NCBI GenBank assembly: GCA_028277185.1
Contig: JANQGQ010000026.1
Coordinates: forward strand, 1 to 64,000
Reading direction: 5' to 3'
Length of the DNA stretch: 64,000 nucleotides
From: Woeseiaceae bacterium
GTDB taxonomy: Bacteria; Pseudomonadota; Gammaproteobacteria; Steroidobacterales; Woeseiaceae
Part shown: in pieces, positions 1 to 64,000 of the stretch
Layout: each line of letters starts with the position of its first letter
Position numbering within the stretch: the first letter of the stretch is position 1
Made by a program: the position numbers and the translations under genes
The notes under the pieces: model-generated
The model's database searches: none
The model's input: the letters and a program-made list of their open reading frames with translations, nothing else
Told to the model about the DNA's origin: nothing

Positions 1-167
1 CGCGAGCAAAGCGCTTTGGCAGCTTTCCGGGAGCGCAACCCGCAAGATACGGATCTGACGTCACTTCGCCTATGGCACGAGTTCGAACTGGATAACCCGG
101 ATACTTTTTCGAACATGTATCAGTTCTGGTGCAGGAAGACTAAGCAAGCCTAAGCATCAACAGCTCG

Positions 168-902
168 TCAGTAAGCGACCGAGAATTGCCGTCTCACACG
201 CTGCGCTCGTTCTGCCTCGTTGATGAGCGCTACAGCGAAATCGGCACGCGAGACTCGGGTTCTACCCCGGTCATCCTCGAGTGCACGTTCGCCGCCGATA
301 CGGAAATCGCCGGTTCGCGGCCCGTTCGTGAAGCTCTTGGGCGGAGTTACGTACGTCCATCTGACGTCGTCGACCTTGCGATAGAACTCGAGCGCCAGGA
401 TCTGGCCGAGGATCTCCACCTCGAGGTTCTTCGGTAGGAGGATTTTCGGCAGCTTCTCGGCAAACAGGACACCCGGTTCGACCTCGAGCGATCCGGCGCC
501 ACCCACGTGGATCAGCCGCGGCGCACGGTCCTCCTGTCGGAACAGCACGTCGACGAGCATCTCGGCCGCAATGAACTGCAGCGCGCTCTCCGGCAAGCCT
601 GAGTCGCCGATGACACCGCGCACGGACAGGATAACGACATCCTGGCCAGTCACAATCTCCGTGACGCTGTCCTTATCGAGCAGATCGCCTTTGACGATCG
701 TCAGGTTATCGTGCTGCAAGTCGACCTGCTCGGGCCTTCGCGACACCGCCGTGACCCGGTGGCCGCGATCCAGCGCCTCGTCGACAATGTAAGAACCGAC
801 CTCCCCGGTGGCGCCGTAGATGACAATGTCGAGCGGTTGGCCGGCATGCGTGGCACCTGCCGTCAATATCAGTGCGAACCACACCAGCACTACTTGTCGC
901 AT
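168..902 (-). CDS. NAD(P)H-binding atypical SDR / NmrA-like oxidoreductase, probably secreted
   Basis: N-terminal signal-like segment followed by a Rossmann GATGxVG motif. Start placed at the internal MRQVVLV (ATG at 900-902) rather than the ORF-track start at 950. Confidence 0.6.
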   Translation of the reverse strand: MRQVVLVWFALILTAGATHAGQPLDIVIYGATGEVGSYIVDEALDRGHRVTAVSRRPEQVDLQHDNLTIVKGDLLDKDSVTEIVTGQDVVILSVRGVIGDSGLPESALQFIAAEMLVDVLFRQEDRAPRLIHVGGAGSLEVEPGVLFAEKLPKILLPKNLEVEILGQILALEFYRKVDDVRWTYVTPPKSFTNGPRTGDFRIGGERALEDDRGRTRVSRADFAVALINEAERAQRVRRQFSVAY

Positions 903-986
903 TGGTCTGTCCTGTATCCGAGTCGTGTCGTGAAGCGGGTACTCCAGCAAATCGCGGAAAGAACTTCCAGTCTCTCGAGCGCCAGG

Positions 987-2045
987 CTATGCCGTCGTGC
1001 CGGATTGTGCACGAAACTCGCTCGGTGTCATCCCGGTCCGTTGCTTGAATGCGCGGTGGAAGTTCGACTTGGATCGAAAACCGACTTCGTAAGCAATATC
1101 GATGACGGGCCGATCGCTCCACCCGGGATCGGTCAACAATCGCCTGGCGGCGTCGACGCGCACAGCATTGACTAAATCGCTGAAACTCATTCCAAGGCGG
1201 CGGTTGATTGCCTGCGACACCAGTCGCGGCGGCTCACCGATGCGTCTTGCAAACCGCGTCAGCGAAATCTCCTCATCGCTGTACATGCGCTGCTCCGCGA
1301 TTTCCGTCTGGATTCGCCCCGCGAGTTCGTCGAATACGCGGTCCGACATCACCGGCCGCGACTTCGCGGCGGCCAGCTCCCGCAGCCAATCGAACAGCGG
1401 CCGTTGCCCCATTGCACCGAAGACGACCACGAGCGACACGCCGAACACGACCAATACCGCCACCGGCAACAACTGCGAATTGCTCAGGTCCGTGTCGCCG
1501 AGCAGCTCCAGCGCGATAGCCGCATCCAGAACAGCGGAGAACGGATAGAACACGGCGAACACCTGCAGCCAGCGAAAGGCCCGGCTGGCGGCGACCGGGA
1601 ACTGCCCCGGACCGCTGCGCAAGTCGAGCAGATAGGTTGCTCCGTAACCCGCCATGCTTGCAAACAGGAGCAAGTCGAGGCCGTCGCCGTATCCTGTACC
1701 CCATAGCACGGGCACAAGAGCCAACGGGATGAAATGCGCTGTGTCCGCCGGCCGCAACGCGTACGTTCCTCCGCTCCTCAGGCTCCGGAAGAACAGGAAC
1801 ACGAGCGGGTTGGCAGCGAGTATGAAAGCTACTCTGACAGGGCCGGCCCGTGATTCCGGCGAGTCGAGCTGGTAGCTCAATACGAAGAGCTGGCTGGCAA
1901 ACAGCAGGAAGAACCCGCCAAGAAATCGATTAGGCCAACCCCTCGGCCCGCCGCCCGCCGACAGCAGATGCAGCGCGACGAGCGCAGCCCCGACACCAGC
2001 CGCAAACGGCAGGTTCGCAAGTACCGACAGGCTGTCATCGGCCAA
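987..2045 (-). CDS. AraC-family transcriptional regulator with N-terminal multi-TM domain
   Basis: C-terminal AraC HTH signature (…FSDLVNAVRVDAARRLL…IAYEVGFRSKSNFHRAFKQRTGMTPSEFR); the N-terminal half is hydrophobic. Confidence 0.7.
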   Translation of the reverse strand: MADDSLSVLANLPFAAGVGAALVALHLLSAGGGPRGWPNRFLGGFFLLFASQLFVLSYQLDSPESRAGPVRVAFILAANPLVFLFFRSLRSGGTYALRPADTAHFIPLALVPVLWGTGYGDGLDLLLFASMAGYGATYLLDLRSGPGQFPVAASRAFRWLQVFAVFYPFSAVLDAAIALELLGDTDLSNSQLLPVAVLVVFGVSLVVVFGAMGQRPLFDWLRELAAAKSRPVMSDRVFDELAGRIQTEIAEQRMYSDEEISLTRFARRIGEPPRLVSQAINRRLGMSFSDLVNAVRVDAARRLLTDPGWSDRPVIDIAYEVGFRSKSNFHRAFKQRTGMTPSEFRAQSGTTA

Positions 2046-2121
2046 TTGCCGGTCCTCGATCGCGATTCAGGACTACAGCACCTGGCGTGAACAGCATATT
2101 GGGCCCCGTCACAAACGGGAG

Positions 2122-3165
2122 ATGTCGATGTACACACCACATGCGTTTCGAGTCGCTATTGTCCTTGCATTCTCAGCTATCGCCAACGTCCAGGCTGCCC
2201 CCTACGAGCCTGCCGTCCACATTACTCAACTGACGGACGAGTCGCGAGACCGCACGATGGAGGTCTGGGTATGGGGACCCGCCCAACCGACGGGGAGCGC
2301 CTCCCTCGTCGGCGGAAACTCGGTCTTCGAGCCGGTTGCCGGCGAGAGCGGCCGCAGTTTCGCGCCCGGATCGCACCCTTTGCTCGTATTCTTTCACGGC
2401 ACCAGCGGCAACACGCGGTCGATCGCCTGGCTCAGTTCGGCTCTTGCGGCTCACGGCTATGTGGTCGTGTCGGCCAACCATCCGGGCTCCACGAGTCTGC
2501 AGGTAAGCCAGGAAAGCATCATGCAAACCTGGCTGCAGGCGGAGGACGGCAGGTTCCTGATCGATGCCCTGCTCGCATCGGAGAAGTTTGCGACATCGAT
2601 CGATGCCGAACGCATTGGAAGCATCGGTTTCTCGCTCGGCGGCTACAGCTCCCTCGCAATTGCCGGCGCCCGTCTCGAGATCCGCAAGCTGCAGGAGTTC
2701 TGTCGCATCAGCCCCGAGGAAGAAACCTGCAAACTCTTTCCCGATGCACTCTATGGCCCGCCGGTCTCGGGCCGGCCGCAGAACCGCGATGTCTCCGATC
2801 CACGCATCCGGATCGCCGTGAGCTTAGCCCCGGGCTTTGTCCCGGCGTTGACCCCGGACAGCATGGCAGCTATCGACGTGCCGGTGCTGATCCTGGCCGG
2901 CACACAGGACGAAATGCTGCCGGCTGAGCGCCACGCACGACGGCTGGCAGGACAATTTGTGCTCGGTGACTACGTCGAACTCAGCTACGCTTCACACTTC
3001 AGCTTTCTCGGCCTTTGCACGAGCGGCGCGCTGGAAATACTCCGCGAAGAAAATGCCGAGTTCCTGTGTCATGACCCGATTGAGTCCACCCGCCAGGCGG
3101 TACACGACCGCGTCATTCGTCTCATAACCGACTTCCTCGATGCAGGCTTCGATCGCGATCTTTAG
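2122..3165 (+). CDS. Secreted alpha/beta hydrolase (lipase/esterase-like)
   Basis: Signal peptide, GFSLGG nucleophile elbow (GxSxG) and FFHGTSG oxyanion region. Confidence 0.6.
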   Translation: MSMYTPHAFRVAIVLAFSAIANVQAAPYEPAVHITQLTDESRDRTMEVWVWGPAQPTGSASLVGGNSVFEPVAGESGRSFAPGSHPLLVFFHGTSGNTRSIAWLSSALAAHGYVVVSANHPGSTSLQVSQESIMQTWLQAEDGRFLIDALLASEKFATSIDAERIGSIGFSLGGYSSLAIAGARLEIRKLQEFCRISPEEETCKLFPDALYGPPVSGRPQNRDVSDPRIRIAVSLAPGFVPALTPDSMAAIDVPVLILAGTQDEMLPAERHARRLAGQFVLGDYVELSYASHFSFLGLCTSGALEILREENAEFLCHDPIESTRQAVHDRVIRLITDFLDAGFDRDL

Positions 3166-3308
3166 CAATTCTCATTGATACTTTTCCTCGAGCGGCTGCA
3201 CGGTATACTGGACGGAGGTGGGCCGACAGGAACACCGGTAGCTGCGTGTCTAACGCGGCCACAGAATCGGCGCGGCAGGCAGCGCGACACCGAGGCGAGG
3301 AAGCGACA

Positions 3309-3542
3309 ATGACACGACTCTGTGCTTTTTGTTTGGCAGCCAGCGGGCTGCTGGCCGGTTGTGCCGCAACGTCGCCGATACCCGCGGACGCCCCGATCGC
3401 GACGACTGCTACTGTCGACGCCGACAACGCCGATGCAGTCTGCAACGCGACTCCGGATCGGTCATGCACCGATCTTCAGCCCGATCGGACCGGCATACTC
3501 GTAGAAGAGGGTTTTTCGACATACGGTAAGACTTCCCGATAG
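3309..3542 (+). CDS. Small putative lipoprotein
   Basis: Internal ATG at 3309 preceded by GAGGAAG; LLAGC lipobox-like signal. Short and otherwise uncharacterised. Confidence 0.35.
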   Translation: MTRLCAFCLAASGLLAGCAATSPIPADAPIATTATVDADNADAVCNATPDRSCTDLQPDRTGILVEEGFSTYGKTSR

Positions 3543-3677
3543 CAGACGACGCCAACTCACAGAAAAGGCAGCCGGGCCCCTCGCGGGACCCGGCCTATTC
3601 CGCATCAACCGACTAGAAGGGGTACGGCAGGCGCGGAAATCCGAATTCTCCTGAGTTGCGAACGTCGCTCTGTCGGT

Positions 3678-4139
3678 CTAATCGGCGCATGGCGCACCCG
3701 GAACGCACTCGGCCGATCGCCATTCCGGCTCACCGGCACGGGTCATCAGGTCGGCTATGAAGCGCCAGACTCCGTCTGCACCGCAGACGGTGACCGTGGT
3801 GAACTGGCCGTAACTGGGCTCACGGCCCTCCACACGAATTCGATAGAGACCGACGTCCGCGACGAGGTCATCGGCCCGGTCGCGATGGACGATCTTGAAA
3901 TCGATCGCCAGAGTAAGACCGTCTTCCGGCGCTACGTATGCGAAGACCTGTGTCATCTCCTCGGCGCTGTGCACCTCGGGTCGATCAACGCCGCCCAAAA
4001 CCGAGGTCGGCGAGTACGCGCTTGCGACCATCGCGGGATCTCGATTCCGAAAACCCTCTTCCATCGCACGGTACGGCGCGTCGATACCTGCGGGATCGCA
4101 AGAGGCAGAGGCCGTAAGCATGACAAGCACAGCAATCAT
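3678..4139 (-). CDS. NTF2/SnoaL-like fold protein, possibly a lipoprotein
   Basis: Signal peptide ending ASASC; 150-aa protein that looks like the SnoaL/DUF4440 family (assigned from recall of that family, not from a motif). Confidence 0.4.
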   Translation of the reverse strand: MIAVLVMLTASASCDPAGIDAPYRAMEEGFRNRDPAMVASAYSPTSVLGGVDRPEVHSAEEMTQVFAYVAPEDGLTLAIDFKIVHRDRADDLVADVGLYRIRVEGREPSYGQFTTVTVCGADGVWRFIADLMTRAGEPEWRSAECVPGAPCAD

Positions 4140-4152
4140 ATGAGCATCTCCG

Positions 4153-4692
4153 TCAATCGGTAACCGTGTTCGATCGCCCCGTCAGCAGGCCGGCGGCACG
4201 AGCGGCATCCGTGCCGCGTTCTGCATCCGCGCTTTCGTGCGCCCGGATCCGGGCAGAAAAGGGCCGGGCTTCCAGTGCTTCGATCGCCTGTCTAACCAGG
4301 TCGCCAAGCGGATAGCTCAACGCTGCGTCGAGTTCGCGAGCCGCGGCGTCCGTCGCGCGCCATCTCTTCCCGAGCCACGGCAGAAGCCGACGTCCTTCCC
4401 GGGTCAGCGTCGCCCGCCGGCTTCGCCGGTCGGTATTGGGCGTCAGCTCGACGAGGCCCGAATCCGAAAGCCTGGCCACCGTCTGACTGGCTGCCGAATG
4501 GGATACGCTCGACATCGCGGCAATGTCCTTGATCGTCAGATGATCGTTGGCGGCCAGCGCTTTCATCACCGGTGTGAACCGCGACGTGTAAAACGGGTGG
4601 TCTTCCCGGTAGATCCGGTCGAGATCGCCATCGAGAAGCTCGAGCAGTCTGCGCAATTGCGTGCCGAGACCGTCAGCGGGGTAGTCAGTCAT
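4153..4692 (-). CDS. MarR-family transcriptional regulator
   Basis: Winged-helix MarR signature (…IKDIAAMSSVSHSAASQTVARLSDSGLVELTPNTDRRSRRATLTREG…). Confidence 0.75.
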   Translation of the reverse strand: MTDYPADGLGTQLRRLLELLDGDLDRIYREDHPFYTSRFTPVMKALAANDHLTIKDIAAMSSVSHSAASQTVARLSDSGLVELTPNTDRRSRRATLTREGRRLLPWLGKRWRATDAAARELDAALSYPLGDLVRQAIEALEARPFSARIRAHESADAERGTDAARAAGLLTGRSNTVTD

Positions 4693-4720
4693 AACAGTGC
4701 TTATATAAAAGCACTGTTAT
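4691..4720. promoter_or_regulatory. Perfect 12-bp inverted repeat (ATAACAGTGCTT-N6-AAGCACTGTTAT) abutting the MarR start codon; candidate MarR operator
   Basis: Palindrome read directly from the sequence. It overlaps the annotated ATG of the MarR gene by 2 nt and no SD is visible, so the true start may be downstream or the mRNA may be leaderless. Confidence 0.45.
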
Positions 4721-4799
4721 ATCGCAGCGGCAGCAAGAAGGCAACAAGGAGCGACCCCGCCATCGGCATCAGATAGCGCTGCTGAAACGGCGTGTCGAA

Positions 4800-6062
4800 C
4801 TATGGACCGGGCACGTCCGGCACGTCCGCCATCCGAATCGTTCTGCCGCCAGCGTCGATCGATTGCATCGCCGCCAGTATTACGCGCGTGGCTTCGAGGC
4901 CCTCAGAGCCATCGACCGGTAACTTGCGGCCGCGCGCGAATGCCGCGATGTCCTGGATGAGCTTACGGTCGGCACCGAAGTGCGAGGTTTCGAACGCATC
5001 CGCTTTGCACTCGATCACCTCGTGGCGCCGCTCCGGGTAGTCGGTCACGATGTCGATCTCGCCTCTCAGGCGCGTCAGGATCATACGCCCCCGCGTGCCA
5101 ACGAGTTCGAACGTTTCCTCGTCATCGGCGCGCGGGCCGTAGACGTTGTAGAAGATCGTCGCGACGACTCCGTTGTCGTACCGATAATGCGCCGAAGCGT
5201 GATCGAAGATGTCGGCGCCCGGCTTGTACACGCACTGGTCTTTGCGATGCAGTGCGTCGCTCCCCTGATAGAACGTCTCGTCGATCGCACCGTGCCGATA
5301 GTCCGTCGAAAGATCCTCCGCGCTGACTGCGCGGTAGGGACAGCCGGCGTCATCGCAGTCGGGGCAGTACTCAGGCGTGTCGTCGCGCGGTATGAATACG
5401 TGACGCCCGCCGAACGCATTCACCTGTACGGCGCGGCCGCGCCCGAACCAGTTGAATACGTCGGCATAGTGCGACCCTTTGTCGTTCAGCGCACCGCCGC
5501 TGATCGCCCGATTGCGGTGCCATGTATGGAAATAGCGAGAGTAAGGCAGAACGGCCCGGATCAGCATCATCCTGAGCTCGCCGATAACGCCCCGCTCGAG
5601 CAAGGAATAGAGTTCCAGCCACGGCCGCTCGTAGCGACGCGTGAACCCCATTATCAGCGGGTTTCCAGTACGCAGCTCGGTCTCACGGATGGCGACAGCG
5701 TCGGCGACGGTGTGGGCCATCGGCTTGTCGAGGTAAACCTTCTTGCCGGATTCGAGCGCCGGAATCGCGGCTTCGCGATGTGCCGACGTCGGCGTCGTTA
5801 TCGCGATGAGGTCGACATTGTCGTCATGAATCAGATCGGCCGCGTCGGCGTACAGCGCCGGCGTAAACGGGGCATTACCCGCGGCGACGGCCGCGGCGTT
5901 GAGCTGCCCGGCACCGACGCGCAGCCGTTCCTGCGAGCTGTCGCATAAAGCCGTAACGCTGACGTCGAGCGCTGCACTCTGCTCGGCGACATGCTGGCCG
6001 ATGTTGTTGATGCCCCGGCTGCCCGTACCGATGATGCCGATGCGGATCCTGTCTTCAGCCAT
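4800..6062 (-). CDS. Gfo/Idh/MocA-family NAD(P)-dependent oxidoreductase
   Basis: N-terminal IRIGIIGTGSRG Rossmann motif and family-typical length (420 aa). Confidence 0.75.
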   Translation of the reverse strand: MAEDRIRIGIIGTGSRGINNIGQHVAEQSAALDVSVTALCDSSQERLRVGAGQLNAAAVAAGNAPFTPALYADAADLIHDDNVDLIAITTPTSAHREAAIPALESGKKVYLDKPMAHTVADAVAIRETELRTGNPLIMGFTRRYERPWLELYSLLERGVIGELRMMLIRAVLPYSRYFHTWHRNRAISGGALNDKGSHYADVFNWFGRGRAVQVNAFGGRHVFIPRDDTPEYCPDCDDAGCPYRAVSAEDLSTDYRHGAIDETFYQGSDALHRKDQCVYKPGADIFDHASAHYRYDNGVVATIFYNVYGPRADDEETFELVGTRGRMILTRLRGEIDIVTDYPERRHEVIECKADAFETSHFGADRKLIQDIAAFARGRKLPVDGSEGLEATRVILAAMQSIDAGGRTIRMADVPDVPGP

Positions 6063-6165
6063 CGCGCTCCACTCCGAAACCGCCGTGTAAGTGCAATTGT
6101 TGCACGAGACGTCGCACGGTTTGTGACGGTTACTCCGATCCCGCCAAAGCTGGTACCTTGGCGCA

Positions 6166-7707
6166 ATGGACGCTTACGGCAGATATCGGCCGCTCTATGG
6201 CGATATCCACAATCACTGCGACATCTCCTACGGCCACGGGTCGTTGAGCGATGCGCTTGCCAACGCACGCGAACGCCTCGACTTCGTTTCGATAACGGGT
6301 CATGCGCATTGGCCCGACATGCCCGCGCCCGAGCCGCGTATTCAGGACGTCATCGACTTTCACCTCGAAGGATTCGCCCGGCTCAAGGCACGGTGGCCTG
6401 AGGTCCTCAGTACGCTGCGCGCCGCCAACGAGGAGGGCAGCTTCACGGTCTTCCCGGCCTTCGAGGTCCACTCATCGGCGTCCGGCGATCGCAACGTCCT
6501 CTACCGCGACCTCGACCGACCCGATGAGGACCTGGCCATTCTCTATCCGGACAGTCTCGACGATCTGAACGACAAGCTCCGGCGCCTGCGCGAGCGCGGC
6601 ATCGACACGCTGGCGCAGCCGCACAGCATCGCCTACAAGCGCGGTTTCCGCGGCATCGACTGGAGCACCTACGACCCCGGGTTTGCGCCCGTCGTCGAGC
6701 TGATTTCGATGCACGGCTGCTCGGAGCAGAGCGACAACACCCGGCCGTTCCTGCACGTCATGGGTCCCTCCGACTACGAGGGAACGATGCACGCAGGCCT
6801 GGCCCAGGGGCACGTATTCGGCATCACGGGTTCGACCGATCATCACTCCGGACATCCTGGCTCCTACGGTCACGGCCTCTCGGGTATCTGGGCTGCCGCG
6901 CATACGCGCGAAGCAATCTGGCAGGCATTCTATGAGCGCCGCGTCTGGGCGATGACCGGTGACCGAATTGAGCTGCGGTTCGCGATTGACGATGCGCCGA
7001 TGGGCAGCGTGCTGGACTGTGGCCGGGCACGCCGCATCGTACTCGATGTCCGCGCCGGCGGCGCGATCGACTATGTCGACGTCGTAAAAGACAATCGATT
7101 GATCAAACGCTTATCCGAATGCGACATATCTCCACAGGATCCCGGCACAACGGTCCGTACGAAGCTCTACCTCGAACTGGGCTGGGGACCCCGCCAGGCC
7201 ACGTTTCATTGGCATGCCGGCTTCGGCATCACCGACGGCCGCATTATCGACGTCGAGCCTCGCTTCCGCGGACGCCAGGTCGTATCGCCCCTGGACGAAG
7301 CCGAGGCAGACAGCCACCACACGGCACGCGTGCTTGGACGCGAGGCGCAATCGGTCGAGTTCGAGGCGCTGAGCGAAGGGACCCCCAACAACTTCACGAC
7401 GACGTCGCAGGGCATGTGTATAGAGGTCGAGATGCCCCGCGAAGCAAGCGTGTTCGCCGTACTCAACGGCCAGCGTCTCGAATGGCCGCTCGAACTCTTA
7501 ATCGAGGGCGCGCGCTCCGGCCTGATCAACGGCATGGAGTCGAACGCCTGGCGCATCAACCGCGCCCCGCTGCCGCACGAGATGAACTATCGGCTCGCGT
7601 TCGAGGACGAGACGAACGTCGACGAGCCGGCCAGCTACTATGCACGCGTGCGGCAGAAGAACGACCACTGGGCGTGGTCTTCGCCGATTTTCTTCCGCCG
7701 GGACTGA
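6166..7707 (+). CDS. PHP-like metal-dependent phosphoesterase (DUF3604-like)
   Basis: N-terminal GDIHNHCDISYGHG motif resembling the PHP / DUF3604 His-rich metal site. Family assignment is from memory. Confidence 0.45.
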   Translation: MDAYGRYRPLYGDIHNHCDISYGHGSLSDALANARERLDFVSITGHAHWPDMPAPEPRIQDVIDFHLEGFARLKARWPEVLSTLRAANEEGSFTVFPAFEVHSSASGDRNVLYRDLDRPDEDLAILYPDSLDDLNDKLRRLRERGIDTLAQPHSIAYKRGFRGIDWSTYDPGFAPVVELISMHGCSEQSDNTRPFLHVMGPSDYEGTMHAGLAQGHVFGITGSTDHHSGHPGSYGHGLSGIWAAAHTREAIWQAFYERRVWAMTGDRIELRFAIDDAPMGSVLDCGRARRIVLDVRAGGAIDYVDVVKDNRLIKRLSECDISPQDPGTTVRTKLYLELGWGPRQATFHWHAGFGITDGRIIDVEPRFRGRQVVSPLDEAEADSHHTARVLGREAQSVEFEALSEGTPNNFTTTSQGMCIEVEMPREASVFAVLNGQRLEWPLELLIEGARSGLINGMESNAWRINRAPLPHEMNYRLAFEDETNVDEPASYYARVRQKNDHWAWSSPIFFRRD

Positions 7708-7728
7708 CAGGGCCGAACGGCTTTCCGT

Positions 7729-9321
7729 ATGTCGCTAGAAACCATCGACATCGGTATCGTGATCGTCTACCTGATCGGCGTACTGATGTTCGGCGTCTGG
7801 ATCGGCCGCCGCGAGAATCCGGACAGAGCGGGTTTCTTTCTCGGTGGCAAGAACTTCACCTGGCCGCTGATCGGCATGTCCCTGTTTGCCACCCACATCT
7901 CGAGCATTCAGTTCGTCGGTCAGTCCGGTCTCGCCTATAGCATCGGCATGGCCGCCGCGAGTCCGCAGCTCACGGGGGTCATCTGCATCGCGATCTCGGC
8001 GATGTTCTTCATACCCGTGTACCTCCGAACGAGGATCTTCACGATCCCGGGCTTTCTCGAGCATCGCTACAACAAAACCGCCAAGCAGATCTATGCCGTC
8101 ATAGTGATCTGCTTCGGCCTGTGCCTGACGTCGATCGTCCTCTACTCGGGCAGCCTCGTCGCGTTGACGCTGTTCGGCCTCGATAACGACAAGCTGTTCT
8201 ATTGCGCGCTGCTCCTGGGTTTTGCAAGCGGGCTGTATGCCATCACCGGGGGACTGTCGGCCGTCGTTTACACCGATGTGATTCAGTCGGTCGTGCTGCT
8301 GGCCGGCGGAGTCCTCGTCCTGTTCCTCGGACTCAACGCGGCCGGCGGCGTGGGCGAACTCGTCAGTACGGTGCCGGAACAGCACCTGGAAATTCTCCTG
8401 CCCGCCGATCACGCGGTCATGCCGTTCACCGCCGTGTTCAGCGGGCTGTTGCTGATGAGCCTGTTCTGGGCGGCAAGCGATCAGGACCTGCTGCAGCGGA
8501 CACTCGGCGCGAAAGACCTGCGCAACGCGCAGCTCGGCATGCTCCTCGGCGGCTTTCTGAAGATCGTTGCCGTCTTCGTTCTCGTGTTCCCGGGCATTCT
8601 CGCCTTCAAACTGGTTCCGGGCGTCAACCCCGACCAGGCCTATCCGACCCTGATTCAGACCGTGCTGCCAATCGGCGTCTCGGGCATCGTGCTGGCAGGT
8701 TTGCTCGCGGCCATCATGTCGACGCTTGACTCGAGCATCATGTCATTGAGTTCGATCTTCACGATCGACATCTACCCAAGGTTTACGCGTAAGCTCGACG
8801 AGCAGCGGGCGCTCAAAGTCGGCCGGATCGCCGCCGTCACGATTCTGATCTGGGCGATCGTCACCGCTCCGCTCCTGCAGCACCTCGGGTTGATCTACCT
8901 GCTGCTCCAGAAAGTCATCAACTATCTGCTGCCCGCCGTAGGCGTGTGCTATGTCATCGGCCGGTTCAACAAACGGGTCAACGGTTTCGGGGCCGTTGTG
9001 ACGATGAGCCTGGGCTTCGTCATCGGCATCTCATTTTTGCTGATGACGACGGTACCCGCGCTGAAGGCAGTCAGTCCCGACATCATCGTAGAAGCCAATT
9101 TCTTCCACGTGAGCTTCTTTCTGATCCTGGCCTATGCGGCGATACTGCTGATCAGCAGCCGGATGCGGCCCGCGCCCGCGGTAGAGGACCTCGCGTTCAT
9201 GCAGCCGACCGAGGAGGAGCTGACCGAACGGCGCGCAAGGTCCCGCGGCCTGTTTGGCTCGTTCAGATTCTGGGTCGGCTTGTATGTTCTGGCGTTCCTG
9301 GCAGTCTTCGTTCTTTTCTGA
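7729..9321 (+). CDS. Sodium:solute symporter (SSS) family transporter
   Basis: 13-14 predicted TM segments and the SSF signature region (GGKNFTWPLIGMSLFATHISSIQFVGQSG). Confidence 0.8.
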   Translation: MSLETIDIGIVIVYLIGVLMFGVWIGRRENPDRAGFFLGGKNFTWPLIGMSLFATHISSIQFVGQSGLAYSIGMAAASPQLTGVICIAISAMFFIPVYLRTRIFTIPGFLEHRYNKTAKQIYAVIVICFGLCLTSIVLYSGSLVALTLFGLDNDKLFYCALLLGFASGLYAITGGLSAVVYTDVIQSVVLLAGGVLVLFLGLNAAGGVGELVSTVPEQHLEILLPADHAVMPFTAVFSGLLLMSLFWAASDQDLLQRTLGAKDLRNAQLGMLLGGFLKIVAVFVLVFPGILAFKLVPGVNPDQAYPTLIQTVLPIGVSGIVLAGLLAAIMSTLDSSIMSLSSIFTIDIYPRFTRKLDEQRALKVGRIAAVTILIWAIVTAPLLQHLGLIYLLLQKVINYLLPAVGVCYVIGRFNKRVNGFGAVVTMSLGFVIGISFLLMTTVPALKAVSPDIIVEANFFHVSFFLILAYAAILLISSRMRPAPAVEDLAFMQPTEEELTERRARSRGLFGSFRFWVGLYVLAFLAVFVLF

Positions 9322-9499
9322 GCGGTCGCAGCGGCAGGCTGTTCAGGAAACGCTTCGGCGAACGGCTGTTTTCCCGGCGATCGCCAGACGGCACCCTCCC
9401 GGGTAACGGGTTTTGCCGTGGGAGTTCCCTGTGCAAAAATGCAGGTGGAGTGACCCGCTGAGAGGATCACATGTCCGACGACAGCTGTCTGGAGTACCA

Positions 9500-9964
9500 G
9501 TGACCGATGTGCACAGTGTCGAGCAGCGAAGCCGGAACATGGCGGCGATTCGCGGCAAAGATACGAAGCCGGAGATGCTGGTTCGGCGCGGCTTGTTTGC
9601 CCGCGGCTATCGGTATCGGCTGCATCGTTCCGACATTGCGGGAAAGCCCGATATCGTTCTCCCAAAGTACCGGGCCGTAATCCAGGTTCAAGGCTGCTTC
9701 TGGCACAAGCACAATTGCCGCTACTTCAAGTGGCCAGCAACCCGAACGGCGTTCTGGCGCCGTAAGATCGAAGGGAACGTCGCGCGCGACCAAAGAGCTT
9801 TGTATCAGCTCAAAGTCGATGGGTGGCGTGCCCTGATCATCTGGGAGTGCGCGCTCAGGAAACGCTCTCCCGAACGGCTGGAGAAGCTGCTGGATCAGGT
9901 CGAACAGTGGCTGCACAGTCAGTCTGAGTATCTCGAGCTCCCGCTCGAGCCGCCCCTGGACTAG
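9500..9964 (+). CDS. vsr: Very-short-patch repair endonuclease (T:G mismatch-specific)
   Basis: Close match to the E. coli Vsr core (…RSRNMAAIRGKDTKPE…FWHKH… and …GWRALIIWECAL). GTG start at 9500 with GGAG five nt upstream. Confidence 0.8.
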   Translation: MTDVHSVEQRSRNMAAIRGKDTKPEMLVRRGLFARGYRYRLHRSDIAGKPDIVLPKYRAVIQVQGCFWHKHNCRYFKWPATRTAFWRRKIEGNVARDQRALYQLKVDGWRALIIWECALRKRSPERLEKLLDQVEQWLHSQSEYLELPLEPPLD

Positions 9965-9971
9965 GGTCTGC

Positions 9972-10814
9972 ATGCGCCTGGTCCTGATCTTGCTGGGTGC
10001 TGCCGCCGGCTTCTATGTGCTGCTCGGCGCCCTGTTGTTCTTCATGCAGGAACGAATGGTATTCCTGCCGAATCTGCCGGGCCGGACTCTCGAAGCTACG
10101 CCGCAACGCCTGGGTCTCGACTACGACGACGCGTTTTTCGAAACTGACGACGGCGTCGTCCTGCACGGCTGGTACGTTCATGCCCGCGACGCCCGCGGCA
10201 CGGTTCTCTTCTTTCATGGCAATGCCGGCAACATCTCGCACCGGCTCGACAGCATCGCTATTTTTGCCGCGCTGAGACTCGACGTGTTCATCGTCGACTA
10301 CCGCGGCTACGGACAAAGCGAGGGTACACCCGGCGAGCAGGGGACCTATCGCGACGCCGACGCGGCGTGGCGCTATCTCGTAAACGACCGGCAGCTCAAT
10401 CCTGACAGCATCGTTATCTTCGGCCGCTCGCTTGGCGGTGCGGTTGCCGCCGGACTTGCTGCCGAGACCGGCGCCGCGGCGCTGATCGTCGAGTCCAGCT
10501 TCACTTCCGCCGAAGACATGGCTGCGCGTCTTTACCCGTTCATGCCGGTGCGACTGCTGACGCGGCTCCGGTATCCGGTCGTCGAGTATGTGGCACACAA
10601 CCGCAATCCCGTGCTGATCGTGCACAGCCGCGACGACGAGATCGTTCCGTTTCACATGGGCGAGGAACTGTACCGCGCGGCATCCGAGCCGAAGGCGTTC
10701 CTCGAACTCAGCGGCGATCACAACGGGGCCTTTCTCCTCGACAGAGATCGCTACGTCGCCGGTCTCGATGCGTTCCTCGCGGCGCAACTCGACGAGCGCA
10801 CGAACCGTGATTGA
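9972..10814 (+). CDS. Membrane-anchored alpha/beta hydrolase (BEM46/YheT-like)
   Basis: N-terminal TM segment, FFHGNAGN, a GRSLGG nucleophile elbow, and a C-terminal Asp/His region. Confidence 0.7.
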   Translation: MRLVLILLGAAAGFYVLLGALLFFMQERMVFLPNLPGRTLEATPQRLGLDYDDAFFETDDGVVLHGWYVHARDARGTVLFFHGNAGNISHRLDSIAIFAALRLDVFIVDYRGYGQSEGTPGEQGTYRDADAAWRYLVNDRQLNPDSIVIFGRSLGGAVAAGLAAETGAAALIVESSFTSAEDMAARLYPFMPVRLLTRLRYPVVEYVAHNRNPVLIVHSRDDEIVPFHMGEELYRAASEPKAFLELSGDHNGAFLLDRDRYVAGLDAFLAAQLDERTNRD

Positions 10815-10869
10815 CAGCCTGCTGATCGATCTCGACGGTGTCTTCCACGAGGGCGGGATCCGTGCCAAC

Positions 10870-11811
10870 TCATGAACCCGTGCCGGCCGGGCCCTCGAAC
10901 TCGAGTACCTGAAACTTTGCTCTGGCCACCGCCTTCTTCGAGCAGTTCGTCCGGATTTTCTTGCTCATGAAGGCCGGTCGCCGATCCGTTTGTCTGAAGC
11001 AGAACCGCCTCGGCAGGCGCGAGTAGATCGAGCGCGGAGGCTGACGGTAGCCCGTACGCTTGATGGCGGCTCCCGATTCCGGCGTGTGATAGAAGATCGT
11101 CCGGATACCGAGTTCCCGGCGCAGGAACCAGACGCTTGCCGCCAGCATGGCCTCGTCCCAGTGCAGGTGCTTAGTCATCTCTTCGTCGAAGTACTCGATC
11201 ATCGCTTCCTTGTGCACCATGAAACCCCAGCGCCCAAAACGGCCGCGTGCCCGCTCGGCCTGCTGCCGGAACTCTTTTGCAAAGCGCAGCCAGTCCGTTT
11301 GTATCTCTTCGATCAGCGCTTCGCCGTTCCCGAGGTCCACGTCGAATCTCGACCAGGCAAGCGTCGACCGCCGCTTCTCGATGACCGGATGGTCGAAACA
11401 CACGAACGGCATCTCGCCTTCCGGATCCACGAGCTGACGGTAAGCCTGATCGTGCTCGGGTGGGAAGTTGAGTTGCAGCACCAGGTTGTAACCGCGCCGC
11501 GTCGTTTGCATCCACCAGTCTTTGTTGGAACCCCACGTATCGAGCGTAAGCGAGTACGACTCCGGCGATGCGGCTACGCGGTACTCAAACGCATCGCGGG
11601 GCACCGCCCGGCCGCGGTGCTCAGCGAAAACCGATTTGACGACTGCTTTGTCGAGCAGTTGCGAGAATGTCGAACGCTTTACCTGACGCTTCCCGATCTC
11701 ATCGCCCAACATGCCGAGTAGCAAAAAGGCATAGCGGTCCCTGAAGTACCAGAACGGAGTCTGGCCTTTCGGCAGACAGTCGATGATCTCTTGTACCTCT
11801 GTGAGCTGCAT
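10870..11811 (-). CDS. Hypothetical protein (313 aa), no recognisable domain
   Basis: Long ORF directly downstream of the HNH gene on the same strand with a 27-nt gap; no clear SD. Confidence 0.5.
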   Translation of the reverse strand: MQLTEVQEIIDCLPKGQTPFWYFRDRYAFLLLGMLGDEIGKRQVKRSTFSQLLDKAVVKSVFAEHRGRAVPRDAFEYRVAASPESYSLTLDTWGSNKDWWMQTTRRGYNLVLQLNFPPEHDQAYRQLVDPEGEMPFVCFDHPVIEKRRSTLAWSRFDVDLGNGEALIEEIQTDWLRFAKEFRQQAERARGRFGRWGFMVHKEAMIEYFDEEMTKHLHWDEAMLAASVWFLRRELGIRTIFYHTPESGAAIKRTGYRQPPRSIYSRLPRRFCFRQTDRRPAFMSKKIRTNCSKKAVARAKFQVLEFEGPAGTGS

Positions 11812-11838
11812 GATCGTTGTCGATAAAGAAAGGACACC

Positions 11839-12450
11839 TCAGTCGGTGCCATTGATGTTGGCCGCGCACGCTACGCCGTCGGCCCCGGGTACGCGCAGTC
11901 GGCTGCCGGAGCCGACCCGCGTCCGCAGAAACTCCATCTGATCCGCGAGGATCAGCCGATTTTCCAGAATCAGCCCTTCGGCGCGGTTGGGTGCATACGG
12001 CACGGCCAGCAGCCGCATACCGATGGCCGCGAGGGCGTGATTGTCTTTTCTCTGGTTGCATGGCCTGCATGCGGTCACTACGCTTTCCCACTCATCGAGC
12101 CCGCCGGCGGACACCGGCACGACGTGGTCCCGGGTCAACAGCTCAGTCGGCAGCACTTCGCCGCAGTAGAGACACATGTAGTCGTCACGCCGGAACAGCC
12201 GCGGATTCGTGAGGGCCGGTGTACCAGCCCAGCCGTCGGCAGCTTTGTCGACCGCAGTCGTCGCGACGATCGAATTCACACGCAGTACCGACCGCAGCCC
12301 AGTGCGCCGCGAGTAGCCGCCGCGAAGAACGACATCCTCACGGCCCGCTTCCCAAGCGATTTGCTCGCGGCAGTACAGCAGCGCTCCGCCCTCGCGTGAA
12401 ATCCACGCTATTGGCCGCCCGCCGACGTCTAGTTTCAAGATTCTCGTCAT
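11839..12450 (-). CDS. HNH endonuclease
   Basis: HNH core (CLYCGEVLPTELLTRDHVVPVSAGG…ACRPCNQRKDNH). Start placed at MTRILKL (ATG at 12448-12450) to avoid overlap with the upstream tRNA-like gene. Confidence 0.65.
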   Translation of the reverse strand: MTRILKLDVGGRPIAWISREGGALLYCREQIAWEAGREDVVLRGGYSRRTGLRSVLRVNSIVATTAVDKAADGWAGTPALTNPRLFRRDDYMCLYCGEVLPTELLTRDHVVPVSAGGLDEWESVVTACRPCNQRKDNHALAAIGMRLLAVPYAPNRAEGLILENRLILADQMEFLRTRVGSGSRLRVPGADGVACAANINGTD

Positions 12451-12492
12451 CACCGTTTCCCAGGGTAACAATGCGAATTGTGTAGACAGGGT

Positions 12493-12571
12493 TTGGTAGC
12501 CGCCCTCGGAGTCGAACCGAGAAACACCTGTTTCTGAGACAGGCAGGTATGCCAAATTCCCTTCAGACGGC
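12493..12571 (-). tRNA. tRNA-like gene of class I size with anticodon CAG (a leucine codon reader but no long variable arm); CCA encoded
   Basis: Hand fold: acceptor GGCCGTC/GGCGGCT (two G·U pairs), anticodon arm CCTGT-CTCAGAA-ACAGG, T-arm CTCGG-TTCGACT-CCGAG, discriminator A, CCA. The D-arm is weak and the D-loop is 12 nt. Confidence 0.45.
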
Positions 12572-12619
12572 CGGAGTGTTAGGTGGGAGGGTGCATTGCA
12601 CACCCTCCCGGGTGCCGAA

Positions 12620-13763
12620 TCACTGTTTGATGTTCACCAGTCCATTCAGCAGAGCGTCGAGACCGCCCACGACAGACAGATCACCGACGTTCTCGGTAAT
12701 CTTCTCGAGAGTCTCCAGCTCTTTGAGACGCAGCGCGACGTTGTTGCTTTCCATCACTTTCGCGGTGTTCAGCAGCGAACGGGTTGCGTTGGTCTCTTCA
12801 CGGCGACGAATGACGTTTGCCTGCGCCGCCTTTTCGGCTTCCACCACCTTGCCGAGCAGGTCTTTCATGTCACCCGGCAGGATGATGTCCTTGACGCCTA
12901 CGCTGATCACGCTGAGGCCGATCTCAGCGAAGCGCTTGCCGAGATGCTCCGCGATGTCGCGGTCGATCGCGGTCTTGTCCTCGAGCAGCGCATCCAGCTT
13001 GCGGGTGCCCACCGCCGCGCGCAGGCCGAACTGGATCTCTTTGTAGAGCTGGTCCAGCGGGTCCTTGAACGCGCGAACGGCTTTCGCCGCATCGACGTAC
13101 TGGTAGGTCGCGGTTACGTTGATACGCAGCGCAACCTTGTCCTTGGTCAGAATCTCCTGACCCTGGACTTCCAGCGCCTTGATGCGAAGGTCCACGAGCT
13201 CCACGGTCACGGCGTGTGCAACGTTCCAGTAGGCGTGCAGGCCGGCTGCGAGGGTGTCGGTGAGTTCACCGTCCACGTACAGCAGGCCAATGTGGCCGTC
13301 CGGAACAATGCGTGCGTAGACTGCCGCGTCAGCGACCGCCATTACGCGCGCGTTGCTGCCGATCACGAGGCGCTTCGTCAGGCGCGCATCCAGCGCGATG
13401 CCCTCGTTGAGGTCAAAGCGTTCGATGCGCACTTTCACCACGCCCTTCCAGTAGAGCGCGCGCTCCGCCGGGCCGAGCACGGCTGCCGCACGCTCGTTGA
13501 GGTAGATCAGCGCGACTTCGTCAGCGCCGGTCTCAACGATGTGGAACAGTCGCTCTACCTCGTCGCGCTCCGCCTCGACCAGGTAGTCGATCAGGCGGTG
13601 CTCGAACGCAGCGTCCGACAGGTCGAAGCGCTGTACCGCGTAGCGGCCGGTGCGGCCGAAGTAACGATACGTACCCGCATCGAGAAATTTGATGAAGTCT
13701 CCGTCCTTGAACAGGAGACCGCGTTCGTGCTTGCGCACGATGAACTTGCTGATGAACCACATG
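12620..13763 (-). CDS. SPFH/band-7 (slipin-family) protein
   Basis: Slipin-type N-terminus (MWFISKFIVRKHERGLLFKDGDF) and SPFH core. AAGGAG SD sits 8 nt upstream of the ATG at 13761-13763. The ORF-track start at 13984 is probably an artefact. Confidence 0.7.
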
Positions 13764-14253
13764 GTGCGTTCTCCTTCTCTTAATAAATCCGTCGGAAGAC
13801 GGACGATTTTTCGGCCGCGATACGTGCGTCGGTCCGGCCGCAGCATACGGGCTGGTCCTTCGCGCGTGGATGCGCCGCTCCATTTTCGCCAGTCGCTTAA
13901 GACCAGCCACTTTCGATCACCTCCTTTGTTGCGTTCACGCCTCTGCGTGATGGTTGACGATGTGAGATCGTCCCGGTCAGCCATGACCGGGACGCAAATG
14001 TGTGCGCCCGCTATCGCAGGAGTACCGCGGAGCGGCGGCGCCGGCCAACCGGGCGAGCGGCGCCCGAGGCGTCGGCCGTCGACCGCGAACGGCGAAGCGT
14101 TCGCGAGCGTCAGGCGGAAGCCACGGAGACCGCTGGCCGGATTGGCCCGGCGGATCGTCGTCGGCGACAGTCGTGCTGCGCGGACGGCCCGGGCATTCCT
14201 TGCGGAGGCCTGGGCGTCGTTGCCGATAGCGGACGCGGGTGGGGCGATACCTT

Positions 14254-14317
14254 CGCCATAGGGCGGATTCGAACCGCAGGCTTTGGGGCCTTTGCCTTGA
14301 GACCGCGTCGCGGTCAG
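14254..14317 (-). pseudogene. 3' tRNA fragment (T-arm plus acceptor 3' strand, no 5' half)
   Basis: TGCGG-TTCGAAT-CCGCC T-arm followed by CTATGGC-G. There is no room for a 5' half before the adjacent tRNA-Ile 3' end. Confidence 0.25.
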
Positions 14318-14318
14318 G

Positions 14319-14391
14319 TTGGAAATGCAAGACTCGAACTTGCGACTTCAGGTTATCAGCCTGATGCTCTAACCAACTGAGCTAATTTCCC
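14319..14391 (-). tRNA. tRNA-Ile(GAT)
   Basis: GGGAAAT-TA-GCTC…GAGC, anticodon loop CTGATAA, T-loop TTCGAGT. Apparent G1·A72 mismatch; CCA not encoded. Confidence 0.65.
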
Positions 14392-14503
14392 GTAGGCGGC
14401 TGAGTGCTAACGATACGCTCGGTACACACCGTGCGATGGGAGCTTGAGTGCGCCAGACGGGATCAAAACCCGAACCGCTGAACGCCGCTTGCAAGCTCAA
14501 CCC

Positions 14504-14580
14504 TGGTAGCCCGAGTCGGATTCGAACCGACGACCTCCGCTTTGTAAGAGCGGCGCTCTGACCAACTGAGCTATCGGACA
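14504..14580 (-). tRNA. tRNA-Val(TAC)
   Basis: Anticodon arm CCGCT-CTTACAA-AGCGG, T-arm GTCGG-TTCGAAT-CCGAC, CCA encoded. Position 1:72 is T·T. Confidence 0.7.
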
Positions 14581-14583
14581 ACA

Positions 14584-14729
14584 TGGTGCGGGCAGTGGAG
14601 ATTGAACGCAAGCGACGCTTGCTCGTCGTCGCTACGCGACAACGTCTGTCGCAGCGCTGCGCGCTGCTCGGTTGAGTCCACAACCCCGACGGTGGCGCCG
14701 TCGTGCTCTACCGATTGAGCTATGCCCGC
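14584..14729 (-). tRNA. tRNA-Gly(GCC)-like gene interrupted by a roughly 70-nt structured insertion between the T-stem 5' strand and the T-loop
   Basis: The 5' part (GCGGGCATAGCTCAATCGGTAGAGCACGACG-GCGCCAC-CGTCG-GGGTT-GTGGA) is a near-copy of E. coli tRNA-Gly(GCC). The 3' part (…TTCAATC-TCCAC-TGCCCGC-A-CCA) pairs perfectly with the 5' acceptor and the T-stem. The 70-nt insert between them contains three palindromic hairpins. C33 replaces the usual U33. Confidence 0.45.
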
Positions 14730-14736
14730 ATTGAAC

Positions 14737-14810
14737 TGGTCCGCCCTGAGAGAATCGAACTCCCGTCACCTGGGTAAAAGCCAGGTGCACAGCCACTATG
14801 CCAAGAGCGG
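14737..14810 (-). tRNA. tRNA-Lys(TTT)
   Basis: Canonical cloverleaf: CCGCTCT acceptor, anticodon loop CTTTTAC, T-loop TTCGATT, CCA encoded. Confidence 0.8.
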
Positions 14811-14919
14811 TAAAGCAGAAACTGGACCGCACAGTTTAACCCCTTTGCCAGATCATCGACTTCCGCCTCTTTCTGCGGGCGCACCGCAAAGAGCCTAGGT
14901 CGCAGCGCTTGACTAGGAG

Positions 14920-15162
14920 TTGTCCAATCAAGCTGATCGAACCGGTCAGGGTCTGGCGCCTAAACTTCCATCTGAAATCAATCGGCAGACGCTTGACCGG
15001 CTGGTTTCAGGGTACTATCAACTTCTGCGACGAAGTCAAAATGGCCGTTCACAACTAATCCCCGTATCGGGCGATATGCTCCAATACGCGAACGAAAAAG
15101 TACTTAGGAGTCCACTATCAACTCCGTCTCAGATTATGTGCAGCGACACCGCTCGGGTGTAA
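14920..15162 (+). CDS. Small hypothetical ORF (80 aa) overlapping the start of the protease gene
   Basis: ORF-track only, low GC, different frame from the downstream protease. It may be a separate small gene or a leader. Confidence 0.2.
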   Translation: MSNQADRTGQGLAPKLPSEINRQTLDRLVSGYYQLLRRSQNGRSQLIPVSGDMLQYANEKVLRSPLSTPSQIMCSDTARV

Positions 15163-15908
15163 TACACATACAATTCTTCCGGGCGGCCATGAGAATCGGC
15201 TCTGGCTCAGGTTTCTTGACTAACGACAAGCTGATCACGAACTTCCACGTATTCAACGCCCCGCCTGATGTAGAAGTAAGGTTAGGTTGGCAGCCTGACG
15301 AAGACGCTAGATCAAGGCAGGAACTCAGTGTCTCGTATAGTGAATTCTCTGGCTGGATGATATCGGGCTCGGATGAGGACCACTACGACTTTGCCATTCT
15401 TGATGGAGGTGAGTTGCCCTTGAGCAATCTGGCACAGTTTTCCTTCAATCTCCCGAGTAAACGTCTTGTCGGTCGTGATGTGCTGTTTCTGGGCTTTCCA
15501 TTAGAGCATTCAAACCTAGTCTGTCATCGGGGCATGATTTCCTCTACGTATCGAAATGCAGGCGTCGACATTATTCAGATTGACGCGAGCGTCAACCAGA
15601 GCAATTCTGGCGGCCCATTAGTCGACCTCGACACGGAGAACGTAATCGGAATAATTACACGAAAGGGTACTGGGCTATCTAAGCTGTTCGATGATCTAAT
15701 GAGAGCTTTCGATACCAACATTCAAGTTTTGACGGCAGGCGGGGCCAACATCTCCATGGGTGGAATCGACTTGAAGCAAGCGCTTACTGCAGGCCAAGCA
15801 CAAGTGAAGCAGCTATCGGCCGAGATTTTGAGGTCCGCCAACGTCGGAATAGGATACGCGTTCTCATCCGCGCAGATCCTCAACGACAACTCCATGCACG
15901 ACAAGTGA
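15138..15908 (+). CDS. Trypsin-like (S1/chymotrypsin-fold) serine protease, cytoplasmic, lower-GC gene
   Basis: Catalytic triad motifs TNFHVF (His), HYDFAILD (Asp) and SNSGGPLVD (Ser); no signal peptide. GC is visibly lower (about 50%) than the flanking DNA. Alternative start at 15189 (MRIGSGSGF). Confidence 0.65.
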   Translation: MQRHRSGVIHIQFFRAAMRIGSGSGFLTNDKLITNFHVFNAPPDVEVRLGWQPDEDARSRQELSVSYSEFSGWMISGSDEDHYDFAILDGGELPLSNLAQFSFNLPSKRLVGRDVLFLGFPLEHSNLVCHRGMISSTYRNAGVDIIQIDASVNQSNSGGPLVDLDTENVIGIITRKGTGLSKLFDDLMRAFDTNIQVLTAGGANISMGGIDLKQALTAGQAQVKQLSAEILRSANVGIGYAFSSAQILNDNSMHDK

Positions 15909-16118
15909 CGACTTGTCTTAGGGTTGATCCAGTGTTCGCTATTGGCCGAAAGTTGACCGACACCACCGCTTTGGTCAAGCCGCCACTGTAGGTCAAACGG
16001 ACACACAGCCCTAGCGATAAGTAGGCGTCTGAGTCTGCGATTGACAGGCGGTTGTTCATCACGCAATGCGACGGTGTTAATCCGTTACTCTGATTCAAGA
16101 AGTCGCGGGTAGATATGA

Positions 16119-16205
16119 CGGAGAAGCCAGGATTCGAACCTAGGTGGGACGCCTGGCCCCTCCCGTTTAGCAAACGAGCGCCTTAAACCACTCGGCCACT
16201 TCTCC
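16119..16205 (-). tRNA. tRNA-Ser(GCT)
   Basis: Class II, 87 nt: GGAGAAG acceptor, anticodon loop TTGCTAA, long variable arm, discriminator G; CCA not encoded. Confidence 0.8.
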
Positions 16206-16212
16206 ATGGTTT

Positions 16213-16288
16213 TGGGGTGAATGAACGGACTCGAACCGATATCAACCAGGGTCACGGCCTGGGGCTTTGCCATTAAGCTACACTCACC
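16213..16288 (-). tRNA. tRNA-His(GTG)
   Basis: Extra G-1 pairing with C73 (the hallmark of tRNA-His), anticodon loop CCGTGAC, CCA encoded. Confidence 0.85.
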
Positions 16289-16297
16289 GTCGTTAGT

Positions 16298-16385
16298 TGG
16301 CGGAGACTGGGAGGATCGAACTCCCAAACCCGTAAGGGCATCACCGGGTTCAAGCCGGATAAGCACGCCAGCCTTGCGAGTCTCC
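16298..16385 (-). tRNA. tRNA-Ser(TGA)
   Basis: Class II, 88 nt, anticodon loop CTTGAAC, T-arm GGGAG-TTCGATC-CTCCC, CCA encoded. Confidence 0.8.
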
Positions 16386-16395
16386 CTATAGAATT

Positions 16396-16473
16396 TGGTC
16401 TGGAAGGCTGGATTCGAACCAGCGCTGTCTCGGTTCCAAGCCGAGTACTCTGACCAGGCTGAGCTACTTCCAG
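16396..16473 (-). tRNA. tRNA-Pro(TGG)
   Basis: CTGGAAG acceptor, anticodon arm CTCGG-CTTGGAA-CCGAG, T-loop TTCGAAT, CCA encoded. Confidence 0.85.
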
Positions 16474-16479
16474 AAAAAG

Positions 16480-16555
16480 TGGTAGACCGAGGCTGAATTG
16501 CACAGCCGACCTCGCGAATATCAGTCGCGCGCTCTGCTTCCTGAGCTATCGGTCT
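16480..16555 (-). tRNA. Second tRNA-Ile(GAT)-like gene with a non-canonical T-loop (TGCAATT)
   Basis: Perfect acceptor AGACCGA/TCGGTCT, anticodon arm CGCGA-CTGATAT-TCGCG, CCA encoded. The T-loop has G at position 55 instead of the near-universal T/Psi. Confidence 0.55.
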
Positions 16556-16561
16556 ACAGAG

Positions 16562-16789
16562 TCATGACGCCAGAGGAACGAACGATCCTTCTCTGATCGC
16601 GCGCCGTATGTAGCGCATGAAGAGAATCGCCTTGTCTTCGAGCTCGAGGGTGGCGTCGCCGATGTCCTCGAGCGGAACAGGAAAGATGTAGTTGCCTTCG
16701 GCGGGTACGTTGACGCCGTAATAGGCAATCCCTTGGCGATACCGAACGAATCGAACGGTATTGTCTTTCACAATATCCTTGATGTTCAT
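16562..16789 (-). CDS. Small hypothetical protein (75 aa) embedded between tRNA genes
   Basis: ATG at 16787-16789 with a strong GGAGG SD 5 nt upstream. The ORF-track version (to 16882) runs into tRNA-Glu and is rejected. Confidence 0.5.
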   Translation of the reverse strand: MNIKDIVKDNTVRFVRYRQGIAYYGVNVPAEGNYIFPVPLEDIGDATLELEDKAILFMRYIRRAIREGSFVPLAS

Positions 16790-16811
16790 AGTGCCTCCGA
16801 AGACATGTTGA

Positions 16812-16887
16812 ATGGTGATCCGGACAGGATTTGAACCTGCAATCCCGAGGTTGAAAGCCTCGTGGCTTAACCATTCGCCCACCGGAT
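16812..16887 (-). tRNA. tRNA-Glu(TTC)
   Basis: GATCCGG acceptor, anticodon arm CGAGG-CTTTCAA-CCTCG, T-loop TTCAAAT, CCA encoded. Confidence 0.8.
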
Positions 16888-17297
16888 CGGTGATGCGGCG
16901 CTGCGGAGCGACAATCCGGCGCTCCGCCGTTGAGCTTCCGCAGCCAAATAGGAGACGGCCGAGACTAAGCCGTTTACAGCTACCCTTTGGCGGGAGTACC
17001 TGCCGCTTGCACGGCGGCAGTTGCCCGCTTGTCCACCGCCGCCCGGCCTGAGCCGACGCGACAGTAGATAGCCATGACTGCCTTTTTTGGAGTGAGGCGG
17101 TTCACTCGTCGTACGCATCTAGTCGGCAGTTTGCTTACCGTGAGCCTTGCGAGGCTCTGAATGGGGGCTACCCAACCGTGCGGCGCACTGCCAAGATCGG
17201 AACAGCTTGCGGCTGTTCAAACCGCCGAATTGCCGGAAGGCTTCGGCCTTAAGCCACTTTCGACACGTACCGAGGCGCGTCTTTGCGTTTCACATGT

Positions 17298-17372
17298 TGG
17301 TGCGTAATGCGGGATTCGAACCCGCGACCAATCGCTTTGGAGCGATAGCTCTCTCCACTGAGCTAAAAACGC
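17298..17372 (-). tRNA. Aberrant tRNA-like gene: anticodon stem ATCGC/GCGAT encloses a 6-nt loop TCCAAA (or an 8-nt loop with a 4-bp stem); CAA-type anticodon region; two T·T mismatches in the acceptor
   Basis: Good D-arm (GCTC-AGTGGAGA-GAGC), tmRNA-like T-arm GCGGG-TTCGAAT-CCCGC, ACCA 3' end; 5' acceptor GCGTTTT versus 3' ATTACGC. Confidence 0.4.
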
Positions 17373-17906
17373 AAACCCCATTTCGACGTGCGCGCCTCAG
17401 TCGCTTCGTCGCCTTTTGGACGACGAAATACGACACGCCGAGTATCGTTCACCTGCCGGCTACTTGATCGACGACGAGGACGCTGGCTGCACACCAGAAC
17501 CCTTGCCGTCTGCACAGTCGCACTTGCTTGCAAGGCTCGTACTCACTGCACTATTCGTTACCCCTCACGGTTGACGATGTTGGTATAGTGGGTTGCACCA
17601 CCACGTGTTCTTTGGCGGACCTGCATTCCCGGCGATCGCCGGTGCATCAGTCACGTTACTTCCGCGCATCGCTTGGCCGCTATCCCCGATACAGTCGAGG
17701 ACTCGGAGGCCGAATTGCCTGGAGTGACCGAAACCTCGGGTTCCGGCGAAACGCCATGGGAGCGTCCCTTTCTCGCCGTTGCCGACGGTTAGCAGCGCCA
17801 GGCCGCTAAACAGGCCTCGACCGAAGTCGATGACCTTGAATTCAGTGATCAATCGAACCTTGAAGGCTGGGCTTCGACGGCTCTGCTGGGTCCTTTGCCT
17901 GGGATC

Positions 17907-17981
17907 TGGTGCCGACGAATGGTAACGATCCACTCTCTCCGGGGCTTCAACCCGGCGCTAATCCTTCTCAGCTACATCGGC
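17907..17981 (-). tRNA. tRNA-Phe(GAA) with an unusual T-loop (ATCGTTA)
   Basis: Acceptor GCCGATG/CGTCGGC, anticodon arm CCGGG-TTGAAGC-CCCGG, CCA encoded. Confidence 0.65.
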
Positions 17982-17995
17982 GTTGTTGGAGGATC

Positions 17996-18068
17996 TGGAA
18001 CCCTCTGAAAGAATCGAACTTTCATAAGCAGCGTTCGAAGCGCCGCCACCGGGTCCACCGGAGAGGGT
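17996..18068 (-). tRNA. Aberrant tRNA-like gene, anticodon region TCG (Arg-type), non-standard D-arm
   Basis: Perfect acceptor ACCCTCT/AGAGGGT, T-arm GAAAG-TTCGATT-CTTTC, discriminator T, CCA. The anticodon stem carries G·U pairs around loop CTTCGAA. The D region folds only as a CCGG/CCGG hairpin with no 8-9 spacer. Confidence 0.4.
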
Positions 18069-28597: not shown

Positions 28598-28850
28598 CGC
28601 AGGCCGGGCAGCTCGGCGAGGCGCTGGCGGAAGCCAGCGCGTCTGGCCGGAACGGCCATGGGCACGGCGCTGTCGAGCTTCGTTCTGTTGAGCCTGTCGG
28701 CGTTCGTGATCCGGGTGGCGTCGGTCGCTCTGCGGCTGACCGGCCTCGACGTCATCGGCTTGCGCCTGACATCCGGCGAACCGCAGCGTGCGAACAACGA
28801 CTCCGATGTAACGCCTCAGAGCATGCGAACGCTATCGACCCGGCCGCTGT

Positions 28851-29171
28851 TCAGTCAATCATCGGCACCTCGAAGTTGACGTCCAGTACGATCTCGGGAG
28901 CATCGAGATCGAATGCACCGGAGTCAAGCACTCGCTGCCAGTCGCGCGCGCACCCGAGTACCACGGCATTCGGTAACGCGTCAAAATCGTTTACTACGAA
29001 ACCGTCATCCGAAGCGAAGCGCTCCAGAATCGGCTTTTTCGCAATGCGAACCTCGGCTCCGCTGGTGAATCCGCGCTGATTCCAGGTTGCCGGCTTCCAC
29101 AGCAGAACACCGGTAATGCTCTGTTCCGGCCGCGATTCTTTCAACAGCTTGGAAAAACGTTCCGTTATCAA
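28851..29171 (-). CDS. Hypothetical protein (106 aa)
   Basis: ORF only; sits between the GltS operon and the S8 protease. Confidence 0.35.
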   Translation of the reverse strand: MITERFSKLLKESRPEQSITGVLLWKPATWNQRGFTSGAEVRIAKKPILERFASDDGFVVNDFDALPNAVVLGCARDWQRVLDSGAFDLDAPEIVLDVNFEVPMID

Positions 29172-29211
29172 GAATCGGACCTCACAATCCCCGTCGGTTT
29201 ACCGGTTCGTG

Positions 29212-30495
29212 CTAGATCGATGCCAAGTCCAGCCGTCCGGCGCCGATCTTATTGTACCCGGACACCGTGTTTCGTGGGTCTGCCGCGGGTGCCAGATCGA
29301 CCGCTCGTAACAGCCTCACTTGCAAACTTGCCGGTCTGCGACGATCCGACGGGTACTTCTCCACCAGCAGAGCGGCGGCGCCGGCGACGAGCGGACTCGC
29401 CATCGACGTGCCGCTCTTGGGTGCATGGCCGCCGCCAGGAACCGCGCTCCAGACGCTCACGCCGGGTGCCGAGAGGTCGGGCTTCAGTACACCGTGCGTC
29501 GTTTCGATGCCCCAGTCGGAGAAGTCGGCCGAGAGGTCGGCCGGATCTGTCGCGCCGACGCCCAGGACGTTGTCGTAGTTGCCTGGACTACTATGATTGT
29601 TCACTCCCCTGCGGCCCGCGTTTCCGATAGCAGCGATGAGCAGTGCGCCCGGTACCTGACGCACTACTTCGACACTGGAGTGCAAATAGTCCCGGTAACC
29701 GCTGCCGCCAAGGGATGCGTTGATGACCGAGCACTGGCTGATGCCTGTGGTGGCGTGGTTGGCATGAGCGAGCCAATTGAAGCCCGCGAGAATCTGGGCA
29801 ACGTTGCCGGCCATGCCGCCGTTTGTCTTGGTCGTCAGCACTGCCGCGACCGCCAGATCTGCTTCCGGTGCAACGCCATACGTTGCTCCTGCCGCAAGGC
29901 CGGCTACGTGAGTTCCGTGTGTACCTGCATCGCGCGGTGTCGTCGAAACCAGAAAGCCGTTGCTGTCGTACTCCGCGAAGCTGATGCTCTTCCCGGAGAA
30001 ATCTGGGTGCGACGCATCGATTCCGGTATCGAGAATACCTATCCGAACGCCGTTACCCTTAATTCCCTGGCTCCAGGCCGCGGCGACGTTTATTTTCTCC
30101 AGGTGCCAGCGCTCGTCACCTGAGCTGTCCGCCGTTTCGATGGGTTCGACAAGCGGAACCTCGAAGTTCTCGATGACATCGCCGTATTCCCGCAGTCTGT
30201 TTAGCTGCTCATCGGTCGGGTCGTCAATGAGAATGGCGTCGAGCGTCTCGAGTACGCGGGGAGCTCTCTCGTCTCTGCCCGCGGCTATGGATTCGAGCGT
30301 CAGTTCGACAATGTTGCCGCCGCGGTCCACAGCACCGGAATCGGTGAACACGCGCTCTGGCTCGATTCCCGCCGCCTGAAGGGTACGTTGTGCGATATCC
30401 GCGCTCGCCAGCGATAGCTGCTCCGGTGCGGCGGCATACTCGCTGATGCGCGGTCCGAGCCTGTCATGGGGAAATACAATGTAAGTTTCACTCAC
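29212..30495 (-). CDS. Subtilisin-like serine protease (peptidase S8)
   Basis: Asp/His/Ser motifs (GILDTGID, HGTHVAG, GTSMASP). No obvious signal peptide; N-terminal propeptide-like region. Confidence 0.75.
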   Translation of the reverse strand: MSETYIVFPHDRLGPRISEYAAAPEQLSLASADIAQRTLQAAGIEPERVFTDSGAVDRGGNIVELTLESIAAGRDERAPRVLETLDAILIDDPTDEQLNRLREYGDVIENFEVPLVEPIETADSSGDERWHLEKINVAAAWSQGIKGNGVRIGILDTGIDASHPDFSGKSISFAEYDSNGFLVSTTPRDAGTHGTHVAGLAAGATYGVAPEADLAVAAVLTTKTNGGMAGNVAQILAGFNWLAHANHATTGISQCSVINASLGGSGYRDYLHSSVEVVRQVPGALLIAAIGNAGRRGVNNHSSPGNYDNVLGVGATDPADLSADFSDWGIETTHGVLKPDLSAPGVSVWSAVPGGGHAPKSGTSMASPLVAGAAALLVEKYPSDRRRPASLQVRLLRAVDLAPAADPRNTVSGYNKIGAGRLDLASI

Positions 30496-30533
30496 GAACG
30501 ATCCTCCTCTGCAATAGTCTTCCTGCTGTGCAC

Positions 30534-31181
30534 CTACGGGTTGTCGCTATTCGACTCGTCCACGACGTTGTGGCGTCCAGCGAGCGCCTTCGCCGCGAAA
30601 GCCAGCTCGGTCGCGGTATCGTACTGTTGCGTCTTCATAGCCTCGCCGATCATCGTCAGTTGGCTTTCGACGTTTTTCAGATCGCTTTTCAGCTCCAGGA
30701 CTTGCCTGGACTTTATTGCGGCGAGCAACCGGTCCTGTAGTGACTGGAACACCGATGTGCCCGCGGATCCCGCAACGATCGCGACCGCGAGCCAGGCAAG
30801 CGTGCTGTCCGGAGTGATCACCCAAAGTGCGATCAACGCCGCCGTACTGCCGATCACAAGTCGCGAGAAAACGCCAAGATCGTAAACAGACTTGTGCGTA
30901 GCGTGAGGAAAGTCTTTCGCCTCTTCCTCATTCGGCTTGTGTATCCATTCGACCATACCTTTGAGTGCTATTAGCTCGTATACGAATCCACCGATTGCGC
31001 CGAATAGCATCGTAATACCAACCGCCCTCCAGAATGTCGGTTCGCACAGTTGCCCGATAAGGCCTTTGAAGTCGATTGTTTGCGTCTGTTTCGTGACTTC
31101 GTCAGCCTCTAGCGCGCCAAGGGGCAAGATCAGCGCGAGCATTACCGGAACCATCAAGTAGCTGAAACGATGAGTTTCCAT
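30534..31181 (-). CDS. Membrane protein with C-terminal coiled-coil, unknown function
   Basis: 3-4 TM helices followed by a charged helical tail. Start at METHRF (ATG at 31179-31181). Confidence 0.45.
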   Translation of the reverse strand: METHRFSYLMVPVMLALILPLGALEADEVTKQTQTIDFKGLIGQLCEPTFWRAVGITMLFGAIGGFVYELIALKGMVEWIHKPNEEEAKDFPHATHKSVYDLGVFSRLVIGSTAALIALWVITPDSTLAWLAVAIVAGSAGTSVFQSLQDRLLAAIKSRQVLELKSDLKNVESQLTMIGEAMKTQQYDTATELAFAAKALAGRHNVVDESNSDNP

Positions 31182-31276
31182 TTTTAGTCTCCGTCCGATC
31201 TGATGCGAACCCGGTGTCGCTCCATCTGCAAGGGGCAAGATGTCTGCCGAATCGCCGGCTAAAGCCAGATCGTCTT

Positions 31277-32101
31277 TCAGAATGTTGTCGATATGAAAAC
31301 GAGCACGGACGCCTGAGATTCCTCCCGAAATCTGACTTCCGTTTCCATCGCAGGCGGTGGCTGGTTTTCGACGAAACCGTCGCCGAGCACCTTTACGCCC
31401 TGATCAAGCATGAGACCGAAACCAATGTTGAAACTATTTGGTCCTTCCGCCCTTTTTATCCCCAACATGACGCCACCGCCGAACGACGTCAGGGTGTCGT
31501 CGCCGGCAGCACCGAAGTTGACAGCTCCAAACAAGCCGAAACCCGCTTCGCGGTTCCCGATTTCGAAGTCCCTCACGAAGTTGTGTACCTCCAGCACGAT
31601 TCTCGGGTCATTGCTAACGTCCTTCGTAACTCTCACCACGCCGTTTACGATTTCCGCCTCACTGACGCGGTCATCGCCCAGTCCGAATCCGGCACCGACT
31701 CCGATACCCCACTTCCAGCCGAGGAACTCATTGCTGTCACTGAGCTGCTTCGCGACCTTTTGTGACGAAACCAGAGCCCGATCGATCTGGGCAATTCCGA
31801 CTTCGGCTTCAGCCGCACGGCGGGCGGCTGCCACCTGCTTCTCCGATCCCGCAACACCCATCGTCGCTCTGACAAGCGTTCGGTCGCGTAGGGTTTGAAG
31901 GCAATCCTGATAGACTCTGTTTCGCGCTTCTTCGCTTAGGCCAACGGCGTCGCTCGCCTGTTTCTGGCAGTTCTCGATAGTCTGTGCGTCACCCTCGGCG
32001 GCGTGTGAAACCAAGCTCATGCCGAGAACCACAAAGGCAGCCGTAATCGACGAGGCCCGTCTACTGCCTTTACTCCAGCCATCACTGAATCGAAACATCA
32101 A
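31277..32101 (-). CDS. Secreted hypothetical protein (Gly/Phe-rich, possibly a beta-barrel)
   Basis: Signal peptide and alternating GFG-rich segments; no recognisable domain. Confidence 0.45.
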   Translation of the reverse strand: MMFRFSDGWSKGSRRASSITAAFVVLGMSLVSHAAEGDAQTIENCQKQASDAVGLSEEARNRVYQDCLQTLRDRTLVRATMGVAGSEKQVAAARRAAEAEVGIAQIDRALVSSQKVAKQLSDSNEFLGWKWGIGVGAGFGLGDDRVSEAEIVNGVVRVTKDVSNDPRIVLEVHNFVRDFEIGNREAGFGLFGAVNFGAAGDDTLTSFGGGVMLGIKRAEGPNSFNIGFGLMLDQGVKVLGDGFVENQPPPAMETEVRFREESQASVLVFISTTF

Positions 32102-32430
32102 GATTCACCTCCCCGAGTTAGTTGTCCGTAGGCATACGCTGCGCCTGCTCTCATCGTGTCGGACTCGAAACAAAGCGGCGTCATAGTGGTTCAGTGTTCG
32201 CAGCGATCCGTTAGTCGCACCAGTCCGTGTCTGATCTGTCACCTTTGCTGGCTCTGCTCACTGACCGGCGGTCGCCTTTGTAGAGAAACTCTCATGGGAA
32301 ATCAGTCTGTTGAAAGGCTTCGTCAAGGTGCCTTCACACGCTATAATGGTGTTTCAAAAAACGACAAGAACAACGCTGAGCTGCGATTCACTAGCTGCTC
32401 GCTGCATCCAACATCTGGACCATCTTCGCT

Positions 32431-33093
32431 GTGCGGGATAAGGACAACGACGCGGCCGAAGCCGGTGACGATCACGGTGAGGGCGTGAACAAACCGCGTG
32501 AACCGGGAACTACGCCGGAAGCTTCCAGAGCGTCGGCACTCGCGATGCGCATTGCCCGGGGAGACGATGTCGCGGAAAGCGAGATGGTCAGGCTCTATGA
32601 GCCTGGTATGCGTCGTATCCTCCGAACCAGGACGGACCGCCCGTCCGACATAGACGACCTCGTCAATCAGGTCTGGCTGCTCGCGTTACCCAAGCTGCGA
32701 AACGGCGAGCTACGCGATCCACGGGCCTTGCCAGCGTACCTGAATACGTTTACCCGACGGGTCGCGAGGAACTATCTTCGCCTTTCAGCTCGGAAGACCG
32801 GAACCTCGGATACGGATTTTGTCGAGCAACAGGCGTCGCCGAGCGAAGGCCCATATGTCCGCCTCAAGTGGACGCAAGCCGTGGAAATTGCGTCTACACT
32901 GTTGGACAAGCTATCTGTAGAACGGGATCGCGAGATACTGAAGCGATTCTTCGTCCATGGCGAGGAGAGAGAGCGTATTTGTCGGGAGTTCGGCCTCGAC
33001 GCCGTGCAGTTCAACAAAGTCCTGCACCGTGCGCGCAAACGTTTCAAGGACCTGGCGCACTCGAGTATCAGCGACCTGATCGGCGCTGAGTAG
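32431..33093 (+). CDS. ECF (sigma-70 family) RNA polymerase sigma factor
   Basis: Region 2 (…DLVNQVWLLALPKL…) and region 4 (…ILKRFFVHGEERERICREFGLDAVQFNKVLHRARKRF). A shorter 182-aa form starts at 32545. Confidence 0.7.
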   Translation: MRDKDNDAAEAGDDHGEGVNKPREPGTTPEASRASALAMRIARGDDVAESEMVRLYEPGMRRILRTRTDRPSDIDDLVNQVWLLALPKLRNGELRDPRALPAYLNTFTRRVARNYLRLSARKTGTSDTDFVEQQASPSEGPYVRLKWTQAVEIASTLLDKLSVERDREILKRFFVHGEERERICREFGLDAVQFNKVLHRARKRFKDLAHSSISDLIGAE

Positions 33094-33099
33094 AAGACA

Positions 33100-33825
33100 A
33101 TGGATCGAGATTACGTCGAAAGATACAACGTCATCGAGCGTTACGTCCTCGGAAAGCTCAGCGAAGAGGAGGCAGCGGCGTTCGAGGATCTGTTCGTCTT
33201 CGACGAAGAATTGCGAGGCGAGATCGACGTCGTGGAGAAGCTTATTCACGGTGTTCGGGAGAACGTTGAGCCCAAGGCATCCAAAGAGCACGATTCGGAT
33301 GTGCCGGCTCGGGTCAAGGAGCCGAATCTCGACGACGTTCGCTCAAAGGTGCCGGAGTACGTCGATGCCGGCAGGCGCCGCCGATACGCGCTGCCGTTTT
33401 CTCTGGCGGCCAACTTCGTTCTGGCTGTTGCGATGGTATCGCTGCTAGTCGATGGTGGCGGACCGTCAGATGAGCCCGGACAACTTCCGAGTCATATCAA
33501 TCCGCCTGCCGTTCACCTGGAAGTGGCGCGAGATGGTGACGGAGCGGTACCTCGACTGGAGACCGGTGACGGCTGGGTTACGCTGCTCGTTGACGCTTCG
33601 CTGACGGATGTCGGTTCGGTTCAGTTGCGGCTCGTCGACGGCGACGGGCAGGTCGTTGCGGAGACGGGGACGTTCGAGAACGATCCGGGCAGGCCCTGGG
33701 TCGAGTGGCTCGTCGAACGCGACCGTCTGCAGCGCGGCCGTTATCGTGTCGAGTTCAGTGCGGCGGAAGCCGCGACCGACAGTCCGATAGCATTCGAATT
33801 GGATGTCGTTCCTCCGGGGGAGTAA
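33100..33825 (+). CDS. Anti-sigma factor (ChrR/RskA-like N-terminal domain, single TM)
   Basis: N-terminus ERYVLGKLSEEEAAAFEDLF typical of anti-sigma domains; a central TM segment; 6 nt downstream of the sigma gene. Confidence 0.55.
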   Translation: MDRDYVERYNVIERYVLGKLSEEEAAAFEDLFVFDEELRGEIDVVEKLIHGVRENVEPKASKEHDSDVPARVKEPNLDDVRSKVPEYVDAGRRRRYALPFSLAANFVLAVAMVSLLVDGGGPSDEPGQLPSHINPPAVHLEVARDGDGAVPRLETGDGWVTLLVDASLTDVGSVQLRLVDGDGQVVAETGTFENDPGRPWVEWLVERDRLQRGRYRVEFSAAEAATDSPIAFELDVVPPGE

Positions 33826-36800
33826 CGATAGCGCGCGAAGACGCGCCGGCTCCGTGTCCGGCCGTTCGGCCTGCATCACGGCGCTGCTGCTTTTCGCAAA
33901 TGAGCCTGCAACGTCTTCGGAGCTGCGGCTCGAGATTGCTGAACCGCTGCGCGTCGAACTCGAGGGCGATGAGCAACACGTGTACGTCCTTCCGACGAGC
34001 GGAGCGCAAGGCGTATATGTGTTGATTCGTCAGCTCGGCGTGGACGTCGTTGTGACGGCCGACACGGCCGACGGCGAATCCTCGAAATGGGACGCGCCGG
34101 GTGCCGAGTTCGGCGTGGAAACTATCGAAGCAGGCAATGGCACGCGGGTTCTGGTCGCCGCCAAGAACCCAGGGGCGTCTGGAGGCAGTTACGAGATTCT
34201 CGTGCTGGATCCGGCCGGGCTGACGCCCGATCGGCGCCGTGCGTTGTCGCTGTCTGCCGGCGCAGGCGTCGAGTACGGAAGGGGTACGCAGGAGGGATAC
34301 AGCGAGGCCGGAGTCCGATACTCCAGGGCAGCCGCAGCCTGGTCAGCGATAGACGGCTGGCGCACGGCGTACTCTCACTATCAGGCGGCGACAGCGCATC
34401 GGCACTGGGACGAACAGAGTTCTGCACTGGAACACTACGAAATGGCGCTGGCGATACTGGAGGACACCGAGGAATGGTTTTTGCGCGGTCGCGTGCACAA
34501 CGGCATCGGCCTGATTCTTCTCGATCAGGGTCATCGAATCGCTGAAGCCAGAACCCACTTCGAAGCAGCGCTGGAGGCGGCGGAGGCAGTGAAGGATCAC
34601 ACTATCGTCGGAGCAGCGCTCAACAACATATGCCTCGTCGCCCGCCATCATCTGGGCGAGCTCCGGGAGGCCGCCGATTGTTATACGCGGGCTATCGCCT
34701 ACTTCGAGGCGAATGAGCGCGCGGACCAAAAGGCCTTTGCCACTTACAACCTTGCCGTCGTGCTCCGCGACCTCGGAGAGCCGGACGCTGCCCGGAAGCG
34801 TTTTGTCCAGGCGCTGCAACTCGTCCGCCAGCAGGACAACGCCTACGGAATCGCCAAGGTGTTGATCAATTGGGCCGAACTCGAACTGCAGACCGGTAAC
34901 TATCAGAGAGCCCTGAATCAGTCTCTCGAGGCTCAGGGCTTGTTCGACCGCGTGGGAAGAAAGAACGACACGGCCCGGGCTCATCGACTGCTCGGCCGCC
35001 TGTACGCCGAAACCGGAGCACCGGAACGCGCACGCACTCATTTGATACCGGCCCTGACGATCTTCGAAGAAGGAAAGCTCTACCGGGACGAGGCGGTGAC
35101 ACTGTTTCTGCTGAGCCGTCTGGCTTCGGACGGCGCCGAGGCGACCGCCAACCTACAGCGAGCGTTGAGTCGTGCCGATGACGATCCGATTCTCCAATCG
35201 CGCATCCGCCTCGAGCTTGCCGAGACGCTTCTTCTGACGGGCGATCTGGATGGCGCTGAAGAGCACATCGAAGCGGCCATGCAACTCGCCGATGACCGAG
35301 GCGCCGAGCTGCTCCGGGCGCAGGCCAGGCTGGCGTCTGCTCGTTTGCTTGCCGGTCGCGAAAGATGGCGGGAAGCGGCCGCGCAGGCAGTGCTTGCCAA
35401 GAAGAGTTTTTCCGGTATTCGGTACCGACTGGGAGAGATCGAGACGATCCTGCTGCAGGCGCGCTTGGCGGAGCATTTGACGACAGGACCGAGGAAGCGG
35501 GAGTTGCTCGTCGCGGCGATGCGCGTTATCGACGACTTGTGGTTGACGCTCGACGTGCCGACTCTTCGTGCATCGCTGCTCGCCGCGCACCGCGAGGCTG
35601 TCGAGCAGCTCGTGAACCTCGAACTGAATGCGAGCGGCTCAGAGAGCGCACCGCTCGCCGCACTGATATGGGTCGAGCGCAATCGTGCCAGGTCGTTTCG
35701 CAATACGGTGTTTGCTGCAGGCGGCCCGGACGATCGCAGGCTGGACGCGCTGGAAGGGAAGGTCACCGAAATGCGCTTCCTGCTGCAGCAGCTGTTGTCG
35801 GACGACTCGCCCGTCGACGAGTTCACGCGCACCCGACGCCTTGCCAGGATCGACACGCTGCAGGCACAGCTTGAGGGCGAAGTTGCGAGTATCCGCGATC
35901 AGATCGGCGACGTCTCGCCCTTCGAATTGAGGGCGCTCCAGAAGCGTCTGGCCGCCGATGAGGCTATCGTAGAGTTCTTTATCGGTATTGAAGACGTGGT
36001 CATTTGGTACATCGACAGGGATGTGGCAATGACGGCGAGGATCGACGACGCGGCAGCTCTTGAGGCGCTCGCGGTCGATGTCCACAACAGAGTCCGCGCC
36101 GAGCCGCAGACTTCCCGCGCCACTCACGACATGCTCGTGCGATTGCGCGATCAAACGCTTGGGCCCTTTTCTGCGCGCCTCGTCAACAAGCGTCGCTTGC
36201 TCGTCATCCCCGATGGCGGACTCTGGCTCGTGCCGTTCACCGCCCTTCCGGGATTCACCGATCCGCGACGGCCTTTGGTTCGCGATGCCGCGATTGCGTA
36301 CAGTCACAGCCTGGCAGCGGTGGGTCGTGCGAGCCCCGACCGCCGTCGCACCGATCCCGCGGGAGTCTCCGTGCTGGCTGTCAGCAACCCCGTCTACTCC
36401 GGCGACGCGTCTGCCAGCCGCAGCCTGCTGCGGCTACAGCCGCTGCCACGCAGTCGACATGAGGCAATCAGGGTTCTTGATGTATTTCCTAACGCGGAAA
36501 AACTTCACCTGACGTCGTACGAATCGTCGAAAGCCCGATTGCTGCAAACTCGCGGCGAGTTTACCTACGCTCTGCTTGCGGTTCACGGCGTGCTGAATTC
36601 CGGCTTCCCCGCGCTCTCGGGTCTGGTGCTGTCCGAATTGCAAGAAGATGGCAGTCTGGTAAACGGCTTTCTGAGCACAACGGAAGTGCGATATCTACCT
36701 TGGAGCGCCGAACTGACTTTCCTGAGCGGCTGCGATACTGCGGTTGGGCCACGCATCTACGGCGAGGGCCTGATCAGCCTTGCGAGGGAGTTCCTGACAA

Positions 36801-37030
36801 ACGGTTCCGCTGACGTCGTGGCAACGCGGTGGCAGGTCAACGACGCTGCGGCTGCCGAACTGGCGGACGCGTTCTTCAGCGCGTTGAGGCAGAACCCGGC
36901 GCAGCCCGATCTGGCTTTGCAGAAGGCCCAATTAGCTATCCTCGACGCGAGGCGCTGGCACCGCTGGCATTCGCCACGCTACTGGAGTTCGCATCTGCTC
37001 CTGACCCATGACTGGCTGACGCGCAACTGA
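33803..37030 (+). CDS. Large TPR-repeat protein with C-terminal CHAT (caspase-like) protease domain
   Basis: C-terminal CHAT His/Cys dyad context (…YALLAVHGVLNSGFPALSGLVLSE… and …LTFLSGCDTAVGP…); multiple TPR-like repeats N-terminally. Overlaps the anti-sigma gene end by 23 nt. Confidence 0.75.
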   Translation: MSFLRGSNDSARRRAGSVSGRSACITALLLFANEPATSSELRLEIAEPLRVELEGDEQHVYVLPTSGAQGVYVLIRQLGVDVVVTADTADGESSKWDAPGAEFGVETIEAGNGTRVLVAAKNPGASGGSYEILVLDPAGLTPDRRRALSLSAGAGVEYGRGTQEGYSEAGVRYSRAAAAWSAIDGWRTAYSHYQAATAHRHWDEQSSALEHYEMALAILEDTEEWFLRGRVHNGIGLILLDQGHRIAEARTHFEAALEAAEAVKDHTIVGAALNNICLVARHHLGELREAADCYTRAIAYFEANERADQKAFATYNLAVVLRDLGEPDAARKRFVQALQLVRQQDNAYGIAKVLINWAELELQTGNYQRALNQSLEAQGLFDRVGRKNDTARAHRLLGRLYAETGAPERARTHLIPALTIFEEGKLYRDEAVTLFLLSRLASDGAEATANLQRALSRADDDPILQSRIRLELAETLLLTGDLDGAEEHIEAAMQLADDRGAELLRAQARLASARLLAGRERWREAAAQAVLAKKSFSGIRYRLGEIETILLQARLAEHLTTGPRKRELLVAAMRVIDDLWLTLDVPTLRASLLAAHREAVEQLVNLELNASGSESAPLAALIWVERNRARSFRNTVFAAGGPDDRRLDALEGKVTEMRFLLQQLLSDDSPVDEFTRTRRLARIDTLQAQLEGEVASIRDQIGDVSPFELRALQKRLAADEAIVEFFIGIEDVVIWYIDRDVAMTARIDDAAALEALAVDVHNRVRAEPQTSRATHDMLVRLRDQTLGPFSARLVNKRRLLVIPDGGLWLVPFTALPGFTDPRRPLVRDAAIAYSHSLAAVGRASPDRRRTDPAGVSVLAVSNPVYSGDASASRSLLRLQPLPRSRHEAIRVLDVFPNAEKLHLTSYESSKARLLQTRGEFTYALLAVHGVLNSGFPALSGLVLSELQEDGSLVNGFLSTTEVRYLPWSAELTFLSGCDTAVGPRIYGEGLISLAREFLTNGSADVVATRWQVNDAAAAELADAFFSALRQNPAQPDLALQKAQLAILDARRWHRWHSPRYWSSHLLLTHDWLTRN

Positions 37031-37113
37031 CGTAAGAGGTCGTTGGTGCGACTCCTGACTGTTCGGGAACACCAAGAATCGTGACATTCCAATACGAATA
37101 AGGATGATGAACG

Positions 37114-37476
37114 ATGGATAAGTTTCCAGACAGTGATTTCGAACTAGTCGTTTTGTGGAGCGATGCTTCCGATAGTTCCGTCCAGCTCAGAGTCGGCGCC
37201 GTTGTCGAGTTCGGGTTTGTCGGTGGAGACGACTATGACGTGACGTTTCCAGAAGCGTTGTACTCAGCGCTGTTTGAGGACGCGAGCGGCTCTCGCACCC
37301 TGAGATTCAGGCGCACTGATCCCAGAAAGATGGTCTATGAAGGCAATGTCCGGCTTGGAGCGTTCTATTGCTCGGTATCCTTGATCGGTGCCTTCGCTAA
37401 CTCGTTTGCTGCTAGTCACTACTCCCTGTCGGGGGGCGGCGACAATCAAAGTGGAGGTTGGGGCGGTGGTTGGTAA
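37114..37476 (+). CDS. Hypothetical small protein (120 aa, Gly/Trp-rich C-terminus), low-GC gene
   Basis: ORF only; GC is clearly lower than the neighbours. Confidence 0.35.
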   Translation: MDKFPDSDFELVVLWSDASDSSVQLRVGAVVEFGFVGGDDYDVTFPEALYSALFEDASGSRTLRFRRTDPRKMVYEGNVRLGAFYCSVSLIGAFANSFAASHYSLSGGGDNQSGGWGGGW

Positions 37477-38854
37477 GCCAAAGATCAGGATTCTGGCTAT
37501 CGCCGATAGCGTATTGAACTTCGAGCCGAACAAGGAAGACAGCCTCGATTTGGCATTAAGCACTGTAACGCAGTCTGCTCGCTACGAATTCGACATTGTC
37601 CGGCATCACATGAGTACGCCGACGTTGCCTAATCTGGATGATTTCCAGCAAGTATGGCTGTTCGGTCGAGACGATAGTGACCAGTCGAATCCCGACGTTA
37701 CGTACGCTATCACCCGATTCATGATGAGCGGCGGCGGTGTTTTCGCTACTGGCGATCATAAGAAGTTGGGTCGAAAACTGTGCGGTGATCTGCCGCGCCT
37801 GAGATACATGCGAAGCTGGGAAGAGGGCAAGATACCCAAGAGACTTGGTTTTCCCAAGCTGGGCGCATACCCGACACCGGCTGGCGAGCGCTACAACTTT
37901 CGCCTGGACTCAAGCGCTCCCAAAACGTTTTTCACCCCGCGAGGGACACCGGACGACAGGTTCCTCGAGTACGATTGTGTGCCGAAGTCGATCGAGGCGC
38001 GGCTGCTATGGGGCTCGGCTTCGCCGTCTCCGCACCCAGTTGTTCGCATGTCCGACGATACTCCGTTGCGAGTGTTGCCCGATCATGCTCACGAAGGGGC
38101 GTGCTTCGACCTGGGCAGCACAGATAAGCCGATACCTGGATTCAGCGATGCCAAGCCAGAGGTCATAGCAGACGCGTACACGTATTCAGGAATGTCCATT
38201 CGCACCGATTACGTTCAAGTCTCCCAACAGTACGGCGTTATCTCAGTTTACGATCCGCCCAAACGCAATGGCTGGGGGCGAATCGTCACCGACTCTACAT
38301 TTCATCACTGGGTGAATAAGAACGTTCAGCCCTTCAAGGATGCTGCAGAAGTAGATGAGCTTGGTGCGCAGGTTTGGCGTAGCATCAAGCAGTATTACCT
38401 GAACGTCGCCGATTGGCTGGTACCGAGATATATACGTGCTCATTTGCTCAAACGCTATGTCGAGTACGTCATAGCGCATACCGATGTGAGGAACTCCATA
38501 GCCGGTCTGGATCTCGCGAAAGAGGATCAACGGATTCTGGTAGCCAGAGAAGTACTCGGAGAGCTGGACAGGCGGTATCGACGCTCGATCGTAGCCGAGC
38601 TTGTCGAGGATGTCATAGCCGACTCCGTCGAGGAGGCGGAAGCCTACAAGGCGTTTGGTGAGGAACTCGCGAAGTTGAGGTATGACCATCCAGTAGTGGC
38701 GGACGCCGTTTACGAGGCACTGATTGTCGAGGTGATTTCGAGCATGCTGACCGACATCGACGGTATGTCGGAACTCGGATCGCCCGTACGGCGGGCCCTG
38801 AGTGGCGTTCAGCACGCTGTGAATTCGCTCGGCAGGGCCTGGGCCGGGCGCTGA
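37466..38854 (+). CDS. Hypothetical protein (about 460 aa), low-GC gene, no recognisable domain
   Basis: GTG at 37466 with GGAGG 8 nt upstream; overlaps the previous stop by 11 nt. The ORF-track start at 37388 is also possible. Confidence 0.45.
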   Translation: MVGKPKIRILAIADSVLNFEPNKEDSLDLALSTVTQSARYEFDIVRHHMSTPTLPNLDDFQQVWLFGRDDSDQSNPDVTYAITRFMMSGGGVFATGDHKKLGRKLCGDLPRLRYMRSWEEGKIPKRLGFPKLGAYPTPAGERYNFRLDSSAPKTFFTPRGTPDDRFLEYDCVPKSIEARLLWGSASPSPHPVVRMSDDTPLRVLPDHAHEGACFDLGSTDKPIPGFSDAKPEVIADAYTYSGMSIRTDYVQVSQQYGVISVYDPPKRNGWGRIVTDSTFHHWVNKNVQPFKDAAEVDELGAQVWRSIKQYYLNVADWLVPRYIRAHLLKRYVEYVIAHTDVRNSIAGLDLAKEDQRILVAREVLGELDRRYRRSIVAELVEDVIADSVEEAEAYKAFGEELAKLRYDHPVVADAVYEALIVEVISSMLTDIDGMSELGSPVRRALSGVQHAVNSLGRAWAGR

Positions 38855-39089
38855 AGCCCGTCACGGCTGGCGGTCGGACGCTGAGCGGAATCCGCTCAGC
38901 GTAATCGTCGGTAGAGGTACGAATCTGCAATCGCGGCCGGCGGACCATCCGGTCTGCCGGCCATCTCGTCTGCGATAGCGACTGGTGCACGATTGCACGC
39001 AGCACAAGCAAAAAGCGCTACGCGATTGACACCGTCGGCTACTTGGAGCAGACGGGTGGAGACGAGCCGCACTGGCGAAGCAAGCTGCC

Positions 39090-39752
39090 TCAGTCGTAGC
39101 GTACGATGAAGTTCGGTTGTGCGTACTCGACGTCGTCACGGCCGGGCAGCATTTCGACCAGACTGATCGTAAGCGCGTTGACGTCGATCGACAGCGCCAG
39201 CTCCCCGGAAGGTAATCGCCGGGAAATCACCGGATAGTCGAAGCCCCTGATCAAAGGTTCTGCAAGTTCGGTCAGTGCCGGGTCCGGCTGGCGGCTGGCC
39301 GTCGGCGACATTCGCTCGAGCGCGGCGAAGCTTTGGCTGCCGTCGAGGAACGAAACGAGGACCTCCTCCCGGGCACGAGGAGAACTGCGATCCCCGGAGC
39401 TTCGATGGCACTCCGCCACGTCCGGTGCCTGGGAAACGTGCTCTTCGAGTGCGGTCAGCAGTTCGTCCGGGCGCACTTCGAGGATCAGCTCGCGACCGGA
39501 CGTGATGCGGGCTGCTTCGAACGGGATACCCGTTTCCTTCGAGAGTGCGGCGGCGAAGCGGTTGATCTCGCTGTTGAGTTCGCCGCCCTTGCTCAGCGAA
39601 TCGCCGATAACTTCGCCGATGCGTTCGTCACTCGAGAATTTGACGATGACTTCGGCGACGAACCCGGACTGCTGCGGTTCGTCGTTCGCCATCGAGCAGC
39701 CGCATACGGCCATTGCGAGAGCAGTCCCCGAAATCACTACCCAGTTAAACAT
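39090..39752 (-). CDS. Secreted protein ending in a subtilase-prodomain-like segment (…DVEYAQPNFIVRYD)
   Basis: Signal peptide. The C-terminal motif is almost identical to the prodomain end of the adjacent S8 protease (…DVEYAQPNYIVEIA). Overlaps the upstream gene by 8 nt. Confidence 0.5.
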   Translation of the reverse strand: MFNWVVISGTALAMAVCGCSMANDEPQQSGFVAEVIVKFSSDERIGEVIGDSLSKGGELNSEINRFAAALSKETGIPFEAARITSGRELILEVRPDELLTALEEHVSQAPDVAECHRSSGDRSSPRAREEVLVSFLDGSQSFAALERMSPTASRQPDPALTELAEPLIRGFDYPVISRRLPSGELALSIDVNALTISLVEMLPGRDDVEYAQPNFIVRYD

Positions 39753-40269
39753 GGCTTTGCGGCGCGCGTGGCGGCCGGCTCCAGAAAAAAAGAAAAGCGA
39801 TTGTCGCCACGGCCATCAATCCCTCGCCGATCCATTCGTGAGCGAAGGCGAACTGCCACGGCGAATAGACGCCTACATAATATAGACCGATCAGGCGCAG
39901 CGAGTTCAGAACGGCCAGCAGCAGCGTCCCGAGAGCGACGCCGGCTATCGCCTTGCCGGCCGGCATCGGCAGGGCGATGAGGAAGGCCGCAAGCACGAGT
40001 GCGGGTATCAGCACGGTGCAGCGATATCCGATCTGGATGCCGAAGCCCGTCGGATGGTGCAGCGTGGTGCCGTCGAGCGCCGCGGGCAGACCGATGGCGT
40101 TGAGCGACCAGTGAGTCGTCGCCGCCGTCGGGAGGTCGAGCAAGGCGACGACACCATGCTCGCCGCCGCCCGCAAGCAGTATCGCGCTCAGTGCCAGACA
40201 CAGCGCAGTTGTCAGGCGCCCCGGCGGAGGAATCCACGTCGCAGGTTGCCGAATCTCCGACGCTGCCAC
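39745..40269 (-). CDS. Short polytopic membrane protein, exosortase/archaeosortase-like (candidate sorting enzyme)
   Basis: 5-6 TM helices with a Cys (YRCTV), an Asn-x-x-Arg motif (LNSLRLIG) and a His (FAHEWIGEG) in the order seen in exosortases. At 174 aa it is shorter than classical EpsH. Starts 2 nt after the S8 stop. Confidence 0.4.
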   Translation of the reverse strand: MAASEIRQPATWIPPPGRLTTALCLALSAILLAGGGEHGVVALLDLPTAATTHWSLNAIGLPAALDGTTLHHPTGFGIQIGYRCTVLIPALVLAAFLIALPMPAGKAIAGVALGTLLLAVLNSLRLIGLYYVGVYSPWQFAFAHEWIGEGLMAVATIAFLFFWSRPPRAPQSHV

Positions 40270-40271
40270 GC

Positions 40272-42107
40272 TCAGGTCGCCGCCGTCTGACGGATCCTCC
40301 GGAAGTAAAGGGCGACCAGCGCTGCCAACAAAAGAACGAGCAGCAGGCCGGACAGGACCGATCCGACGGCGACGTCGGACGTTGCACGAACCGCGGCTCC
40401 GCTACCGGGCGCTTCGATCGTGATCTGCGCGCTGCCCCTGGTGATTGCGGTGACAGTCGAGGATGCGTTGCCCGATGCGTCGGTTGTGGCCGTGTTCGGT
40501 GAAACGGTTATGACCGCGGTGTTCGATGACGTGAAGCTCACGGTTTCTCCGGCTATGCCGGAGCCGCCGGCTTCCAGGCTCACGGTAAGCGTTTCGCTGT
40601 CGCCGTTTCGCAATCGCATGTTGCCGGGCGCGGTCAACGATGGCGGTCCGCCGCTCACGCCCAGGGCAGCAGCGGCATCGAGCAGACCGGCGCCGCAAGG
40701 CTCAGGGCACTGCGCCGCCGAGCGTGGCATTGCGGTGCTCTTGAGCGTCGCTTCGACTTGCTGCGGCGTCAGGGTATCGTCCGCGGCGAGCATCAGTGCC
40801 GCGACGCCCGCTACGTGCGGCGATGCCATCGACGTGCCGTTATAGAAGGCATAGCCGCCCTGCACGGTGCTCAGTACGCCGCCCGAGGGATTGCCCTGCG
40901 TGTCGCCCCCCGGCGCCAGGATGTCGATGGTGTTGCCGAAGTTCGAATACCTCGTCACTAGCTCGCCGTTCCGATTCCCCGCGGCAACCGTGATTACGCC
41001 GTCGCAGCTTGCCGGCATTGCGTTGGCCGCATCCTTCGCATCGTTGCCCGCCGCCACGACAACGGTAACTCCCCTGGCGACGACGTCATTGATCGCGGCC
41101 TGTGTGGCCGGTGAGCTCGAGCACGGAATCCCGGCGCCGAGACTCATGTTGATGACTTGCGCGGGATTCGGGTTGGCGGGCGTGCCCGGCACGGGCATGC
41201 CGGCGGCCCAGCGCACGGCGTCGTTGATGTCGCCGACGTTGCCGCCGCACTTGCCGAGCACGCGGACGCTCACGACGCCTCCCTGCCAGCTCACGCCGGC
41301 GATGCCGGTGCTGTCGTTGCTGTTGGTGACGCCGACCGTGCCGGCGACGTGCGTGCCGTGCCAGCTATCGCCGCGCGCTGGATTGATGAAGAGCGGCGGG
41401 CACTCACCGGCTGCGACGGCGTCCCCTTCATCGGTCGGATCGGCGTCGCGGCCGTCGCCGTCCTGCGACGTAAACGTGCTCGTGATCATGTCGTAGCCGC
41501 CGAGCTGAGTCGGCGAACTCGCAATGTCCGGGTGATTCGGCAGGATGCCGGTATCGATAACCGCGACGACGACGCCGGCATCGCCGGTCGTCACGTCCCA
41601 CGCCCGCGGCAGGTTTATGCCGCCCGCTGCCTGTCCGGAGCCGGTGCCGTTGTTGAAGTAGTGCCACTGCTGTGCATAGCCCGGATCTATAGGCTCGGCG
41701 GCGATCTCGACGATGTAATTTGGCTGTGCATACTCGACGTCGCCCCGTTCGGAGAGTCGTTTCGCGAGGTCCGCAGCCGAACGCGTCGCTTCCTCTACGG
41801 CAGCGGCCGTCGCGTAATCCTCACCGAGCGTAAAGATCATCTCGCCGCCCGAAGTCCGCGTGAGATTCGCCTCCCCGACGCCCATCGCCTCGAGCTGCGG
41901 TCCCGTCATCGGGTCCGCGCCTTCCTTGAACTTGACGATCACCTGGCCGGGTTCCCAGCGAACCTGCCGTTCCGCGTCGAGGACGACGTTCATCGCTTCG
42001 GTCGCTTCGGCGACGATTTCGATCTCTTGCGCGTCTGCCCCCGGGAATCCAAACGCTGTCGACGCAAGCAGCGTAGCGGTCAGGCGGCATATAGTTTTTG
42101 TATTCAT
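40272..42107 (-). CDS. Subtilisin-like serine protease (S8) with an N-terminal prodomain and a C-terminal TM helix plus Arg cluster (sorting-signal-like tail)
   Basis: Signal peptide (MNTKTICRLTATLLASTAFG), catalytic motifs (DTGI, HGTHVAG, GTSMASPHVAG), and a C-terminus …VAVGSVLSGLLLVLLLAALVALYFRRIRQTAAT. AAGGGGG SD before the ATG at 42105-42107. Confidence 0.75.
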   Translation of the reverse strand: MNTKTICRLTATLLASTAFGFPGADAQEIEIVAEATEAMNVVLDAERQVRWEPGQVIVKFKEGADPMTGPQLEAMGVGEANLTRTSGGEMIFTLGEDYATAAAVEEATRSAADLAKRLSERGDVEYAQPNYIVEIAAEPIDPGYAQQWHYFNNGTGSGQAAGGINLPRAWDVTTGDAGVVVAVIDTGILPNHPDIASSPTQLGGYDMITSTFTSQDGDGRDADPTDEGDAVAAGECPPLFINPARGDSWHGTHVAGTVGVTNSNDSTGIAGVSWQGGVVSVRVLGKCGGNVGDINDAVRWAAGMPVPGTPANPNPAQVINMSLGAGIPCSSSPATQAAINDVVARGVTVVVAAGNDAKDAANAMPASCDGVITVAAGNRNGELVTRYSNFGNTIDILAPGGDTQGNPSGGVLSTVQGGYAFYNGTSMASPHVAGVAALMLAADDTLTPQQVEATLKSTAMPRSAAQCPEPCGAGLLDAAAALGVSGGPPSLTAPGNMRLRNGDSETLTVSLEAGGSGIAGETVSFTSSNTAVITVSPNTATTDASGNASSTVTAITRGSAQITIEAPGSGAAVRATSDVAVGSVLSGLLLVLLLAALVALYFRRIRQTAAT

Positions 42108-42154
42108 TTCGAACCCCCTTCGTCCTGTCGTTGTAGTTCGCGTCTGCCGCAAGC

Positions 42155-43780
42155 TCAGTCGCCGGGTGTAGTGGCGAAGCCCTGCTGACTGACCCAATCT
42201 CTCATCTCGAAGAGCAGAGGATCCTCCCGATCCTCGAACTCGATCTGTACAGCGCCTTCGAACCATCCCGTTACGCGTCGGCGCAACAGCGCCTCGGCGG
42301 ACTCGAGCGCCCGTCGGCGAACGCGCCGCTCGACGTTTTCCACCGATGTGTTGATGCTGCGGGTGACGAAGGAGCCAAGGTTTTCGTCGACCTTTTCCTG
42401 CGGACCCTCTTCCCATGCCTTCTTGCTGCCGGTCTGTACGACGAAACTCGTCCGGCGATCGCTGGACAGCCGCGCAGGCCTCTTGAGCCGCACCGTGGCC
42501 GTGGTTTCGCCGGCGAACGGCCGCGGCGGTCGAACGGCGGTCGGTGCCACGGCGCTGCCATATACGATGTTGGTGACGTCACGCTGAAGGTAGAGCCCCT
42601 CCTGATCGAACCAGTACCAGGGGCGCCAGGCCGTATCCATGCCGAACATCGTCGAAATGGTCACCTGAATAGCCCCGAGCCCGGCCGCGTCGGCGAGCAA
42701 TGCGGATTCCTCGGCGCCCCATGTCCTGAGCCGTAAACGTGCAGTCTCGATTTCCTGCGCCAGGTTGCCGGCGACGGTCGCCGCGGCGTTCGGATCGAAT
42801 CCGCTTATCTCCACCGGCGCGATTCCGTCAGGCTCCACGCCGGCCATCGCCGCGGCCCCTTCATGCGGCAGGATGTCCTGCGCCGAGAGCCAGACGCGCT
42901 GTCCCATCAGCTCGGTGAGCTCGGCCTGACCCGTCGTAATGGTCTCCGCCGAGCGTTGCCAGGCCGCCGTCAGTAACTCGCGCCAACAGACCGGTTGATC
43001 GGCCGCGGCGACCTCGGGCGTTCCGGGTTCCGGCGGTTGCGCGATACAGGCTCCGGTGACCGCGTCGACGAGCGTGGCCGCAGCGAACTGCGCCTGCTTC
43101 ATATGAACGAGTTTCACGCCGTCGCGATCGAGTACTTCCCATACCTCCTGTTTCAGTAGCGTTCGCTGGGCACCGTCCTCGTTCTTGCGCATACAGGAAC
43201 GTGTGTGAACGGCGGGTTGAGCCTGCGACCCCAGCGGATGCATCGCGAGGATCTTCGCGGGAGGAAACGCAATACCGGACAAATCGTCCAGAGCCGATCC
43301 GCTGCCCCTGCGCGCGGTCACCTGGCGTTCGAGGTTCTCGCGAAACTCAGCGAACGACGGGTAGCCGATCGCGATCTCGTAAGAGTGCACGCAGTACCGG
43401 AACGACTTGATGCTGACCTCGGCGCCAGTCTCTGAATACAGCGCAGCGTACAGGTCGGTGTTGTCGATCTGCCGGTCGAGGATTCGGGGAAGCGAGTACT
43501 CCTTGCGGTTCGAGCCGGTTTCCGGGTAGGTGATCCAGAGGAGGTCGACGCCGGCAACGCTCGTTACGAGCTGGTCGTTGGCTTCGAAGCCTTCGACGCG
43601 TGAGATAGTGAACGAATCGAATTCCGCGGTGCTTTTGAAGAACGACAAGATTGCCTTGCCGATCGACCAGGCCAGCACGCCGAGCAGGATCACGATCAGC
43701 AACGTCACCCAATTGATGACGTTCTCGAACCGGTTGAGAATCGTGGAGGGCAGGGGCATTGGGGTCTCCTGATCAGTCAA
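42155..43780 (-). CDS. Hypothetical membrane-anchored protein (541 aa)
   Basis: One N-terminal TM segment; its start overlaps the upstream gene by 8 nt (operon). Confidence 0.5.
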   Translation of the reverse strand: MTDQETPMPLPSTILNRFENVINWVTLLIVILLGVLAWSIGKAILSFFKSTAEFDSFTISRVEGFEANDQLVTSVAGVDLLWITYPETGSNRKEYSLPRILDRQIDNTDLYAALYSETGAEVSIKSFRYCVHSYEIAIGYPSFAEFRENLERQVTARRGSGSALDDLSGIAFPPAKILAMHPLGSQAQPAVHTRSCMRKNEDGAQRTLLKQEVWEVLDRDGVKLVHMKQAQFAAATLVDAVTGACIAQPPEPGTPEVAAADQPVCWRELLTAAWQRSAETITTGQAELTELMGQRVWLSAQDILPHEGAAAMAGVEPDGIAPVEISGFDPNAAATVAGNLAQEIETARLRLRTWGAEESALLADAAGLGAIQVTISTMFGMDTAWRPWYWFDQEGLYLQRDVTNIVYGSAVAPTAVRPPRPFAGETTATVRLKRPARLSSDRRTSFVVQTGSKKAWEEGPQEKVDENLGSFVTRSINTSVENVERRVRRRALESAEALLRRRVTGWFEGAVQIEFEDREDPLLFEMRDWVSQQGFATTPGD

Positions 43781-45044
43781 ACGGCAGCGTGAACATGCCG
43801 CTCTCGAATTCGGCGTCGGCCTTTTGCCGGCGAATGAGGGCGAGTACCGATCCCGACCTGAAATCGCCGTCCGCGACAGTGTTCAGCCGTTGTTGCAGTT
43901 CCCGGGCTTTGTCGCCGCTCGAGCCGAATCGAATGCGTTCGTAGCCGTTGACGAATTCAGCGCTCCGCCCGGCGGCAAGCGCTCCTTCGAGGCCGGTGAG
44001 CAGCACGTAGCGGTAGGCCCGGCCGTCGTCCGACGTTCCCGGCGTTGCGGCAAGGCCCGCGGCGCGGCGAAACTCTGCCCATGGCCCGCTGACCCGGCCG
44101 TTACGATGCGAGCCGAGAACGACCTGACATCCTGCAGAGGAGTAATACGGCGGTGAATTGCGGCCGTAGAAGTGCGCGGCATGAATATTGTCCGCCGGCC
44201 GCCCCACCTCCCAGCCTTCGGACGGATCGTTGCTTTTGTATATCAGATCGTTGCCGGTACGGACGACGACGACCCTATCGGCCTCCCGAAAAGCCCCGTG
44301 CTGCGGGTTGCTGCTGTTGGCGCGGTGGGTGCCGACGGAGTACCGGTACATACCGGTAGGCAGCAGGTTGCATCCTGCTATCGCGTACCGGTACAGGAAC
44401 ATGTACGACACTTCGGGCACGGTCGAGCCGGGAAAGAGCCGCAGTCTGTCGGCTTCCCGGTCCCAGACGCCGAGTACGCAACGCGGTGCCATGTGATTGG
44501 GCAGGGTCCATTTCAGCGGATGCGACGGCGCCCAGGCGGTCGCATCGTCAGTATTCGGGATGAGGCAGCCGCGAAGGCCGAACAGGACCCTGGGGTTGCT
44601 GCCGAGGTCGTGGAAATGGTTTCTCTCGATCAGGAACTTCAGGGTGTCCAGCGATAGCTCGAAATCCTCAGCGGGCGGCGAGTACGCGCCGAGATGCGCG
44701 TAGTCGTTGGACTCGGCAAGCGGTGCCCACGCTGGCGGTTCGCGATCGGGTTTACGCCACCACAGGCGGTTCTCGCGAATGTCGTTGATGATCTCACCCA
44801 TGATCTGGAAGCCGGGATCGACCGACAACGGATTCCAGGCCGCCGCGTGCTCTTCGCCTGACTGGCCGTGCGCCGATGCCGCAAAGCCCGCGGCGCCGCT
44901 TGACGGGACACCCAGACGGTCGGATTCCTGAATGAGGAAGCGAATGAGCTCCTCGTCGTCGCCCGGCGAATGACAGTCCGCGCGTGACGCGGACAAGGGT
45001 ATCGATGCGGCGACGAGGGCCTCGAGAAAGCGTCGTCTGTCCAT
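43773..45044 (-). CDS. Hypothetical Tat-secreted protein (423 aa)
   Basis: Twin-arginine motif (MDRRRFLEALVAASIP); no recognised domain. Confidence 0.5.
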   Translation of the reverse strand: MDRRRFLEALVAASIPLSASRADCHSPGDDEELIRFLIQESDRLGVPSSGAAGFAASAHGQSGEEHAAAWNPLSVDPGFQIMGEIINDIRENRLWWRKPDREPPAWAPLAESNDYAHLGAYSPPAEDFELSLDTLKFLIERNHFHDLGSNPRVLFGLRGCLIPNTDDATAWAPSHPLKWTLPNHMAPRCVLGVWDREADRLRLFPGSTVPEVSYMFLYRYAIAGCNLLPTGMYRYSVGTHRANSSNPQHGAFREADRVVVVRTGNDLIYKSNDPSEGWEVGRPADNIHAAHFYGRNSPPYYSSAGCQVVLGSHRNGRVSGPWAEFRRAAGLAATPGTSDDGRAYRYVLLTGLEGALAAGRSAEFVNGYERIRFGSSGDKARELQQRLNTVADGDFRSGSVLALIRRQKADAEFESGMFTLPFD

Positions 45045-45395
45045 TGCTGCCTCTGTAGTCGGCGAACGAACTGCCGGGATCCGGCCGAACCCGCCTGGCG
45101 ATTGTCGTCGCGCTGCTTCAGGCAGGTACCGGCCCGCGTTAACTATATGTGGCCTAAGGGGACCGTATTAATCGTTGTTCTGTTTGGCCAGCTCGAAATT
45201 CTTGCGAGTTCAATTGCGCCGGCAGGACCACATACCCAGCATTATAGACCGTGTTCAGGGGACAAACTGTGAAAAAAACCGTCCCGAGGGGGCATATTGC
45301 GCGCCTCGACCCAAAGACCGGACTATACTTAAGGCAGCGGCACGAATTCGTCACAATAAAACCAAATACGCTATCCCGGCGGGAGGTGACCAGCT

Positions 45396-48300
45396 ATGCG
45401 TCACGGGCGTTTCATCGGTGTCATCGCTATTCTGATCGGTCTGTTTCCGACCGCTTTCCCTACTCAGGCCCAGGAGGGGCGGATCGAGCCGACGGGCTTC
45501 GAAACGATGATCAGGCAGAGCCTGCAGAAGGGGTCCGCGCCCGGCAACTACATTGTCATCGCGCCGGCCTTCGAACGCGACGGAGTATTCATCGCCGACG
45601 ACAGCGGCGAGATCTACGTCTACGAACCCGATCCTCCCTACGACCAGCGCCGCCTGGTCAGAAACCCGGTAAGGCTGGCGAGCTTCGACGCCTGGTCGAA
45701 AGGCGTGTTCGATCCGCGTGGCCTGGCAATAGTCCGGGACAAGCTCTATTTCTTCGATGGCGAAACGCGTCGGCTGTGGTCCTTCGATCTCTGGGAGGCA
45801 GATAGCCAGAAACCGCAGCCTTTCGAGACACGCCTTCAGGACCCGACTTACATGGCGGTTTCACCGGACGGCGTCGCGGCGGTCACCGACTCGGGCAAGC
45901 TCCTGTTCCTGCAGGAAGACGCGGAGGCGTTCGTATTCGAAGGCAGGCGCTTCCCCGCCCCGGCGGGACTGGCGTTCTCCGATTTTGACAAGCTGCACGT
46001 CCTCGACAGGGAACTCAACGCCGTCGTCACCATTACGTTCAACCGCCGGACGGACGGCCGGATTCGGGTTCTTTCCGAGGAGCAGTCGGTCATCCTCCCG
46101 CGCGAGGACAGTCAATGGCAGGCGATGACGGTTTACGACGGCATCGTATATCTCGCCGATCAGGAGCGCGTGTACGCGTACTTCGAGGCCGAGGGAAAGT
46201 TGGTCCCGGTCGTCTCGGGCTGGTCGCGCTATTACAACATCAAGGACATCGCGCTTTCGGAATCCGGGCTTTTCGTGCTCGACGGGACCGCACTCGAATT
46301 CGTACCGCGTGCCGAGCCCGTGGACCTCGTGCTCGATGGCGACGTTACGAGCAGCCAGAACGCGCTGACCAGCCTCTATGAGTATCTGTTCTGGCGCGAT
46401 ATGTTGCCGACGAAGCGCATCCGTGCCCGCAAACAGTACGATTCCGTTCAGGACTTTCTTTTCGATTACGGTGCCATGATCGCGCCGCCGGAGTATGCCG
46501 AGCCCGACGTCCGCTTCGTGTTCAACCGGGAGCAGAAATCCGCCTACCAGCTTCAGGGGAACGAGCTGTCGCGATTCGATCTGCGCGAGCAGCGCCTGAA
46601 TCGAAACGAGTACCATGAAAGCGACACCGATTTCCTGGTCTGTACGCTCAACGAGGCTCAATGCGGGCAGCGGGTCGTCGAGCAGAACACGGTACTGGAA
46701 ATACCCGACCTGACGATCGAGCGGCGGCTGGGGCGCAAGCGGATCGAGCTGCAGCGGCCCCTTGGCAGCTACATCGAAGAGCTTGTCTACGACAGAACCT
46801 TTCGCGATGCCATCAGTCCGGCGTTCATCAAGCGGCTGAACCCGCCGCTCAGGGATCTTGACGATGCGGAGGTCTACGCCGTGCGAAGCGGTACGGCCGT
46901 CGTTCCCGTCGAGCAATGGCTCGTGACGGTCGCGGTGCCCAGGGCCGAGTTCGAAGACTTCGATTCCGAGCTCTGGAGCATCGTTGCGGGCCACGACGGC
47001 GTTGACCTTCTGCCGCGCAGGGGCATTTCGGCGAAGGCGGCTGCGCTCACGACAATGGACCACCATGGCGGCGCGGCCGGCGGCGGTTCGGCAACGGATC
47101 ATTGCGCCATGCTGGCCGAAGAGCACAAGGCGTGGTTCCAGGCGATCAACTACCCTAAGAATTCGGCTGGCAAGTTGCTCTGGCCGGATATAGCCGACAA
47201 GCGGGTGCGTATCGGCGTTCTCGAGAAGAGATCGACGCTGCTCGATTCGCATCAGATCTTTGGCCTCGACCCGGGCCGGCCGACGTGGCATTCCTTCAAC
47301 GTACTCTCCGAGCTGGTGCCGAATCCGGCACCGACGTCCTACAACAGCGGCACGCAGGCCGTACTGGACAGCGATGAGTACTCGAGCAGCGCCAATCACG
47401 GGACGCACGTGTCCGGGATCATCGCGGGCCGCGACGGCAACTGCTGGTCCGGGCTCTTGCCCAGCGCCCGGCTCACGCTGATCGACTTGACCAACGAGTC
47501 GAGCATGCCGAGAGAAATCAGGAAGGCTGTCGACGAGGACGTCAGGGTCTTCAACGTCAGCTACTCGTGGCCAGCCAATGAAGCGACGCTGTTCAACGAG
47601 ATCAGGACGTTCGACGACGCGCTGTGGGTTGTCGCCGCGGGCAACGACGGCGAGGATCTCGACGCCGTGGCCGAGGCCTCCGTTCCGGTCCCCGCTATCT
47701 GGGGCGATCGGCCAAACGTCGTTACGGTCACGGCGTCCGACGCGAACGGTCTGATTCTCGAACACGTAGTAACCCCGGAGGGACCGATTCCCGGCGCCAA
47801 TCGCGGCAAGAAGTTCGTGGACCTCGTCGCGCCCGGCATGGACATCTACAGCGCCAGCGAACAAATGAAGTACGGTCCCGCAACCGGGACCTCTCAGGCA
47901 GCGCCGCAGGTTGCCGCTGCCGCGGCGTTGCTCGTCGACTGGCTCGGAGAGCGGCTGCCGCCGGGCGATGCGAAGGCGCGGCTCATCGCCACGGCCGACT
48001 GGCTGCCGTCGTATGAAGGCAAGGTCTGGGGCGGGCGCCTGAATTTCGGTGCGGCCGTGATGTATCCGGACCGCAGCCTGCTGCAAACGAAAACGGGCGT
48101 TCAGACCGGCGAGTTTCACTCCATCGAGCCGTCCAACAACCCGAAGATCCGGATCGAAAACGTAACGCAGTACTACGAGAGGGACACCGATTCCGGCGAG
48201 GAGGCGCCCGAGCTCATCAGGTTCCGGAACATTCTGTCGCTGCGCCGGCACACAGACGGAAGCTATCGGGTGGTGTTGCGCGAGAGGGGCACGAACAAAC

Positions 48301-48503
48301 TCAAGATCATCCTCGACGCTCAGTTGGCCGACGTCCCGGGCACTTTCGGTTCGGGAAGAATCCAGTGTCAGAGCTATGAGAAGTACAACGAGGCTACCGG
48401 CGTCTTCGAGGACAGCGAAGGCTGCGCTGCCGGCATCTCGGTAACCCAGATCGAGAATTATGTGCAGGGCGGTCGGTATCAGATCGAATGGGGCTCGGAA
48501 TGA
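45396..48503 (+). CDS. Large secreted S8 subtilase (1035 aa) with a roughly 640-aa N-terminal region of unknown function
   Basis: Signal peptide. Subtilase motifs appear only in the C-terminal third (NHGTHVSGIIAG, GTSQAAPQVAAAAALL). Confidence 0.75.
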   Translation: MRHGRFIGVIAILIGLFPTAFPTQAQEGRIEPTGFETMIRQSLQKGSAPGNYIVIAPAFERDGVFIADDSGEIYVYEPDPPYDQRRLVRNPVRLASFDAWSKGVFDPRGLAIVRDKLYFFDGETRRLWSFDLWEADSQKPQPFETRLQDPTYMAVSPDGVAAVTDSGKLLFLQEDAEAFVFEGRRFPAPAGLAFSDFDKLHVLDRELNAVVTITFNRRTDGRIRVLSEEQSVILPREDSQWQAMTVYDGIVYLADQERVYAYFEAEGKLVPVVSGWSRYYNIKDIALSESGLFVLDGTALEFVPRAEPVDLVLDGDVTSSQNALTSLYEYLFWRDMLPTKRIRARKQYDSVQDFLFDYGAMIAPPEYAEPDVRFVFNREQKSAYQLQGNELSRFDLREQRLNRNEYHESDTDFLVCTLNEAQCGQRVVEQNTVLEIPDLTIERRLGRKRIELQRPLGSYIEELVYDRTFRDAISPAFIKRLNPPLRDLDDAEVYAVRSGTAVVPVEQWLVTVAVPRAEFEDFDSELWSIVAGHDGVDLLPRRGISAKAAALTTMDHHGGAAGGGSATDHCAMLAEEHKAWFQAINYPKNSAGKLLWPDIADKRVRIGVLEKRSTLLDSHQIFGLDPGRPTWHSFNVLSELVPNPAPTSYNSGTQAVLDSDEYSSSANHGTHVSGIIAGRDGNCWSGLLPSARLTLIDLTNESSMPREIRKAVDEDVRVFNVSYSWPANEATLFNEIRTFDDALWVVAAGNDGEDLDAVAEASVPVPAIWGDRPNVVTVTASDANGLILEHVVTPEGPIPGANRGKKFVDLVAPGMDIYSASEQMKYGPATGTSQAAPQVAAAAALLVDWLGERLPPGDAKARLIATADWLPSYEGKVWGGRLNFGAAVMYPDRSLLQTKTGVQTGEFHSIEPSNNPKIRIENVTQYYERDTDSGEEAPELIRFRNILSLRRHTDGSYRVVLRERGTNKLKIILDAQLADVPGTFGSGRIQCQSYEKYNEATGVFEDSEGCAAGISVTQIENYVQGGRYQIEWGSE

Positions 48504-48523
48504 GTACGTAAAGGCGACGGGAA

Positions 48524-49669
48524 ATGAGTATGCAAAAACAACTCGAAAGCCGGCGCGGAAGTCCGCGAACCCTGTTCCTCCTGCCGCTCGTGTTTGCGGC
48601 CTGGCCATGGTCGATGGCGGCTGCACAGGGGATCGCGGAAGAGCGGGCACGGGTAGTCCAGCAGATCGGCGATGTGAAGGAAGACGATGTCATCCTCTTC
48701 CCGCTGCGGGCCGACCCCGGGCTCGTATTCAGCCAGCGAGTCGTGGAGCCTGGCGCCCAATTTCTTCGCCTGTTCTTCGAGATCGACCGGCCGGGCGCCG
48801 ATTGGGGTCTCCAGGTGACGCAAGGCGAAGACGTTCTGTGGGAAACCTCCGAAGCAGAGATCGACGGCGATGGATTCTGGTCGCCTCAGTTCGAGGCCGA
48901 GCAACTCGACGTCTCGATCTTCAGCGCGACGAGTAACAATGAGCTGAGGCTGATCCTGAGCCGCGTCGTCGTCGGTTCCAGCAAGGGTACGCCCGAGTCG
49001 ATAATCGAGCCCAACCAGCTTACGTCGATCAATGGCCAGGATGCCTGGATTCTCGAGCTCGGGCGATCGGTGGCACGATTGCGGATTGTCGGCGACTTCG
49101 GCGGTACGTTTACGTGCACCGCGTTTCTCGTCACGCCGGAACTCATGCTCACCAACCAACACTGCATCGCATCGAACGCCGAGGCAATATCGACGAAGGT
49201 AGATTTCGATTTCGACGTGCCGGGCCCGCCGGCCGAAGTCGGCGAACTGGTCGAGCTGCTGGATTCCGACTTCGACCTCGACTACGCCGTCGTGCGTCTG
49301 AGACAGCCCGTCGGCCGAACGCCCCTCGAACTCGACCTCGTGCGTCCCGACGACGACGATCAGCTACTCATCATCCAGCATCCGGGTGGGCAGCCAAAGC
49401 AGATCTCGCTGGCCGACTGCACGGTCGACGGCAAACTCGTCCAGGGCCGGGGTTCGGGGATGACGGACTTCGGCCATCAATGCGACACGCTGGGCGGCAG
49501 TTCGGGTTCGCCCGTGATCGACTTCAGTAAAAGAAAGGTGGTGGGACTCCATCACCTCGGTATCGCGGACGGGTCGAACGATCTGTTCAATCGCGCGGCG
49601 CTAATGGACCTCGTGATGGCCGACATGGAAGACGAGGTCCGCGTCGAGATCGAGAGAGGTCAACCGTAG
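48524..49669 (+). CDS. Secreted trypsin-like (S1) serine protease
   Basis: Signal peptide with His (TNQHCI), Asp (LDYAVVRL) and Ser (GGSSGSPV) motifs. Lies 20 nt downstream of the large S8 gene. Confidence 0.7.
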   Translation: MSMQKQLESRRGSPRTLFLLPLVFAAWPWSMAAAQGIAEERARVVQQIGDVKEDDVILFPLRADPGLVFSQRVVEPGAQFLRLFFEIDRPGADWGLQVTQGEDVLWETSEAEIDGDGFWSPQFEAEQLDVSIFSATSNNELRLILSRVVVGSSKGTPESIIEPNQLTSINGQDAWILELGRSVARLRIVGDFGGTFTCTAFLVTPELMLTNQHCIASNAEAISTKVDFDFDVPGPPAEVGELVELLDSDFDLDYAVVRLRQPVGRTPLELDLVRPDDDDQLLIIQHPGGQPKQISLADCTVDGKLVQGRGSGMTDFGHQCDTLGGSSGSPVIDFSKRKVVGLHHLGIADGSNDLFNRAALMDLVMADMEDEVRVEIERGQP

Positions 49670-49766
49670 CGCACTCACCGGGCGGTACGACCGGAACCCG
49701 AAGCCAGGTTTGCGAAAGCCGAGAATCGGCGGACCGTCCGGTCCGCCGACCTCGCGAGAAACGCGC

Positions 49767-50477
49767 CTAGTCGCGAATATCCAGTCGCGTTTCGACGATC
49801 GCCTGAACCACGTCGCCGTTGCGAATCAGCGTCGCGGAAGCGCCGCGGACCCGTTTCGGCACCGGGTCGAGCGTGTAGACGTCTTTCTCGCCTTCCTGGC
49901 CTGCCCCGAAAATCGCAGCCTGCTTGTCGGCACAGACGTTCGGGCCCTGACCGGTCTCGAGCAGTGGGTCTACGCAGTACGGGTCGAGGAAACCCAGGAT
50001 CTGCGACTCGAGATCCCACCAGACGACATCACCGTGGTCGCGAACGATCAGATGAATCTCCGCATCGGGGTTGTCGAGCGCGCGGCTGAGACCCATCGGA
50101 TCGACGATCGTCTCGGCTCCGAGGCTGAGCTGCGGCGGCGAGCGATAGATCGACGCGACGAGACGGATCTTGCCGAATCGGTTCGTGCGGTCGCCGGTGC
50201 CGTAGACGACGCCAAGGCCGGCGGCGAGGTTCGGCGCGATCAGCGCCGGGTTGGGATCGCCGGCGGCAACCGAGTCGAGGAATGCCTGGCCGAATACGTC
50301 GACCGAGCCGCACTGCTCGGCGCCTCCGGGGTTGAACGTGCAGTTCTCCGGATTGTTGAAGATCACCCACCACAGCGTGACGGCGTTCGGCGAACGCCAG
50401 CCTCGCGCTTCGGCGGTCGGAGCCGTCAGCGCCGCACCGAGCACGCTGAGCAGCAGGATCGCGATCAGTTTTTTCAT
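49767..50477 (-). CDS. Secreted hypothetical protein (236 aa)
   Basis: Signal peptide (MKKLIAILLLSVLGAALTAPTAEA), several Cys, no domain recognised. Confidence 0.45.
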   Translation of the reverse strand: MKKLIAILLLSVLGAALTAPTAEARGWRSPNAVTLWWVIFNNPENCTFNPGGAEQCGSVDVFGQAFLDSVAAGDPNPALIAPNLAAGLGVVYGTGDRTNRFGKIRLVASIYRSPPQLSLGAETIVDPMGLSRALDNPDAEIHLIVRDHGDVVWWDLESQILGFLDPYCVDPLLETGQGPNVCADKQAAIFGAGQEGEKDVYTLDPVPKRVRGASATLIRNGDVVQAIVETRLDIRD

Positions 50478-50782
50478 TTCTGTTACCCCTGATTAGTTAA
50501 GGAATTGACGAAAGAGATTCGGAATACGTCGCGCGGCGTCGCATTCCGCGGCGGAAGTCTAGGGATCGCCGGGCGGGCTTGTTTGACGGTGCCGTGATCA
50601 ATGCCTGACCATTCGCTGACGGCCCGGTGTGGCAGCCGGACCTGTTCCAAGTCGCTGATTTTCAACGCCGAACAAAAGCGTCAGTAAATCGTCAGACATC
50701 GGTCATGCGAGGCGCCCCGAGCCCTGGCAGGATGCGCTCCGCCCGGCAGCAATCCGGCTGCCGGTAATAAGGAGTATCCAAA

Positions 50783-51346
50783 GTGACCAACACAGCAAGC
50801 GCGGTCGACAATGGGGTCAACGTAGAGGCGCTGCTCGATGCACGCGAGGTCCTGACCGACGCGCCCGATGCCGCGAGATTCGTCTGGCGCGCCGAAAGCG
50901 AGTGGAAGGGCGGCACGCACGCCGAGTCGCGGGTCGAAAAGTTCTTCGGCCTCGGCGAGGAGCAGCGGCACGTCCGCGAGTTCAGCTACGACACCGACCA
51001 CCCCGAGATATTCGCCTCGGAAGATAAGGGTTCGACGCCTGTCGAGTTCGTCCTGGTCGGGCTGGCCGGCTGTTTGACCGCGGGCATCGCCGCCGTCGCG
51101 TCCAACCGGGGTATTCAGCTCAACTCGGTTGCGGCGATGATCGAGGCCGACATGAACATCCAGGGCATCCTCGGTATCGACGCCGACGTCCGCAACGGCT
51201 TCAACAGCATTACCGTCAACTATCAGATCGACGCCGATGCTTCGGAAGAAGACATCGCGGCGCTGGTCGCCCAGTCGCAAAAGCGTTCCGCGGTGTTCGA
51301 CATCATCGCGAACCCGACGAACGTCAACGTATGGGTCAATCTGTGA
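50783..51346 (+). CDS. OsmC/Ohr-family peroxiredoxin-like protein
   Basis: OsmC-fold signature with the two conserved Cys (…LAGCLTAG…). Confidence 0.75.
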   Translation: MTNTASAVDNGVNVEALLDAREVLTDAPDAARFVWRAESEWKGGTHAESRVEKFFGLGEEQRHVREFSYDTDHPEIFASEDKGSTPVEFVLVGLAGCLTAGIAAVASNRGIQLNSVAAMIEADMNIQGILGIDADVRNGFNSITVNYQIDADASEEDIAALVAQSQKRSAVFDIIANPTNVNVWVNL

Positions 51347-52644
51347 CACGGTCTGCCGGCGCCATTGACGTCGTTGTCATTGGCGCCGGACACGCCGGTC
51401 TGGCGGTCAGCTACCTGCTCGGCAAGCGCGGCGTCGATCACGTCGTGCTGGAGCGAGGCGAGATCGCGAACTCCTGGCGCTACGAGCGCAGGGATTCTCT
51501 TCGACTGCTCACGCCGAACTGGCAGACGCGGCTGCCCGGCCGTGCCTACGACGGCGACGATCCTGACGGCTTTATGACGGTGCCCGAGCTGATCCGCTTC
51601 ATCGACGACTATGCGGCGGCAAACGGCGCACCGGTCCGTACCGATACGACCGTCACCTCGATACGGCGCGAAAACGGACGCTACCGCGTAACGAGCAATC
51701 GTGACTGCTGGACGGCGAGAGCCGTCGTGTTGGCGACCGGCGCGTTCAATCTTGCGTCCGTACCGCCGGTCGCACGAGACTTGCCGGCCGGAGTTCGCCA
51801 GCTCACGCCCTTCGACTATCGCTCGCCCGAGTGCGTGCCCCGGGGCGGTGTGCTCGTCGTCGGAGCGTCCGCAAGCGGCCTGCAGTTGGCAGAGGAACTG
51901 CTGCAGGCGGGGCGGCAGGTCACGCTTGCCGCCGGCGAGCACGTTCGCATGCCGCGGCGCTACCGCGGCCGTGACATTTTCTATTGGCTTTCGCGGACCG
52001 GAATCCACGACGAGCGCTACGACGAGATCGACGACGTTCAGCGCGGACGCCGCTTGCCGGCGCCGCAGCTTATCGGTTCGCATCGACTGCCGATTCTGGA
52101 TCTGAACCACGTAAGTGGGCTCGGAGCCCGGATCGCCGGCCGGCTCATGAGCGTGCAGGGCGGTCGACTGCTGTTTTCCGGGTCGCTCAGAAACGTGTGT
52201 TCGCTGGCCGATCTCAAGATGCAGCGGCTCCTCAAAAAAATCGACGGCACGGCAGATGCCGAAGGCGCACCAGCGGCCGGGCAATACGAGCCCACGCGTG
52301 TCGACGAGACACCGACGCTGACAATGGACGTTCAGCGTGACGACATACAGAGCGTCATCTGGGCGACGGGATACCGGCCCGACTACCGCTGGCTCGACGT
52401 GCCGGTGTTGGACCGCAAAGGCCGCCTCCGCCACGACGGCGGCATCGTCGACTCACCAGGGCTGTATGCGCTCGGTCTGCCCTTCATGCGTCGGCGCAAG
52501 TCGAGCTTCATTTTCGGCATCGAAGACGATGCCCGCGATATCGCCGATCACCTGGTCGGTTACCTGCATTCCAGTTCACGGGGCAAGGCCAATGGCATTT
52601 ATACGGACGATCCCACCGCACGAAGCTACCGGCGTAGTGCATGA
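51331..52644 (+). CDS. FAD/NAD(P)-binding flavoprotein oxidoreductase (flavin monooxygenase-like)
   Basis: Two dinucleotide-binding motifs (VVIGAGHAGLAVSY and VLVVGASASGLQLAEEL). Confidence 0.65.
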   Translation: MGQSVTRSAGAIDVVVIGAGHAGLAVSYLLGKRGVDHVVLERGEIANSWRYERRDSLRLLTPNWQTRLPGRAYDGDDPDGFMTVPELIRFIDDYAAANGAPVRTDTTVTSIRRENGRYRVTSNRDCWTARAVVLATGAFNLASVPPVARDLPAGVRQLTPFDYRSPECVPRGGVLVVGASASGLQLAEELLQAGRQVTLAAGEHVRMPRRYRGRDIFYWLSRTGIHDERYDEIDDVQRGRRLPAPQLIGSHRLPILDLNHVSGLGARIAGRLMSVQGGRLLFSGSLRNVCSLADLKMQRLLKKIDGTADAEGAPAAGQYEPTRVDETPTLTMDVQRDDIQSVIWATGYRPDYRWLDVPVLDRKGRLRHDGGIVDSPGLYALGLPFMRRRKSSFIFGIEDDARDIADHLVGYLHSSSRGKANGIYTDDPTARSYRRSA

Positions 52645-53233
52645 CATGTACGCGCGCCAGGAAGATCATTGGGGCTACGTACCGAATTACGCGAAGGCAT
52701 TCAGTCACCGGCCGGAGGTTCTGGCGCGCTGGGGCCGCCTGCTTGCAGAGCTTCGGCGGCCCGCCGACGACCGCCGCTTCGAGCTCGTGACGTTCGCGGC
52801 CGCTCTGGCCTTGCGCCACAGCGCCTGTACGCTGGCGCACGGGCAGAAACTGGTGACGCTCATCGGCCGCGATGCCGTGCTGGCTATCGCGGCGGGCAGA
52901 GAAACCGACGTGCTGACGGCCGCGGAGGTTGCAATGCTGCGCTTCGCGCGCGCTGTCGCGCTCGACGCAGCCGGGATCGAAGCCGAAACCGTCGCGGCCC
53001 TGATCCGGGATCATGGTTTCTCCGACGAGGAGGTCTTCGATATTGCGGCGATCGCGGCCGGGCGCAGCTTCTTCACCAAACTGCTCGATGCGCTCGGGGT
53101 CGAGCCGGATGCGGCGTTCATGGCCATTGACGACGAGCTGCGTCGAACGCTGACAACAGGCCGCCCTATCAGCTGCGAGGCGGCCGAGTACACGCGCGCG
53201 GACGAGGCGCTCGAGCCGGGAATGGGGGGTTAA
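52592..53233 (+). CDS. Carboxymuconolactone-decarboxylase (CMD/AhpD-like) family peroxidase-related protein
   Basis: N-terminus MAFIRTIPPHEATG is typical of CMD-family proteins, but this start overlaps the upstream gene by 53 nt. An alternative start at 52646 lies just after that stop. Confidence 0.6.
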   Translation: MAFIRTIPPHEATGVVHDMYARQEDHWGYVPNYAKAFSHRPEVLARWGRLLAELRRPADDRRFELVTFAAALALRHSACTLAHGQKLVTLIGRDAVLAIAAGRETDVLTAAEVAMLRFARAVALDAAGIEAETVAALIRDHGFSDEEVFDIAAIAAGRSFFTKLLDALGVEPDAAFMAIDDELRRTLTTGRPISCEAAEYTRADEALEPGMGG

Positions 53234-53237
53234 CGCG

Positions 53238-54716
53238 ATGATCTATTCGAGCATCCTCGAAACCGTTGGCAATACACCGCTGGTCAGGCTGGAGCGGCTC
53301 GCGCCGCCAGGGGTGAACGTCTGGGTCAAGATCGAAGCCTTCAATCCGATGGGTTCGGTCAAAGACCGGATTGCACTGGCAATGATCGAGCACGCCGAAC
53401 AGACCGGCGAGCTGAGTCCGGGTCAGACCGTCATCGAGGCCACGTCCGGTAACACGGGTATCGGCCTCGCGATGGTCTGCGCCCGCAAAGGCTACCCGCT
53501 GGTCGTCACGATGGCGGAGAGCTTCAGCATCGAACGCCGCAAACTGCTGCGCTATCTCGGCGCCAAAGTCGTACTGACTCCCGCCGCGGAGAAAGGTACC
53601 GGCATGATGAAAAAGGCCGAGGAACTCGCGGAGCGTCACGGCTACTACATGCCGCGGCAGTTCGAGAATGCAGAGAATGCCAACGTCCACTATCGGATGA
53701 CGGCCCGCGAAATCCTCGCCGATCTCGGCGAACGGTCGATGTATGCCTGGGTCACGGGCTCCGGCACCGGCGGAACGCTGCTCGGCGTCGGCCGGGCCCT
53801 GCGCGAGGCGAGTCCCGGGACGCGCATCGTAGTCGCCGAGCCCGATAACGCACCGGTGCTCGGCAGCGGCGTTGCCCAGACCAGGGACGAGCGCGGCCGG
53901 CCGGCCGGCAGCCATCCGCACTTCCGGCCGCACCTCATGCAGGGTTGGACGCCCGACTTCGTCTCGGACCTGACCCAGGGCGCGGTCGATGCGGCGTTGA
54001 TTGACGAAGTCGTGCCCGTCAACGGCGACACGGCCATGACGCTCAGCCGGGACCTTGCCCGGCGCGAGGGCATCTTCGCAGGAACTTCGGCCGGCGCCAC
54101 GCTGGCGGCCGCGCTCGACGTCGCAGAGAGTGCCCCCGAGGACGCACACATCGTCGCGATGCTGCCCGATACCGGGGAACGCTACCTGTCGACGCCGCTG
54201 TTCGGCGACATCGGCGAGGATATGGACGAGGAAGAGACCGCGCTTTCCGAGTCGACACCAGGCTACCGCTTTGACGGTCAGGCGTCGCCGGCGCCCGCGC
54301 CCGAAGCTCCGGCCGCGGACCCCAGCGCCACGGCGTTCGTCGAGTCGGTAGTTCGTGACGAGCCCGTCGTGATGTTCGCACTCGAGTGGTGCGAGTTCTG
54401 CTGGTCGCTGCGTAAGTTTTTCGACGCGCTTGGCGTGCGCTATCGCAGCATCGACCTGGATTCGGTCGAGTATCAGGAGGATGAGCGCGGCGTCGCGATC
54501 CGCCAGGCGCTTGGCAAAAGGGTGGGGTCGCCGACGATACCGCAGGTGTTCGTTGCCGGCGAGCACGTCGGCGGCTGCACGGATGTCATAGAAGCCTATG
54601 AGGACGGCGCGTTGCCCGATCGGTTTGGCGCGGCGGACATTGCATACGACGAGGAAGCGTCCATCGATGCATGGTCGCTCATGCCGCAGTGGGTGCATCC
54701 GCGCAAGACGGGCTGA
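53238..54716 (+). CDS. Cysteine synthase (CysK/CysM-type PLP enzyme) fused to a C-terminal glutaredoxin-like domain
   Basis: N-terminal PLP-lysine region (…FNPMGSVKDRIAL…) and GTGGT loop. The C-terminal 90 aa carry a CxxC (WCEFCW) in a thioredoxin-fold context. Confidence 0.75.
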   Translation: MIYSSILETVGNTPLVRLERLAPPGVNVWVKIEAFNPMGSVKDRIALAMIEHAEQTGELSPGQTVIEATSGNTGIGLAMVCARKGYPLVVTMAESFSIERRKLLRYLGAKVVLTPAAEKGTGMMKKAEELAERHGYYMPRQFENAENANVHYRMTAREILADLGERSMYAWVTGSGTGGTLLGVGRALREASPGTRIVVAEPDNAPVLGSGVAQTRDERGRPAGSHPHFRPHLMQGWTPDFVSDLTQGAVDAALIDEVVPVNGDTAMTLSRDLARREGIFAGTSAGATLAAALDVAESAPEDAHIVAMLPDTGERYLSTPLFGDIGEDMDEEETALSESTPGYRFDGQASPAPAPEAPAADPSATAFVESVVRDEPVVMFALEWCEFCWSLRKFFDALGVRYRSIDLDSVEYQEDERGVAIRQALGKRVGSPTIPQVFVAGEHVGGCTDVIEAYEDGALPDRFGAADIAYDEEASIDAWSLMPQWVHPRKTG

Positions 54717-54839
54717 GCCAGCCGACAATCCCGTTCCGGCTTCCGCGGTGCCCGAGTTCATAGGCGCCCACGCGCAAAAGGTTCGAGGTGGCTTCCCGAC
54801 CCAAGGGACAGAAAGGGCCGGGAAGCCGGTCTGCAGCCC

Positions 54840-55499
54840 CTAGCGAGGCTGCCCGACGAACCGCAGATAAGGTTTGGGGGCCCGCCATCCCTGCGGGAAA
54901 CGCTTCGCCGCTTCCTCGTCACTGAGCGCCGGCACGATGATGACATCGTTTCCGGAGCGCCAGTTCGCCGGCGTCGCGACCTGGTAGTCTGCGGTCAGTT
55001 GGCAGGACTTGAGCAGACGCAGAACTTCGTCGAAGTTCCTTCCGCTGCTCATCGGGTACTGGAGCATCGCCTTGATGCGCTTGTCCGGCCCGATCAGAAA
55101 CACGGAGCGCACGGTCTGGTTGTCGACGGCCGTTCGCCCGGTCGCCGACGCGCCGGCGTCGTCGGGCAACATGTCGTAGAGCTTTGCAACCGCGAGATCG
55201 CTGTCGGCGATCAGGGGGAACTCTACCGCGTGCCCCTGCGTTTCCTCGATATCGCCGAGCCATGCGAGGTGGTCGTCAACGCTGTCGACGCTCAGCCCGA
55301 TGATCTTGCAGTCCAGGGATGCAAAGCGGGCTTCGATCGCGGCCAGAGCGCCGAGTTCGGTCGTGCAGACCGGCGTGAAGTCCTTCGGGTGCGAAAAGAG
55401 CAGGGCCCAGCCGTCGCCGATCCAGTCGTGGAAGCGGATGGTGCCCTGCGTGGTCTCGGCCGTGAAGTCGGGCGCAAGCGAGTTGATTCTCAATGACAC
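54840..55499 (-). CDS. 1-Cys peroxiredoxin (Prx6-like, AhpC/TSA family)
   Basis: FTPVCTTE peroxidatic-Cys motif near the N-terminus. Confidence 0.8.
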   Translation of the reverse strand: MSLRINSLAPDFTAETTQGTIRFHDWIGDGWALLFSHPKDFTPVCTTELGALAAIEARFASLDCKIIGLSVDSVDDHLAWLGDIEETQGHAVEFPLIADSDLAVAKLYDMLPDDAGASATGRTAVDNQTVRSVFLIGPDKRIKAMLQYPMSSGRNFDEVLRLLKSCQLTADYQVATPANWRSGNDVIIVPALSDEEAAKRFPQGWRAPKPYLRFVGQPR

Positions 55500-55697
55500 T
55501 TCGATAGTCCTCTCTGAAGATATTTCGAGGCCTATTCTGTGCGCGGTCCGTCGGCCGGTCCTGACGGACCCTTGACGATACCCTGACGATATCGTGAATC
55601 GGCCACATCGCGCGAAACAGCCGGCTGGACGAACCGCGGTCGATCGCCGATAGTGGGTTCGTCCGCGTCGAGCGGGATGCAGCGGAGCAGACTAAAC

Positions 55698-56465
55698 ATG
55701 ATCTGTATTGTCCTCTTTATGTCAGCCGCGGCCGGGCCGCCGGCCGTCGAACCGCCCGATACCCTCAGCGCAACCGAAATCATCACACGAGCCTATGAGC
55801 ACGCCGGCGGCGATGCGTGGGTCAACCCAAAATCGCTGCTGATGGAGGGCTATGGACTGTTCTGGCAGGGTGGCGAAAGGTTCGTGCGCTACGAGCCGTA
55901 TCGCATGTGGCGCGTGTACCCCGCAAGCAAGCAGGCCGCGCACGCAGCCGACGGCCGCGTACGTATCGAGGCGTTCAGGGAAGACGAGCCGGTGTTCCAG
56001 CTCTCGTTCGACGGCACGCATACCTACAACCAGGACGGGCGCCTCGAGGACAGCGCCGACTCGGAGCGCTGGTCGTCGAACTTCGGTTTCGGCGTAATCC
56101 GGCATGCGCTCGACGACGGTTACCGTGTCAGCCGCCTGCCCGACGACTACGTCGACGGGGCGTCAGCCTACGCAATACGGGTAACCGATCCGCAGGGAGG
56201 CGAGACCTTGTTCAGGGTTCGTCAGAGCGATTTCGCTATCGTGAGCGTCGGCTTCGCAACGCCGCGCGGTTGGCACGAGCGCATCTACTCGGATTTCTAC
56301 CGCAACGAGGAAGGCGGCTGGCTGCAGCCCGGCCGGGTTCGCCTCTACTATGACGGCGTCAAAGCCAATGAGATCTACTGGACGCGGTTCGTGACCGGTG
56401 AGAGCTATCCGCCAGAGCTGTTTCAGCTCGGTCGCGAGGAAAGTGCCGGCGGCCGGCTACAGTAG
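55698..56465 (+). CDS. Secreted hypothetical protein
   Basis: Signal peptide from the internal ATG at 55698 (MICIVLFMSAAAGPPAV). Confidence 0.4.
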   Translation: MICIVLFMSAAAGPPAVEPPDTLSATEIITRAYEHAGGDAWVNPKSLLMEGYGLFWQGGERFVRYEPYRMWRVYPASKQAAHAADGRVRIEAFREDEPVFQLSFDGTHTYNQDGRLEDSADSERWSSNFGFGVIRHALDDGYRVSRLPDDYVDGASAYAIRVTDPQGGETLFRVRQSDFAIVSVGFATPRGWHERIYSDFYRNEEGGWLQPGRVRLYYDGVKANEIYWTRFVTGESYPPELFQLGREESAGGRLQ

Positions 56466-57281
56466 CTGCGCCGCCTGCTTCAGCCGTTCGACGTTCTTCT
56501 TGTAGCTGCGGCTGAGCTTGAGTTCCCGGTCGCAGTCCAGCTTAAGAAAGTATTCGCCGTTGCTGTGCGAGCGCATGGACCGGACGCGCTCGGCATTGAC
56601 GATCGTGGAGCGATGTACCCGCACGAAGCGTTGCGGGTCCAGAAGCTCTTCGAGCTTTTTCATCGTGCCGCGGACGACGTGGGTCTGCTCGGGCATGTGC
56701 ACGCACAGATAGTCCCCGGCCGCATCGATCCACTGAATGTCGGCGACGTCCACCCGGACGATGTCCTTACCGTCACGAATCGCAATCCGCTGCGGCTTCG
56801 ATCGTAGCGACTGAGACTGCTCGTCGAGAGCCTGTTCGAGCGTCAGCTCTTCGCCGGTCAGGTCGCAGATCAGTTTGAGCAGCCGCTCGCGGTGCTGCTT
56901 TGCCGCATGCGTGTCGAGTTGGACCCTTGCCTTGTCGAGCGCGGTGCGGAGCCGCGGTTCGTCGATGGGTTTCAACAGGTAGTCGAGCGCATTGGCCTCG
57001 AAGGCGCGGACGGCGTATTCGGCATAGGCCGTGACAAAGATGACGACCGGCATGTCCGGGCCGGCCATGCGCCTGAGCACTTCGAAGCCGTCCATGCCGG
57101 GCATCTGGATGTCGAGGAAGACGAGGTCCGGCTTGTGCTCAGCGACGTGCCGCAGCGCCTCGCGGCCATTCTCGCTATGGCCGCATACCTCGAAGTCCCA
57201 TGCTTCCGCGAGCCGGATTTCGAGCCCCCGGCGCGCGAGCGCCTCGTCGTCTACGATCAGGATGCGGTGTTTACGCTTCAC
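56457..57281 (-). CDS. LytTR-family two-component response regulator
   Basis: CheY-like receiver (ILIVDDE…DLVFLDIQMPGMDG) plus a C-terminal LytTR DNA-binding domain. Confidence 0.8.
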   Translation of the reverse strand: MKRKHRILIVDDEALARRGLEIRLAEAWDFEVCGHSENGREALRHVAEHKPDLVFLDIQMPGMDGFEVLRRMAGPDMPVVIFVTAYAEYAVRAFEANALDYLLKPIDEPRLRTALDKARVQLDTHAAKQHRERLLKLICDLTGEELTLEQALDEQSQSLRSKPQRIAIRDGKDIVRVDVADIQWIDAAGDYLCVHMPEQTHVVRGTMKKLEELLDPQRFVRVHRSTIVNAERVRSMRSHSNGEYFLKLDCDRELKLSRSYKKNVERLKQAAQLL

Positions 57282-58335
57282 GGGTCTCGTAGGGCAGGTT
57301 GATCGTAATGACGAGCCCGTGCGGCGTGTTCGGCGCCAGCGTCAATGCCTGCTGCTCGCCATAGAGCTGCTTCAGGCGTTCGCGCGTGTTCTTCAGTCCG
57401 ACGCCCGAAGACTTCTTGCCGCTGTCCCCGTTGCCGAGGCCGGGTCCGTCGTCGGCTACCGTAATCATCAGAGCGCCCTGATGCACCTTCGCGGCGATCA
57501 TGATGCTGCCGCCTTCCTCGCGCGGCGTGACCGCATACTTGACGGCGTTCTCGATCAGCGGTTGCAGGATCAGGCTTGGCACGAGACCGTCGAGCGCGCG
57601 GGTTTCGATCTCGCGCTGCACTGTGAGCCGTTCGTTGAAGCGGACCTTCTCGATCTCCAGATACAGGTCGAGCGCCTCGAGCTCCTGTCGCAGCGTGACG
57701 CGTTTCATCGGATCGTTGTCGAGCGAATACCTCAGGAAATCGCTCAGCCGGGTGACCGCAAGATTCGCGGTCTCGTTGTCGCGGTCGAGGATCAGCGTCG
57801 AGATGGCGTTCAGCGTGTTGAACAGGAAGTGCGGGTTGAGCTGATAGCGCAGCGCCATGAGCTGCGCCTGATGAGCGGCCGCCGTTGCCTTCAGGGTCTG
57901 CTCAGTCTGCTGCTGCAGCTCGCGATGGTATCTGATACCGAAGTACAGGCCGCTCCAGCAGAGAACGATGTAGAAGGAACCCATCACACCGTCGATGTAG
58001 TCGAAGAAGTGAATCGGTTGCCAGCCGTGCTTCACCCACTCCCAGTACAGCTCGTTGTGAATCGATCGCCACACCGCCGCGACCACGTAGCTGATCAACA
58101 CGACGCCCGCCGCAATCTTCCACGGCGATTGCGCCCACAGCCGGCGGTATGCATAGCGCATCGGAATCGTAAACAGGAAACCCAGCGCACCGGCAGCGAG
58201 ACTCACCGCGACGAAGCTGTCCGGTTTCTCGTGCGCGAGAGCGCCAAGGTACGCAGCCACCGTGTAGCCTCCCCAACCCATCGCGTTGAGAATCCAGAAG
58301 AGTCGTTCGCGACTCCTGAAAAGCTCGTTCAACAT
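57271..58335 (-). CDS. Sensor histidine kinase (LytS/YehU-type)
   Basis: 5-6 TM helices, His_kinase region (QLNPHFLFNTLNAISTLI) and an HATPase domain. Confidence 0.75.
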   Translation of the reverse strand: MLNELFRSRERLFWILNAMGWGGYTVAAYLGALAHEKPDSFVAVSLAAGALGFLFTIPMRYAYRRLWAQSPWKIAAGVVLISYVVAAVWRSIHNELYWEWVKHGWQPIHFFDYIDGVMGSFYIVLCWSGLYFGIRYHRELQQQTEQTLKATAAAHQAQLMALRYQLNPHFLFNTLNAISTLILDRDNETANLAVTRLSDFLRYSLDNDPMKRVTLRQELEALDLYLEIEKVRFNERLTVQREIETRALDGLVPSLILQPLIENAVKYAVTPREEGGSIMIAAKVHQGALMITVADDGPGLGNGDSGKKSSGVGLKNTRERLKQLYGEQQALTLAPNTPHGLVITINLPYETREA

Positions 58336-58373
58336 GCGTTCGTGCGGTGCCCCCGGCCGTCGTGGGTTACAGT

Positions 58374-59444
58374 CTACCCGTCCGTCTGCACGACGACCGC
58401 CTCGCCGTCGTCGAGCGCTTCCGCGCCGCGGACCGCGATCCGGTCGCCCGGGCGGAGTTCACCCCGCACGGCGACGCGCTGACCGGTCCCCTCGGTTACC
58501 TCGATCCGGACCCGCTCTATCCGATTGTCCCCGTTGATGCGCATGACGAACGTGCCTTCCTCGCGCAGGACGACCGAGTCTCTCGGTATGGTCATGACGT
58601 TGGATGCAGCAAGCGGCAGCGAGACGCTGACGAGCTGGCCCGCCGCGATGAAGTCGGTGGCGGCCTCCGGCAGGTCGATACGGACCTCGAAAGTCTGCGA
58701 CAGCGCGTCGCCGGCCGGAACGACCGTGCGCAGTTGGCCATTGAGCTCGAGCTCGCTGATGCGGACGACGACGGCGGCGCCGGTGCGGATTCTCGGCAGG
58801 TAGCGTATCGGTACCGACGCGCGCACCTCGAGGTTGCGGGTGTCCGTCATCGCGGCGAGCACCGTGCTGCGCTCGACGTCCTCGCCGGCATGGCGCAGTT
58901 GCTCGGTCACGACCCCCGAGAACGGCGCATTTACGACGCAGCGCGCGAGTTCGGCCTCGGTCTGCCGGACGCGCAGCCGGGCGATCTTCAGGTCGCTTGC
59001 GGCCAGATCGCGATCGCCCTGTAGCCGCGATAACTGGGTTTCTGCCGCGACGAGCGACTCGCGCAGCGTCTCCAGGCGCTCTGCCTCACGCCGCAACACA
59101 GAGTGATTGATCCCGGCGCGTTCGGCCTGGGCAAGCTGTTCGTCGCGCCGGAGCCTGAGCAACTCGCAGTCGAAGACGGCGACCGCCGTGCCGGCCTCGA
59201 TTCGATCGCCGGGCTCGGCAATCCATTCGATCCGTCCGGCAAGGCCCGCCGTAATCTGCGTCGCGTTGCGGCTGTACACGGTGCCGGCCGCCGGCACGAC
59301 GGGTGAGAGCGATTCGGCGATCACCTCCGTTGCGGTTATCGGTACGGTGTCGCCGCCTTCCACCGCCGACGCCGTGCCGGCTGCCAGCAGGAGGCCGGAA
59401 ACGAGGCCGGCGATGAGTTTCGAACGGGCGTCGCGGCTTTTCAT
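58374..59444 (-). CDS. RND efflux periplasmic adaptor (membrane fusion protein)
   Basis: Signal/TM segment, coiled-coil region, and beta-barrel/MP domains typical of HlyD-family adaptors. Start at MKSRDARSK (ATG at 59442-59444) overlaps the RND stop. The longer ORF-track N-terminus is antisense noise. Confidence 0.75.
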   Translation of the reverse strand: MKSRDARSKLIAGLVSGLLLAAGTASAVEGGDTVPITATEVIAESLSPVVPAAGTVYSRNATQITAGLAGRIEWIAEPGDRIEAGTAVAVFDCELLRLRRDEQLAQAERAGINHSVLRREAERLETLRESLVAAETQLSRLQGDRDLAASDLKIARLRVRQTEAELARCVVNAPFSGVVTEQLRHAGEDVERSTVLAAMTDTRNLEVRASVPIRYLPRIRTGAAVVVRISELELNGQLRTVVPAGDALSQTFEVRIDLPEAATDFIAAGQLVSVSLPLAASNVMTIPRDSVVLREEGTFVMRINGDNRIERVRIEVTEGTGQRVAVRGELRPGDRIAVRGAEALDDGEAVVVQTDG

Positions 59445-62400
59445 CGGCTTGCACTCACGTCGGGGACCAGCACGGGCGTATCGGTTCGGAGATTTGCAGG
59501 CTGGCGGTTCTCGCCAATCCGCAGGATGCTCGGCAGCAGGATCAGCGTGAACACCGTGCTCACGCTCATGCCGCCGACGATGACGGTTGCGAGACCGCGG
59601 TAGATCTCGCTGCCGACGCCGGGCACGACGACGAGCGGCAGCATGCCGAATATCGACGTGAGCGTACTCATGAAGATCGGCCGGGTCCGGATGCGTATCG
59701 CCCGCACTACCGCGTCGCGGCGCGGCAGGCCTTCGCGTTCCGCGGATCGCGTCTGGTGAACCAGCAGGATGGCGTTGTTGACGACCAGGCCGAGCATGAT
59801 GATGAAGCCGATCATCGTGAGCAGCTCCAGCGCCTGATACGTAAACAGGTTCAGCACCCGGAGTCCGATCACGCCGCCGACGATAGCCAGCGGCATGACC
59901 AGGAGAACGATCAGGGCATCGCGAACCGATCGGAACATCGCCGCCATGATCAGCCCGAGTATCAGAATGGCCAGCACGAAGTTCTTCGCCATCTCGGCGA
60001 CGGTGCCCGCGAGTCGGTCGGCGGTACCGCGGTAGAACATTTCGGCGTCCGGCGGCAGCGCCGCTTCTATGACGGGTCCCACGTCCTCGCGGAGCCGGGC
60101 AAGCGCGTCTTCCATCGTCATGTTGGCCGGCGGGAGTACCTGCAGCGTTACGGTGCGCTGTCCGTTGACCCGCCGGAGTTCCGTCGGCCCGACGGCCCGC
60201 CGCGGCGGCGCCAGCTCGCCGATTACCTGGATGCCCGATGCCGGTGTCCATATCGGCAGGCCGGCGAGATCTTCGGGAGTGCTCCAGCCGCCGCCCCAGA
60301 TGATGACGTCCTGACCTTTGTTGCCGTCGAAGTAGCGGCCCGCGAACAGCCCGCCCGTAAAGGAACGGACCGCGTCGGCGACAACGCTGCGATCGAGCCC
60401 TGCCTGAGCGATCCTCAGGTCGTCGGGCATGAGCTGCAGTTCCGGCTTGGAGAGCGATACGCCGGGCAGTGCGCGCACCGACCAGTCTTCGTAGCGCTCG
60501 TTGATGGTTTCCCGGCCGAGCCTCGCCAGGTCCATGAGCGGGCCGAGTTCCGGGCCCTGCAGATCGATGTTGATGTTGCGCCCGCCGGAGATGCCGATGT
60601 TGAGCAGGGAGGCACGCGACACGAAAGCCTCGGCGCCCGGTAGCCCGGCGAGGATGTCCGATCGCAAGGTTTCTATGAGTTCCTGGGCCTCGGCGGGATT
60701 CGCGGGGTAGATGTAGACGCCGGACGCGTTCGAGCCGAACGAGTACAGGTTGTAGCCGTGTATCCCCGGTGCGGCCTCACCCGCGACGTGCGGTTCGAGG
60801 CGGTCGATCACTTCCGCCACCAGATCGTTTTCGATCGTTCTGAGCGGAATGCCCTCGGGCATGCTGAAGAAGACTTCTACGCCGTCGGCGTCTGCCTGCG
60901 GCAGAAAGTCCATCTTCGGCGCAAGCAGTAAGCTCACGAGCGGCGGGACGGTCAGGAGCGCGACGATCCAGGCCGAGCGCCGCGCCGGTGTCGCCGTGAG
61001 TCCGACTATGCGGTTCGTAATTCTGTCCCACACTCCGCTCAGGCGGTCGCCGCCGCCCAGGTCTTCGAGCAACAGGCGGCTCGCGACCGGGAGTATCGTC
61101 ATCGCCGCAATCATCGAGGTCAGGACCGCGACCGACAGCGTCAGTGCCAGATCGGCGAACAGCTGCCCCTCGAGCCCCTCCATGAACAGGATCGGCAGGA
61201 AGATCGCGATACTGGTCACGGTCGACGCAAACAGCGCGCCGGCGACCTCGGTCGGGCCGTGGCGGCTGGCTGCGTCGCGCGACAGGCCTCCCTGCCGCAG
61301 CCGCACGATGTTCTCCTGCACGATGATGGCCGCGTCGAGCACGAGCCCGACCGAAAAGGCGAGGCCGGCGAGGGACACGACGTTTAAGCTCCGGTCCAGC
61401 CAGGAGAGCGCCAGCAGCGCGGACAACAGCGAGAACGGAATCGTCAGTGCGATCAGCACGGTTGCCCGCCAGCCGCGCAGAAAACACCAGAGCACGCCGA
61501 GCGCCAGAAATACGCCCAGGACCAGATTGCCGTTGACGAGGGCGATCGCGCGCCGAATGTGAACCGAGGCATCGAAGCTGAGCACGATCTCCAGATTCGC
61601 GGCGGCAAGCGGTCCCGCATTGAGCTCGTCGATAACCAGATTGATGTCGTCGAGGATCGACACGGCATTGGCGCCGTACTTGCCCTGCACGCGGATGTAG
61701 TACGCGGGGCGTCCGGTCCGATACATGAAGCCGCTGCGCGGATAGAGATCGGTGGTCACCTCGGCGACCTCGCGGAGATACACCGGCTGTCCGTTGCGCT
61801 GAGCGACGATCAGGCCGCCGAGTTCGTCGAGATCGAAACCGCCCAAAAAGCGTACCGTGTACTGTCGCCGTCCCACGCTTGCGAGGCCGCCGGTGCTGTT
61901 GACGGCGCGGGTGACGGTGTCGGCGATGTCCGAGACCTGGATGCCCAGCGCCGCGGCCCGGTAGGGGTCGAACGTGATCAGTACTATGGTTTCGCGCTCG
62001 CTGGCCAGGTTGACGCGCTGAACGCCGTCCACCTCGAGCAGCCTCGGCTCCACTTCGTTCTCGACGATCCGCTGGAACCCGGTGACGTCGGCGCGGTTGT
62101 TCGCCTGTCGGTGCCGGACCAGCAGCGTCGCTACCGGGAAGTCCCAGCCGCCGACCTGAATTTCCGGTTCGTCGGCGTCCGGCGGCGACTCTTCGACGTT
62201 GTTTAGCGCGTTGAGCACGTCGATGACGGCGTTTTGCAGGTCCGTGCCGACGTCGAACTGCAGGTTGACGTTGCCGTTGCCGGCCCGAATGTTGCTGCTC
62301 AGCTCGACGACGCCGGGCACCTGGAGCAGCGCCTCTTCCTGCGGTTCGACGATGCTGGCTTCGATCTCCTGGGGCGCGGCGTTGCGCCAGGAGGTGTTGA

Positions 62401-62539
62401 CGTTGATCTGTGGATACTCGATGTCCGGCAGCATCTGGATCGGCAGAGCCACGATGCCGACGACACCGAACACGATGACGAGTACCGACACGGCCAAGAG
62501 GGCCGCGGGATTCTCCGCAGACAGGCGTATGAGTGACAT
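59441..62539 (-). CDS. RND efflux transporter permease (AcrB/HAE1-like)
   Basis: 1032 aa, 12 TM helices plus two large periplasmic loops, with a typical N-terminus (MSLIRLSAENPAALLAVSVLVIVFGVVG). Confidence 0.85.
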   Translation of the reverse strand: MSLIRLSAENPAALLAVSVLVIVFGVVGIVALPIQMLPDIEYPQINVNTSWRNAAPQEIEASIVEPQEEALLQVPGVVELSSNIRAGNGNVNLQFDVGTDLQNAVIDVLNALNNVEESPPDADEPEIQVGGWDFPVATLLVRHRQANNRADVTGFQRIVENEVEPRLLEVDGVQRVNLASERETIVLITFDPYRAAALGIQVSDIADTVTRAVNSTGGLASVGRRQYTVRFLGGFDLDELGGLIVAQRNGQPVYLREVAEVTTDLYPRSGFMYRTGRPAYYIRVQGKYGANAVSILDDINLVIDELNAGPLAAANLEIVLSFDASVHIRRAIALVNGNLVLGVFLALGVLWCFLRGWRATVLIALTIPFSLLSALLALSWLDRSLNVVSLAGLAFSVGLVLDAAIIVQENIVRLRQGGLSRDAASRHGPTEVAGALFASTVTSIAIFLPILFMEGLEGQLFADLALTLSVAVLTSMIAAMTILPVASRLLLEDLGGGDRLSGVWDRITNRIVGLTATPARRSAWIVALLTVPPLVSLLLAPKMDFLPQADADGVEVFFSMPEGIPLRTIENDLVAEVIDRLEPHVAGEAAPGIHGYNLYSFGSNASGVYIYPANPAEAQELIETLRSDILAGLPGAEAFVSRASLLNIGISGGRNINIDLQGPELGPLMDLARLGRETINERYEDWSVRALPGVSLSKPELQLMPDDLRIAQAGLDRSVVADAVRSFTGGLFAGRYFDGNKGQDVIIWGGGWSTPEDLAGLPIWTPASGIQVIGELAPPRRAVGPTELRRVNGQRTVTLQVLPPANMTMEDALARLREDVGPVIEAALPPDAEMFYRGTADRLAGTVAEMAKNFVLAILILGLIMAAMFRSVRDALIVLLVMPLAIVGGVIGLRVLNLFTYQALELLTMIGFIIMLGLVVNNAILLVHQTRSAEREGLPRRDAVVRAIRIRTRPIFMSTLTSIFGMLPLVVVPGVGSEIYRGLATVIVGGMSVSTVFTLILLPSILRIGENRQPANLRTDTPVLVPDVSASR

Positions 62540-62711
62540 GGCCGGCGCTTCCCCCTCGATGACCGTATCCCGATTCCCTCAGCTTGGATGCGGTAAAGCG
62601 GAGAAAAGTCTGCTGTCCGACAGCGATTTGCGGCGAAGCGAGCGATTCCTGCGACGAGGCGAGCGCGGTCCGGCGGCGCCGCGCCGCCGGCCGGGGGCGG
62701 GTCTGTCCGGT

Positions 62712-63902
62712 CTACTCGCCGCCCTGAAAGGCGGTCACGACGGGCACGCGCGCGGCGCGCCAGGCGGGAAACAGGCCTCCGATCAGCCCTATCGCCACTG
62801 CAAGCACGATGCCGTCGCGGAACAGCTCCGGCGTGAGTTCGAACGTAAACACGACCTGGGTGAAACTTGCTCCGAGCGTCGATGCGCTGAAGCCGTCGAA
62901 GAACAGCCACGCTGCTATCGCGCCGGCGAGGCCGCCGAGAACCGAGAGCAACAGGGATTCGGCCAGCGTACCCATGAAGGCCGAGATGTTGCTGAAGCCG
63001 ATCGCGCGGAGCGTTGCAATCTCGCGTGCGCGGGCAGCGACGGACGTATACATCGTATTGAGCGCGCCGGCCAGCGCGCCGAGGCCCATGACGACGCTCA
63101 GAATCCAGCCGAATATGGCGATTCCGGTCAGCGCACGGCCCTGGTTGGCGAAGAAGTCGGCCTCGGTCTCGACGTCGAGAATGAGCTGCGGGTCGTTCTC
63201 GACGAACTCGAGAATTGGCTGGACGTCGCCCGGCGTCTCGAGACGAAGGCGCACCGTCTGAAACGAGGAGCCGCGCTGAAACTGGCTCTGCACCGTCGGC
63301 GCGTCGGCCCAAAGCTCGCTTTCGAACGCCGACCCGCCGGTCGAAAACACGCCGACGACTTCCCAGTTCGTTTTCCCGAAGCGAATCTCGCGGCCCAGCT
63401 CGAAGCCCTCGAACTGACGCAGCACGCCCTCGCCGACGACGATCTCGTTGCGTCCGGGCTCGAACTGGCGGCCTTCGACGATCTCCAGCTGCTCGCGGAG
63501 TCCGAAGCCGCGGGGCGAGATGCCGCGCATCGGGATATTGGCTTTCAACTGGTTGCTGCGCTTGATGCCGTCGACGATCACGTAGAGTTCGGCGGAGTAA
63601 ACGGGATCGCCGCCTGCGTCGCGGGCGATGCCCGGCGCCGTCGCAACGAGATTGACCGTGTCCCGCGACATCGAGCTGTTGAGCTCGGACTGCGAACCGG
63701 TTCGCGTGATGATGGCAATCCTGTCGGTGCCCGTGCCGGCAAGCGTCTGTTCGAAGCCCTTGGCCATGGCGAGGAACGCCAGCAGCACGGCGACGACGAC
63801 GCTCACGGCGAAAATCGCCGCCAGCGACATCCAGAGCCGCCGCGGCAGGCTCAGAACGTTCATGACGACGACGGTCCAGATTTGCGAGAAGAATCCGCGC
63901 AT
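62712..63902 (-). CDS. ABC transporter permease, FtsX/MacB-type
   Basis: N-terminal TM segment, a large periplasmic domain, then three C-terminal TM helices. Confidence 0.7.
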   Translation of the reverse strand: MRGFFSQIWTVVVMNVLSLPRRLWMSLAAIFAVSVVVAVLLAFLAMAKGFEQTLAGTGTDRIAIITRTGSQSELNSSMSRDTVNLVATAPGIARDAGGDPVYSAELYVIVDGIKRSNQLKANIPMRGISPRGFGLREQLEIVEGRQFEPGRNEIVVGEGVLRQFEGFELGREIRFGKTNWEVVGVFSTGGSAFESELWADAPTVQSQFQRGSSFQTVRLRLETPGDVQPILEFVENDPQLILDVETEADFFANQGRALTGIAIFGWILSVVMGLGALAGALNTMYTSVAARAREIATLRAIGFSNISAFMGTLAESLLLSVLGGLAGAIAAWLFFDGFSASTLGASFTQVVFTFELTPELFRDGIVLAVAIGLIGGLFPAWRAARVPVVTAFQGGE

Positions 63903-63927
63903 GAACGATCCTTGAGCCTCAGCTGCG

Positions 63928-64000
63928 GCTGAGCGCTGTGATGATGTTGAGTCTCAGGGCGTTCATCGCCGGCACGATACCGGTGATGAAGCCGAGAACC
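63928..64000 (-). CDS. 3' end of another FtsX-type ABC permease; the gene continues beyond the window
   Basis: The C-terminal peptide …FITGIVPAMNALRLNIITALSRS matches FtsX-family C-termini. Confidence 0.3.

Follow-up and report, generated by a model that had tools for sequence, protein, structure and literature searches.

The minus-strand tRNA-Gly(GCC) gene at positions 14729 to 14584 of a 64,000-nt stretch of Woeseiaceae bacterium DNA (assembly GCA_028277185.1, contig JANQGQ010000026.1, positions 1 to 64,000; hereafter the window, to which all coordinates refer) has a complete tRNA body and a T-loop that holds a 70-nt insert. We consider it probable that this is a genuine tRNA gene of a long tRNA array, the 7-nt T-loop of which (CUCAA^UC) has been split by a single sequence-specific mini-insertion element built of hairpins. 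The sole interruptions known from bacterial tRNA genes are, to our knowledge, group I introns, which lie in the anticodon loop. The parts of the interrupted gene are as follows:

14677-14729, minus strand: tRNA-Gly nucleotides 1-53, including the variable loop (ARAGORN cloverleaf after the insert is spliced out; identical in L006)
14672-14676, minus strand: first five T-loop nucleotides, CUCAA, the left flank of the element (empty-site orthologues in L005 and L011)
14602-14671, minus strand: insertion element, 70 nt, type B, CCGAG-H1-CGACAGAC-H2-GAG-H3-CGUUCAA (R2 model)
14651-14667, minus strand: hairpin 1, GCAGCGC-GCA-GCGCUGC (fold, covariation)
14644-14650, minus strand: linker (C)GACAGAC, conserved and unpaired (invariant in the 28-sequence alignment A4)
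14625-14643, minus strand: hairpin 2, GUUGUCGC-GUA-GCGACGAC, with one G.U pair (fold, covariation)
14608-14622, minus strand: hairpin 3, GCAAGC-GUC-GCUUGC (fold, covariation)
14584-14601, minus strand: last T-loop nucleotides UC, T-stem UCCAC, acceptor UGCCCGC, discriminator A and encoded CCA (sequence, ARAGORN)

The first 53 nt of the 146-nt feature comprise the acceptor 5' strand, the D arm, the anticodon arm (GCC) and the 5' strand of the T-stem (GUGGA), and the final 23 nt (UUCAAUC-UCCAC-UGCCCGC-A-CCA) are a perfect complement to this 5' part. The initial annotation, which had described a tRNA-Gly(GCC) with a 70-nt insert in the T-arm and had noted this complementarity, was right on both counts: once the 70 nt are deleted, ARAGORN calls a 76-nt tRNA-Gly(gcc), the cloverleaf (7-bp acceptor stem, D, anticodon and T arms, anticodon GCC) being recognized solely after this removal. 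Neither ARAGORN nor Rfam at the gathering score calls the native interrupted gene (the Rfam tRNA model RF00005 reaches 17.7 bits on the intact locus, in the 5' part, against a gathering score of 29). The fold predicted for the 146-nt RNA has a free energy of -72.4 kcal/mol (z = -3.9), and the element is present in one copy in the window and in at least 35 copies across related loci. The anticodon loop, GCGCCAC, has C33 rather than U33, as does the loop of the uninterrupted L011 orthologue, and the restored T-loop, CUCAAUC, is not of the canonical T54-Psi55-C56 type; such T-loop oddities, like C33, are common to the uninterrupted orthologues. An interrupted tRNA-Gly with identical exons is also found in an independent metagenome contig (L006; JAAUXY010046083.1), which rules out an assembly artefact. 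The two loci differ at 0 of 71 exon positions, at 8 of 75 positions of the element and at about 8% of spacer positions.

Because CUCAA...UUCAA forms a direct repeat, the boundaries of the insert are ambiguous over 5 nt. The empty site of the L005 orthologue (CUCGG^UC), taken together with the site rule of the family (see below), favors insertion after loop position 5 (58/59), which would place the element at 14602-14671; the empty-site T-loops read CUCGGUC in L005 and CUCAGAA in L011. The TCAA...TCAA direct repeat that flanks the window copy may have arisen by duplication or may belong to the element itself.

Three hairpins had been proposed for the insert, and three hairpins backed by covariation do exist, but the 'CGACAGACGTTGTCG' hairpin is not real and CGACAGAC is instead a conserved unpaired linker. 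Changes on both sides of the stem affect 7 of the 8 pairs of hairpin 2, in which the wobble position is swapped in L006, and 4 of the 6 pairs of hairpin 3. In the covariation alignments, which were fitted to the model, 98-99% of the cells at paired positions are paired, and both-side changes affect 9/15 pairs in alignment A8 and 14/21 in A9, values that were reached by 0 of 500 shuffles in either case; slid controls collapse. MAFFT misaligns the mixed subtypes, and the pair counts come from model-based alignments; RNAalifold recovers hairpin 1 alone from the mixed alignment because the subtypes vary in the number of hairpins.

An nhmmer search of 799 kb of related loci identified at least 35 copies of the element, 35 of 35 inside tRNA arrays; confinement to arrays applies to the ~0.8 Mb of loci DNA examined. 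The family sits in loops of dozens of array tRNA genes of related marine bacteria. Its members follow the layout CCGAG, hairpin, CGACAGAC, one to three hairpins, GAG, hairpin, CG.TCMA, with GNA triloops closing almost every hairpin. The reading of the insert as a miniature insertion element, one of the options originally listed, is supported by the R2 model, which was built from three tRNA-Arg copies of other genomes (L011, L031, L005), with the window copy and its orthologue left out, and matches the window insert over its full length with 81.8 bits (E 1.8e-19); the same model also recovers short and type-A copies. The type-A model alone gives the window copy only 16 bits and the type-A sequence HMM misses it; therefore, the link of the window copy to type A and to RtT RNA rests on R2, the intermediates L024 and L026, and shared motifs. 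Among nine canonical copies that come from different tRNAs and genomes, identity is 95%, and most of the differences fall on the middle base of the GNA loops; the three copies in L010 have in common a hairpin variant that is specific to this genome. Two other matches were discarded, namely a 19-nt match at 36187-36205 of the window, judged to be a chance palindrome, and a hit of Rfam 'Transposase-2' on the insert (15.3 bits, E 0.5-2.8), attributed to chance among GC-rich hairpins.

The copies were found solely in 7-nt loops of array tRNA genes, mostly T-loops and in some cases T-loop-like anticodon loops. In 22 of 31 copies, what remains once CCGAG...TCMA is removed is a stem of 5 bp with a loop of exactly 7 nucleotides, and in silico excision restores tRNAs of at least eight identities. 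Both orientations occur, 26 copies being sense and 9 antisense. An antisense copy (L011, 1389-1450) is located in the anticodon loop GUUCGAA of a tRNA-Arg(UCG), where the opposite strand reads TTCGAA (the orthologous site in L006 reads CTTCGAA), and the copies in anticodon loops of tRNA-Ser(UGA) are preceded by GGTTTGA; the left flank resembles GGTTCR(N)A whichever way the tRNA is oriented. Because the copies sit in T-loops and T-loop-like anticodon loops, and do so in both orientations, we infer sequence-specific insertion at the DNA level, whereby the element would enter the T-loop consensus (GGTTCR^A-like) on whichever strand carries it. Such strand-independent targeting would explain the T-loop bias, the rare copies in anticodon loops (at TTCGAA or TTTGA) and the presence of both orientations. 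On the element's own strand, G.T stem pairs outnumber A.C pairs 17:4 overall and 7:2 in the copies that are antisense to the array. The hairpins thus appear to be maintained on that strand, as would be expected for a single-stranded DNA intermediate; chemistry of the IS200/IS605 or REP type would fit, and so would gene conversion from one T-arm to another.

IS200/IS605-derived MITEs and REP/REPINs are moved as single strands, in a hairpin-dependent manner, by Y1/HUH transposases. These families, as generally known, appear to resemble the present one in being short and non-coding, with one-strand hairpins flanked by conserved unpaired motifs, an orientation set by a short target and no clear target duplication, whereas the copies described here lie in tRNA loops and not in intergenic space, have three or four small hairpins as opposed to two subterminal hairpins or a single long one, and come with no Y1/HUH gene that we could see. 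No transposase or other mobilizing enzyme was found in the loci examined, and the called genes of L001 and L003-L005 and the scanned proteins include no Y1/HUH or RAYT gene. A conserved neighbor of 313 aa was considered as an excision or transposition enzyme and dropped: it has no matches in Pfam, NCBIfam, PADLOC or PDB sequences, and its AlphaFold model (pLDDT 88) yielded non-significant GNAT-like fold matches (E at least 0.07). The array-embedded protease, used as a query against genome contigs, retrieved one relative (39%) without tRNAs; BLAST comparison of the array, near and distant, with phage records gave generic tRNA matches only, and viral contigs contained no match to the junction pattern or to the type-A motif pattern.

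The architecture of the family is shared with the core of the enterobacterial RtT RNA, represented by E. coli rttR in the tyrT operon and by units that follow tRNA-Ser. An RtT unit is the 3' portion of a tRNA, from the T-arm through the 3' strand of the acceptor to CCA, with an insert in the T-loop GGTTCGA...AATCC, and its core, like the element, runs (C)CGAG, hairpin, purine-rich linker (GACAGAC or AGAGAGC), GNA-loop hairpins including GCCC-GAA-GGGC, GAG, hairpin, GAGT.A. The Salmonella RtT units are identical to the type-A consensus over 30 of 30 nt and are detected by the R1 model, which was built without them, at 39.3 bits (E 3e-8); as a positive control, Rfam calls the same units RtT with 50-51 bits. 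The E. coli tyrT units have a matching layout within AAGGTTCGA[...]ATCCTTCCCCCACCACCA, and R1 assigns weak scores to the E. coli K-12 RtT units. In the reverse direction, the Rfam RtT model stays below threshold on every array copy (best 21.7 bits, in L011), and RF00391, for which membership requires 45 bits, has no match at E <= 10 at the window locus. The window locus nevertheless has the RtT layout, GUGGA-CUCAA[70 nt]UC-UCCAC-UGCCCGC-A-CCA, with a hairpin core in the T-arm and, after it, the 3' strand of the acceptor and CCA. The differences are that RtT units are 3' fragments repeated in tandem behind an intact tRNA, whereas in the window no such unit downstream of a complete tRNA was found and the element lies within a full-length tRNA body, and that the type-B copy lacks the GCCC-GAA-GGGC hairpin. 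An RtT unit can be read as the 3' fragment of a tRNA with the same kind of insert in its T-loop. We know of no description of RtT as an insertion element.

The host gene belongs to an array with the following features:

12494-18384, minus strand throughout: long tRNA array with 16 called tRNA genes and the interrupted tRNA-Gly (ARAGORN/Rfam; syntenic arrays in L003-L005)
12620-13762: slipin gene, embedded in the array
14737-14810: tRNA-Lys, immediate neighbor
14504-14580: tRNA-Val, immediate neighbor

Besides slipin, an HNH endonuclease gene and a small HTH repressor-like gene are linked to the array, and a GOLLD RNA is embedded in it. RtcB adjoins HNH and slipin beside the arrays of eight loci (L005, L008, L009, L011, L012, L026, L052, L053), and a distant RtcB (about 48% identity) is found in the same neighborhood of the slipin clade; at the matching position RtcB is absent from the window and L010 and truncated in L003/L004, with elements present in all of these. 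Gain and loss of genes and other types of inserts are frequent in the arrays. The locus thus has the makeup of a long tRNA array (L-array), with closely spaced co-oriented tRNA genes, HNH and slipin, and with RtcB in relatives but not in the window. L-arrays described earlier (PMC8421152; TrcR regulon, PMC10272220) likewise combine at least 16 co-oriented tRNAs with HNH, slipin, RtcB (here in relatives) and an HTH repressor-like gene, and in Anabaena the tRNA array is under common regulation with rtcB, an HNH gene and a slipin gene; what differs here is the clustering of these partners at one chromosomal locus, the gammaproteobacterial host and the GOLLD RNA within the array. Term searches of PMC8421152 and PMC10272220 returned no mention of T-loop-interrupted tRNAs. 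Searches of the literature on T-loop insertions, interrupted bacterial tRNAs and RtT turned up no description of the element either.

The interrupted gene is separated by 3-7 nt from its neighbors in a co-oriented, operon-like array, and co-transcription is therefore expected. Normal end processing would then yield a 146-nt tRNA-like RNA that keeps the element, comparable to the annotated E. coli rttR, a 171-nt ncRNA that covers the related core and ends at CCA. With this annotation and the relationship of the family to the RtT core, the originally listed option of a T-arm-extended tRNA-like RNA with another function appears plausible. Since the tRNA body is still under purifying selection, such a chimeric RNA probably has a use, or undergoes further processing, in the translational-stress response served by the arrays. 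Insertions shared for a long time by hosts with well-kept stems, together with the 3:1 sense bias, would be compatible as well with removal of the element at the RNA level.

One alternative that we regard as improbable, but worth weighing, is that a selfish mini-element inactivated a redundant array tRNA too recently for decay to be visible, with no role for either the RNA or the element. The elements do occur in redundant array tRNAs only, in both orientations and within arrays of high gene turnover, some copies and hosts are clearly degenerate (e.g., L005 8794-8855, where the motifs have eroded and the host stem contains mismatches), and both C33 and the T-loop of this tRNA-Gly lineage depart from the canonical form. 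However, the uninterrupted L011 copy shares C33, and the contrast between unchanged exons (0/71) and a changed insert (8/75) in the comparison of the window with L006 argues against the disrupted pseudogene that the initial annotation had entertained. All stems are kept through compensatory changes in the interrupted tRNA-Glu(CUC) (L028 versus L037) and tRNA-Val (four loci), and those of the interrupted tRNA-Ser are kept as well, in lineages whose slipins are about 60-90% identical. The element, moreover, is about 95% conserved between very divergent genomes, and its relationship to the RtT core implies long persistence.

A true mini-intron would be cut from the pre-tRNA by an endonuclease or by self-cleavage (leaving 2',3'-cyclic phosphate and 5'-OH ends), RtcB would join the halves into a 76-nt tRNA-Gly, and DNA mobility would be secondary. 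The location of RtcB next to HNH and slipin at the eight loci listed above, the Anabaena co-regulation, the exact restoration of a 7-nt loop by excision, the compensatory changes that keep the host stems, the 26:9 sense bias and the decayed appearance of the antisense-bearing tRNA slot in L005 and L006 are all in line with this possibility. Yet RtcB is missing or truncated at loci that have elements, antisense copies reside in otherwise intact tRNAs (e.g., tRNA-Arg(UCU) of L011), the wobble pairs track the element's own strand rather than the transcript, and the related E. coli rttR is annotated with its core retained. No bacterial tRNA splicing endonuclease is generally known. In archaeal bulge-helix-bulge motifs, a 4-bp helix lies between two 3-nt bulges at the splice sites, and a splicing endonuclease acts on them. 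Archaeal non-canonical introns, T-loop positions included, are similar in that a short insert interrupts the T-loop of an intact tRNA with an RtcB-type ligase nearby, but here the host is bacterial, the primary sequence is conserved and antisense copies exist; upon inspection, UUCG and CGAR may form a 4-bp helix in type-A copies, though with bulges on one side only, the window copy has no such helix, and a bulge-helix-bulge motif, once considered, was dropped as none could be drawn. The self-excising RNA proposed earlier is unsupported, with no match to a known ribozyme or intron family even at E <= 10 (among ribozymes, hammerhead, twister, pistol, hatchet and HDV-like models were covered, over 14575-14740); a hammerhead-like reading of 'GAGUC' was dropped as well, the CUGAUGA and GAAA core being missing. 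Bacterial group I introns, which also interrupt tRNA genes and are mobile, are at least about 200 nt long and located in the anticodon loop, and the initial annotation was right to set the insert, with 70 nt, a T-loop position and no match to Intron_gpI or the other Rfam intron models at E <= 10, apart from group I introns and from anticodon-loop introns. Overall, we regard a mini-intron as unlikely. A broader version, which we find distinctly doubtful, would make the family a new class of mobile, T-loop-specific bacterial mini-introns that are self-cleaved or excised by an endonuclease and religated by the array RtcB, such that array tRNAs are produced conditionally under translational stress and RtT is a fossil. 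In situ expansion of the T-loop within the tRNA lineage into a functional tRNA-like RNA, without any mobile insertion, would accord with the stability of RtT-type RNAs and the covarying hairpins but is very improbable and largely refuted by the uninterrupted orthologues of the same tRNA-Gly in L005 and L011 and by the fact that the same element occurs in anticodon loops, in either orientation and in tRNAs of eight or more identities. As a whole, the interpretation given in the initial annotation is partly supported.

In bacterial tRNA genes that are otherwise intact, the T-loop repeatedly harbors a short and structured element of conserved sequence, which, under the explanation that we favor, behaves as a sequence-specific mobile unit. 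The setting of the element is that of stress-inducible tRNA arrays, to which RtcB, HNH and slipin genes and a GOLLD RNA are linked, and standard tRNA finders undercount the genes in such arrays. It also offers a concrete origin for RtT RNA, the mode of action of which is described in the literature as still unknown, and makes testable the question of whether tRNAs with T-loop inserts are processed, used or spliced in bacteria.

The tRNA-Gly(GCC) gene on the minus strand of the window (14729 to 14584) begins with GCGGGCA-UA-GCUC-AAUCGGUA-GAGC-A-CGACG-GCGCCAC-CGUCG-GGGUU-GUGGA, which is followed by 70 nt and then by UUCAAUC-UCCAC-UGCCCGC-A-CCA. Taking out the 70 nt leaves a clean 76-nt tRNA-Gly(gcc) cloverleaf, in line with the perfect complementarity of the two parts described in the initial annotation, and the insert is indeed highly structured: the 146-nt RNA is predicted to fold at -72.4 kcal/mol (z = -3.9) into the acceptor, D and anticodon arms plus three hairpins. 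All 16 tRNA genes that ARAGORN calls in the window lie on the minus strand within 12494-18384; the interrupted locus, 7 nt downstream of tRNA-Lys and 3 nt upstream of tRNA-Val, is missed. Rfam does not call this locus at the gathering score; at a relaxed threshold, the 5' part scores 17.7 bits against its tRNA model. An assembly artefact is ruled out by the presence of the interrupted gene on an independent metagenome contig (L006, JAAUXY010046083.1, one of the related loci, denoted L, retrieved for comparison). The tRNA-Gly(GCC) lineage of these arrays is non-canonical even without the insert (window 14689-14695, minus strand; L011 1577-1652; L005 8986-9060; L037 3292-3366). C33 (loop GCGCCAC) occurs in the genes of L006, L011 and the window, and T-loops in the lineage are CUCAGAA, CUCGGUC and UUGGAGU, not UUCRANY; given that the uninterrupted L011 orthologue also has C33, this base is a lineage trait rather than decay.

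The 64 kb contain no second copy of the insert, which the initial annotation had suggested looking for. A motif search followed by nhmmer across 799 kb of loci identified 35 relatives of the insert, every one inside tRNA arrays. The family layout is CCGAG, a hairpin, CGACAGAC, 1-3 hairpins, GAG, a hairpin and CG.TCMA, with CCGAG and (C)GACAGA(C) invariant in a 28-sequence alignment. The consensus of type A is CCGAG GCGC-GNA-GCGC CGACAGAC GCAC-GNA-GUGC GCCC-GNA-GGGC GAG C-GNA-G CGAGUCMA; the window copy belongs to type B, with longer hairpins and the GCCC/GGGC hairpin missing, and the L024 and L026 copies fall between the two types. Nine canonical copies taken from different genomes and tRNAs share 95% identity; of the 11 columns that vary among them, four hold the middle base of a GNA triloop, one for each of the four triloops. 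A model built from three type-B copies only, all in tRNA-Arg genes of other genomes, matches the window insert over its full length (81.8 bits, E = 1.8e-19) and also recovers its orthologue in L006, the short and type-A copies, and a new copy in the T-loop of tRNA-Lys(CUU) (L021). The model trained on type A alone recovers 27 copies at E < 1e-5 and gives type-B copies only about 16 bits. Covariation is strong: base pairing holds in 98-99% of cells of both model alignments, and double-sided changes affect 9/15 and 14/21 pairs, counts taken from alignments that were fitted to the models; these values were reached in none of 500 shuffles, and slid controls collapse.

A disrupted pseudogene was among the options initially raised. 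The comparison of the window with L006 speaks against it: the exons differ at 0/71 positions and the element with its loop flanks at 8/75, next to about 8% differences in the adjacent spacer, and the changes in the element lie in loops or swap a wobble position. Between L028 and L037, about 30% of the exon positions of the interrupted tRNA-Glu(CUC) differ, nearly all in a compensatory manner in the D, anticodon and T stems, and the element is 87% identical. Four orthologues of an interrupted tRNA-Val(UAC) show T-stem covariation (GGCAG/CUGCC vs GGCGG/CCGCC), and the body of tRNA-Ser(UGA) is conserved in all four states observed: without an insert (window), with one in the T-loop (L011) or the anticodon loop (L015), and with both (L005). 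A slot with an antisense copy that appears degenerate in L005 and L006 is a counter-case. A plain dead gene is possible but fits these host conservation data poorly, and the tRNA-Gly body is, to judge from sequence comparison, under constraint.

Excision restores tRNA identities for Gly, Ser, Gln, Leu, Pro, Val, Arg and Glu. In 22 of 31 copies, with the element delimited as CCGAG...TCMA, the leftover flanks form a 5-bp stem around a loop of exactly 7 nt, and the element divides the host loop 5+2 or 6+1. In the Lys-Gly-Val slot of L005, the counterpart of the window locus, tRNA-Gly(GCC) is uninterrupted and several other tRNAs of that locus are interrupted. The majority of host sites are T-loops. 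In tRNA-Ser(UGA) of L005 and L015, the element lies in the anticodon arm, after GGUUUGA, and an antisense copy in L011 occupies the anticodon loop GUUCGAA of tRNA-Arg(UCG), which reads TTCGAA on the opposite strand; its excision gives the loop found in the L006 orthologue as CUUCGAA. Type-B copies have the left flank GGAYTCAR both in tRNA-Arg T-loops, where they are antisense, and in tRNA-Gly, where they are sense. This constancy in both orientations, together with the anticodon-loop exceptions, implies that the site is set by sequence and not by position in the RNA, and the target, as read from these flanks, is the T-loop consensus on whichever strand carries it. Relative to the arrays, 26 copies are sense and 9 antisense. 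Read on the element's own strand, the stems hold more G.T than A.C pairs (17:4 overall, 7:2 in antisense copies), so the hairpins are kept on that strand even where the array transcript is its complement. We consider a true RtcB-dependent mini-intron unlikely. A hairpin variant common to three L010 copies and not seen in other loci indicates spread or conversion within that genome. Hirao, Yoshizawa and co-workers reportedly found in the 1990s that C-GNA-G triloops form unusually stable DNA mini-hairpins; such hairpins would fit a single-stranded-DNA stage of the element.

Some host genes carry more than one insert. In tRNA-Ser(UGA) of L005 (8306-8545), family members occupy the anticodon loop and the T-loop, and the variable region of tRNA-Lys(CUU) in L021 (640-860) holds an unrelated 52-nt insert in addition to the T-loop copy. 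In tRNA-Pro(UGG) of L005 (8088-8300), the anticodon is followed by a different insert of ~170 nt; a second copy, which has the motif CTAAAGATCAATCCGCATC...GGGCGGATTGGGTTCGA in common with it, lies within a tRNA-Met-like remnant that precedes tRNA-Val (L005 9061-9203). No group I intron match was found.

A BLAST comparison of the type-A consensus with plasmid records revealed 30/30 identical bases in Salmonella and E. coli (GCCCGAAGGGCGAGCGCAGCGAGTCAATCC). At the Salmonella locus (L086, 1225-1544), tRNA-Ser(GGA) is followed by two repeat units, each ending in ...GGGGTTCGA[CAACTGGCGCAGCCAGTTG GACAGAC ... GCCCGAAGGGC GAGCGCAGCGAGTC]AATCCCCCCCTCACCGCCA, which Rfam identifies as RtT RNA (50-51 bits); the type-A model, trained without these units and without flanks, finds them with 39.3 bits (E = 3e-8). 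Among the entries inspected from a query that matches all 5,426 E. coli RefSeq genomes, 'RtT sRNA' is annotated at the tRNA-Ser locus. The E. coli K-12 tyrT units have the family layout, AAGGTTCGA[CTCGAG-CGCCAGCG-AGAGAGC-GTTGCC GCA GGCAAC-G-ACCC GAA GGGC-GA-AGCGC GCA GCGCT-GAGTA]ATCCTTCCCCCACCACCA, and the annotated rttR (171 nt) covers the hairpin core, with its 3' end at CCA. Based on this layout and sequence identity, we read RtT units as tRNA 3' fragments with a family-type T-loop insert. The classical tyrT units (L087, which is E. coli K-12 1286000-1288200) are 178-bp repeats with the annotated tpr ORF inside rttR, and this 29-aa 'protamine-like' ORF passes through the hairpin core. The Rfam RtT model gives only 21.7 bits on one array copy and no match in the window; hence, the window element is related to RF00391 but, by the Rfam threshold, falls outside the family. 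According to a recent preprint, how rttR acts is still unknown.

The window flanks are chromosome-like (bacterial), with a sodium:solute symporter, TPR and CHAT proteins and a subtilase. A slipin (SPFH) gene lies within the array, a small HTH gene before it, and genes for an HNH endonuclease and a conserved 313-aa protein after it. Other features of the array and its surroundings are:

10870-11811, minus strand: 313-aa protein with about 860 homologues, all named hypothetical, recurring beside HNH, RtcB and slipin
14392-14503, minus strand: 112-nt spacer between tRNA-Val and tRNA-Ile, near-invariant in six arrays (window, L003, L005, L006, L010, L011)
15138-15908, plus strand: trypsin-like protease gene inside the array, opposite in strand to the tRNA genes
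16565-16789, minus strand: 75-aa ORF (MNIKDIVKDNTVRF...) between tRNA-Glu and tRNA-Ile, 83-100% conserved in seven arrays
16956-17441, minus strand: near-threshold GOLLD RNA (RF02032) in mid-array, full model, 146 bits against a gathering score of 150, E = 1.3e-39

The GOLLD match encloses an ARAGORN 'tRNA-???' with the 4-base anticodon ccaa (17298-17372), and the 465 nt upstream of the match (17442-17906) carry no assigned feature. The 112-nt spacer carries a T-arm-like hairpin, CGGG-UUUUGAU-CCCG, has no Rfam match and shows no visible covariation because it hardly varies among the six arrays; no family match was found for the 75-aa ORF. The protease was not found in the related arrays, and its slot holds a tRNA-Arg-like gene in relatives; the sole relative of the protease found is 39% identical (a Dehalococcoidia metagenome-assembled genome). 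The Logan contig SRR20820733_3336 encodes a protein identical to the window symporter (7729-9321), with the same neighbour genes upstream of the array, and stops inside tRNA-Leu(CAG) at the array edge (window ~12535), which suggests an assembly break or array variability. Hundreds of slipin homologues, 60-96% identical, come from metagenome-assembled genomes of marine and sediment Gammaproteobacteria, under names that include Pseudomonadota, Lysobacterales and Granulosicoccus, and contigs bearing them have syntenic tRNA arrays; Woeseiaceae are present among the homologues of the 313-aa protein.

An RtcB RNA ligase gene lies between the HNH and 313-aa genes in L005 (14810-16219), L008, L009, L011, L012, L026, L052 and L053. 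L003 and L004 have a truncated version, and L010 and the window (11812-11886) have none at the corresponding spot. The array and its linked genes match the L-array of Santamaria-Gomez et al. (PMC8421152). They likewise match the Anabaena TrcR regulon (PMC10272220), in which the tRNA operon, rtcB and genes for an HNH protein and a slipin are regulated together under translational stress. A mobilising enzyme for the element was not found in the loci examined. The HNH domain of the array endonuclease is of a generic type. The 313-aa protein has no sequence match in Pfam, NCBIfam, PADLOC or PDB, and a fold search with its confident AlphaFold model (pLDDT 88, pTM 0.90) gave only weak, non-significant GNAT-like matches (E of at least 0.07).

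In the best-supported interpretation, the insert is a mini-insertion element, sequence-specific and a relative of the RtT core, whose target at the DNA level is the T-loop sequence; it would have inserted into a tRNA-Gly gene in a stress-type array. The interrupted gene is almost certainly co-transcribed with the array and, by analogy with rttR, its product is expected to be a 146-nt chimeric RNA that retains the element.

Follow-up and report, generated by a model that had tools for sequence, protein, structure and literature searches.

A conserved sigma factor, anti-sigma factor and secreted TPR-CHAT protease module in a Woeseiaceae bacterium, apparently a two-protein counterpart of DdvA

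Results

Gene organization of the locus

This study focused on a group of genes within a 64,000-nt stretch of DNA from a Woeseiaceae bacterium (contig JANQGQ010000026.1, positions 1 to 64,000), referred to here as the window. The genes and promoter-like features are as follows.

29212-30495, minus strand: S8 subtilase, 427 aa; Pfam Peptidase_S8 (PF00082), E 3e-42
30534-31181, minus strand: membrane protein, 215 aa (gene call in an identical contig; longer reading 30534-31238)
31277-32101 (31277-32098 for the 273-aa reading), minus strand: secreted Gly-rich protein; signal peptide, C-terminal ...VLVFISTTF
32194-32220, minus strand: promoter-like motif GTGCGAC-N16-ACAC, directed into the divergent operon; equivalent site in L004, L005, L007 and L009
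32320-32347, plus strand: sigma-70-like promoter TCGTCA-16-TATAAT, upstream of the sigma gene
32431-33093, plus strand: ECF-type sigma factor of a rare clade, 220 aa; TIGR02937, Sigma70_r2
33100-33825, plus strand: single-pass anti-sigma factor, 241 aa; NF052375 match, TM segment
33803-37030, plus strand: secreted TPR-CHAT caspase-like protease, 1075 aa; Pfam CHAT, TPR_12
37046-37072, plus strand: promoter-like motif GTGCGAC-N16-ACAC, directed into the 120-aa gene; equivalent position in L005, L007 and L008
37114-37476, plus strand: small all-beta protein, 120 aa, no signal peptide; invariant C-terminal tail DNQSGGWGGGW
37466-38854, plus strand: 462-aa protein; GATase1-like/ThuA-like N-domain, helical C-domain

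The first six of these genes had been listed in an earlier note on this DNA and were all found where it had placed them. It overlooked the two downstream genes of the unit, for the 120-aa and 462-aa proteins, and with the first of them the most conserved output, the small gene directly 3' of the CHAT gene. The sigma and anti-sigma genes are separated by 6 nt, and the anti-sigma and TPR-CHAT genes overlap by 23 nt, a spacing that fits the single transcription unit proposed for these three genes. An Rfam search of the region from 28.5 to 39.5 kb gave no match.

The sigma factor and its rarity

The sigma protein consists of regions 2 and 4 only and scores above the cut-off of the ECF (sigma-70 group 4) family (TIGR02937, 44.9 bits against a cut-off of 42.9; Sigma70_r2, E 9e-7, score 29.1 against a cut-off of 24). 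None of the specific subfamily models was matched at its own cut-off, and a profile search against PDB returned no solved relative at E <= 0.001. The position of the start codon is kept in the relatives. Only 15 cluster representatives among 5.8 billion are close relatives of this protein. Scans with the sigma alignment found no match in GTDB species genomes or IMG/VR and only three loci, one of them already known, in JGI metagenomes; the clade is genuinely rare.

Related sigma factors, 32–40% identical, form a sister clade that keeps the association of sigma, anti-sigma and CHAT genes across about 50 Acidobacteriota genomes. Sister-clade genomes carry more than one copy of the system, with ordinary metabolic neighbours.

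The anti-sigma factor and the TPR-CHAT protease

The anti-sigma gene adjoins the sigma gene in the same orientation. Its product has a conserved cytoplasmic N-terminal domain of about 55 aa, a TM segment at residues 96–121 and a periplasmic, beta-rich domain of about 110 aa. It matches the NCBIfam 'antisigma' model NF052375 below threshold (E 1.7e-10), and against PDB sequences gave only a chance-level match to cystatin. The N-terminal domain co-varies with the sigma factor (rho 0.92). At the sequence level the window clade has none of the CHCC zinc ligands: the stretch at the motif reads FEDLFVFDEEL, with no Cys or His, whereas sister-clade anti-sigma factors carry HxxxCxxC (HYLSCQDC) at the equivalent place in the N-terminal domain.

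The TPR-CHAT protein begins with a signal peptide and a beta-rich N-domain of about 130 aa, followed by a TPR region (TPR_12, E 3e-26) and a C-terminal CHAT domain (Pfam CHAT, E 3e-46) in which the catalytic pair, H928 and C977, is present and invariant in six orthologues. The protein is encoded as a separate ORF here and in all relatives, and a signal-peptide-like N-terminus is predicted from sequence for the CHAT proteins of most relatives, as it is for the window protein. While the full-length protein returned only TPR proteins from PDB, a profile of the CHAT domain alone gave as best match chain 8rot_B (E 1.5e-4 over about 125 residues), which we take to be DdvA from its length of 991 aa and its description. 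The next-best solved matches were the type III-E TPR-CHAT chains (E 3.5e-4 to 3e-3). A tblastn search of CHAT against plasmids found only distant cyanobacterial CHAT proteins.

Conserved linkage

Five of five independent relatives in the window sigma clade have the anti-sigma gene beside the sigma gene, with a CHAT gene no further than about 5 kb away. Full-length CHAT homologues (27–28% identity) also adjoin a homologous sigma/anti-sigma pair. Among 50 GTDB loci of the sister clade, the anti-sigma gene follows the sigma gene in about 47, and about 35 have a CHAT gene at a distance of up to 10 kb; of the loci that lack a nearby CHAT gene, several are truncated contigs. None of three unrelated ECF loci from the same scan had an anti-sigma or CHAT partner. 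The adjacency of sigma and CHAT genes is not due to chance. It was seen in every relative examined, so the model of the earlier note, which was to fall if CHAT adjacency were not conserved, is not refuted on that ground, and its view of sigma, anti-sigma and TPR-CHAT as a functional unit is supported. There is, then, a real and conserved gene module comprising an alternative sigma factor, a membrane anti-sigma factor and a separately secreted TPR-CHAT caspase-like protease.

Within this linkage the arrangement of the CHAT gene varies. It is co-oriented with the anti-sigma gene in the window, where the two overlap, and in L008, where it lies about 100 nt downstream, and in both of these a sigma-type motif occurs after the CHAT gene and not before it. 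For L005-L007 and many sister-clade loci, it is either encoded on the other strand or separated from the sigma gene by a few kb. In L009 it lies downstream of a putative sigma-dependent promoter, and would therefore be an output there. How far CHAT proteins have diverged does not track the divergence of their sigma factors (rho -0.05), and no clear co-variation was seen between CHAT and the outer domain of the anti-sigma factor (partial r 0.28, p about 0.1, 9 loci). The window cassette of CHAT and small gene is closest to that of L008, whereas the window sigma factor is closest to those of L004, L005 and L007.

The tightest pair of all is CHAT and the small gene: a gene with the C-terminal Trp motif lies 3' of 25 of 40 CHAT genes, as against 1% of control ORFs. 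In the small protein the C-terminal tail is invariant and the body is 30–39% identical. It has no signal peptide, which would make contact with a periplasmic CHAT protein difficult. Its gene overlaps that of the 462-aa protein by 11 nt. The 462-aa partner occurs in only two lineages, and its N-domain, with an invariant His/Asp/Glu cluster, resembles the class I glutamine amidotransferase-like fold (ThuA/IFT52-N type), a resemblance that is recognisable but uninformative about function. The wider family of the 462-aa protein has no conserved neighbourhood, its relatives being solitary genes in housekeeping contexts.

Promoter-like motifs

The two-block, promoter-like pattern GTGCGAC-N15/16-ACAC has ten matches in 170 kb, against 0.48 in shuffled sequence. 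All ten are intergenic, and each is directed either into the gene of the small protein or into the operon that diverges from the sigma gene. The textbook ECF promoter pattern is GGAAC/CGT, which this motif does not resemble. A related but distinct motif, GGTGAGATA-N11/12-CGCGACAG, occupies equivalent places in the sister clade, and the motif thus changes with the sigma clade. We attribute GTGCGAC-N15/16-ACAC to the window sigma factor as its putative promoter.

The sigma gene itself is preceded by a sigma-70-like promoter, of which the TATAAT and the following leader are kept in L005 and L007. In most loci the sigma gene is apparently not autoregulated.

The divergent operon

The S8 protein has an N-terminal extension of about 130 aa followed by a complete catalytic triad (D156, H193, S364); no signal peptide was detected on it. 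Its gene is in an equivalent operon position in L005/L006 and L007. Besides a signal-like N-terminus, the membrane protein has three further TM segments, a C-terminal helical tail and a weak match to DUF4257, and is 53% identical to the S8 partner of L005 and L007. The secreted Gly-rich protein was found only in the window lineage and matched neither family models nor PADLOC; its C-terminal ...VLVFISTTF could be an outer-membrane beta-barrel signature.

As a general partner of the module S8 was rejected, because it is near the module in only three of six lineages of the window clade and is rare (very few loci) in the sister clade. The suggestion that S8 acts on the anti-sigma factor also appears unlikely, given the missing signal peptide, the position of the operon behind a motif attributed to sigma and the occurrence in three of six lineages. 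Since the S8 operon lies downstream of that promoter-like motif, S8 looks like an output and not a trigger.

Discussion

A possible envelope-spanning circuit

The four conserved genes, which encode a secreted TPR-CHAT cysteine protease and a small Trp-motif protein besides the ECF sigma factor and its single-pass anti-sigma factor, may form an envelope-spanning signalling module, an assignment we hold tentatively and at slightly less than even confidence. Release of the sigma factor under the control of proteolysis, as the earlier note had envisaged, with CHAT as the protease, is the most economical reading. The sigma factor, anti-sigma factor and CHAT protein would be expressed from the housekeeping-type promoter, and the anti-sigma N-terminal domain would tether the sigma factor to the membrane. 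The TPR-CHAT protein, once exported, would share a compartment with the outer domain of the anti-sigma factor and could sense an extracytoplasmic cue via its TPR or N-terminal domain. It would then cleave the anti-sigma factor outside the membrane, as the site-1 step, and intramembrane proteolysis would follow and set the sigma factor free. The free sigma factor would act at the two GTGCGAC-N15/16-ACAC promoters, the first driving the genes of the 120-aa and 462-aa proteins and the second the operon of the secreted protein, membrane protein and S8. That periplasmic CHAT cuts the outer domain and so releases the sigma factor is a step we infer only, and we give it a little less than an even chance.

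In a more far-reaching version, the secreted TPR-CHAT protein would act in trans as a site-1 protease dedicated to the anti-sigma factor of its own module, a four-gene envelope sensor widespread in Acidobacteriota and rare elsewhere. The small protein would be the primary target of the sigma factor, and its invariant Trp tail would either bind the TPR domain, closing a feedback loop, or serve as a substrate of co-induced enzymes. Taken whole, this version is unlikely.

Comparison with known systems

The wiring had been thought to be without a described precedent, but precedents exist in DdvS/DdvA, in type III-E TPR-CHAT/Csx30 and among the neighbours of ECF54. The closest is DdvS/DdvA of Myxococcus, in which TPR-CHAT is fused to the anti-sigma factor DdvA, and cleavage by CHAT of its own anti-sigma factor has only been proposed (PMC11506125). 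In both systems a single-pass anti-sigma factor holds an ECF sigma factor, a TPR-CHAT with a His/Cys pair lies on the periplasmic side (the compartment being a prediction in the window), and proteolytic release is proposed, with CHAT as site-1 protease. They differ in that the window TPR-CHAT is a separate secreted protein and not an anti-sigma domain, and in that the window anti-sigma factor has a small beta-rich outer domain of its own and lacks zinc ligands. The window system also has a small Trp-motif gene accompanying CHAT (25 of 40 CHAT genes), and shows no CBASS or CRISPR domains in its predicted targets or the window ORFs scanned. When the authors of the DdvA study looked for fused forms, these turned up in Myxococcota and a single Comamonas only (PMC11506125), whereas the split form occurs in Acidobacteriota and the rarer window clade. 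The module is thus apparently a two-protein counterpart of DdvA, the sole known anti-sigma factor carrying a TPR-CHAT protease.

In craspase, which comprises Cas7-11, the TPR-CHAT protein Csx29, Csx30, Csx31 and CASP-sigma/RpoE, the type III-E TPR-CHAT protease cleaves Csx30 and so frees a sigma factor (PMC10028731; bioRxiv 10.1101/2023.06.23.546230). The proposed model shares with it a TPR-CHAT that would release an ECF-type sigma factor by cutting the protein that sequesters it, and a small accessory protein encoded alongside. Craspase, however, works in the cytoplasm and is activated by RNA-guided binding of its target, whereas the window CHAT protein is predicted to be exported and a membrane anti-sigma factor does the sequestering; no Cas-like proteins were found among the module genes and flanking ORFs scanned.

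With RseA/DegS/RseP (sigma-E) and MucA/AlgW (AlgU) the module shares a single-pass anti-sigma factor in which a cut in the outer domain would be expected to license intramembrane cleavage, but the candidate site-1 enzyme is a module-encoded caspase-like cysteine protease and not a DegS-type serine protease. The apparent lack of sigma autoregulation in most loci also departs from classical regulated intramembrane proteolysis. ECF54 genes have carboxypeptidase, subtilase and CHAT neighbours, and the group is described as actinobacterial and without an anti-sigma factor (PMC8999054, PMC7826278). CHAT and subtilase genes near an ECF sigma gene are thus common to both, and proteolytic control has been suggested for ECF54. 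Membership of the window sigma factor in ECF54 was rejected because a clear anti-sigma factor is present.

DdvA combines protease and substrate in a single polypeptide whose trigger is not known, which is why cleavage could only be proposed. Here, protease and presumed substrate are encoded by separate genes, so that cleavage in trans, controls with a catalytic-dead enzyme and reconstitution of the system in a foreign host are straightforward, and the candidate promoter and short target list from the comparative data make a read-out available. If true, the circuit would run from caspase to transcription in a self-contained way, with no need of CRISPR or a nucleotide signal. Its confirmation would establish an extracytoplasmic control of bacterial transcription by caspase-like proteases, independent of CRISPR or CBASS and present in many uncultured soil and marine bacteria, and would supply a first function for the very common annotation class 'CHAT domain-containing tetratricopeptide repeat protein'.

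Other explanations

There may be other explanations for the linkage. A doubtful one is that a conventional, unlinked site-1 protease switches the sigma/anti-sigma pair, and that TPR-CHAT and its small partner are a co-located cargo or output cassette, for example an exported protease and its own substrate, and not the trigger. The cassette does look exchangeable, being closest to that of L008, unlike the sigma factor, and its two genes are the tightest pair; the lack of clear co-variation with the anti-sigma outer domain and the CHAT gene behind a sigma-type motif in L009 point the same way. However, the co-orientation of CHAT with the anti-sigma gene in the window and L008, where the motif follows CHAT, does not fit an output, and this explanation would not account for why distant clades keep the linkage to this one sigma/anti-sigma family. 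The DdvA fusion also speaks for a direct functional tie (PMC11506125).

It is distinctly improbable, although compatible with cleavage of the anti-sigma factor by CHAT, that the module is a DdvS/DdvA-like conflict or antiviral regulator, sensing phage or competitor attack at the envelope and having toxic or abortive outputs. The membrane protein with the cytoplasmic S8, and the 120-aa and 462-aa proteins, would be the effectors. The DdvS/DdvA regulon is a CBASS-CRISPR island (PMC11506125). The CHAT cassette is fast-evolving and shuffled, the distribution is patchy and rare, and defence-type genes flank some loci: TIR-TPR and SLATT in L004, NACHT and a transposase in L008, and a methyltransferase and helicase in L005. 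The S8 gene matches the PADLOC 'subtilase' model, but this match is generic, and PADLOC gave none for the 120-aa, 462-aa, membrane and secreted proteins. No CRISPR, CBASS or other recognised defence genes occur among the window ORFs scanned, and the multi-copy sister clade with its metabolic neighbours and the solitary, housekeeping relatives of the 462-aa protein also argue against a defence role.

Finally, the small Trp-motif protein could be a precursor, with the 462-aa GATase1-like protein and S8 modifying or clipping its tail, so that a peptide or cofactor-like product would form only once the sensor has fired. This is very improbable, as the protein is long for a precursor (100–145 aa), the 462-aa partner occurs in only two lineages and S8 in few, radical-SAM, cyclase and exporter genes are not conserved nearby, and similarities to RiPP proteins fall below family cut-offs, all of which must be set against the invariant tail on a body only 30–39% identical, the overlap with the enzyme-like 462-aa gene, and locus L016, where PatA/PatG- and QhpE-type S8 genes lie under a similar promoter and a PatG_D/PatG_C protein is also encoded.

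Gene content of the module

All six genes that an earlier note had named here, encoding an ECF-type sigma factor, an anti-sigma factor and a TPR-CHAT protein, and a divergent set specifying a Gly-rich secreted protein, a membrane protein and an S8 subtilase, were confirmed by the ORF list and family scans, but two genes downstream of the TPR-CHAT gene had been overlooked. Both are also called genes in identical public contigs. The features of the module are:

29212-30495, minus strand: S8 subtilase (Peptidase_S8, E 3e-42), with D156, H193 and S364 present
30534-31181/31238, minus strand: membrane protein with a signal-like N-terminus, three more hydrophobic segments and a helical tail
31277-32098, minus strand: Gly-rich protein of 273 aa with a signal peptide
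32220-32194, minus strand: GTGCGAC-N15/16-[AT]CAC motif
32320-32347, upstream of the sigma gene: sequence match to a sigma-70-like promoter, TCGTCA-16-TATAAT
32431-33093, plus strand: ECF-type sigma factor (TIGR02937, barely over the cut-off)
33100-33825, plus strand: anti-sigma factor of 241 aa with one transmembrane segment (sub-threshold match to the NCBIfam anti-sigma model)
33803-37030, plus strand: TPR-CHAT protein of 1075 aa (family scans)
37046-37072, plus strand: GTGCGAC-N15/16-[AT]CAC motif
37114-37476, following the TPR-CHAT gene: ORF of 120 aa
37466-38854, overlapping the 120-aa ORF: ORF of 462 aa

In the family scans, the specific sigma subfamily models all scored below their cut-offs. 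The suggestion that the sigma, anti-sigma and TPR-CHAT genes form one transcription unit agrees with their spacing, since a gap of 6 nt separates the first two and the second overlaps the third by 23 nt.

Distribution and conservation

The sigma clade of the window is very small, with just 15 close cluster representatives among 5.8 billion, three loci in JGI metagenomes, and no members found in GTDB species genomes or IMG/VR by scans with the sigma alignment. Five independent relatives have sufficient flanking DNA (L004, L005/L006, L007, L008 and L009), and in every one a homologous anti-sigma gene lies immediately 3' of the sigma gene and CHAT is encoded no more than about 5 kb from the pair. 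In L005-L007 CHAT is read from the other strand, convergently with the sigma and anti-sigma genes, so the linkage is one of neighbourhood and not always of a shared operon.

A search with the CHAT protein returned three full-length homologues (27-28% identity) from unrelated samples, each adjoining an ECF sigma factor that shares 32-40% identity with the window's (the sister clade) and an anti-sigma factor homologous to the window's over its N-terminal and outer domains. Scanning GTDB genomes with the sister sigma gave 50 loci, nearly all from Acidobacteriota (Thermoanaerobaculia, Holophagales), with at least two genomes supplying two loci each. HMMs built from our own alignments placed an anti-sigma gene after the sigma gene in about 47 of these, and a CHAT gene lies no more than 10 kb from the sigma gene in about 35, several of the others being short contigs. 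Three unrelated ECF loci from the same scan had neither an anti-sigma nor a CHAT partner. Adjacency to CHAT, the lack of which the earlier note had counted among the grounds for refuting its model, is thus conserved in both clades, and the sigma/anti-sigma/CHAT architecture is common in uncultured Acidobacteriota, rare as the window's own clade is.

The catalytic His and Cys of the CHAT domain are invariant in all six orthologues. At the N-terminus of the protein, basic residues lead into a short hydrophobic segment and then an Ala-rich, cleavage-like site, and export-type N-termini of this kind, judged by inspection and hydropathy, occur in the window, L005, L008, L009, the three sister loci found through CHAT (L016-L018) and most GTDB loci; we read this as probable export of TPR-CHAT to the periplasm. 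In the anti-sigma factor, an almost invariant N-terminal domain of ~55 aa, which co-varies with the sigma factor (rho 0.92), is followed by one transmembrane segment and a beta-rich outer domain of ~110 aa common to both clades. Given this topology and the export-type N-terminus of CHAT, TPR-CHAT and the outer domain are predicted to share a compartment. An HxxxCxxC zinc motif is kept in the sister-clade anti-sigma factors, and its ligands are lost in the window clade.

A candidate promoter and its predicted targets

The two-block motif GTGCGAC-N15/16-[AT]CAC was first spotted by eye in aligned regions upstream of the sigma gene. The 64-kb window holds two copies, the minus-strand site and one ahead of the 120-aa ORF, where even a looser pattern is expected 0.23 times, and the window and seven related loci together (170 kb) hold 10 copies versus 0.48 in shuffles. 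All ten sites fall into two classes, each oriented towards the following gene: directly 5' of the small gene after CHAT (window, L005, L007, L008), or 5' of the operon divergent from sigma (window, L004, L005, L007, L009). L009 carries an additional copy facing the sigma gene. The sister clade has a different, though related, element, GGTGAGATA-N11/12-CGCGACAG, ahead of small genes (the one that follows CHAT and paralogous ones), ahead of a TPR gene that follows anti-sigma, and in L016 also ahead of an S8/PatG-like operon. Two blocks at a fixed spacing, orientation towards genes and change with the sigma clade are all expected of a sigma-specific promoter, and we infer that the motif is a putative promoter for this sigma factor.

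The TATAAT of the sigma-70-like sequence and the leader after it are conserved in L005 and L007, which suggests that the sensor genes are made constitutively. The leader (32348-32430, from TATAAT to the sigma start codon) contains a conserved AACGACAAGAACAAC stretch and gave no Rfam match; relatives have a short inverted repeat ahead of the start codon.

The small protein after CHAT is the most constant target of the putative sigma promoter. Of the 40 CHAT genes with room downstream, 25 are followed by an ORF of 100-145 aa that carries a Trp motif close to its C-terminal end, and near-variants are found in others; only 1% of control ORFs have such a motif. Its forms are GSWTAED in many sister loci, GTWSGDD in L005 and L007, and SGGWGG in the window and L008. 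Among 1.84 billion representatives, just four relatives of the window's 120-aa protein were found. Its last 11 residues, DNQSGGWGGGW (37444-37476), are identical in a relative 39% identical overall and nearly identical in two at about 30%. The protein has no signal peptide, and its predicted structure is all-beta, of low confidence and without significant structural matches. The tail could be a ligand for a TPR domain.

Other candidate outputs are less constant. The membrane protein and S8 subtilase recur together in L005/L006 and L007 (53% and about 30% identical to the window's, respectively) and are absent from L004, L008 and L009; S8 is also rare near sister-clade modules, and the Gly-rich protein is confined to the window's lineage.

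Possible mechanism and its precedents

The closest precedent for the module is the DdvS/DdvA sigma/anti-sigma pair of Myxococcus xanthus, which may work alike. DdvA, an anti-sigma factor that spans the membrane once, carries a TPR-CHAT module as its large periplasmic part, and this bulky domain blocks RseP; the authors of that study put forward, only as a proposal, that CHAT, once activated by a signal, cleaves the linker in trans between the partners of a dimer (PMC11506125). When a profile of the CHAT domain of the window's clade was compared with solved structures, the best match was 8rot_B (E 1.5e-4), a 991-aa 'CHAT domain-containing protein' of the same length as stated for DdvA, with type III-E TPR-CHAT chains next. 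Considering both the precedent and this match, the module can be read as a split DdvA, in which the protease would be a separate secreted protein, the anti-sigma factor would have a small outer domain only, and the secreted CHAT would cut it in trans. We regard such cleavage as a serious possibility that falls somewhat short of probable. The earlier proposal of proteolytic sigma release, by CHAT or S8, survives in part: CHAT is a plausible trigger, but S8 looks like an output, as it has no signal peptide and lies behind the putative sigma promoter.

The main rival holds that CHAT and its small partner are a co-located cassette and not the trigger. The divergence of CHAT does not track that of sigma: the CHAT, small and 462-aa proteins of the window (33803-38854) are closest to those of L008 (9092-14132; 32-37% identity), while its sigma factor is closest to those of L004, L005 and L007 (67-68%), which suggests that the cassette has been exchanged between sigma lineages. 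The outer domain of the anti-sigma factor shows no significant co-variation with CHAT, and in L009 CHAT itself lies behind a sigma-type motif. All of these count against trans-cleavage. A role in defence or conflict is possible but thinly supported; defence-like genes flank the modules of L004, L005 and L008, and a defence-family scan of the outputs returned nothing beyond a generic subtilase match. A peptide-maturation role for the small protein has even less support.

The wiring had been thought undescribed, but DdvS/DdvA and, in a looser functional likeness, the craspase-Csx30-sigma circuit of type III-E CRISPR systems (PMC10028731) are precedents. Membership in either family was rejected because defining features are missing: the anti-sigma/TPR-CHAT fusion, zinc domain and defence regulon of the former, and the Cas7-11 and cytoplasmic location of the latter. 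Subtilase and CHAT neighbours are recorded for ECF54 (PMC8999054), but that group is actinobacterial and without an anti-sigma factor, whereas the window sigma has one. A full-text literature search found ECF, CHAT domain and anti-sigma together only in the DdvA and CRISPR papers, and CHAT goes unmentioned in the main text of the ECF reclassification paper. The split architecture renders the open proposal of CHAT cutting an anti-sigma factor testable, and a candidate promoter and target set can be named for the predicted circuit.

Other features of the window and related loci

Immediately downstream of the module is a protease-rich cluster (39090-49669) with no copy of the sigma-type motif:

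39737-40387: exosortase EpsH-like gene
40272-42416: S8 plus Big_1 gene
45396-48503: S8 protein of 1035 aa
48524-49669: Trypsin_2 protein
elsewhere within 39090-49669: a 207-aa gene and two genes without family assignment

Fifteen tRNA genes are closely packed in an array (14317-18384, minus strand), among them duplicate Ile(gat) genes, two Ser genes and an odd tRNA (17298-17372) called with a four-base anticodon (ccaa); a separate tRNA-Leu lies at 12494-12572 (minus strand). GC drops to 0.56-0.59 over 14-20 kb of the window, and a blastn search against phages gave only short, tRNA-sized matches. A GFO_IDH/DUF3604/sodium-solute-symporter trio (window 4800-9321; L005 2391-6899) directly adjoins the module in L005, but some 20 kb separate the two in the window, where the tRNA array and other genes intervene, suggesting an insertion in the lineage of the window. 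Another large TPR regulator close to the module is an 850-aa protein (21484-24036, plus strand), in which a DNA-binding domain of the OmpR type (Trans_reg_C) precedes a long TPR region.

Among the sister loci, L016 (Thermoanaerobaculaceae) has the sister motif, within 4286-8000, 5' of a 286-aa PatA/PatG-type S8 gene and a PatG_D/PatG_C protein, and also 5' of small ORFs without annotation that lie upstream of CHAT; one of these ORFs, ending ...SWTAVEGG, appears paralogous to the small protein. In L017, a 107-aa ORF (11897-12220), nearly all of it EESLPxD repeats, is situated between the genes for the small protein and the sigma factor.

Follow-up and report, generated by a model that had tools for sequence, protein, structure and literature searches.

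Exosortases are widespread and, in bacteria, almost unstudied biochemically, one reason being that most of them serve dozens of substrates inside complex EPS loci; for exosortase H we know of no biochemistry on any member. An accessory periplasmic domain, EpsI, is sometimes found fused to the exosortase. On the protease side, the MEROPS I9 proteins (yeast PBI2, Pleurotus POIA1, Arabidopsis SPI-1) are free propeptide homologues that bind the mature subtilase. The sorting signal of exosortase substrates is tripartite and consists of a motif, a transmembrane helix and a basic cluster, while Cys, Arg and His, in that order, form the putative catalytic triad of the exosortase/archaeosortase family (10.1101/2023.06.07.544157). 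In the dedicated systems of Haft, the enzyme and its target are regularly encoded by consecutive genes, and the archaeosortase A/PGF-CTERM system of Haloferax volcanii is the sole branch in which tail removal coupled to lipid attachment has been proven experimentally (10.1101/2023.06.07.544157). IPTL-CTERM is also borne by an S-layer protein of NC10 bacteria (PMC8671808).

The locus described here, from a window of 64 kb (the whole stretch of DNA that was analysed), shares with the XrtH/IPTLxxWG-CTERM systems (TIGR04174) a short enzyme, the XrtH model being 158 aa long, and the linked tails of its relatives have the similar form V-P-[DT]-L-x-x-[W]-G followed by a transmembrane segment and Arg. 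However, the window enzyme scores under the XrtH cut-off, its tail is Pro-less and has no IPTL_CTERM model match, the midcut-by-XrtH neighbour of such systems was not found at the locus, and the enzyme is paired one-to-one with an S8 protease and accompanied by a tandem propeptide-like gene. The XrtA/PEP-CTERM systems have in common with it the superfamily PF09721 and the tripartite signal logic (PMC1569441; 10.1101/2023.06.07.544157), but XrtA is much longer, serves many substrates in EPS loci and has EpsI as its accessory, whereas in the present locus this place is taken by a homologue of a protease propeptide. Archaeosortase A is a homologous Cys/Arg/His enzyme, but it is archaeal, recognises another motif and has many substrates, so that its mechanism serves as an analogy only. 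Like the MEROPS I9 inhibitors and PF22148, the third protein is homologous to subtilase propeptides; unlike the former, it is a bacterial tandem duplication that bears a signal peptide or a lipobox, its gene is linked to that of an exosortase, in some cases by fusion, and its inhibitory action is putative.

A protease, an exosortase and a third gene in close succession

The three open reading frames that the first-pass annotation had proposed as a protein-sorting triad lie at the same coordinates in the ORF list, all on the minus strand, in the order S8 protease, exosortase, third gene. The GTG start of the exosortase follows 2 nt past the S8 stop (...acc tga gc gtg...), and the ATG of the third gene overlaps the exosortase stop, the overlap amounting to 8 nt. 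The features of the locus are as follows.

40272..42107, minus strand: S8 protease gene, the cargo, 611 aa, stop codon 40272-40274 (ORF and Pfam)
42027..42107, minus strand: predicted Sec signal peptide of the protease, residues 1-27, MNTKTICRLTATLLASTAFGFPGADAQ (read from the sequence)
41700..42026, minus strand: protease propeptide, residues about 28-136, ending ...GDVEYAQPNYIVEIA (PF22148 and solved homologues)
40656..41699, minus strand: protease catalytic domain, residues 137-484 (phmmer alignment to 7w2a_A)
40374..40607, minus strand: Big_1-type Ig-like domain ahead of the tail, residues about 501-578 (Pfam PF02369, residues 502-575)
40347..40379, minus strand: signature-motif position of the tail, residues 577-587, SDVAVGSVLSG (alignment of 46 tails)
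40302..40346, minus strand: hydrophobic transmembrane segment of the tail, residues 588-602, LLLVLLLAALVALYF (hydropathy)
40275..40301, minus strand: C-terminal basic cluster, residues 603-611, RRIRQTAAT (read from the sequence)
39745..40269, minus strand: short XrtH-like exosortase, 174 aa, predicted sorting enzyme (TIGR04178, PF09721)
40018-40020, 39904-39906, 39895-39897 and 39838-39840, minus strand: exosortase codons of Cys84, Asn122, Arg125 and His144, respectively
39090..39752, minus strand: tandem propeptide-like protein, 220 aa, stop codon 39090-39092 (ORF and homologues)
39402..39665, minus strand: first propeptide-like module, residues 30-117 (hhalign and AF2)
39093..39362, minus strand: second propeptide-like module, residues 131-220, ending DVEYAQPNFIVRYD (hhalign)

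The first protein belongs to the Peptidase S8 family (PF00082), with an HMM score above the cut-off (173.6 bits) and an intact Asp/His/Ser triad; D185, H253 and S426, together with N355, are invariant among the triad S8s. Further Pfam matches are to Big_1 (34 bits) and Fervidolysin_NPro-like (22.9 bits), PF22148 matching residues 43-130, and the Logan gene call has the same 611-aa start. The nearest solved structures are 7w2a, 5yl7 and AprV2/BprV, the catalytic domains of the Dichelobacter nodosus AprV2/BprV and the Pseudoalteromonas S8 enzymes (3lpa, 3ti7, 5yl7, 7w2a) matching at E=1e-67 to 2e-87; these solved chains span the catalytic domain only (query residues 137-487). The phmmer alignment to 7w2a_A covers residues 139-483 (E=2e-87), and the mature chains of the solved homologues start at query residues 137-138, which marks the likely propeptide cleavage site. 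According to precomputed Pfam matches, the Big_1 domain is kept in every domain-checked tail-bearing cargo (window, L001/L016/L017, L005-L008, L014, L101), and the Ig-like regions of a non-S8 cargo (L011) and a partial cargo (L002) align with it.

The 174-aa protein, described beforehand as exosortase-like, is by its sequence a true member of the exosortase family. It passes the cut-offs of both TIGR04178 (36.6 bits against 23) and PF09721 (31.7 against 25.7), and Cys84, Asn122-x-x-Arg125 and His144 are invariant among 30 exosortase homologues, along with H72, G75 and F76. The AF2 model, a check that had been suggested at the outset, is an all-helical membrane bundle (pLDDT 86; helices 16-34, 42-58, 87-99, 104-135 and 137-163) in which residues 64-79 form a small beta unit; no solved relative was found for comparison. 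A DoxX or CPBP identity was also considered, and neither such a match nor any other competing family was found. The protein is indeed much shorter than the XrtA-type enzymes, as first remarked, but its length is not novel, since short exosortases of 150-170 aa already constitute the known classes XrtH, XrtM, XrtX, XrtY, XrtR, XrtP and ArtB. Of the named models, XrtH (TIGR04177) scores best with the window enzyme as well as with each of the 30 nearest homologues. The window enzyme reaches 66.7 bits on it, under the cut-off of 86, and 18.9 bits on the XrtA model; two S8-linked relatives lie above the XrtH cut-off (89.8 and 89.6), while others fail (83.8, 81.8, 74.9, 68.9 and 35). The enzymes make up a clade at the edge of exosortase H that straddles this cut-off.

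The protease tail and its linkage to the exosortase

The protease ends in ...SDVAVGSVLSG-LLLVLLLAALVALYF-RRIRQTAAT, four residues beyond the RRIRQ given as its end in the first-pass annotation, whose reading of a hydrophobic helix followed by a basic cluster is otherwise borne out. All three elements of the tripartite signal are present, i.e. the motif position, the transmembrane helix (mean Kyte-Doolittle hydropathy 3.05) and the Arg cluster. The protease is the sole ORF in the 64 kb with a complete sorting-type tail of hydrophobic helix and Arg cluster; a lenient six-frame screen added one further ORF, ending ...PAWRAARVPVVTAFQGGE, which is without the Arg cluster.

An alignment of 46 tails gives the family consensus V-P-D-L-S-x-x-G, with mostly l at the sixth position, followed by the transmembrane segment and Arg, and the Terriglobia tails read VPTLADWG. 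The consensus is, judged by eye, an IPTLxxWG-like signal. Two tails (L005 and L045) score 14.9-15.0 bits on IPTLxxWG-CTERM (TIGR04174), under the cut-off of 20.5, and sub-threshold IPTL_CTERM and midcut_by_XrtH matches are found in tails of relatives. The window tail itself matches no NCBIfam CTERM model, and the earlier statement that it lacks a known signature motif holds for the window but not for its relatives. In its SDVAVGSVLSG the family motif has degenerated, with the conserved Pro/Asp lost from VGSVLSG; the Pro is kept in the nearest relatives L101 (DVAVVPLFSG) and L102 (GVAVTPLATI). Given the two relatives above the XrtH cut-off and the IPTLxxWG-like tails, the proposal of an undescribed family of sorting enzymes and substrates has to be given up, and the module represents a sorting system of a known type in a variant form rather than a new sorting-enzyme family.

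Co-occurrence was assessed in 77 complete S8 relatives from GTDB species-representative genomes. Tail and adjacent exosortase are both present in 38 and both absent in 37, two proteins have the tail without the exosortase, and the reverse combination has no instance (Fisher p=6e-20, phylogeny ignored). Exosortase homology starts 3-124 nt after the S8 gene in 38/38 loci, the order of the three genes is retained in independent metagenome contigs with differing flanking genes, and the pairing of tail and exosortase is seen also at L002, L005-L010, L011, L014, L101 and L102. As dozens of unrelated genomes show this gene order, and the presence of a tail goes together with that of an exosortase, the arrangement is not due to chance. 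At L011, a BNR-like non-S8 cargo with Big_1 and the tail adjoins a related exosortase, which, together with the counts above, supports the original view of the tail as a sorting signal cognate to the exosortase. A second tail-bearing ORF was found neither in the window nor within 5 kb at the 38 loci, save for one likely spurious match (L039); as far as these neighbourhoods extend, the 38 S8-linked loci and the window follow the one-to-one pattern of Haft's dedicated systems.

The tail of the window protease might by now be a mere membrane anchor, with the exosortase having ceased to act on the protease and either being lost or serving substrates encoded elsewhere. This appears unlikely, although the loss of Pro/Asp from VGSVLSG, as opposed to VVPLFSG at L101 and the V-P-D-L-S-x-x-G of the family, and the failure of all CTERM models to detect the tail would fit such a state. 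In addition, L022 and L030, the S8 relatives in GTDB that are nearest to the window protease, bear degenerate-motif tails and no exosortase within 5 kb, so that a tail can be retained simply as an anchor. On the other hand, the window exosortase retains all invariant residues and is translationally coupled to both partner genes, and a comparison of strain variants across three samples shows no change in the tail or the third gene and one substituted exosortase residue (V->L) in two of these samples. Many lineages with Pro-less tail motifs, e.g. Burkholderiales with KVSALSW, still retain the exosortase, so drift of the motif is nothing unusual in this one-to-one system.

The tandem propeptide-like protein

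The third protein appears to be a subtilase propeptide that has been duplicated in tandem. Its first and second modules match the S8 propeptide in hhalign with 96% (E=2.5e-9) and 97% probability (E=1.5e-11), respectively, and each other with 98% (E=3.9e-14). In the AF2 model (overall pLDDT 85, first module above 90) they form two beta-alpha-beta-beta-alpha-beta modules, i.e. the open-sandwich fold of the subtilase propeptide/I9-like families PF22148 and PF05922. PF22148 gives only 12.7 bits (E=0.17; cut-off 21) on the window protein alone, but matches 8/11 family members at E<0.01, the best at E=4.5e-8. No NCBIfam model matches the protein at E<=1, midcut-by-XrtH (NF033207) included. The 220-aa start is favoured over the 207-aa Logan call because the homologues P0158 and P0160 begin with MLNWQ.../MRNWQ... 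and have MSGC/VIGC lipoboxes; the signal peptide of the window protein has a lipobox-like V-C-G-C19.

The near-duplication of the protease prodomain end in the C-terminus of the third protein, which had first drawn attention to it, is confirmed, LVEMLPGRDDVEYAQPNFIV and the protease LAKRLSERGDVEYAQPNYIV being identical at 13/20 positions (E=3e-5). The last residue of the protein aligns within 1 residue of A136, the final residue of the protease propeptide at the inferred cleavage site. The hexapeptide after ...QPN is closer to its counterpart in the partner protease of the same locus than to those found elsewhere (0.77 vs 0.42 +/- 0.11), a value reached in 7/5000 shuffles with phylogeny ignored, and the third protein thus co-varies with the propeptide of its protease. 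Many family members run 10-17 residues past ...QPNxxxxxx, while those of the window clade stop at the cleavage-site position.

Subtilase propeptides are both chaperones and inhibitors, and the third protein could act solely as an intermolecular foldase that the protease later degrades and that plays no further part in inhibition or regulation. Its homology to the propeptide and the 10-17-residue extensions, which could be trimmed like a true propeptide, agree with such a function, but the protease retains its own full propeptide, so a second foldase is not obviously needed, and the window-clade protein stops at the cleavage-site position in the manner of a finished product inhibitor. We consider a foldase-only role highly improbable.

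The distribution of the third gene bears on whether it belongs with the protease or with the exosortase. It is present at 30/38 exosortase-bearing loci and was not found within 5 kb at the other 8, it lies beside five close S8 relatives that have neither tail nor exosortase (L053, L054, L065, L066, L070) and beside the exosortase-less L022 and L030, and it is absent at the non-S8 cargo locus L011. The third gene therefore tracks the protease and not the sortase, and while homology to the S8 propeptide stands as first suggested, a strict sortase accessory it is not. The same pattern argues against the protein being chiefly an EpsI-like exosortase accessory or adaptor that recruits the protease instead of inhibiting or chaperoning it. 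That role is rather improbable, even if at least four lineages (P0005/L102, P0026, L026, L027) have the exosortase fused to the third protein and the window shows translational coupling between their genes.

A model for the module

Taken together, the module is probably a dedicated XrtH/IPTL-CTERM-type sorting system combined with a trans-acting propeptide that acts as an inhibitor and/or chaperone. Beyond the family memberships, the conserved gene order and the co-variation shown above, we infer how the tail is cut, whether a transfer follows, how the protease is inhibited and where it ends up. The S8 protease would be exported by Sec and remain held in the inner membrane through its C-terminal helix, the Arg cluster reaching into the cytoplasm. 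The adjacent exosortase, with Cys84/Arg125/His144 predicted near the periplasmic face, would recognise the segment just ahead of the helix and take the tail off, perhaps coupled to transfer onto an anchor by analogy with ArtA. The third protein, with its two tandem subtilase-propeptide folds, is likely periplasmic and, in the window clade, a lipoprotein; its C-terminus, which ends where the protease's own propeptide does, may occupy the substrate cleft as a product-like inhibitor and/or serve as a folding chaperone, and the protein would restrain the tethered protease until sorting is done.

The recurrent fusion of the third protein to the exosortase hints at a coordination between sorting and protease activation. 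More tentatively, and with a fairly low probability, the tandem-propeptide protein could dock on or be fused to the exosortase, hold the tethered protease inactive by means of its product-like C-terminus and present it for tail removal, so that activation would be gated by C-terminal processing. If true, this would represent a new class of cargo-specific exosortase accessories and the first sorting enzyme wired to a trans-acting propeptide. The tandem propeptide-like partner would, judging from its homology, be an instance in bacteria of a subtilase propeptide that acts in trans.

Many uncultured bacteria carry the module, and in the reference-genome scan 38/38 exosortase-linked loci come from uncultured MAGs, which may be the reason why it went unstudied. 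With one enzyme, one easily assayed subtilase substrate and one small partner, it constitutes a minimal system that could be transferred to a test host, and therefore could be used to address the effect of a bacterial exosortase on its substrate, the cut site in the tail and whether transfer onto an anchor takes place.

Gene layout and the exosortase

The module consists of three co-directional genes on the minus strand, and the first-pass annotation described them accurately, its sole omission being the final four tail residues.

40272-42107, minus strand: S8 protease gene, 611 aa, with a Sec-type signal peptide and three Pfam domains
39745-40269, minus strand: exosortase gene, 174 aa, with a GTG start two bases past the protease stop
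39090-39752, minus strand: third gene, with an ATG start, overlapping the exosortase stop by eight bases (ATGTTTAA)

The protease domains are a Fervidolysin_NPro-like propeptide (22.9 bits), Peptidase_S8 (173.6 bits) and a Big_1 Ig-like domain (34 bits), and the C-terminus reads SDVAVGSVLSG-LLLVLLLAALVALYF-RRIRQTAAT. This is the sole sorting-type tail in the window according to a six-frame screen for a hydrophobic helix with a C-terminal basic cluster; the second ORF returned by the screen (…PAWRAARVPVVTAFQGGE) has no basic cluster. Strain variants show 0-1 differences in the exosortase and in the third gene.

Judged by its sequence, the 174-aa protein belongs to the exosortases: its scores exceed the curated cut-offs of both the exosortase/archaeosortase signature TIGR04178 (36.6 versus 23) and Pfam Exosortase_EpsH (31.7 versus 25.7), bearing out the exosortase-like reading made at first sight, and no unrelated family was matched in Pfam or NCBIfam; the DoxX or CPBP membership named then as the alternative is rejected accordingly. 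Among the named subfamilies, exosortase H (XrtH) scores highest, at 66.7 bits under a cut-off of 86, and XrtH is also the top-ranked named match for all 30 nearest homologues (best E 1.4e-23; a rank, not a cut-off). An exhaustive HMMER search recovered 909 relatives, 96 with E<1e-10 and only 3 with E<1e-30, versus merely 2-5 in a word-indexed protein search. The 30 nearest exosortases, once aligned, all share H72, G75, F76, C84, N122, R125 and H144; Cys, Arg and His have been proposed as the catalytic triad of this family (10.1101/2023.06.07.544157). The AF2 model (pLDDT 86) folds into a membrane bundle of helices to which residues 64-79 add a small beta unit; neither Foldseek on the model nor a sequence profile returned a PDB counterpart. 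The enzyme had been called much shorter than the XrtA type, and at 174 aa it is indeed short, but exosortase classes of 150-170 aa (XrtH, XrtM, XrtX, XrtY, XrtR, XrtP and ArtB) are already recognised, so its shortness alone is nothing new.

The protease tail as a predicted sorting signal

The gene order of S8 protease (607-618 aa, S8 and Big_1), exosortase (171-180 aa) and a 214-248-aa protein recurs in metagenome contexts (L001/L016/L017 from one organism, L005-L010, L013, L014, L018-L020, L101 and L102), the flanking genes of which are quite different from case to case. A scan of GTDB with one genome per species, using an alignment of four triad proteases as the query, yielded 80 loci, in which every ORF was searched with exosortase and third-protein HMMs; a five-sequence exosortase alignment gave no loci in genome and metagenome contigs, whereas the S8 alignment succeeded. 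The co-occurrence of tail and exosortase expected from the first reading holds among the 77 complete S8 genes (Fisher p=6e-20, uncorrected for phylogeny).

Tail and exosortase in the 77 complete S8 genes
Tail (TM helix and basic cluster) with exosortase 3-124 nt downstream: 38
Tail without exosortase (L022, L030): 2
Exosortase without tail: 0
Neither tail nor exosortase: 37

The tail-less set takes in ten close S8 relatives (>650 bits) with other C-terminal domains in place of the tail. At locus L011 (L011:1-2868), a non-S8, BNR/Asp-box-like protein ends in the same arrangement of Big_1 domain, helix and RRRRSRVRRV tail and is followed by a related short exosortase (32% identical), indicating that the tail travels with the enzyme and not with the protease fold. 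The gene past this exosortase encodes a DUF3108-like protein and no propeptide mimic. A second convincing tail-bearing ORF was not found near the linked exosortases, the single match (L039) looking spurious, and the enzyme-substrate pattern agrees with the dedicated one-to-one systems of Haft (10.1101/2023.06.07.544157). On this comparative evidence, the tail is the predicted sorting signal of the adjoining exosortase.

All 38 exosortase-linked loci of the reference-genome scan are from MAGs, which belong to Gammaproteobacteria, Burkholderiales, Hyphomicrobiales, Desulfobacterales, Terriglobia, Thermoanaerobaculia, Gemmatimonadota and NC10. The gammaproteobacterial MAG CAVOJU01 carries three near-identical copies of the module (L056, L057 and L058 on contigs 39, 40 and 2). 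Their position at contig ends hints at a repeated or mobile region where the assembly broke off.

The consensus of 46 aligned tails is V-P-D-L-S-l-x-G, followed by approximately 17 hydrophobic residues and R..RR, and in Terriglobia the motif reads VPTLADWG, which is the IPTLxxWG of the XrtH partner class with V for I. Tails of relatives score 15 on IPTL_CTERM, just short of the threshold of 20.5, and weakly on midcut_by_XrtH. The earlier view that no known signature motif is present holds for the tail in the window, which matches none of the NCBIfam CTERM models, but not for the relatives, with their IPTLxxWG-like consensus. The window motif DVAVGSVLSG is degenerate, having lost the Pro of its nearest relatives, DVAVVPLFSG (L101, exosortase 58% identical) and GVAVTPLATI (L102). 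Two S8-linked enzymes score over the XrtH cut-off, L049 from a Methylobacter MAG (89.8) and L064 from NC10 (89.6), and others under it (L021 83.8, L046 81.8, L037 74.9, L034 68.9, the window 66.7 and L023 35), with motif divergence paralleling that of the enzyme, as in the Burkholderiales KVSALSW. The mixed scores and the motif drift therefore suggest that the S8-linked system is a clade straddling the edge of XrtH / IPTL-CTERM. An IPTL-CTERM domain has been reported on the S-layer protein of Methylomirabilis lanthanidiphila, also of NC10 (PMC8671808), and since the NC10 genome CSP1-5 (L064) has the S8 module with an XrtH-like enzyme, the protease may not be the only substrate of that enzyme in this phylum.

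The third protein as a tandem propeptide-like protein

The third protein of the window has no family match of its own in NCBIfam or Pfam. Profile comparison shows it to be a tandem duplication, each half of which is related at the sequence level to the propeptide of the partner protease: the halves match each other (98%, E=3.9e-14), and the propeptide matches both the first (96%, E=2.5e-9) and the second (97%, E=1.5e-11). Pfam PF22148, the Fervidolysin N-terminal prodomain, is matched by 8 of 11 members of the third-protein family. The AF2 model (pLDDT 85, pTM 0.76) has two beta-alpha-beta-beta-alpha-beta modules, for which fold searches gave generic ferredoxin-like matches only, compatible with the propeptide assignment and not diagnostic of it.

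In the solved structures nearest to the protease (7w2a, 5yl7, AprV2 and BprV), the mature chain starts at what corresponds to its residue 137-138, and the window propeptide therefore likely ends at …DVEYAQPNYIVEIA(136). The third protein terminates in …DVEYAQPNFIVRYD*, within one residue of this cleavage point, in the manner of an already processed propeptide; the resemblance of its C-terminus to the prodomain end had been noticed from the outset and is confirmed. Furthermore, the hexapeptide that follows …QPN in the third protein is closer to that of its own partner than to that of other loci: in 32 loci, the BLOSUM score per residue is 0.77 versus 0.42 ± 0.11, and 7 of 5000 shuffles reach the former, with pairs such as YIRRVV/FIRRRM, YIERPF/YIETIR and FRVYPV/FRMRAF. 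The signal peptide carries a lipobox in the clade of the window (V-C-G-C19; MSGC, VIGC and LIGC in relatives), which favours the 220-aa start and not the 207-aa one called automatically, and is ordinary outside this clade.

The third gene is found in 30 of the 38 exosortase-linked loci, where it lies either past the exosortase or, in divergent orientation, upstream of the protease, in both tail-only loci, and beside five tail-less close S8 relatives with no exosortase (L053, L054, L065, L066 and L070), and is missing from L011 with its non-S8 cargo, a pattern which indicates that it follows the protease subfamily. The S8 relatives at these five loci end in a Cys-rich domain (…NCFDPDC…CETTPG), with the tandem propeptide-like gene adjoining.

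In P0005/L102, P0026, L026 and L027, the third protein is fused to the exosortase C-terminus via an extra hydrophobic linker. In the Burkholderiales MAGs L023, L024, L025, L033, L041 and L042, the third ORF lies in the exosortase frame past a single stop, and an ATG is located four codons after that stop (three codons between) in five of the six loci, L033 being different; in the sister Rubrivivax MAGs (L026, L027) the stop is absent and the two proteins are fused. Read-through of the Burkholderiales stop was rejected for the simpler reading, a start at the ATG four codons on, with true fusions in the sister genomes.

Proposed mode of action and surroundings of the module

From the family memberships, synteny, co-variation and homology observed for the module, we infer a course of tail cleavage, transfer and inhibition, and with it a putative final destination of the protease. 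The S8 protease would be exported via Sec and tethered by its C-terminal helix, with the Arg residues inside. The exosortase would then remove the tail at the periplasmic face, possibly with transfer to an anchor by analogy with ArtA. Meanwhile, the tandem propeptide protein, possibly held at the exosortase, would sit in the cleft of the protease, acting as inhibitor or chaperone.

An exosortase with a tripartite C-terminal signal, in dedicated form, is already known, and the initial suggestion of an undescribed sorting-enzyme/substrate family does not stand as regards the type of system, the nearest named class being XrtH / IPTL-CTERM. No description of an S8-dedicated exosortase clade with a tandem propeptide-like partner and fusions was found in NCBIfam release 20 or in the searchable literature; literature searches found almost nothing on XrtH or IPTL-CTERM, and nothing relevant linking an exosortase with a subtilisin and propeptide. 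The module is of moderate interest, chiefly as a minimal system in which exosortase biochemistry could be studied.

Directly upstream of the module are two overlapping genes:

42155-43780, minus strand: 541-aa protein
43773-45044, minus strand: 423-aa protein with an RR-containing, Tat-like N-terminus

Neither matches a Pfam family, and the pair accompanies the module only in the organism of the window and is not conserved with it elsewhere; these genes are therefore not counted as its parts. The sole sigma-70-like promoter match on the minus strand (45171-45142) lies upstream of this pair. The wider surroundings, at 29212-37030 and 45396-49669, are protease-rich, and the six-frame screen found no sorting tail on the genes listed there:

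29212-30495: second S8 gene, adjoining a DUF4257 protein
32431-33093: ECF-type sigma factor, followed by the TPR+CHAT protein
33803-37030: 1075-aa TPR+CHAT protein
45396-48503: 1035-aa protein with a C-terminal S8 domain
48524-49669: Trypsin_2 protease

Elsewhere in the window, 15 tRNA genes are packed in about 4 kb (14317-18384, minus strand, plus 12494-12572). The array includes Ile, Val, Lys, Ser, His, Ser, Pro, Ile, Glu, Phe, Arg, Leu, Asp and Asn, together with an odd call at 17298-17372 with the 4-base anticodon 'ccaa', and the GC content of this stretch, 0.56-0.59, is under that of the rest of the window.
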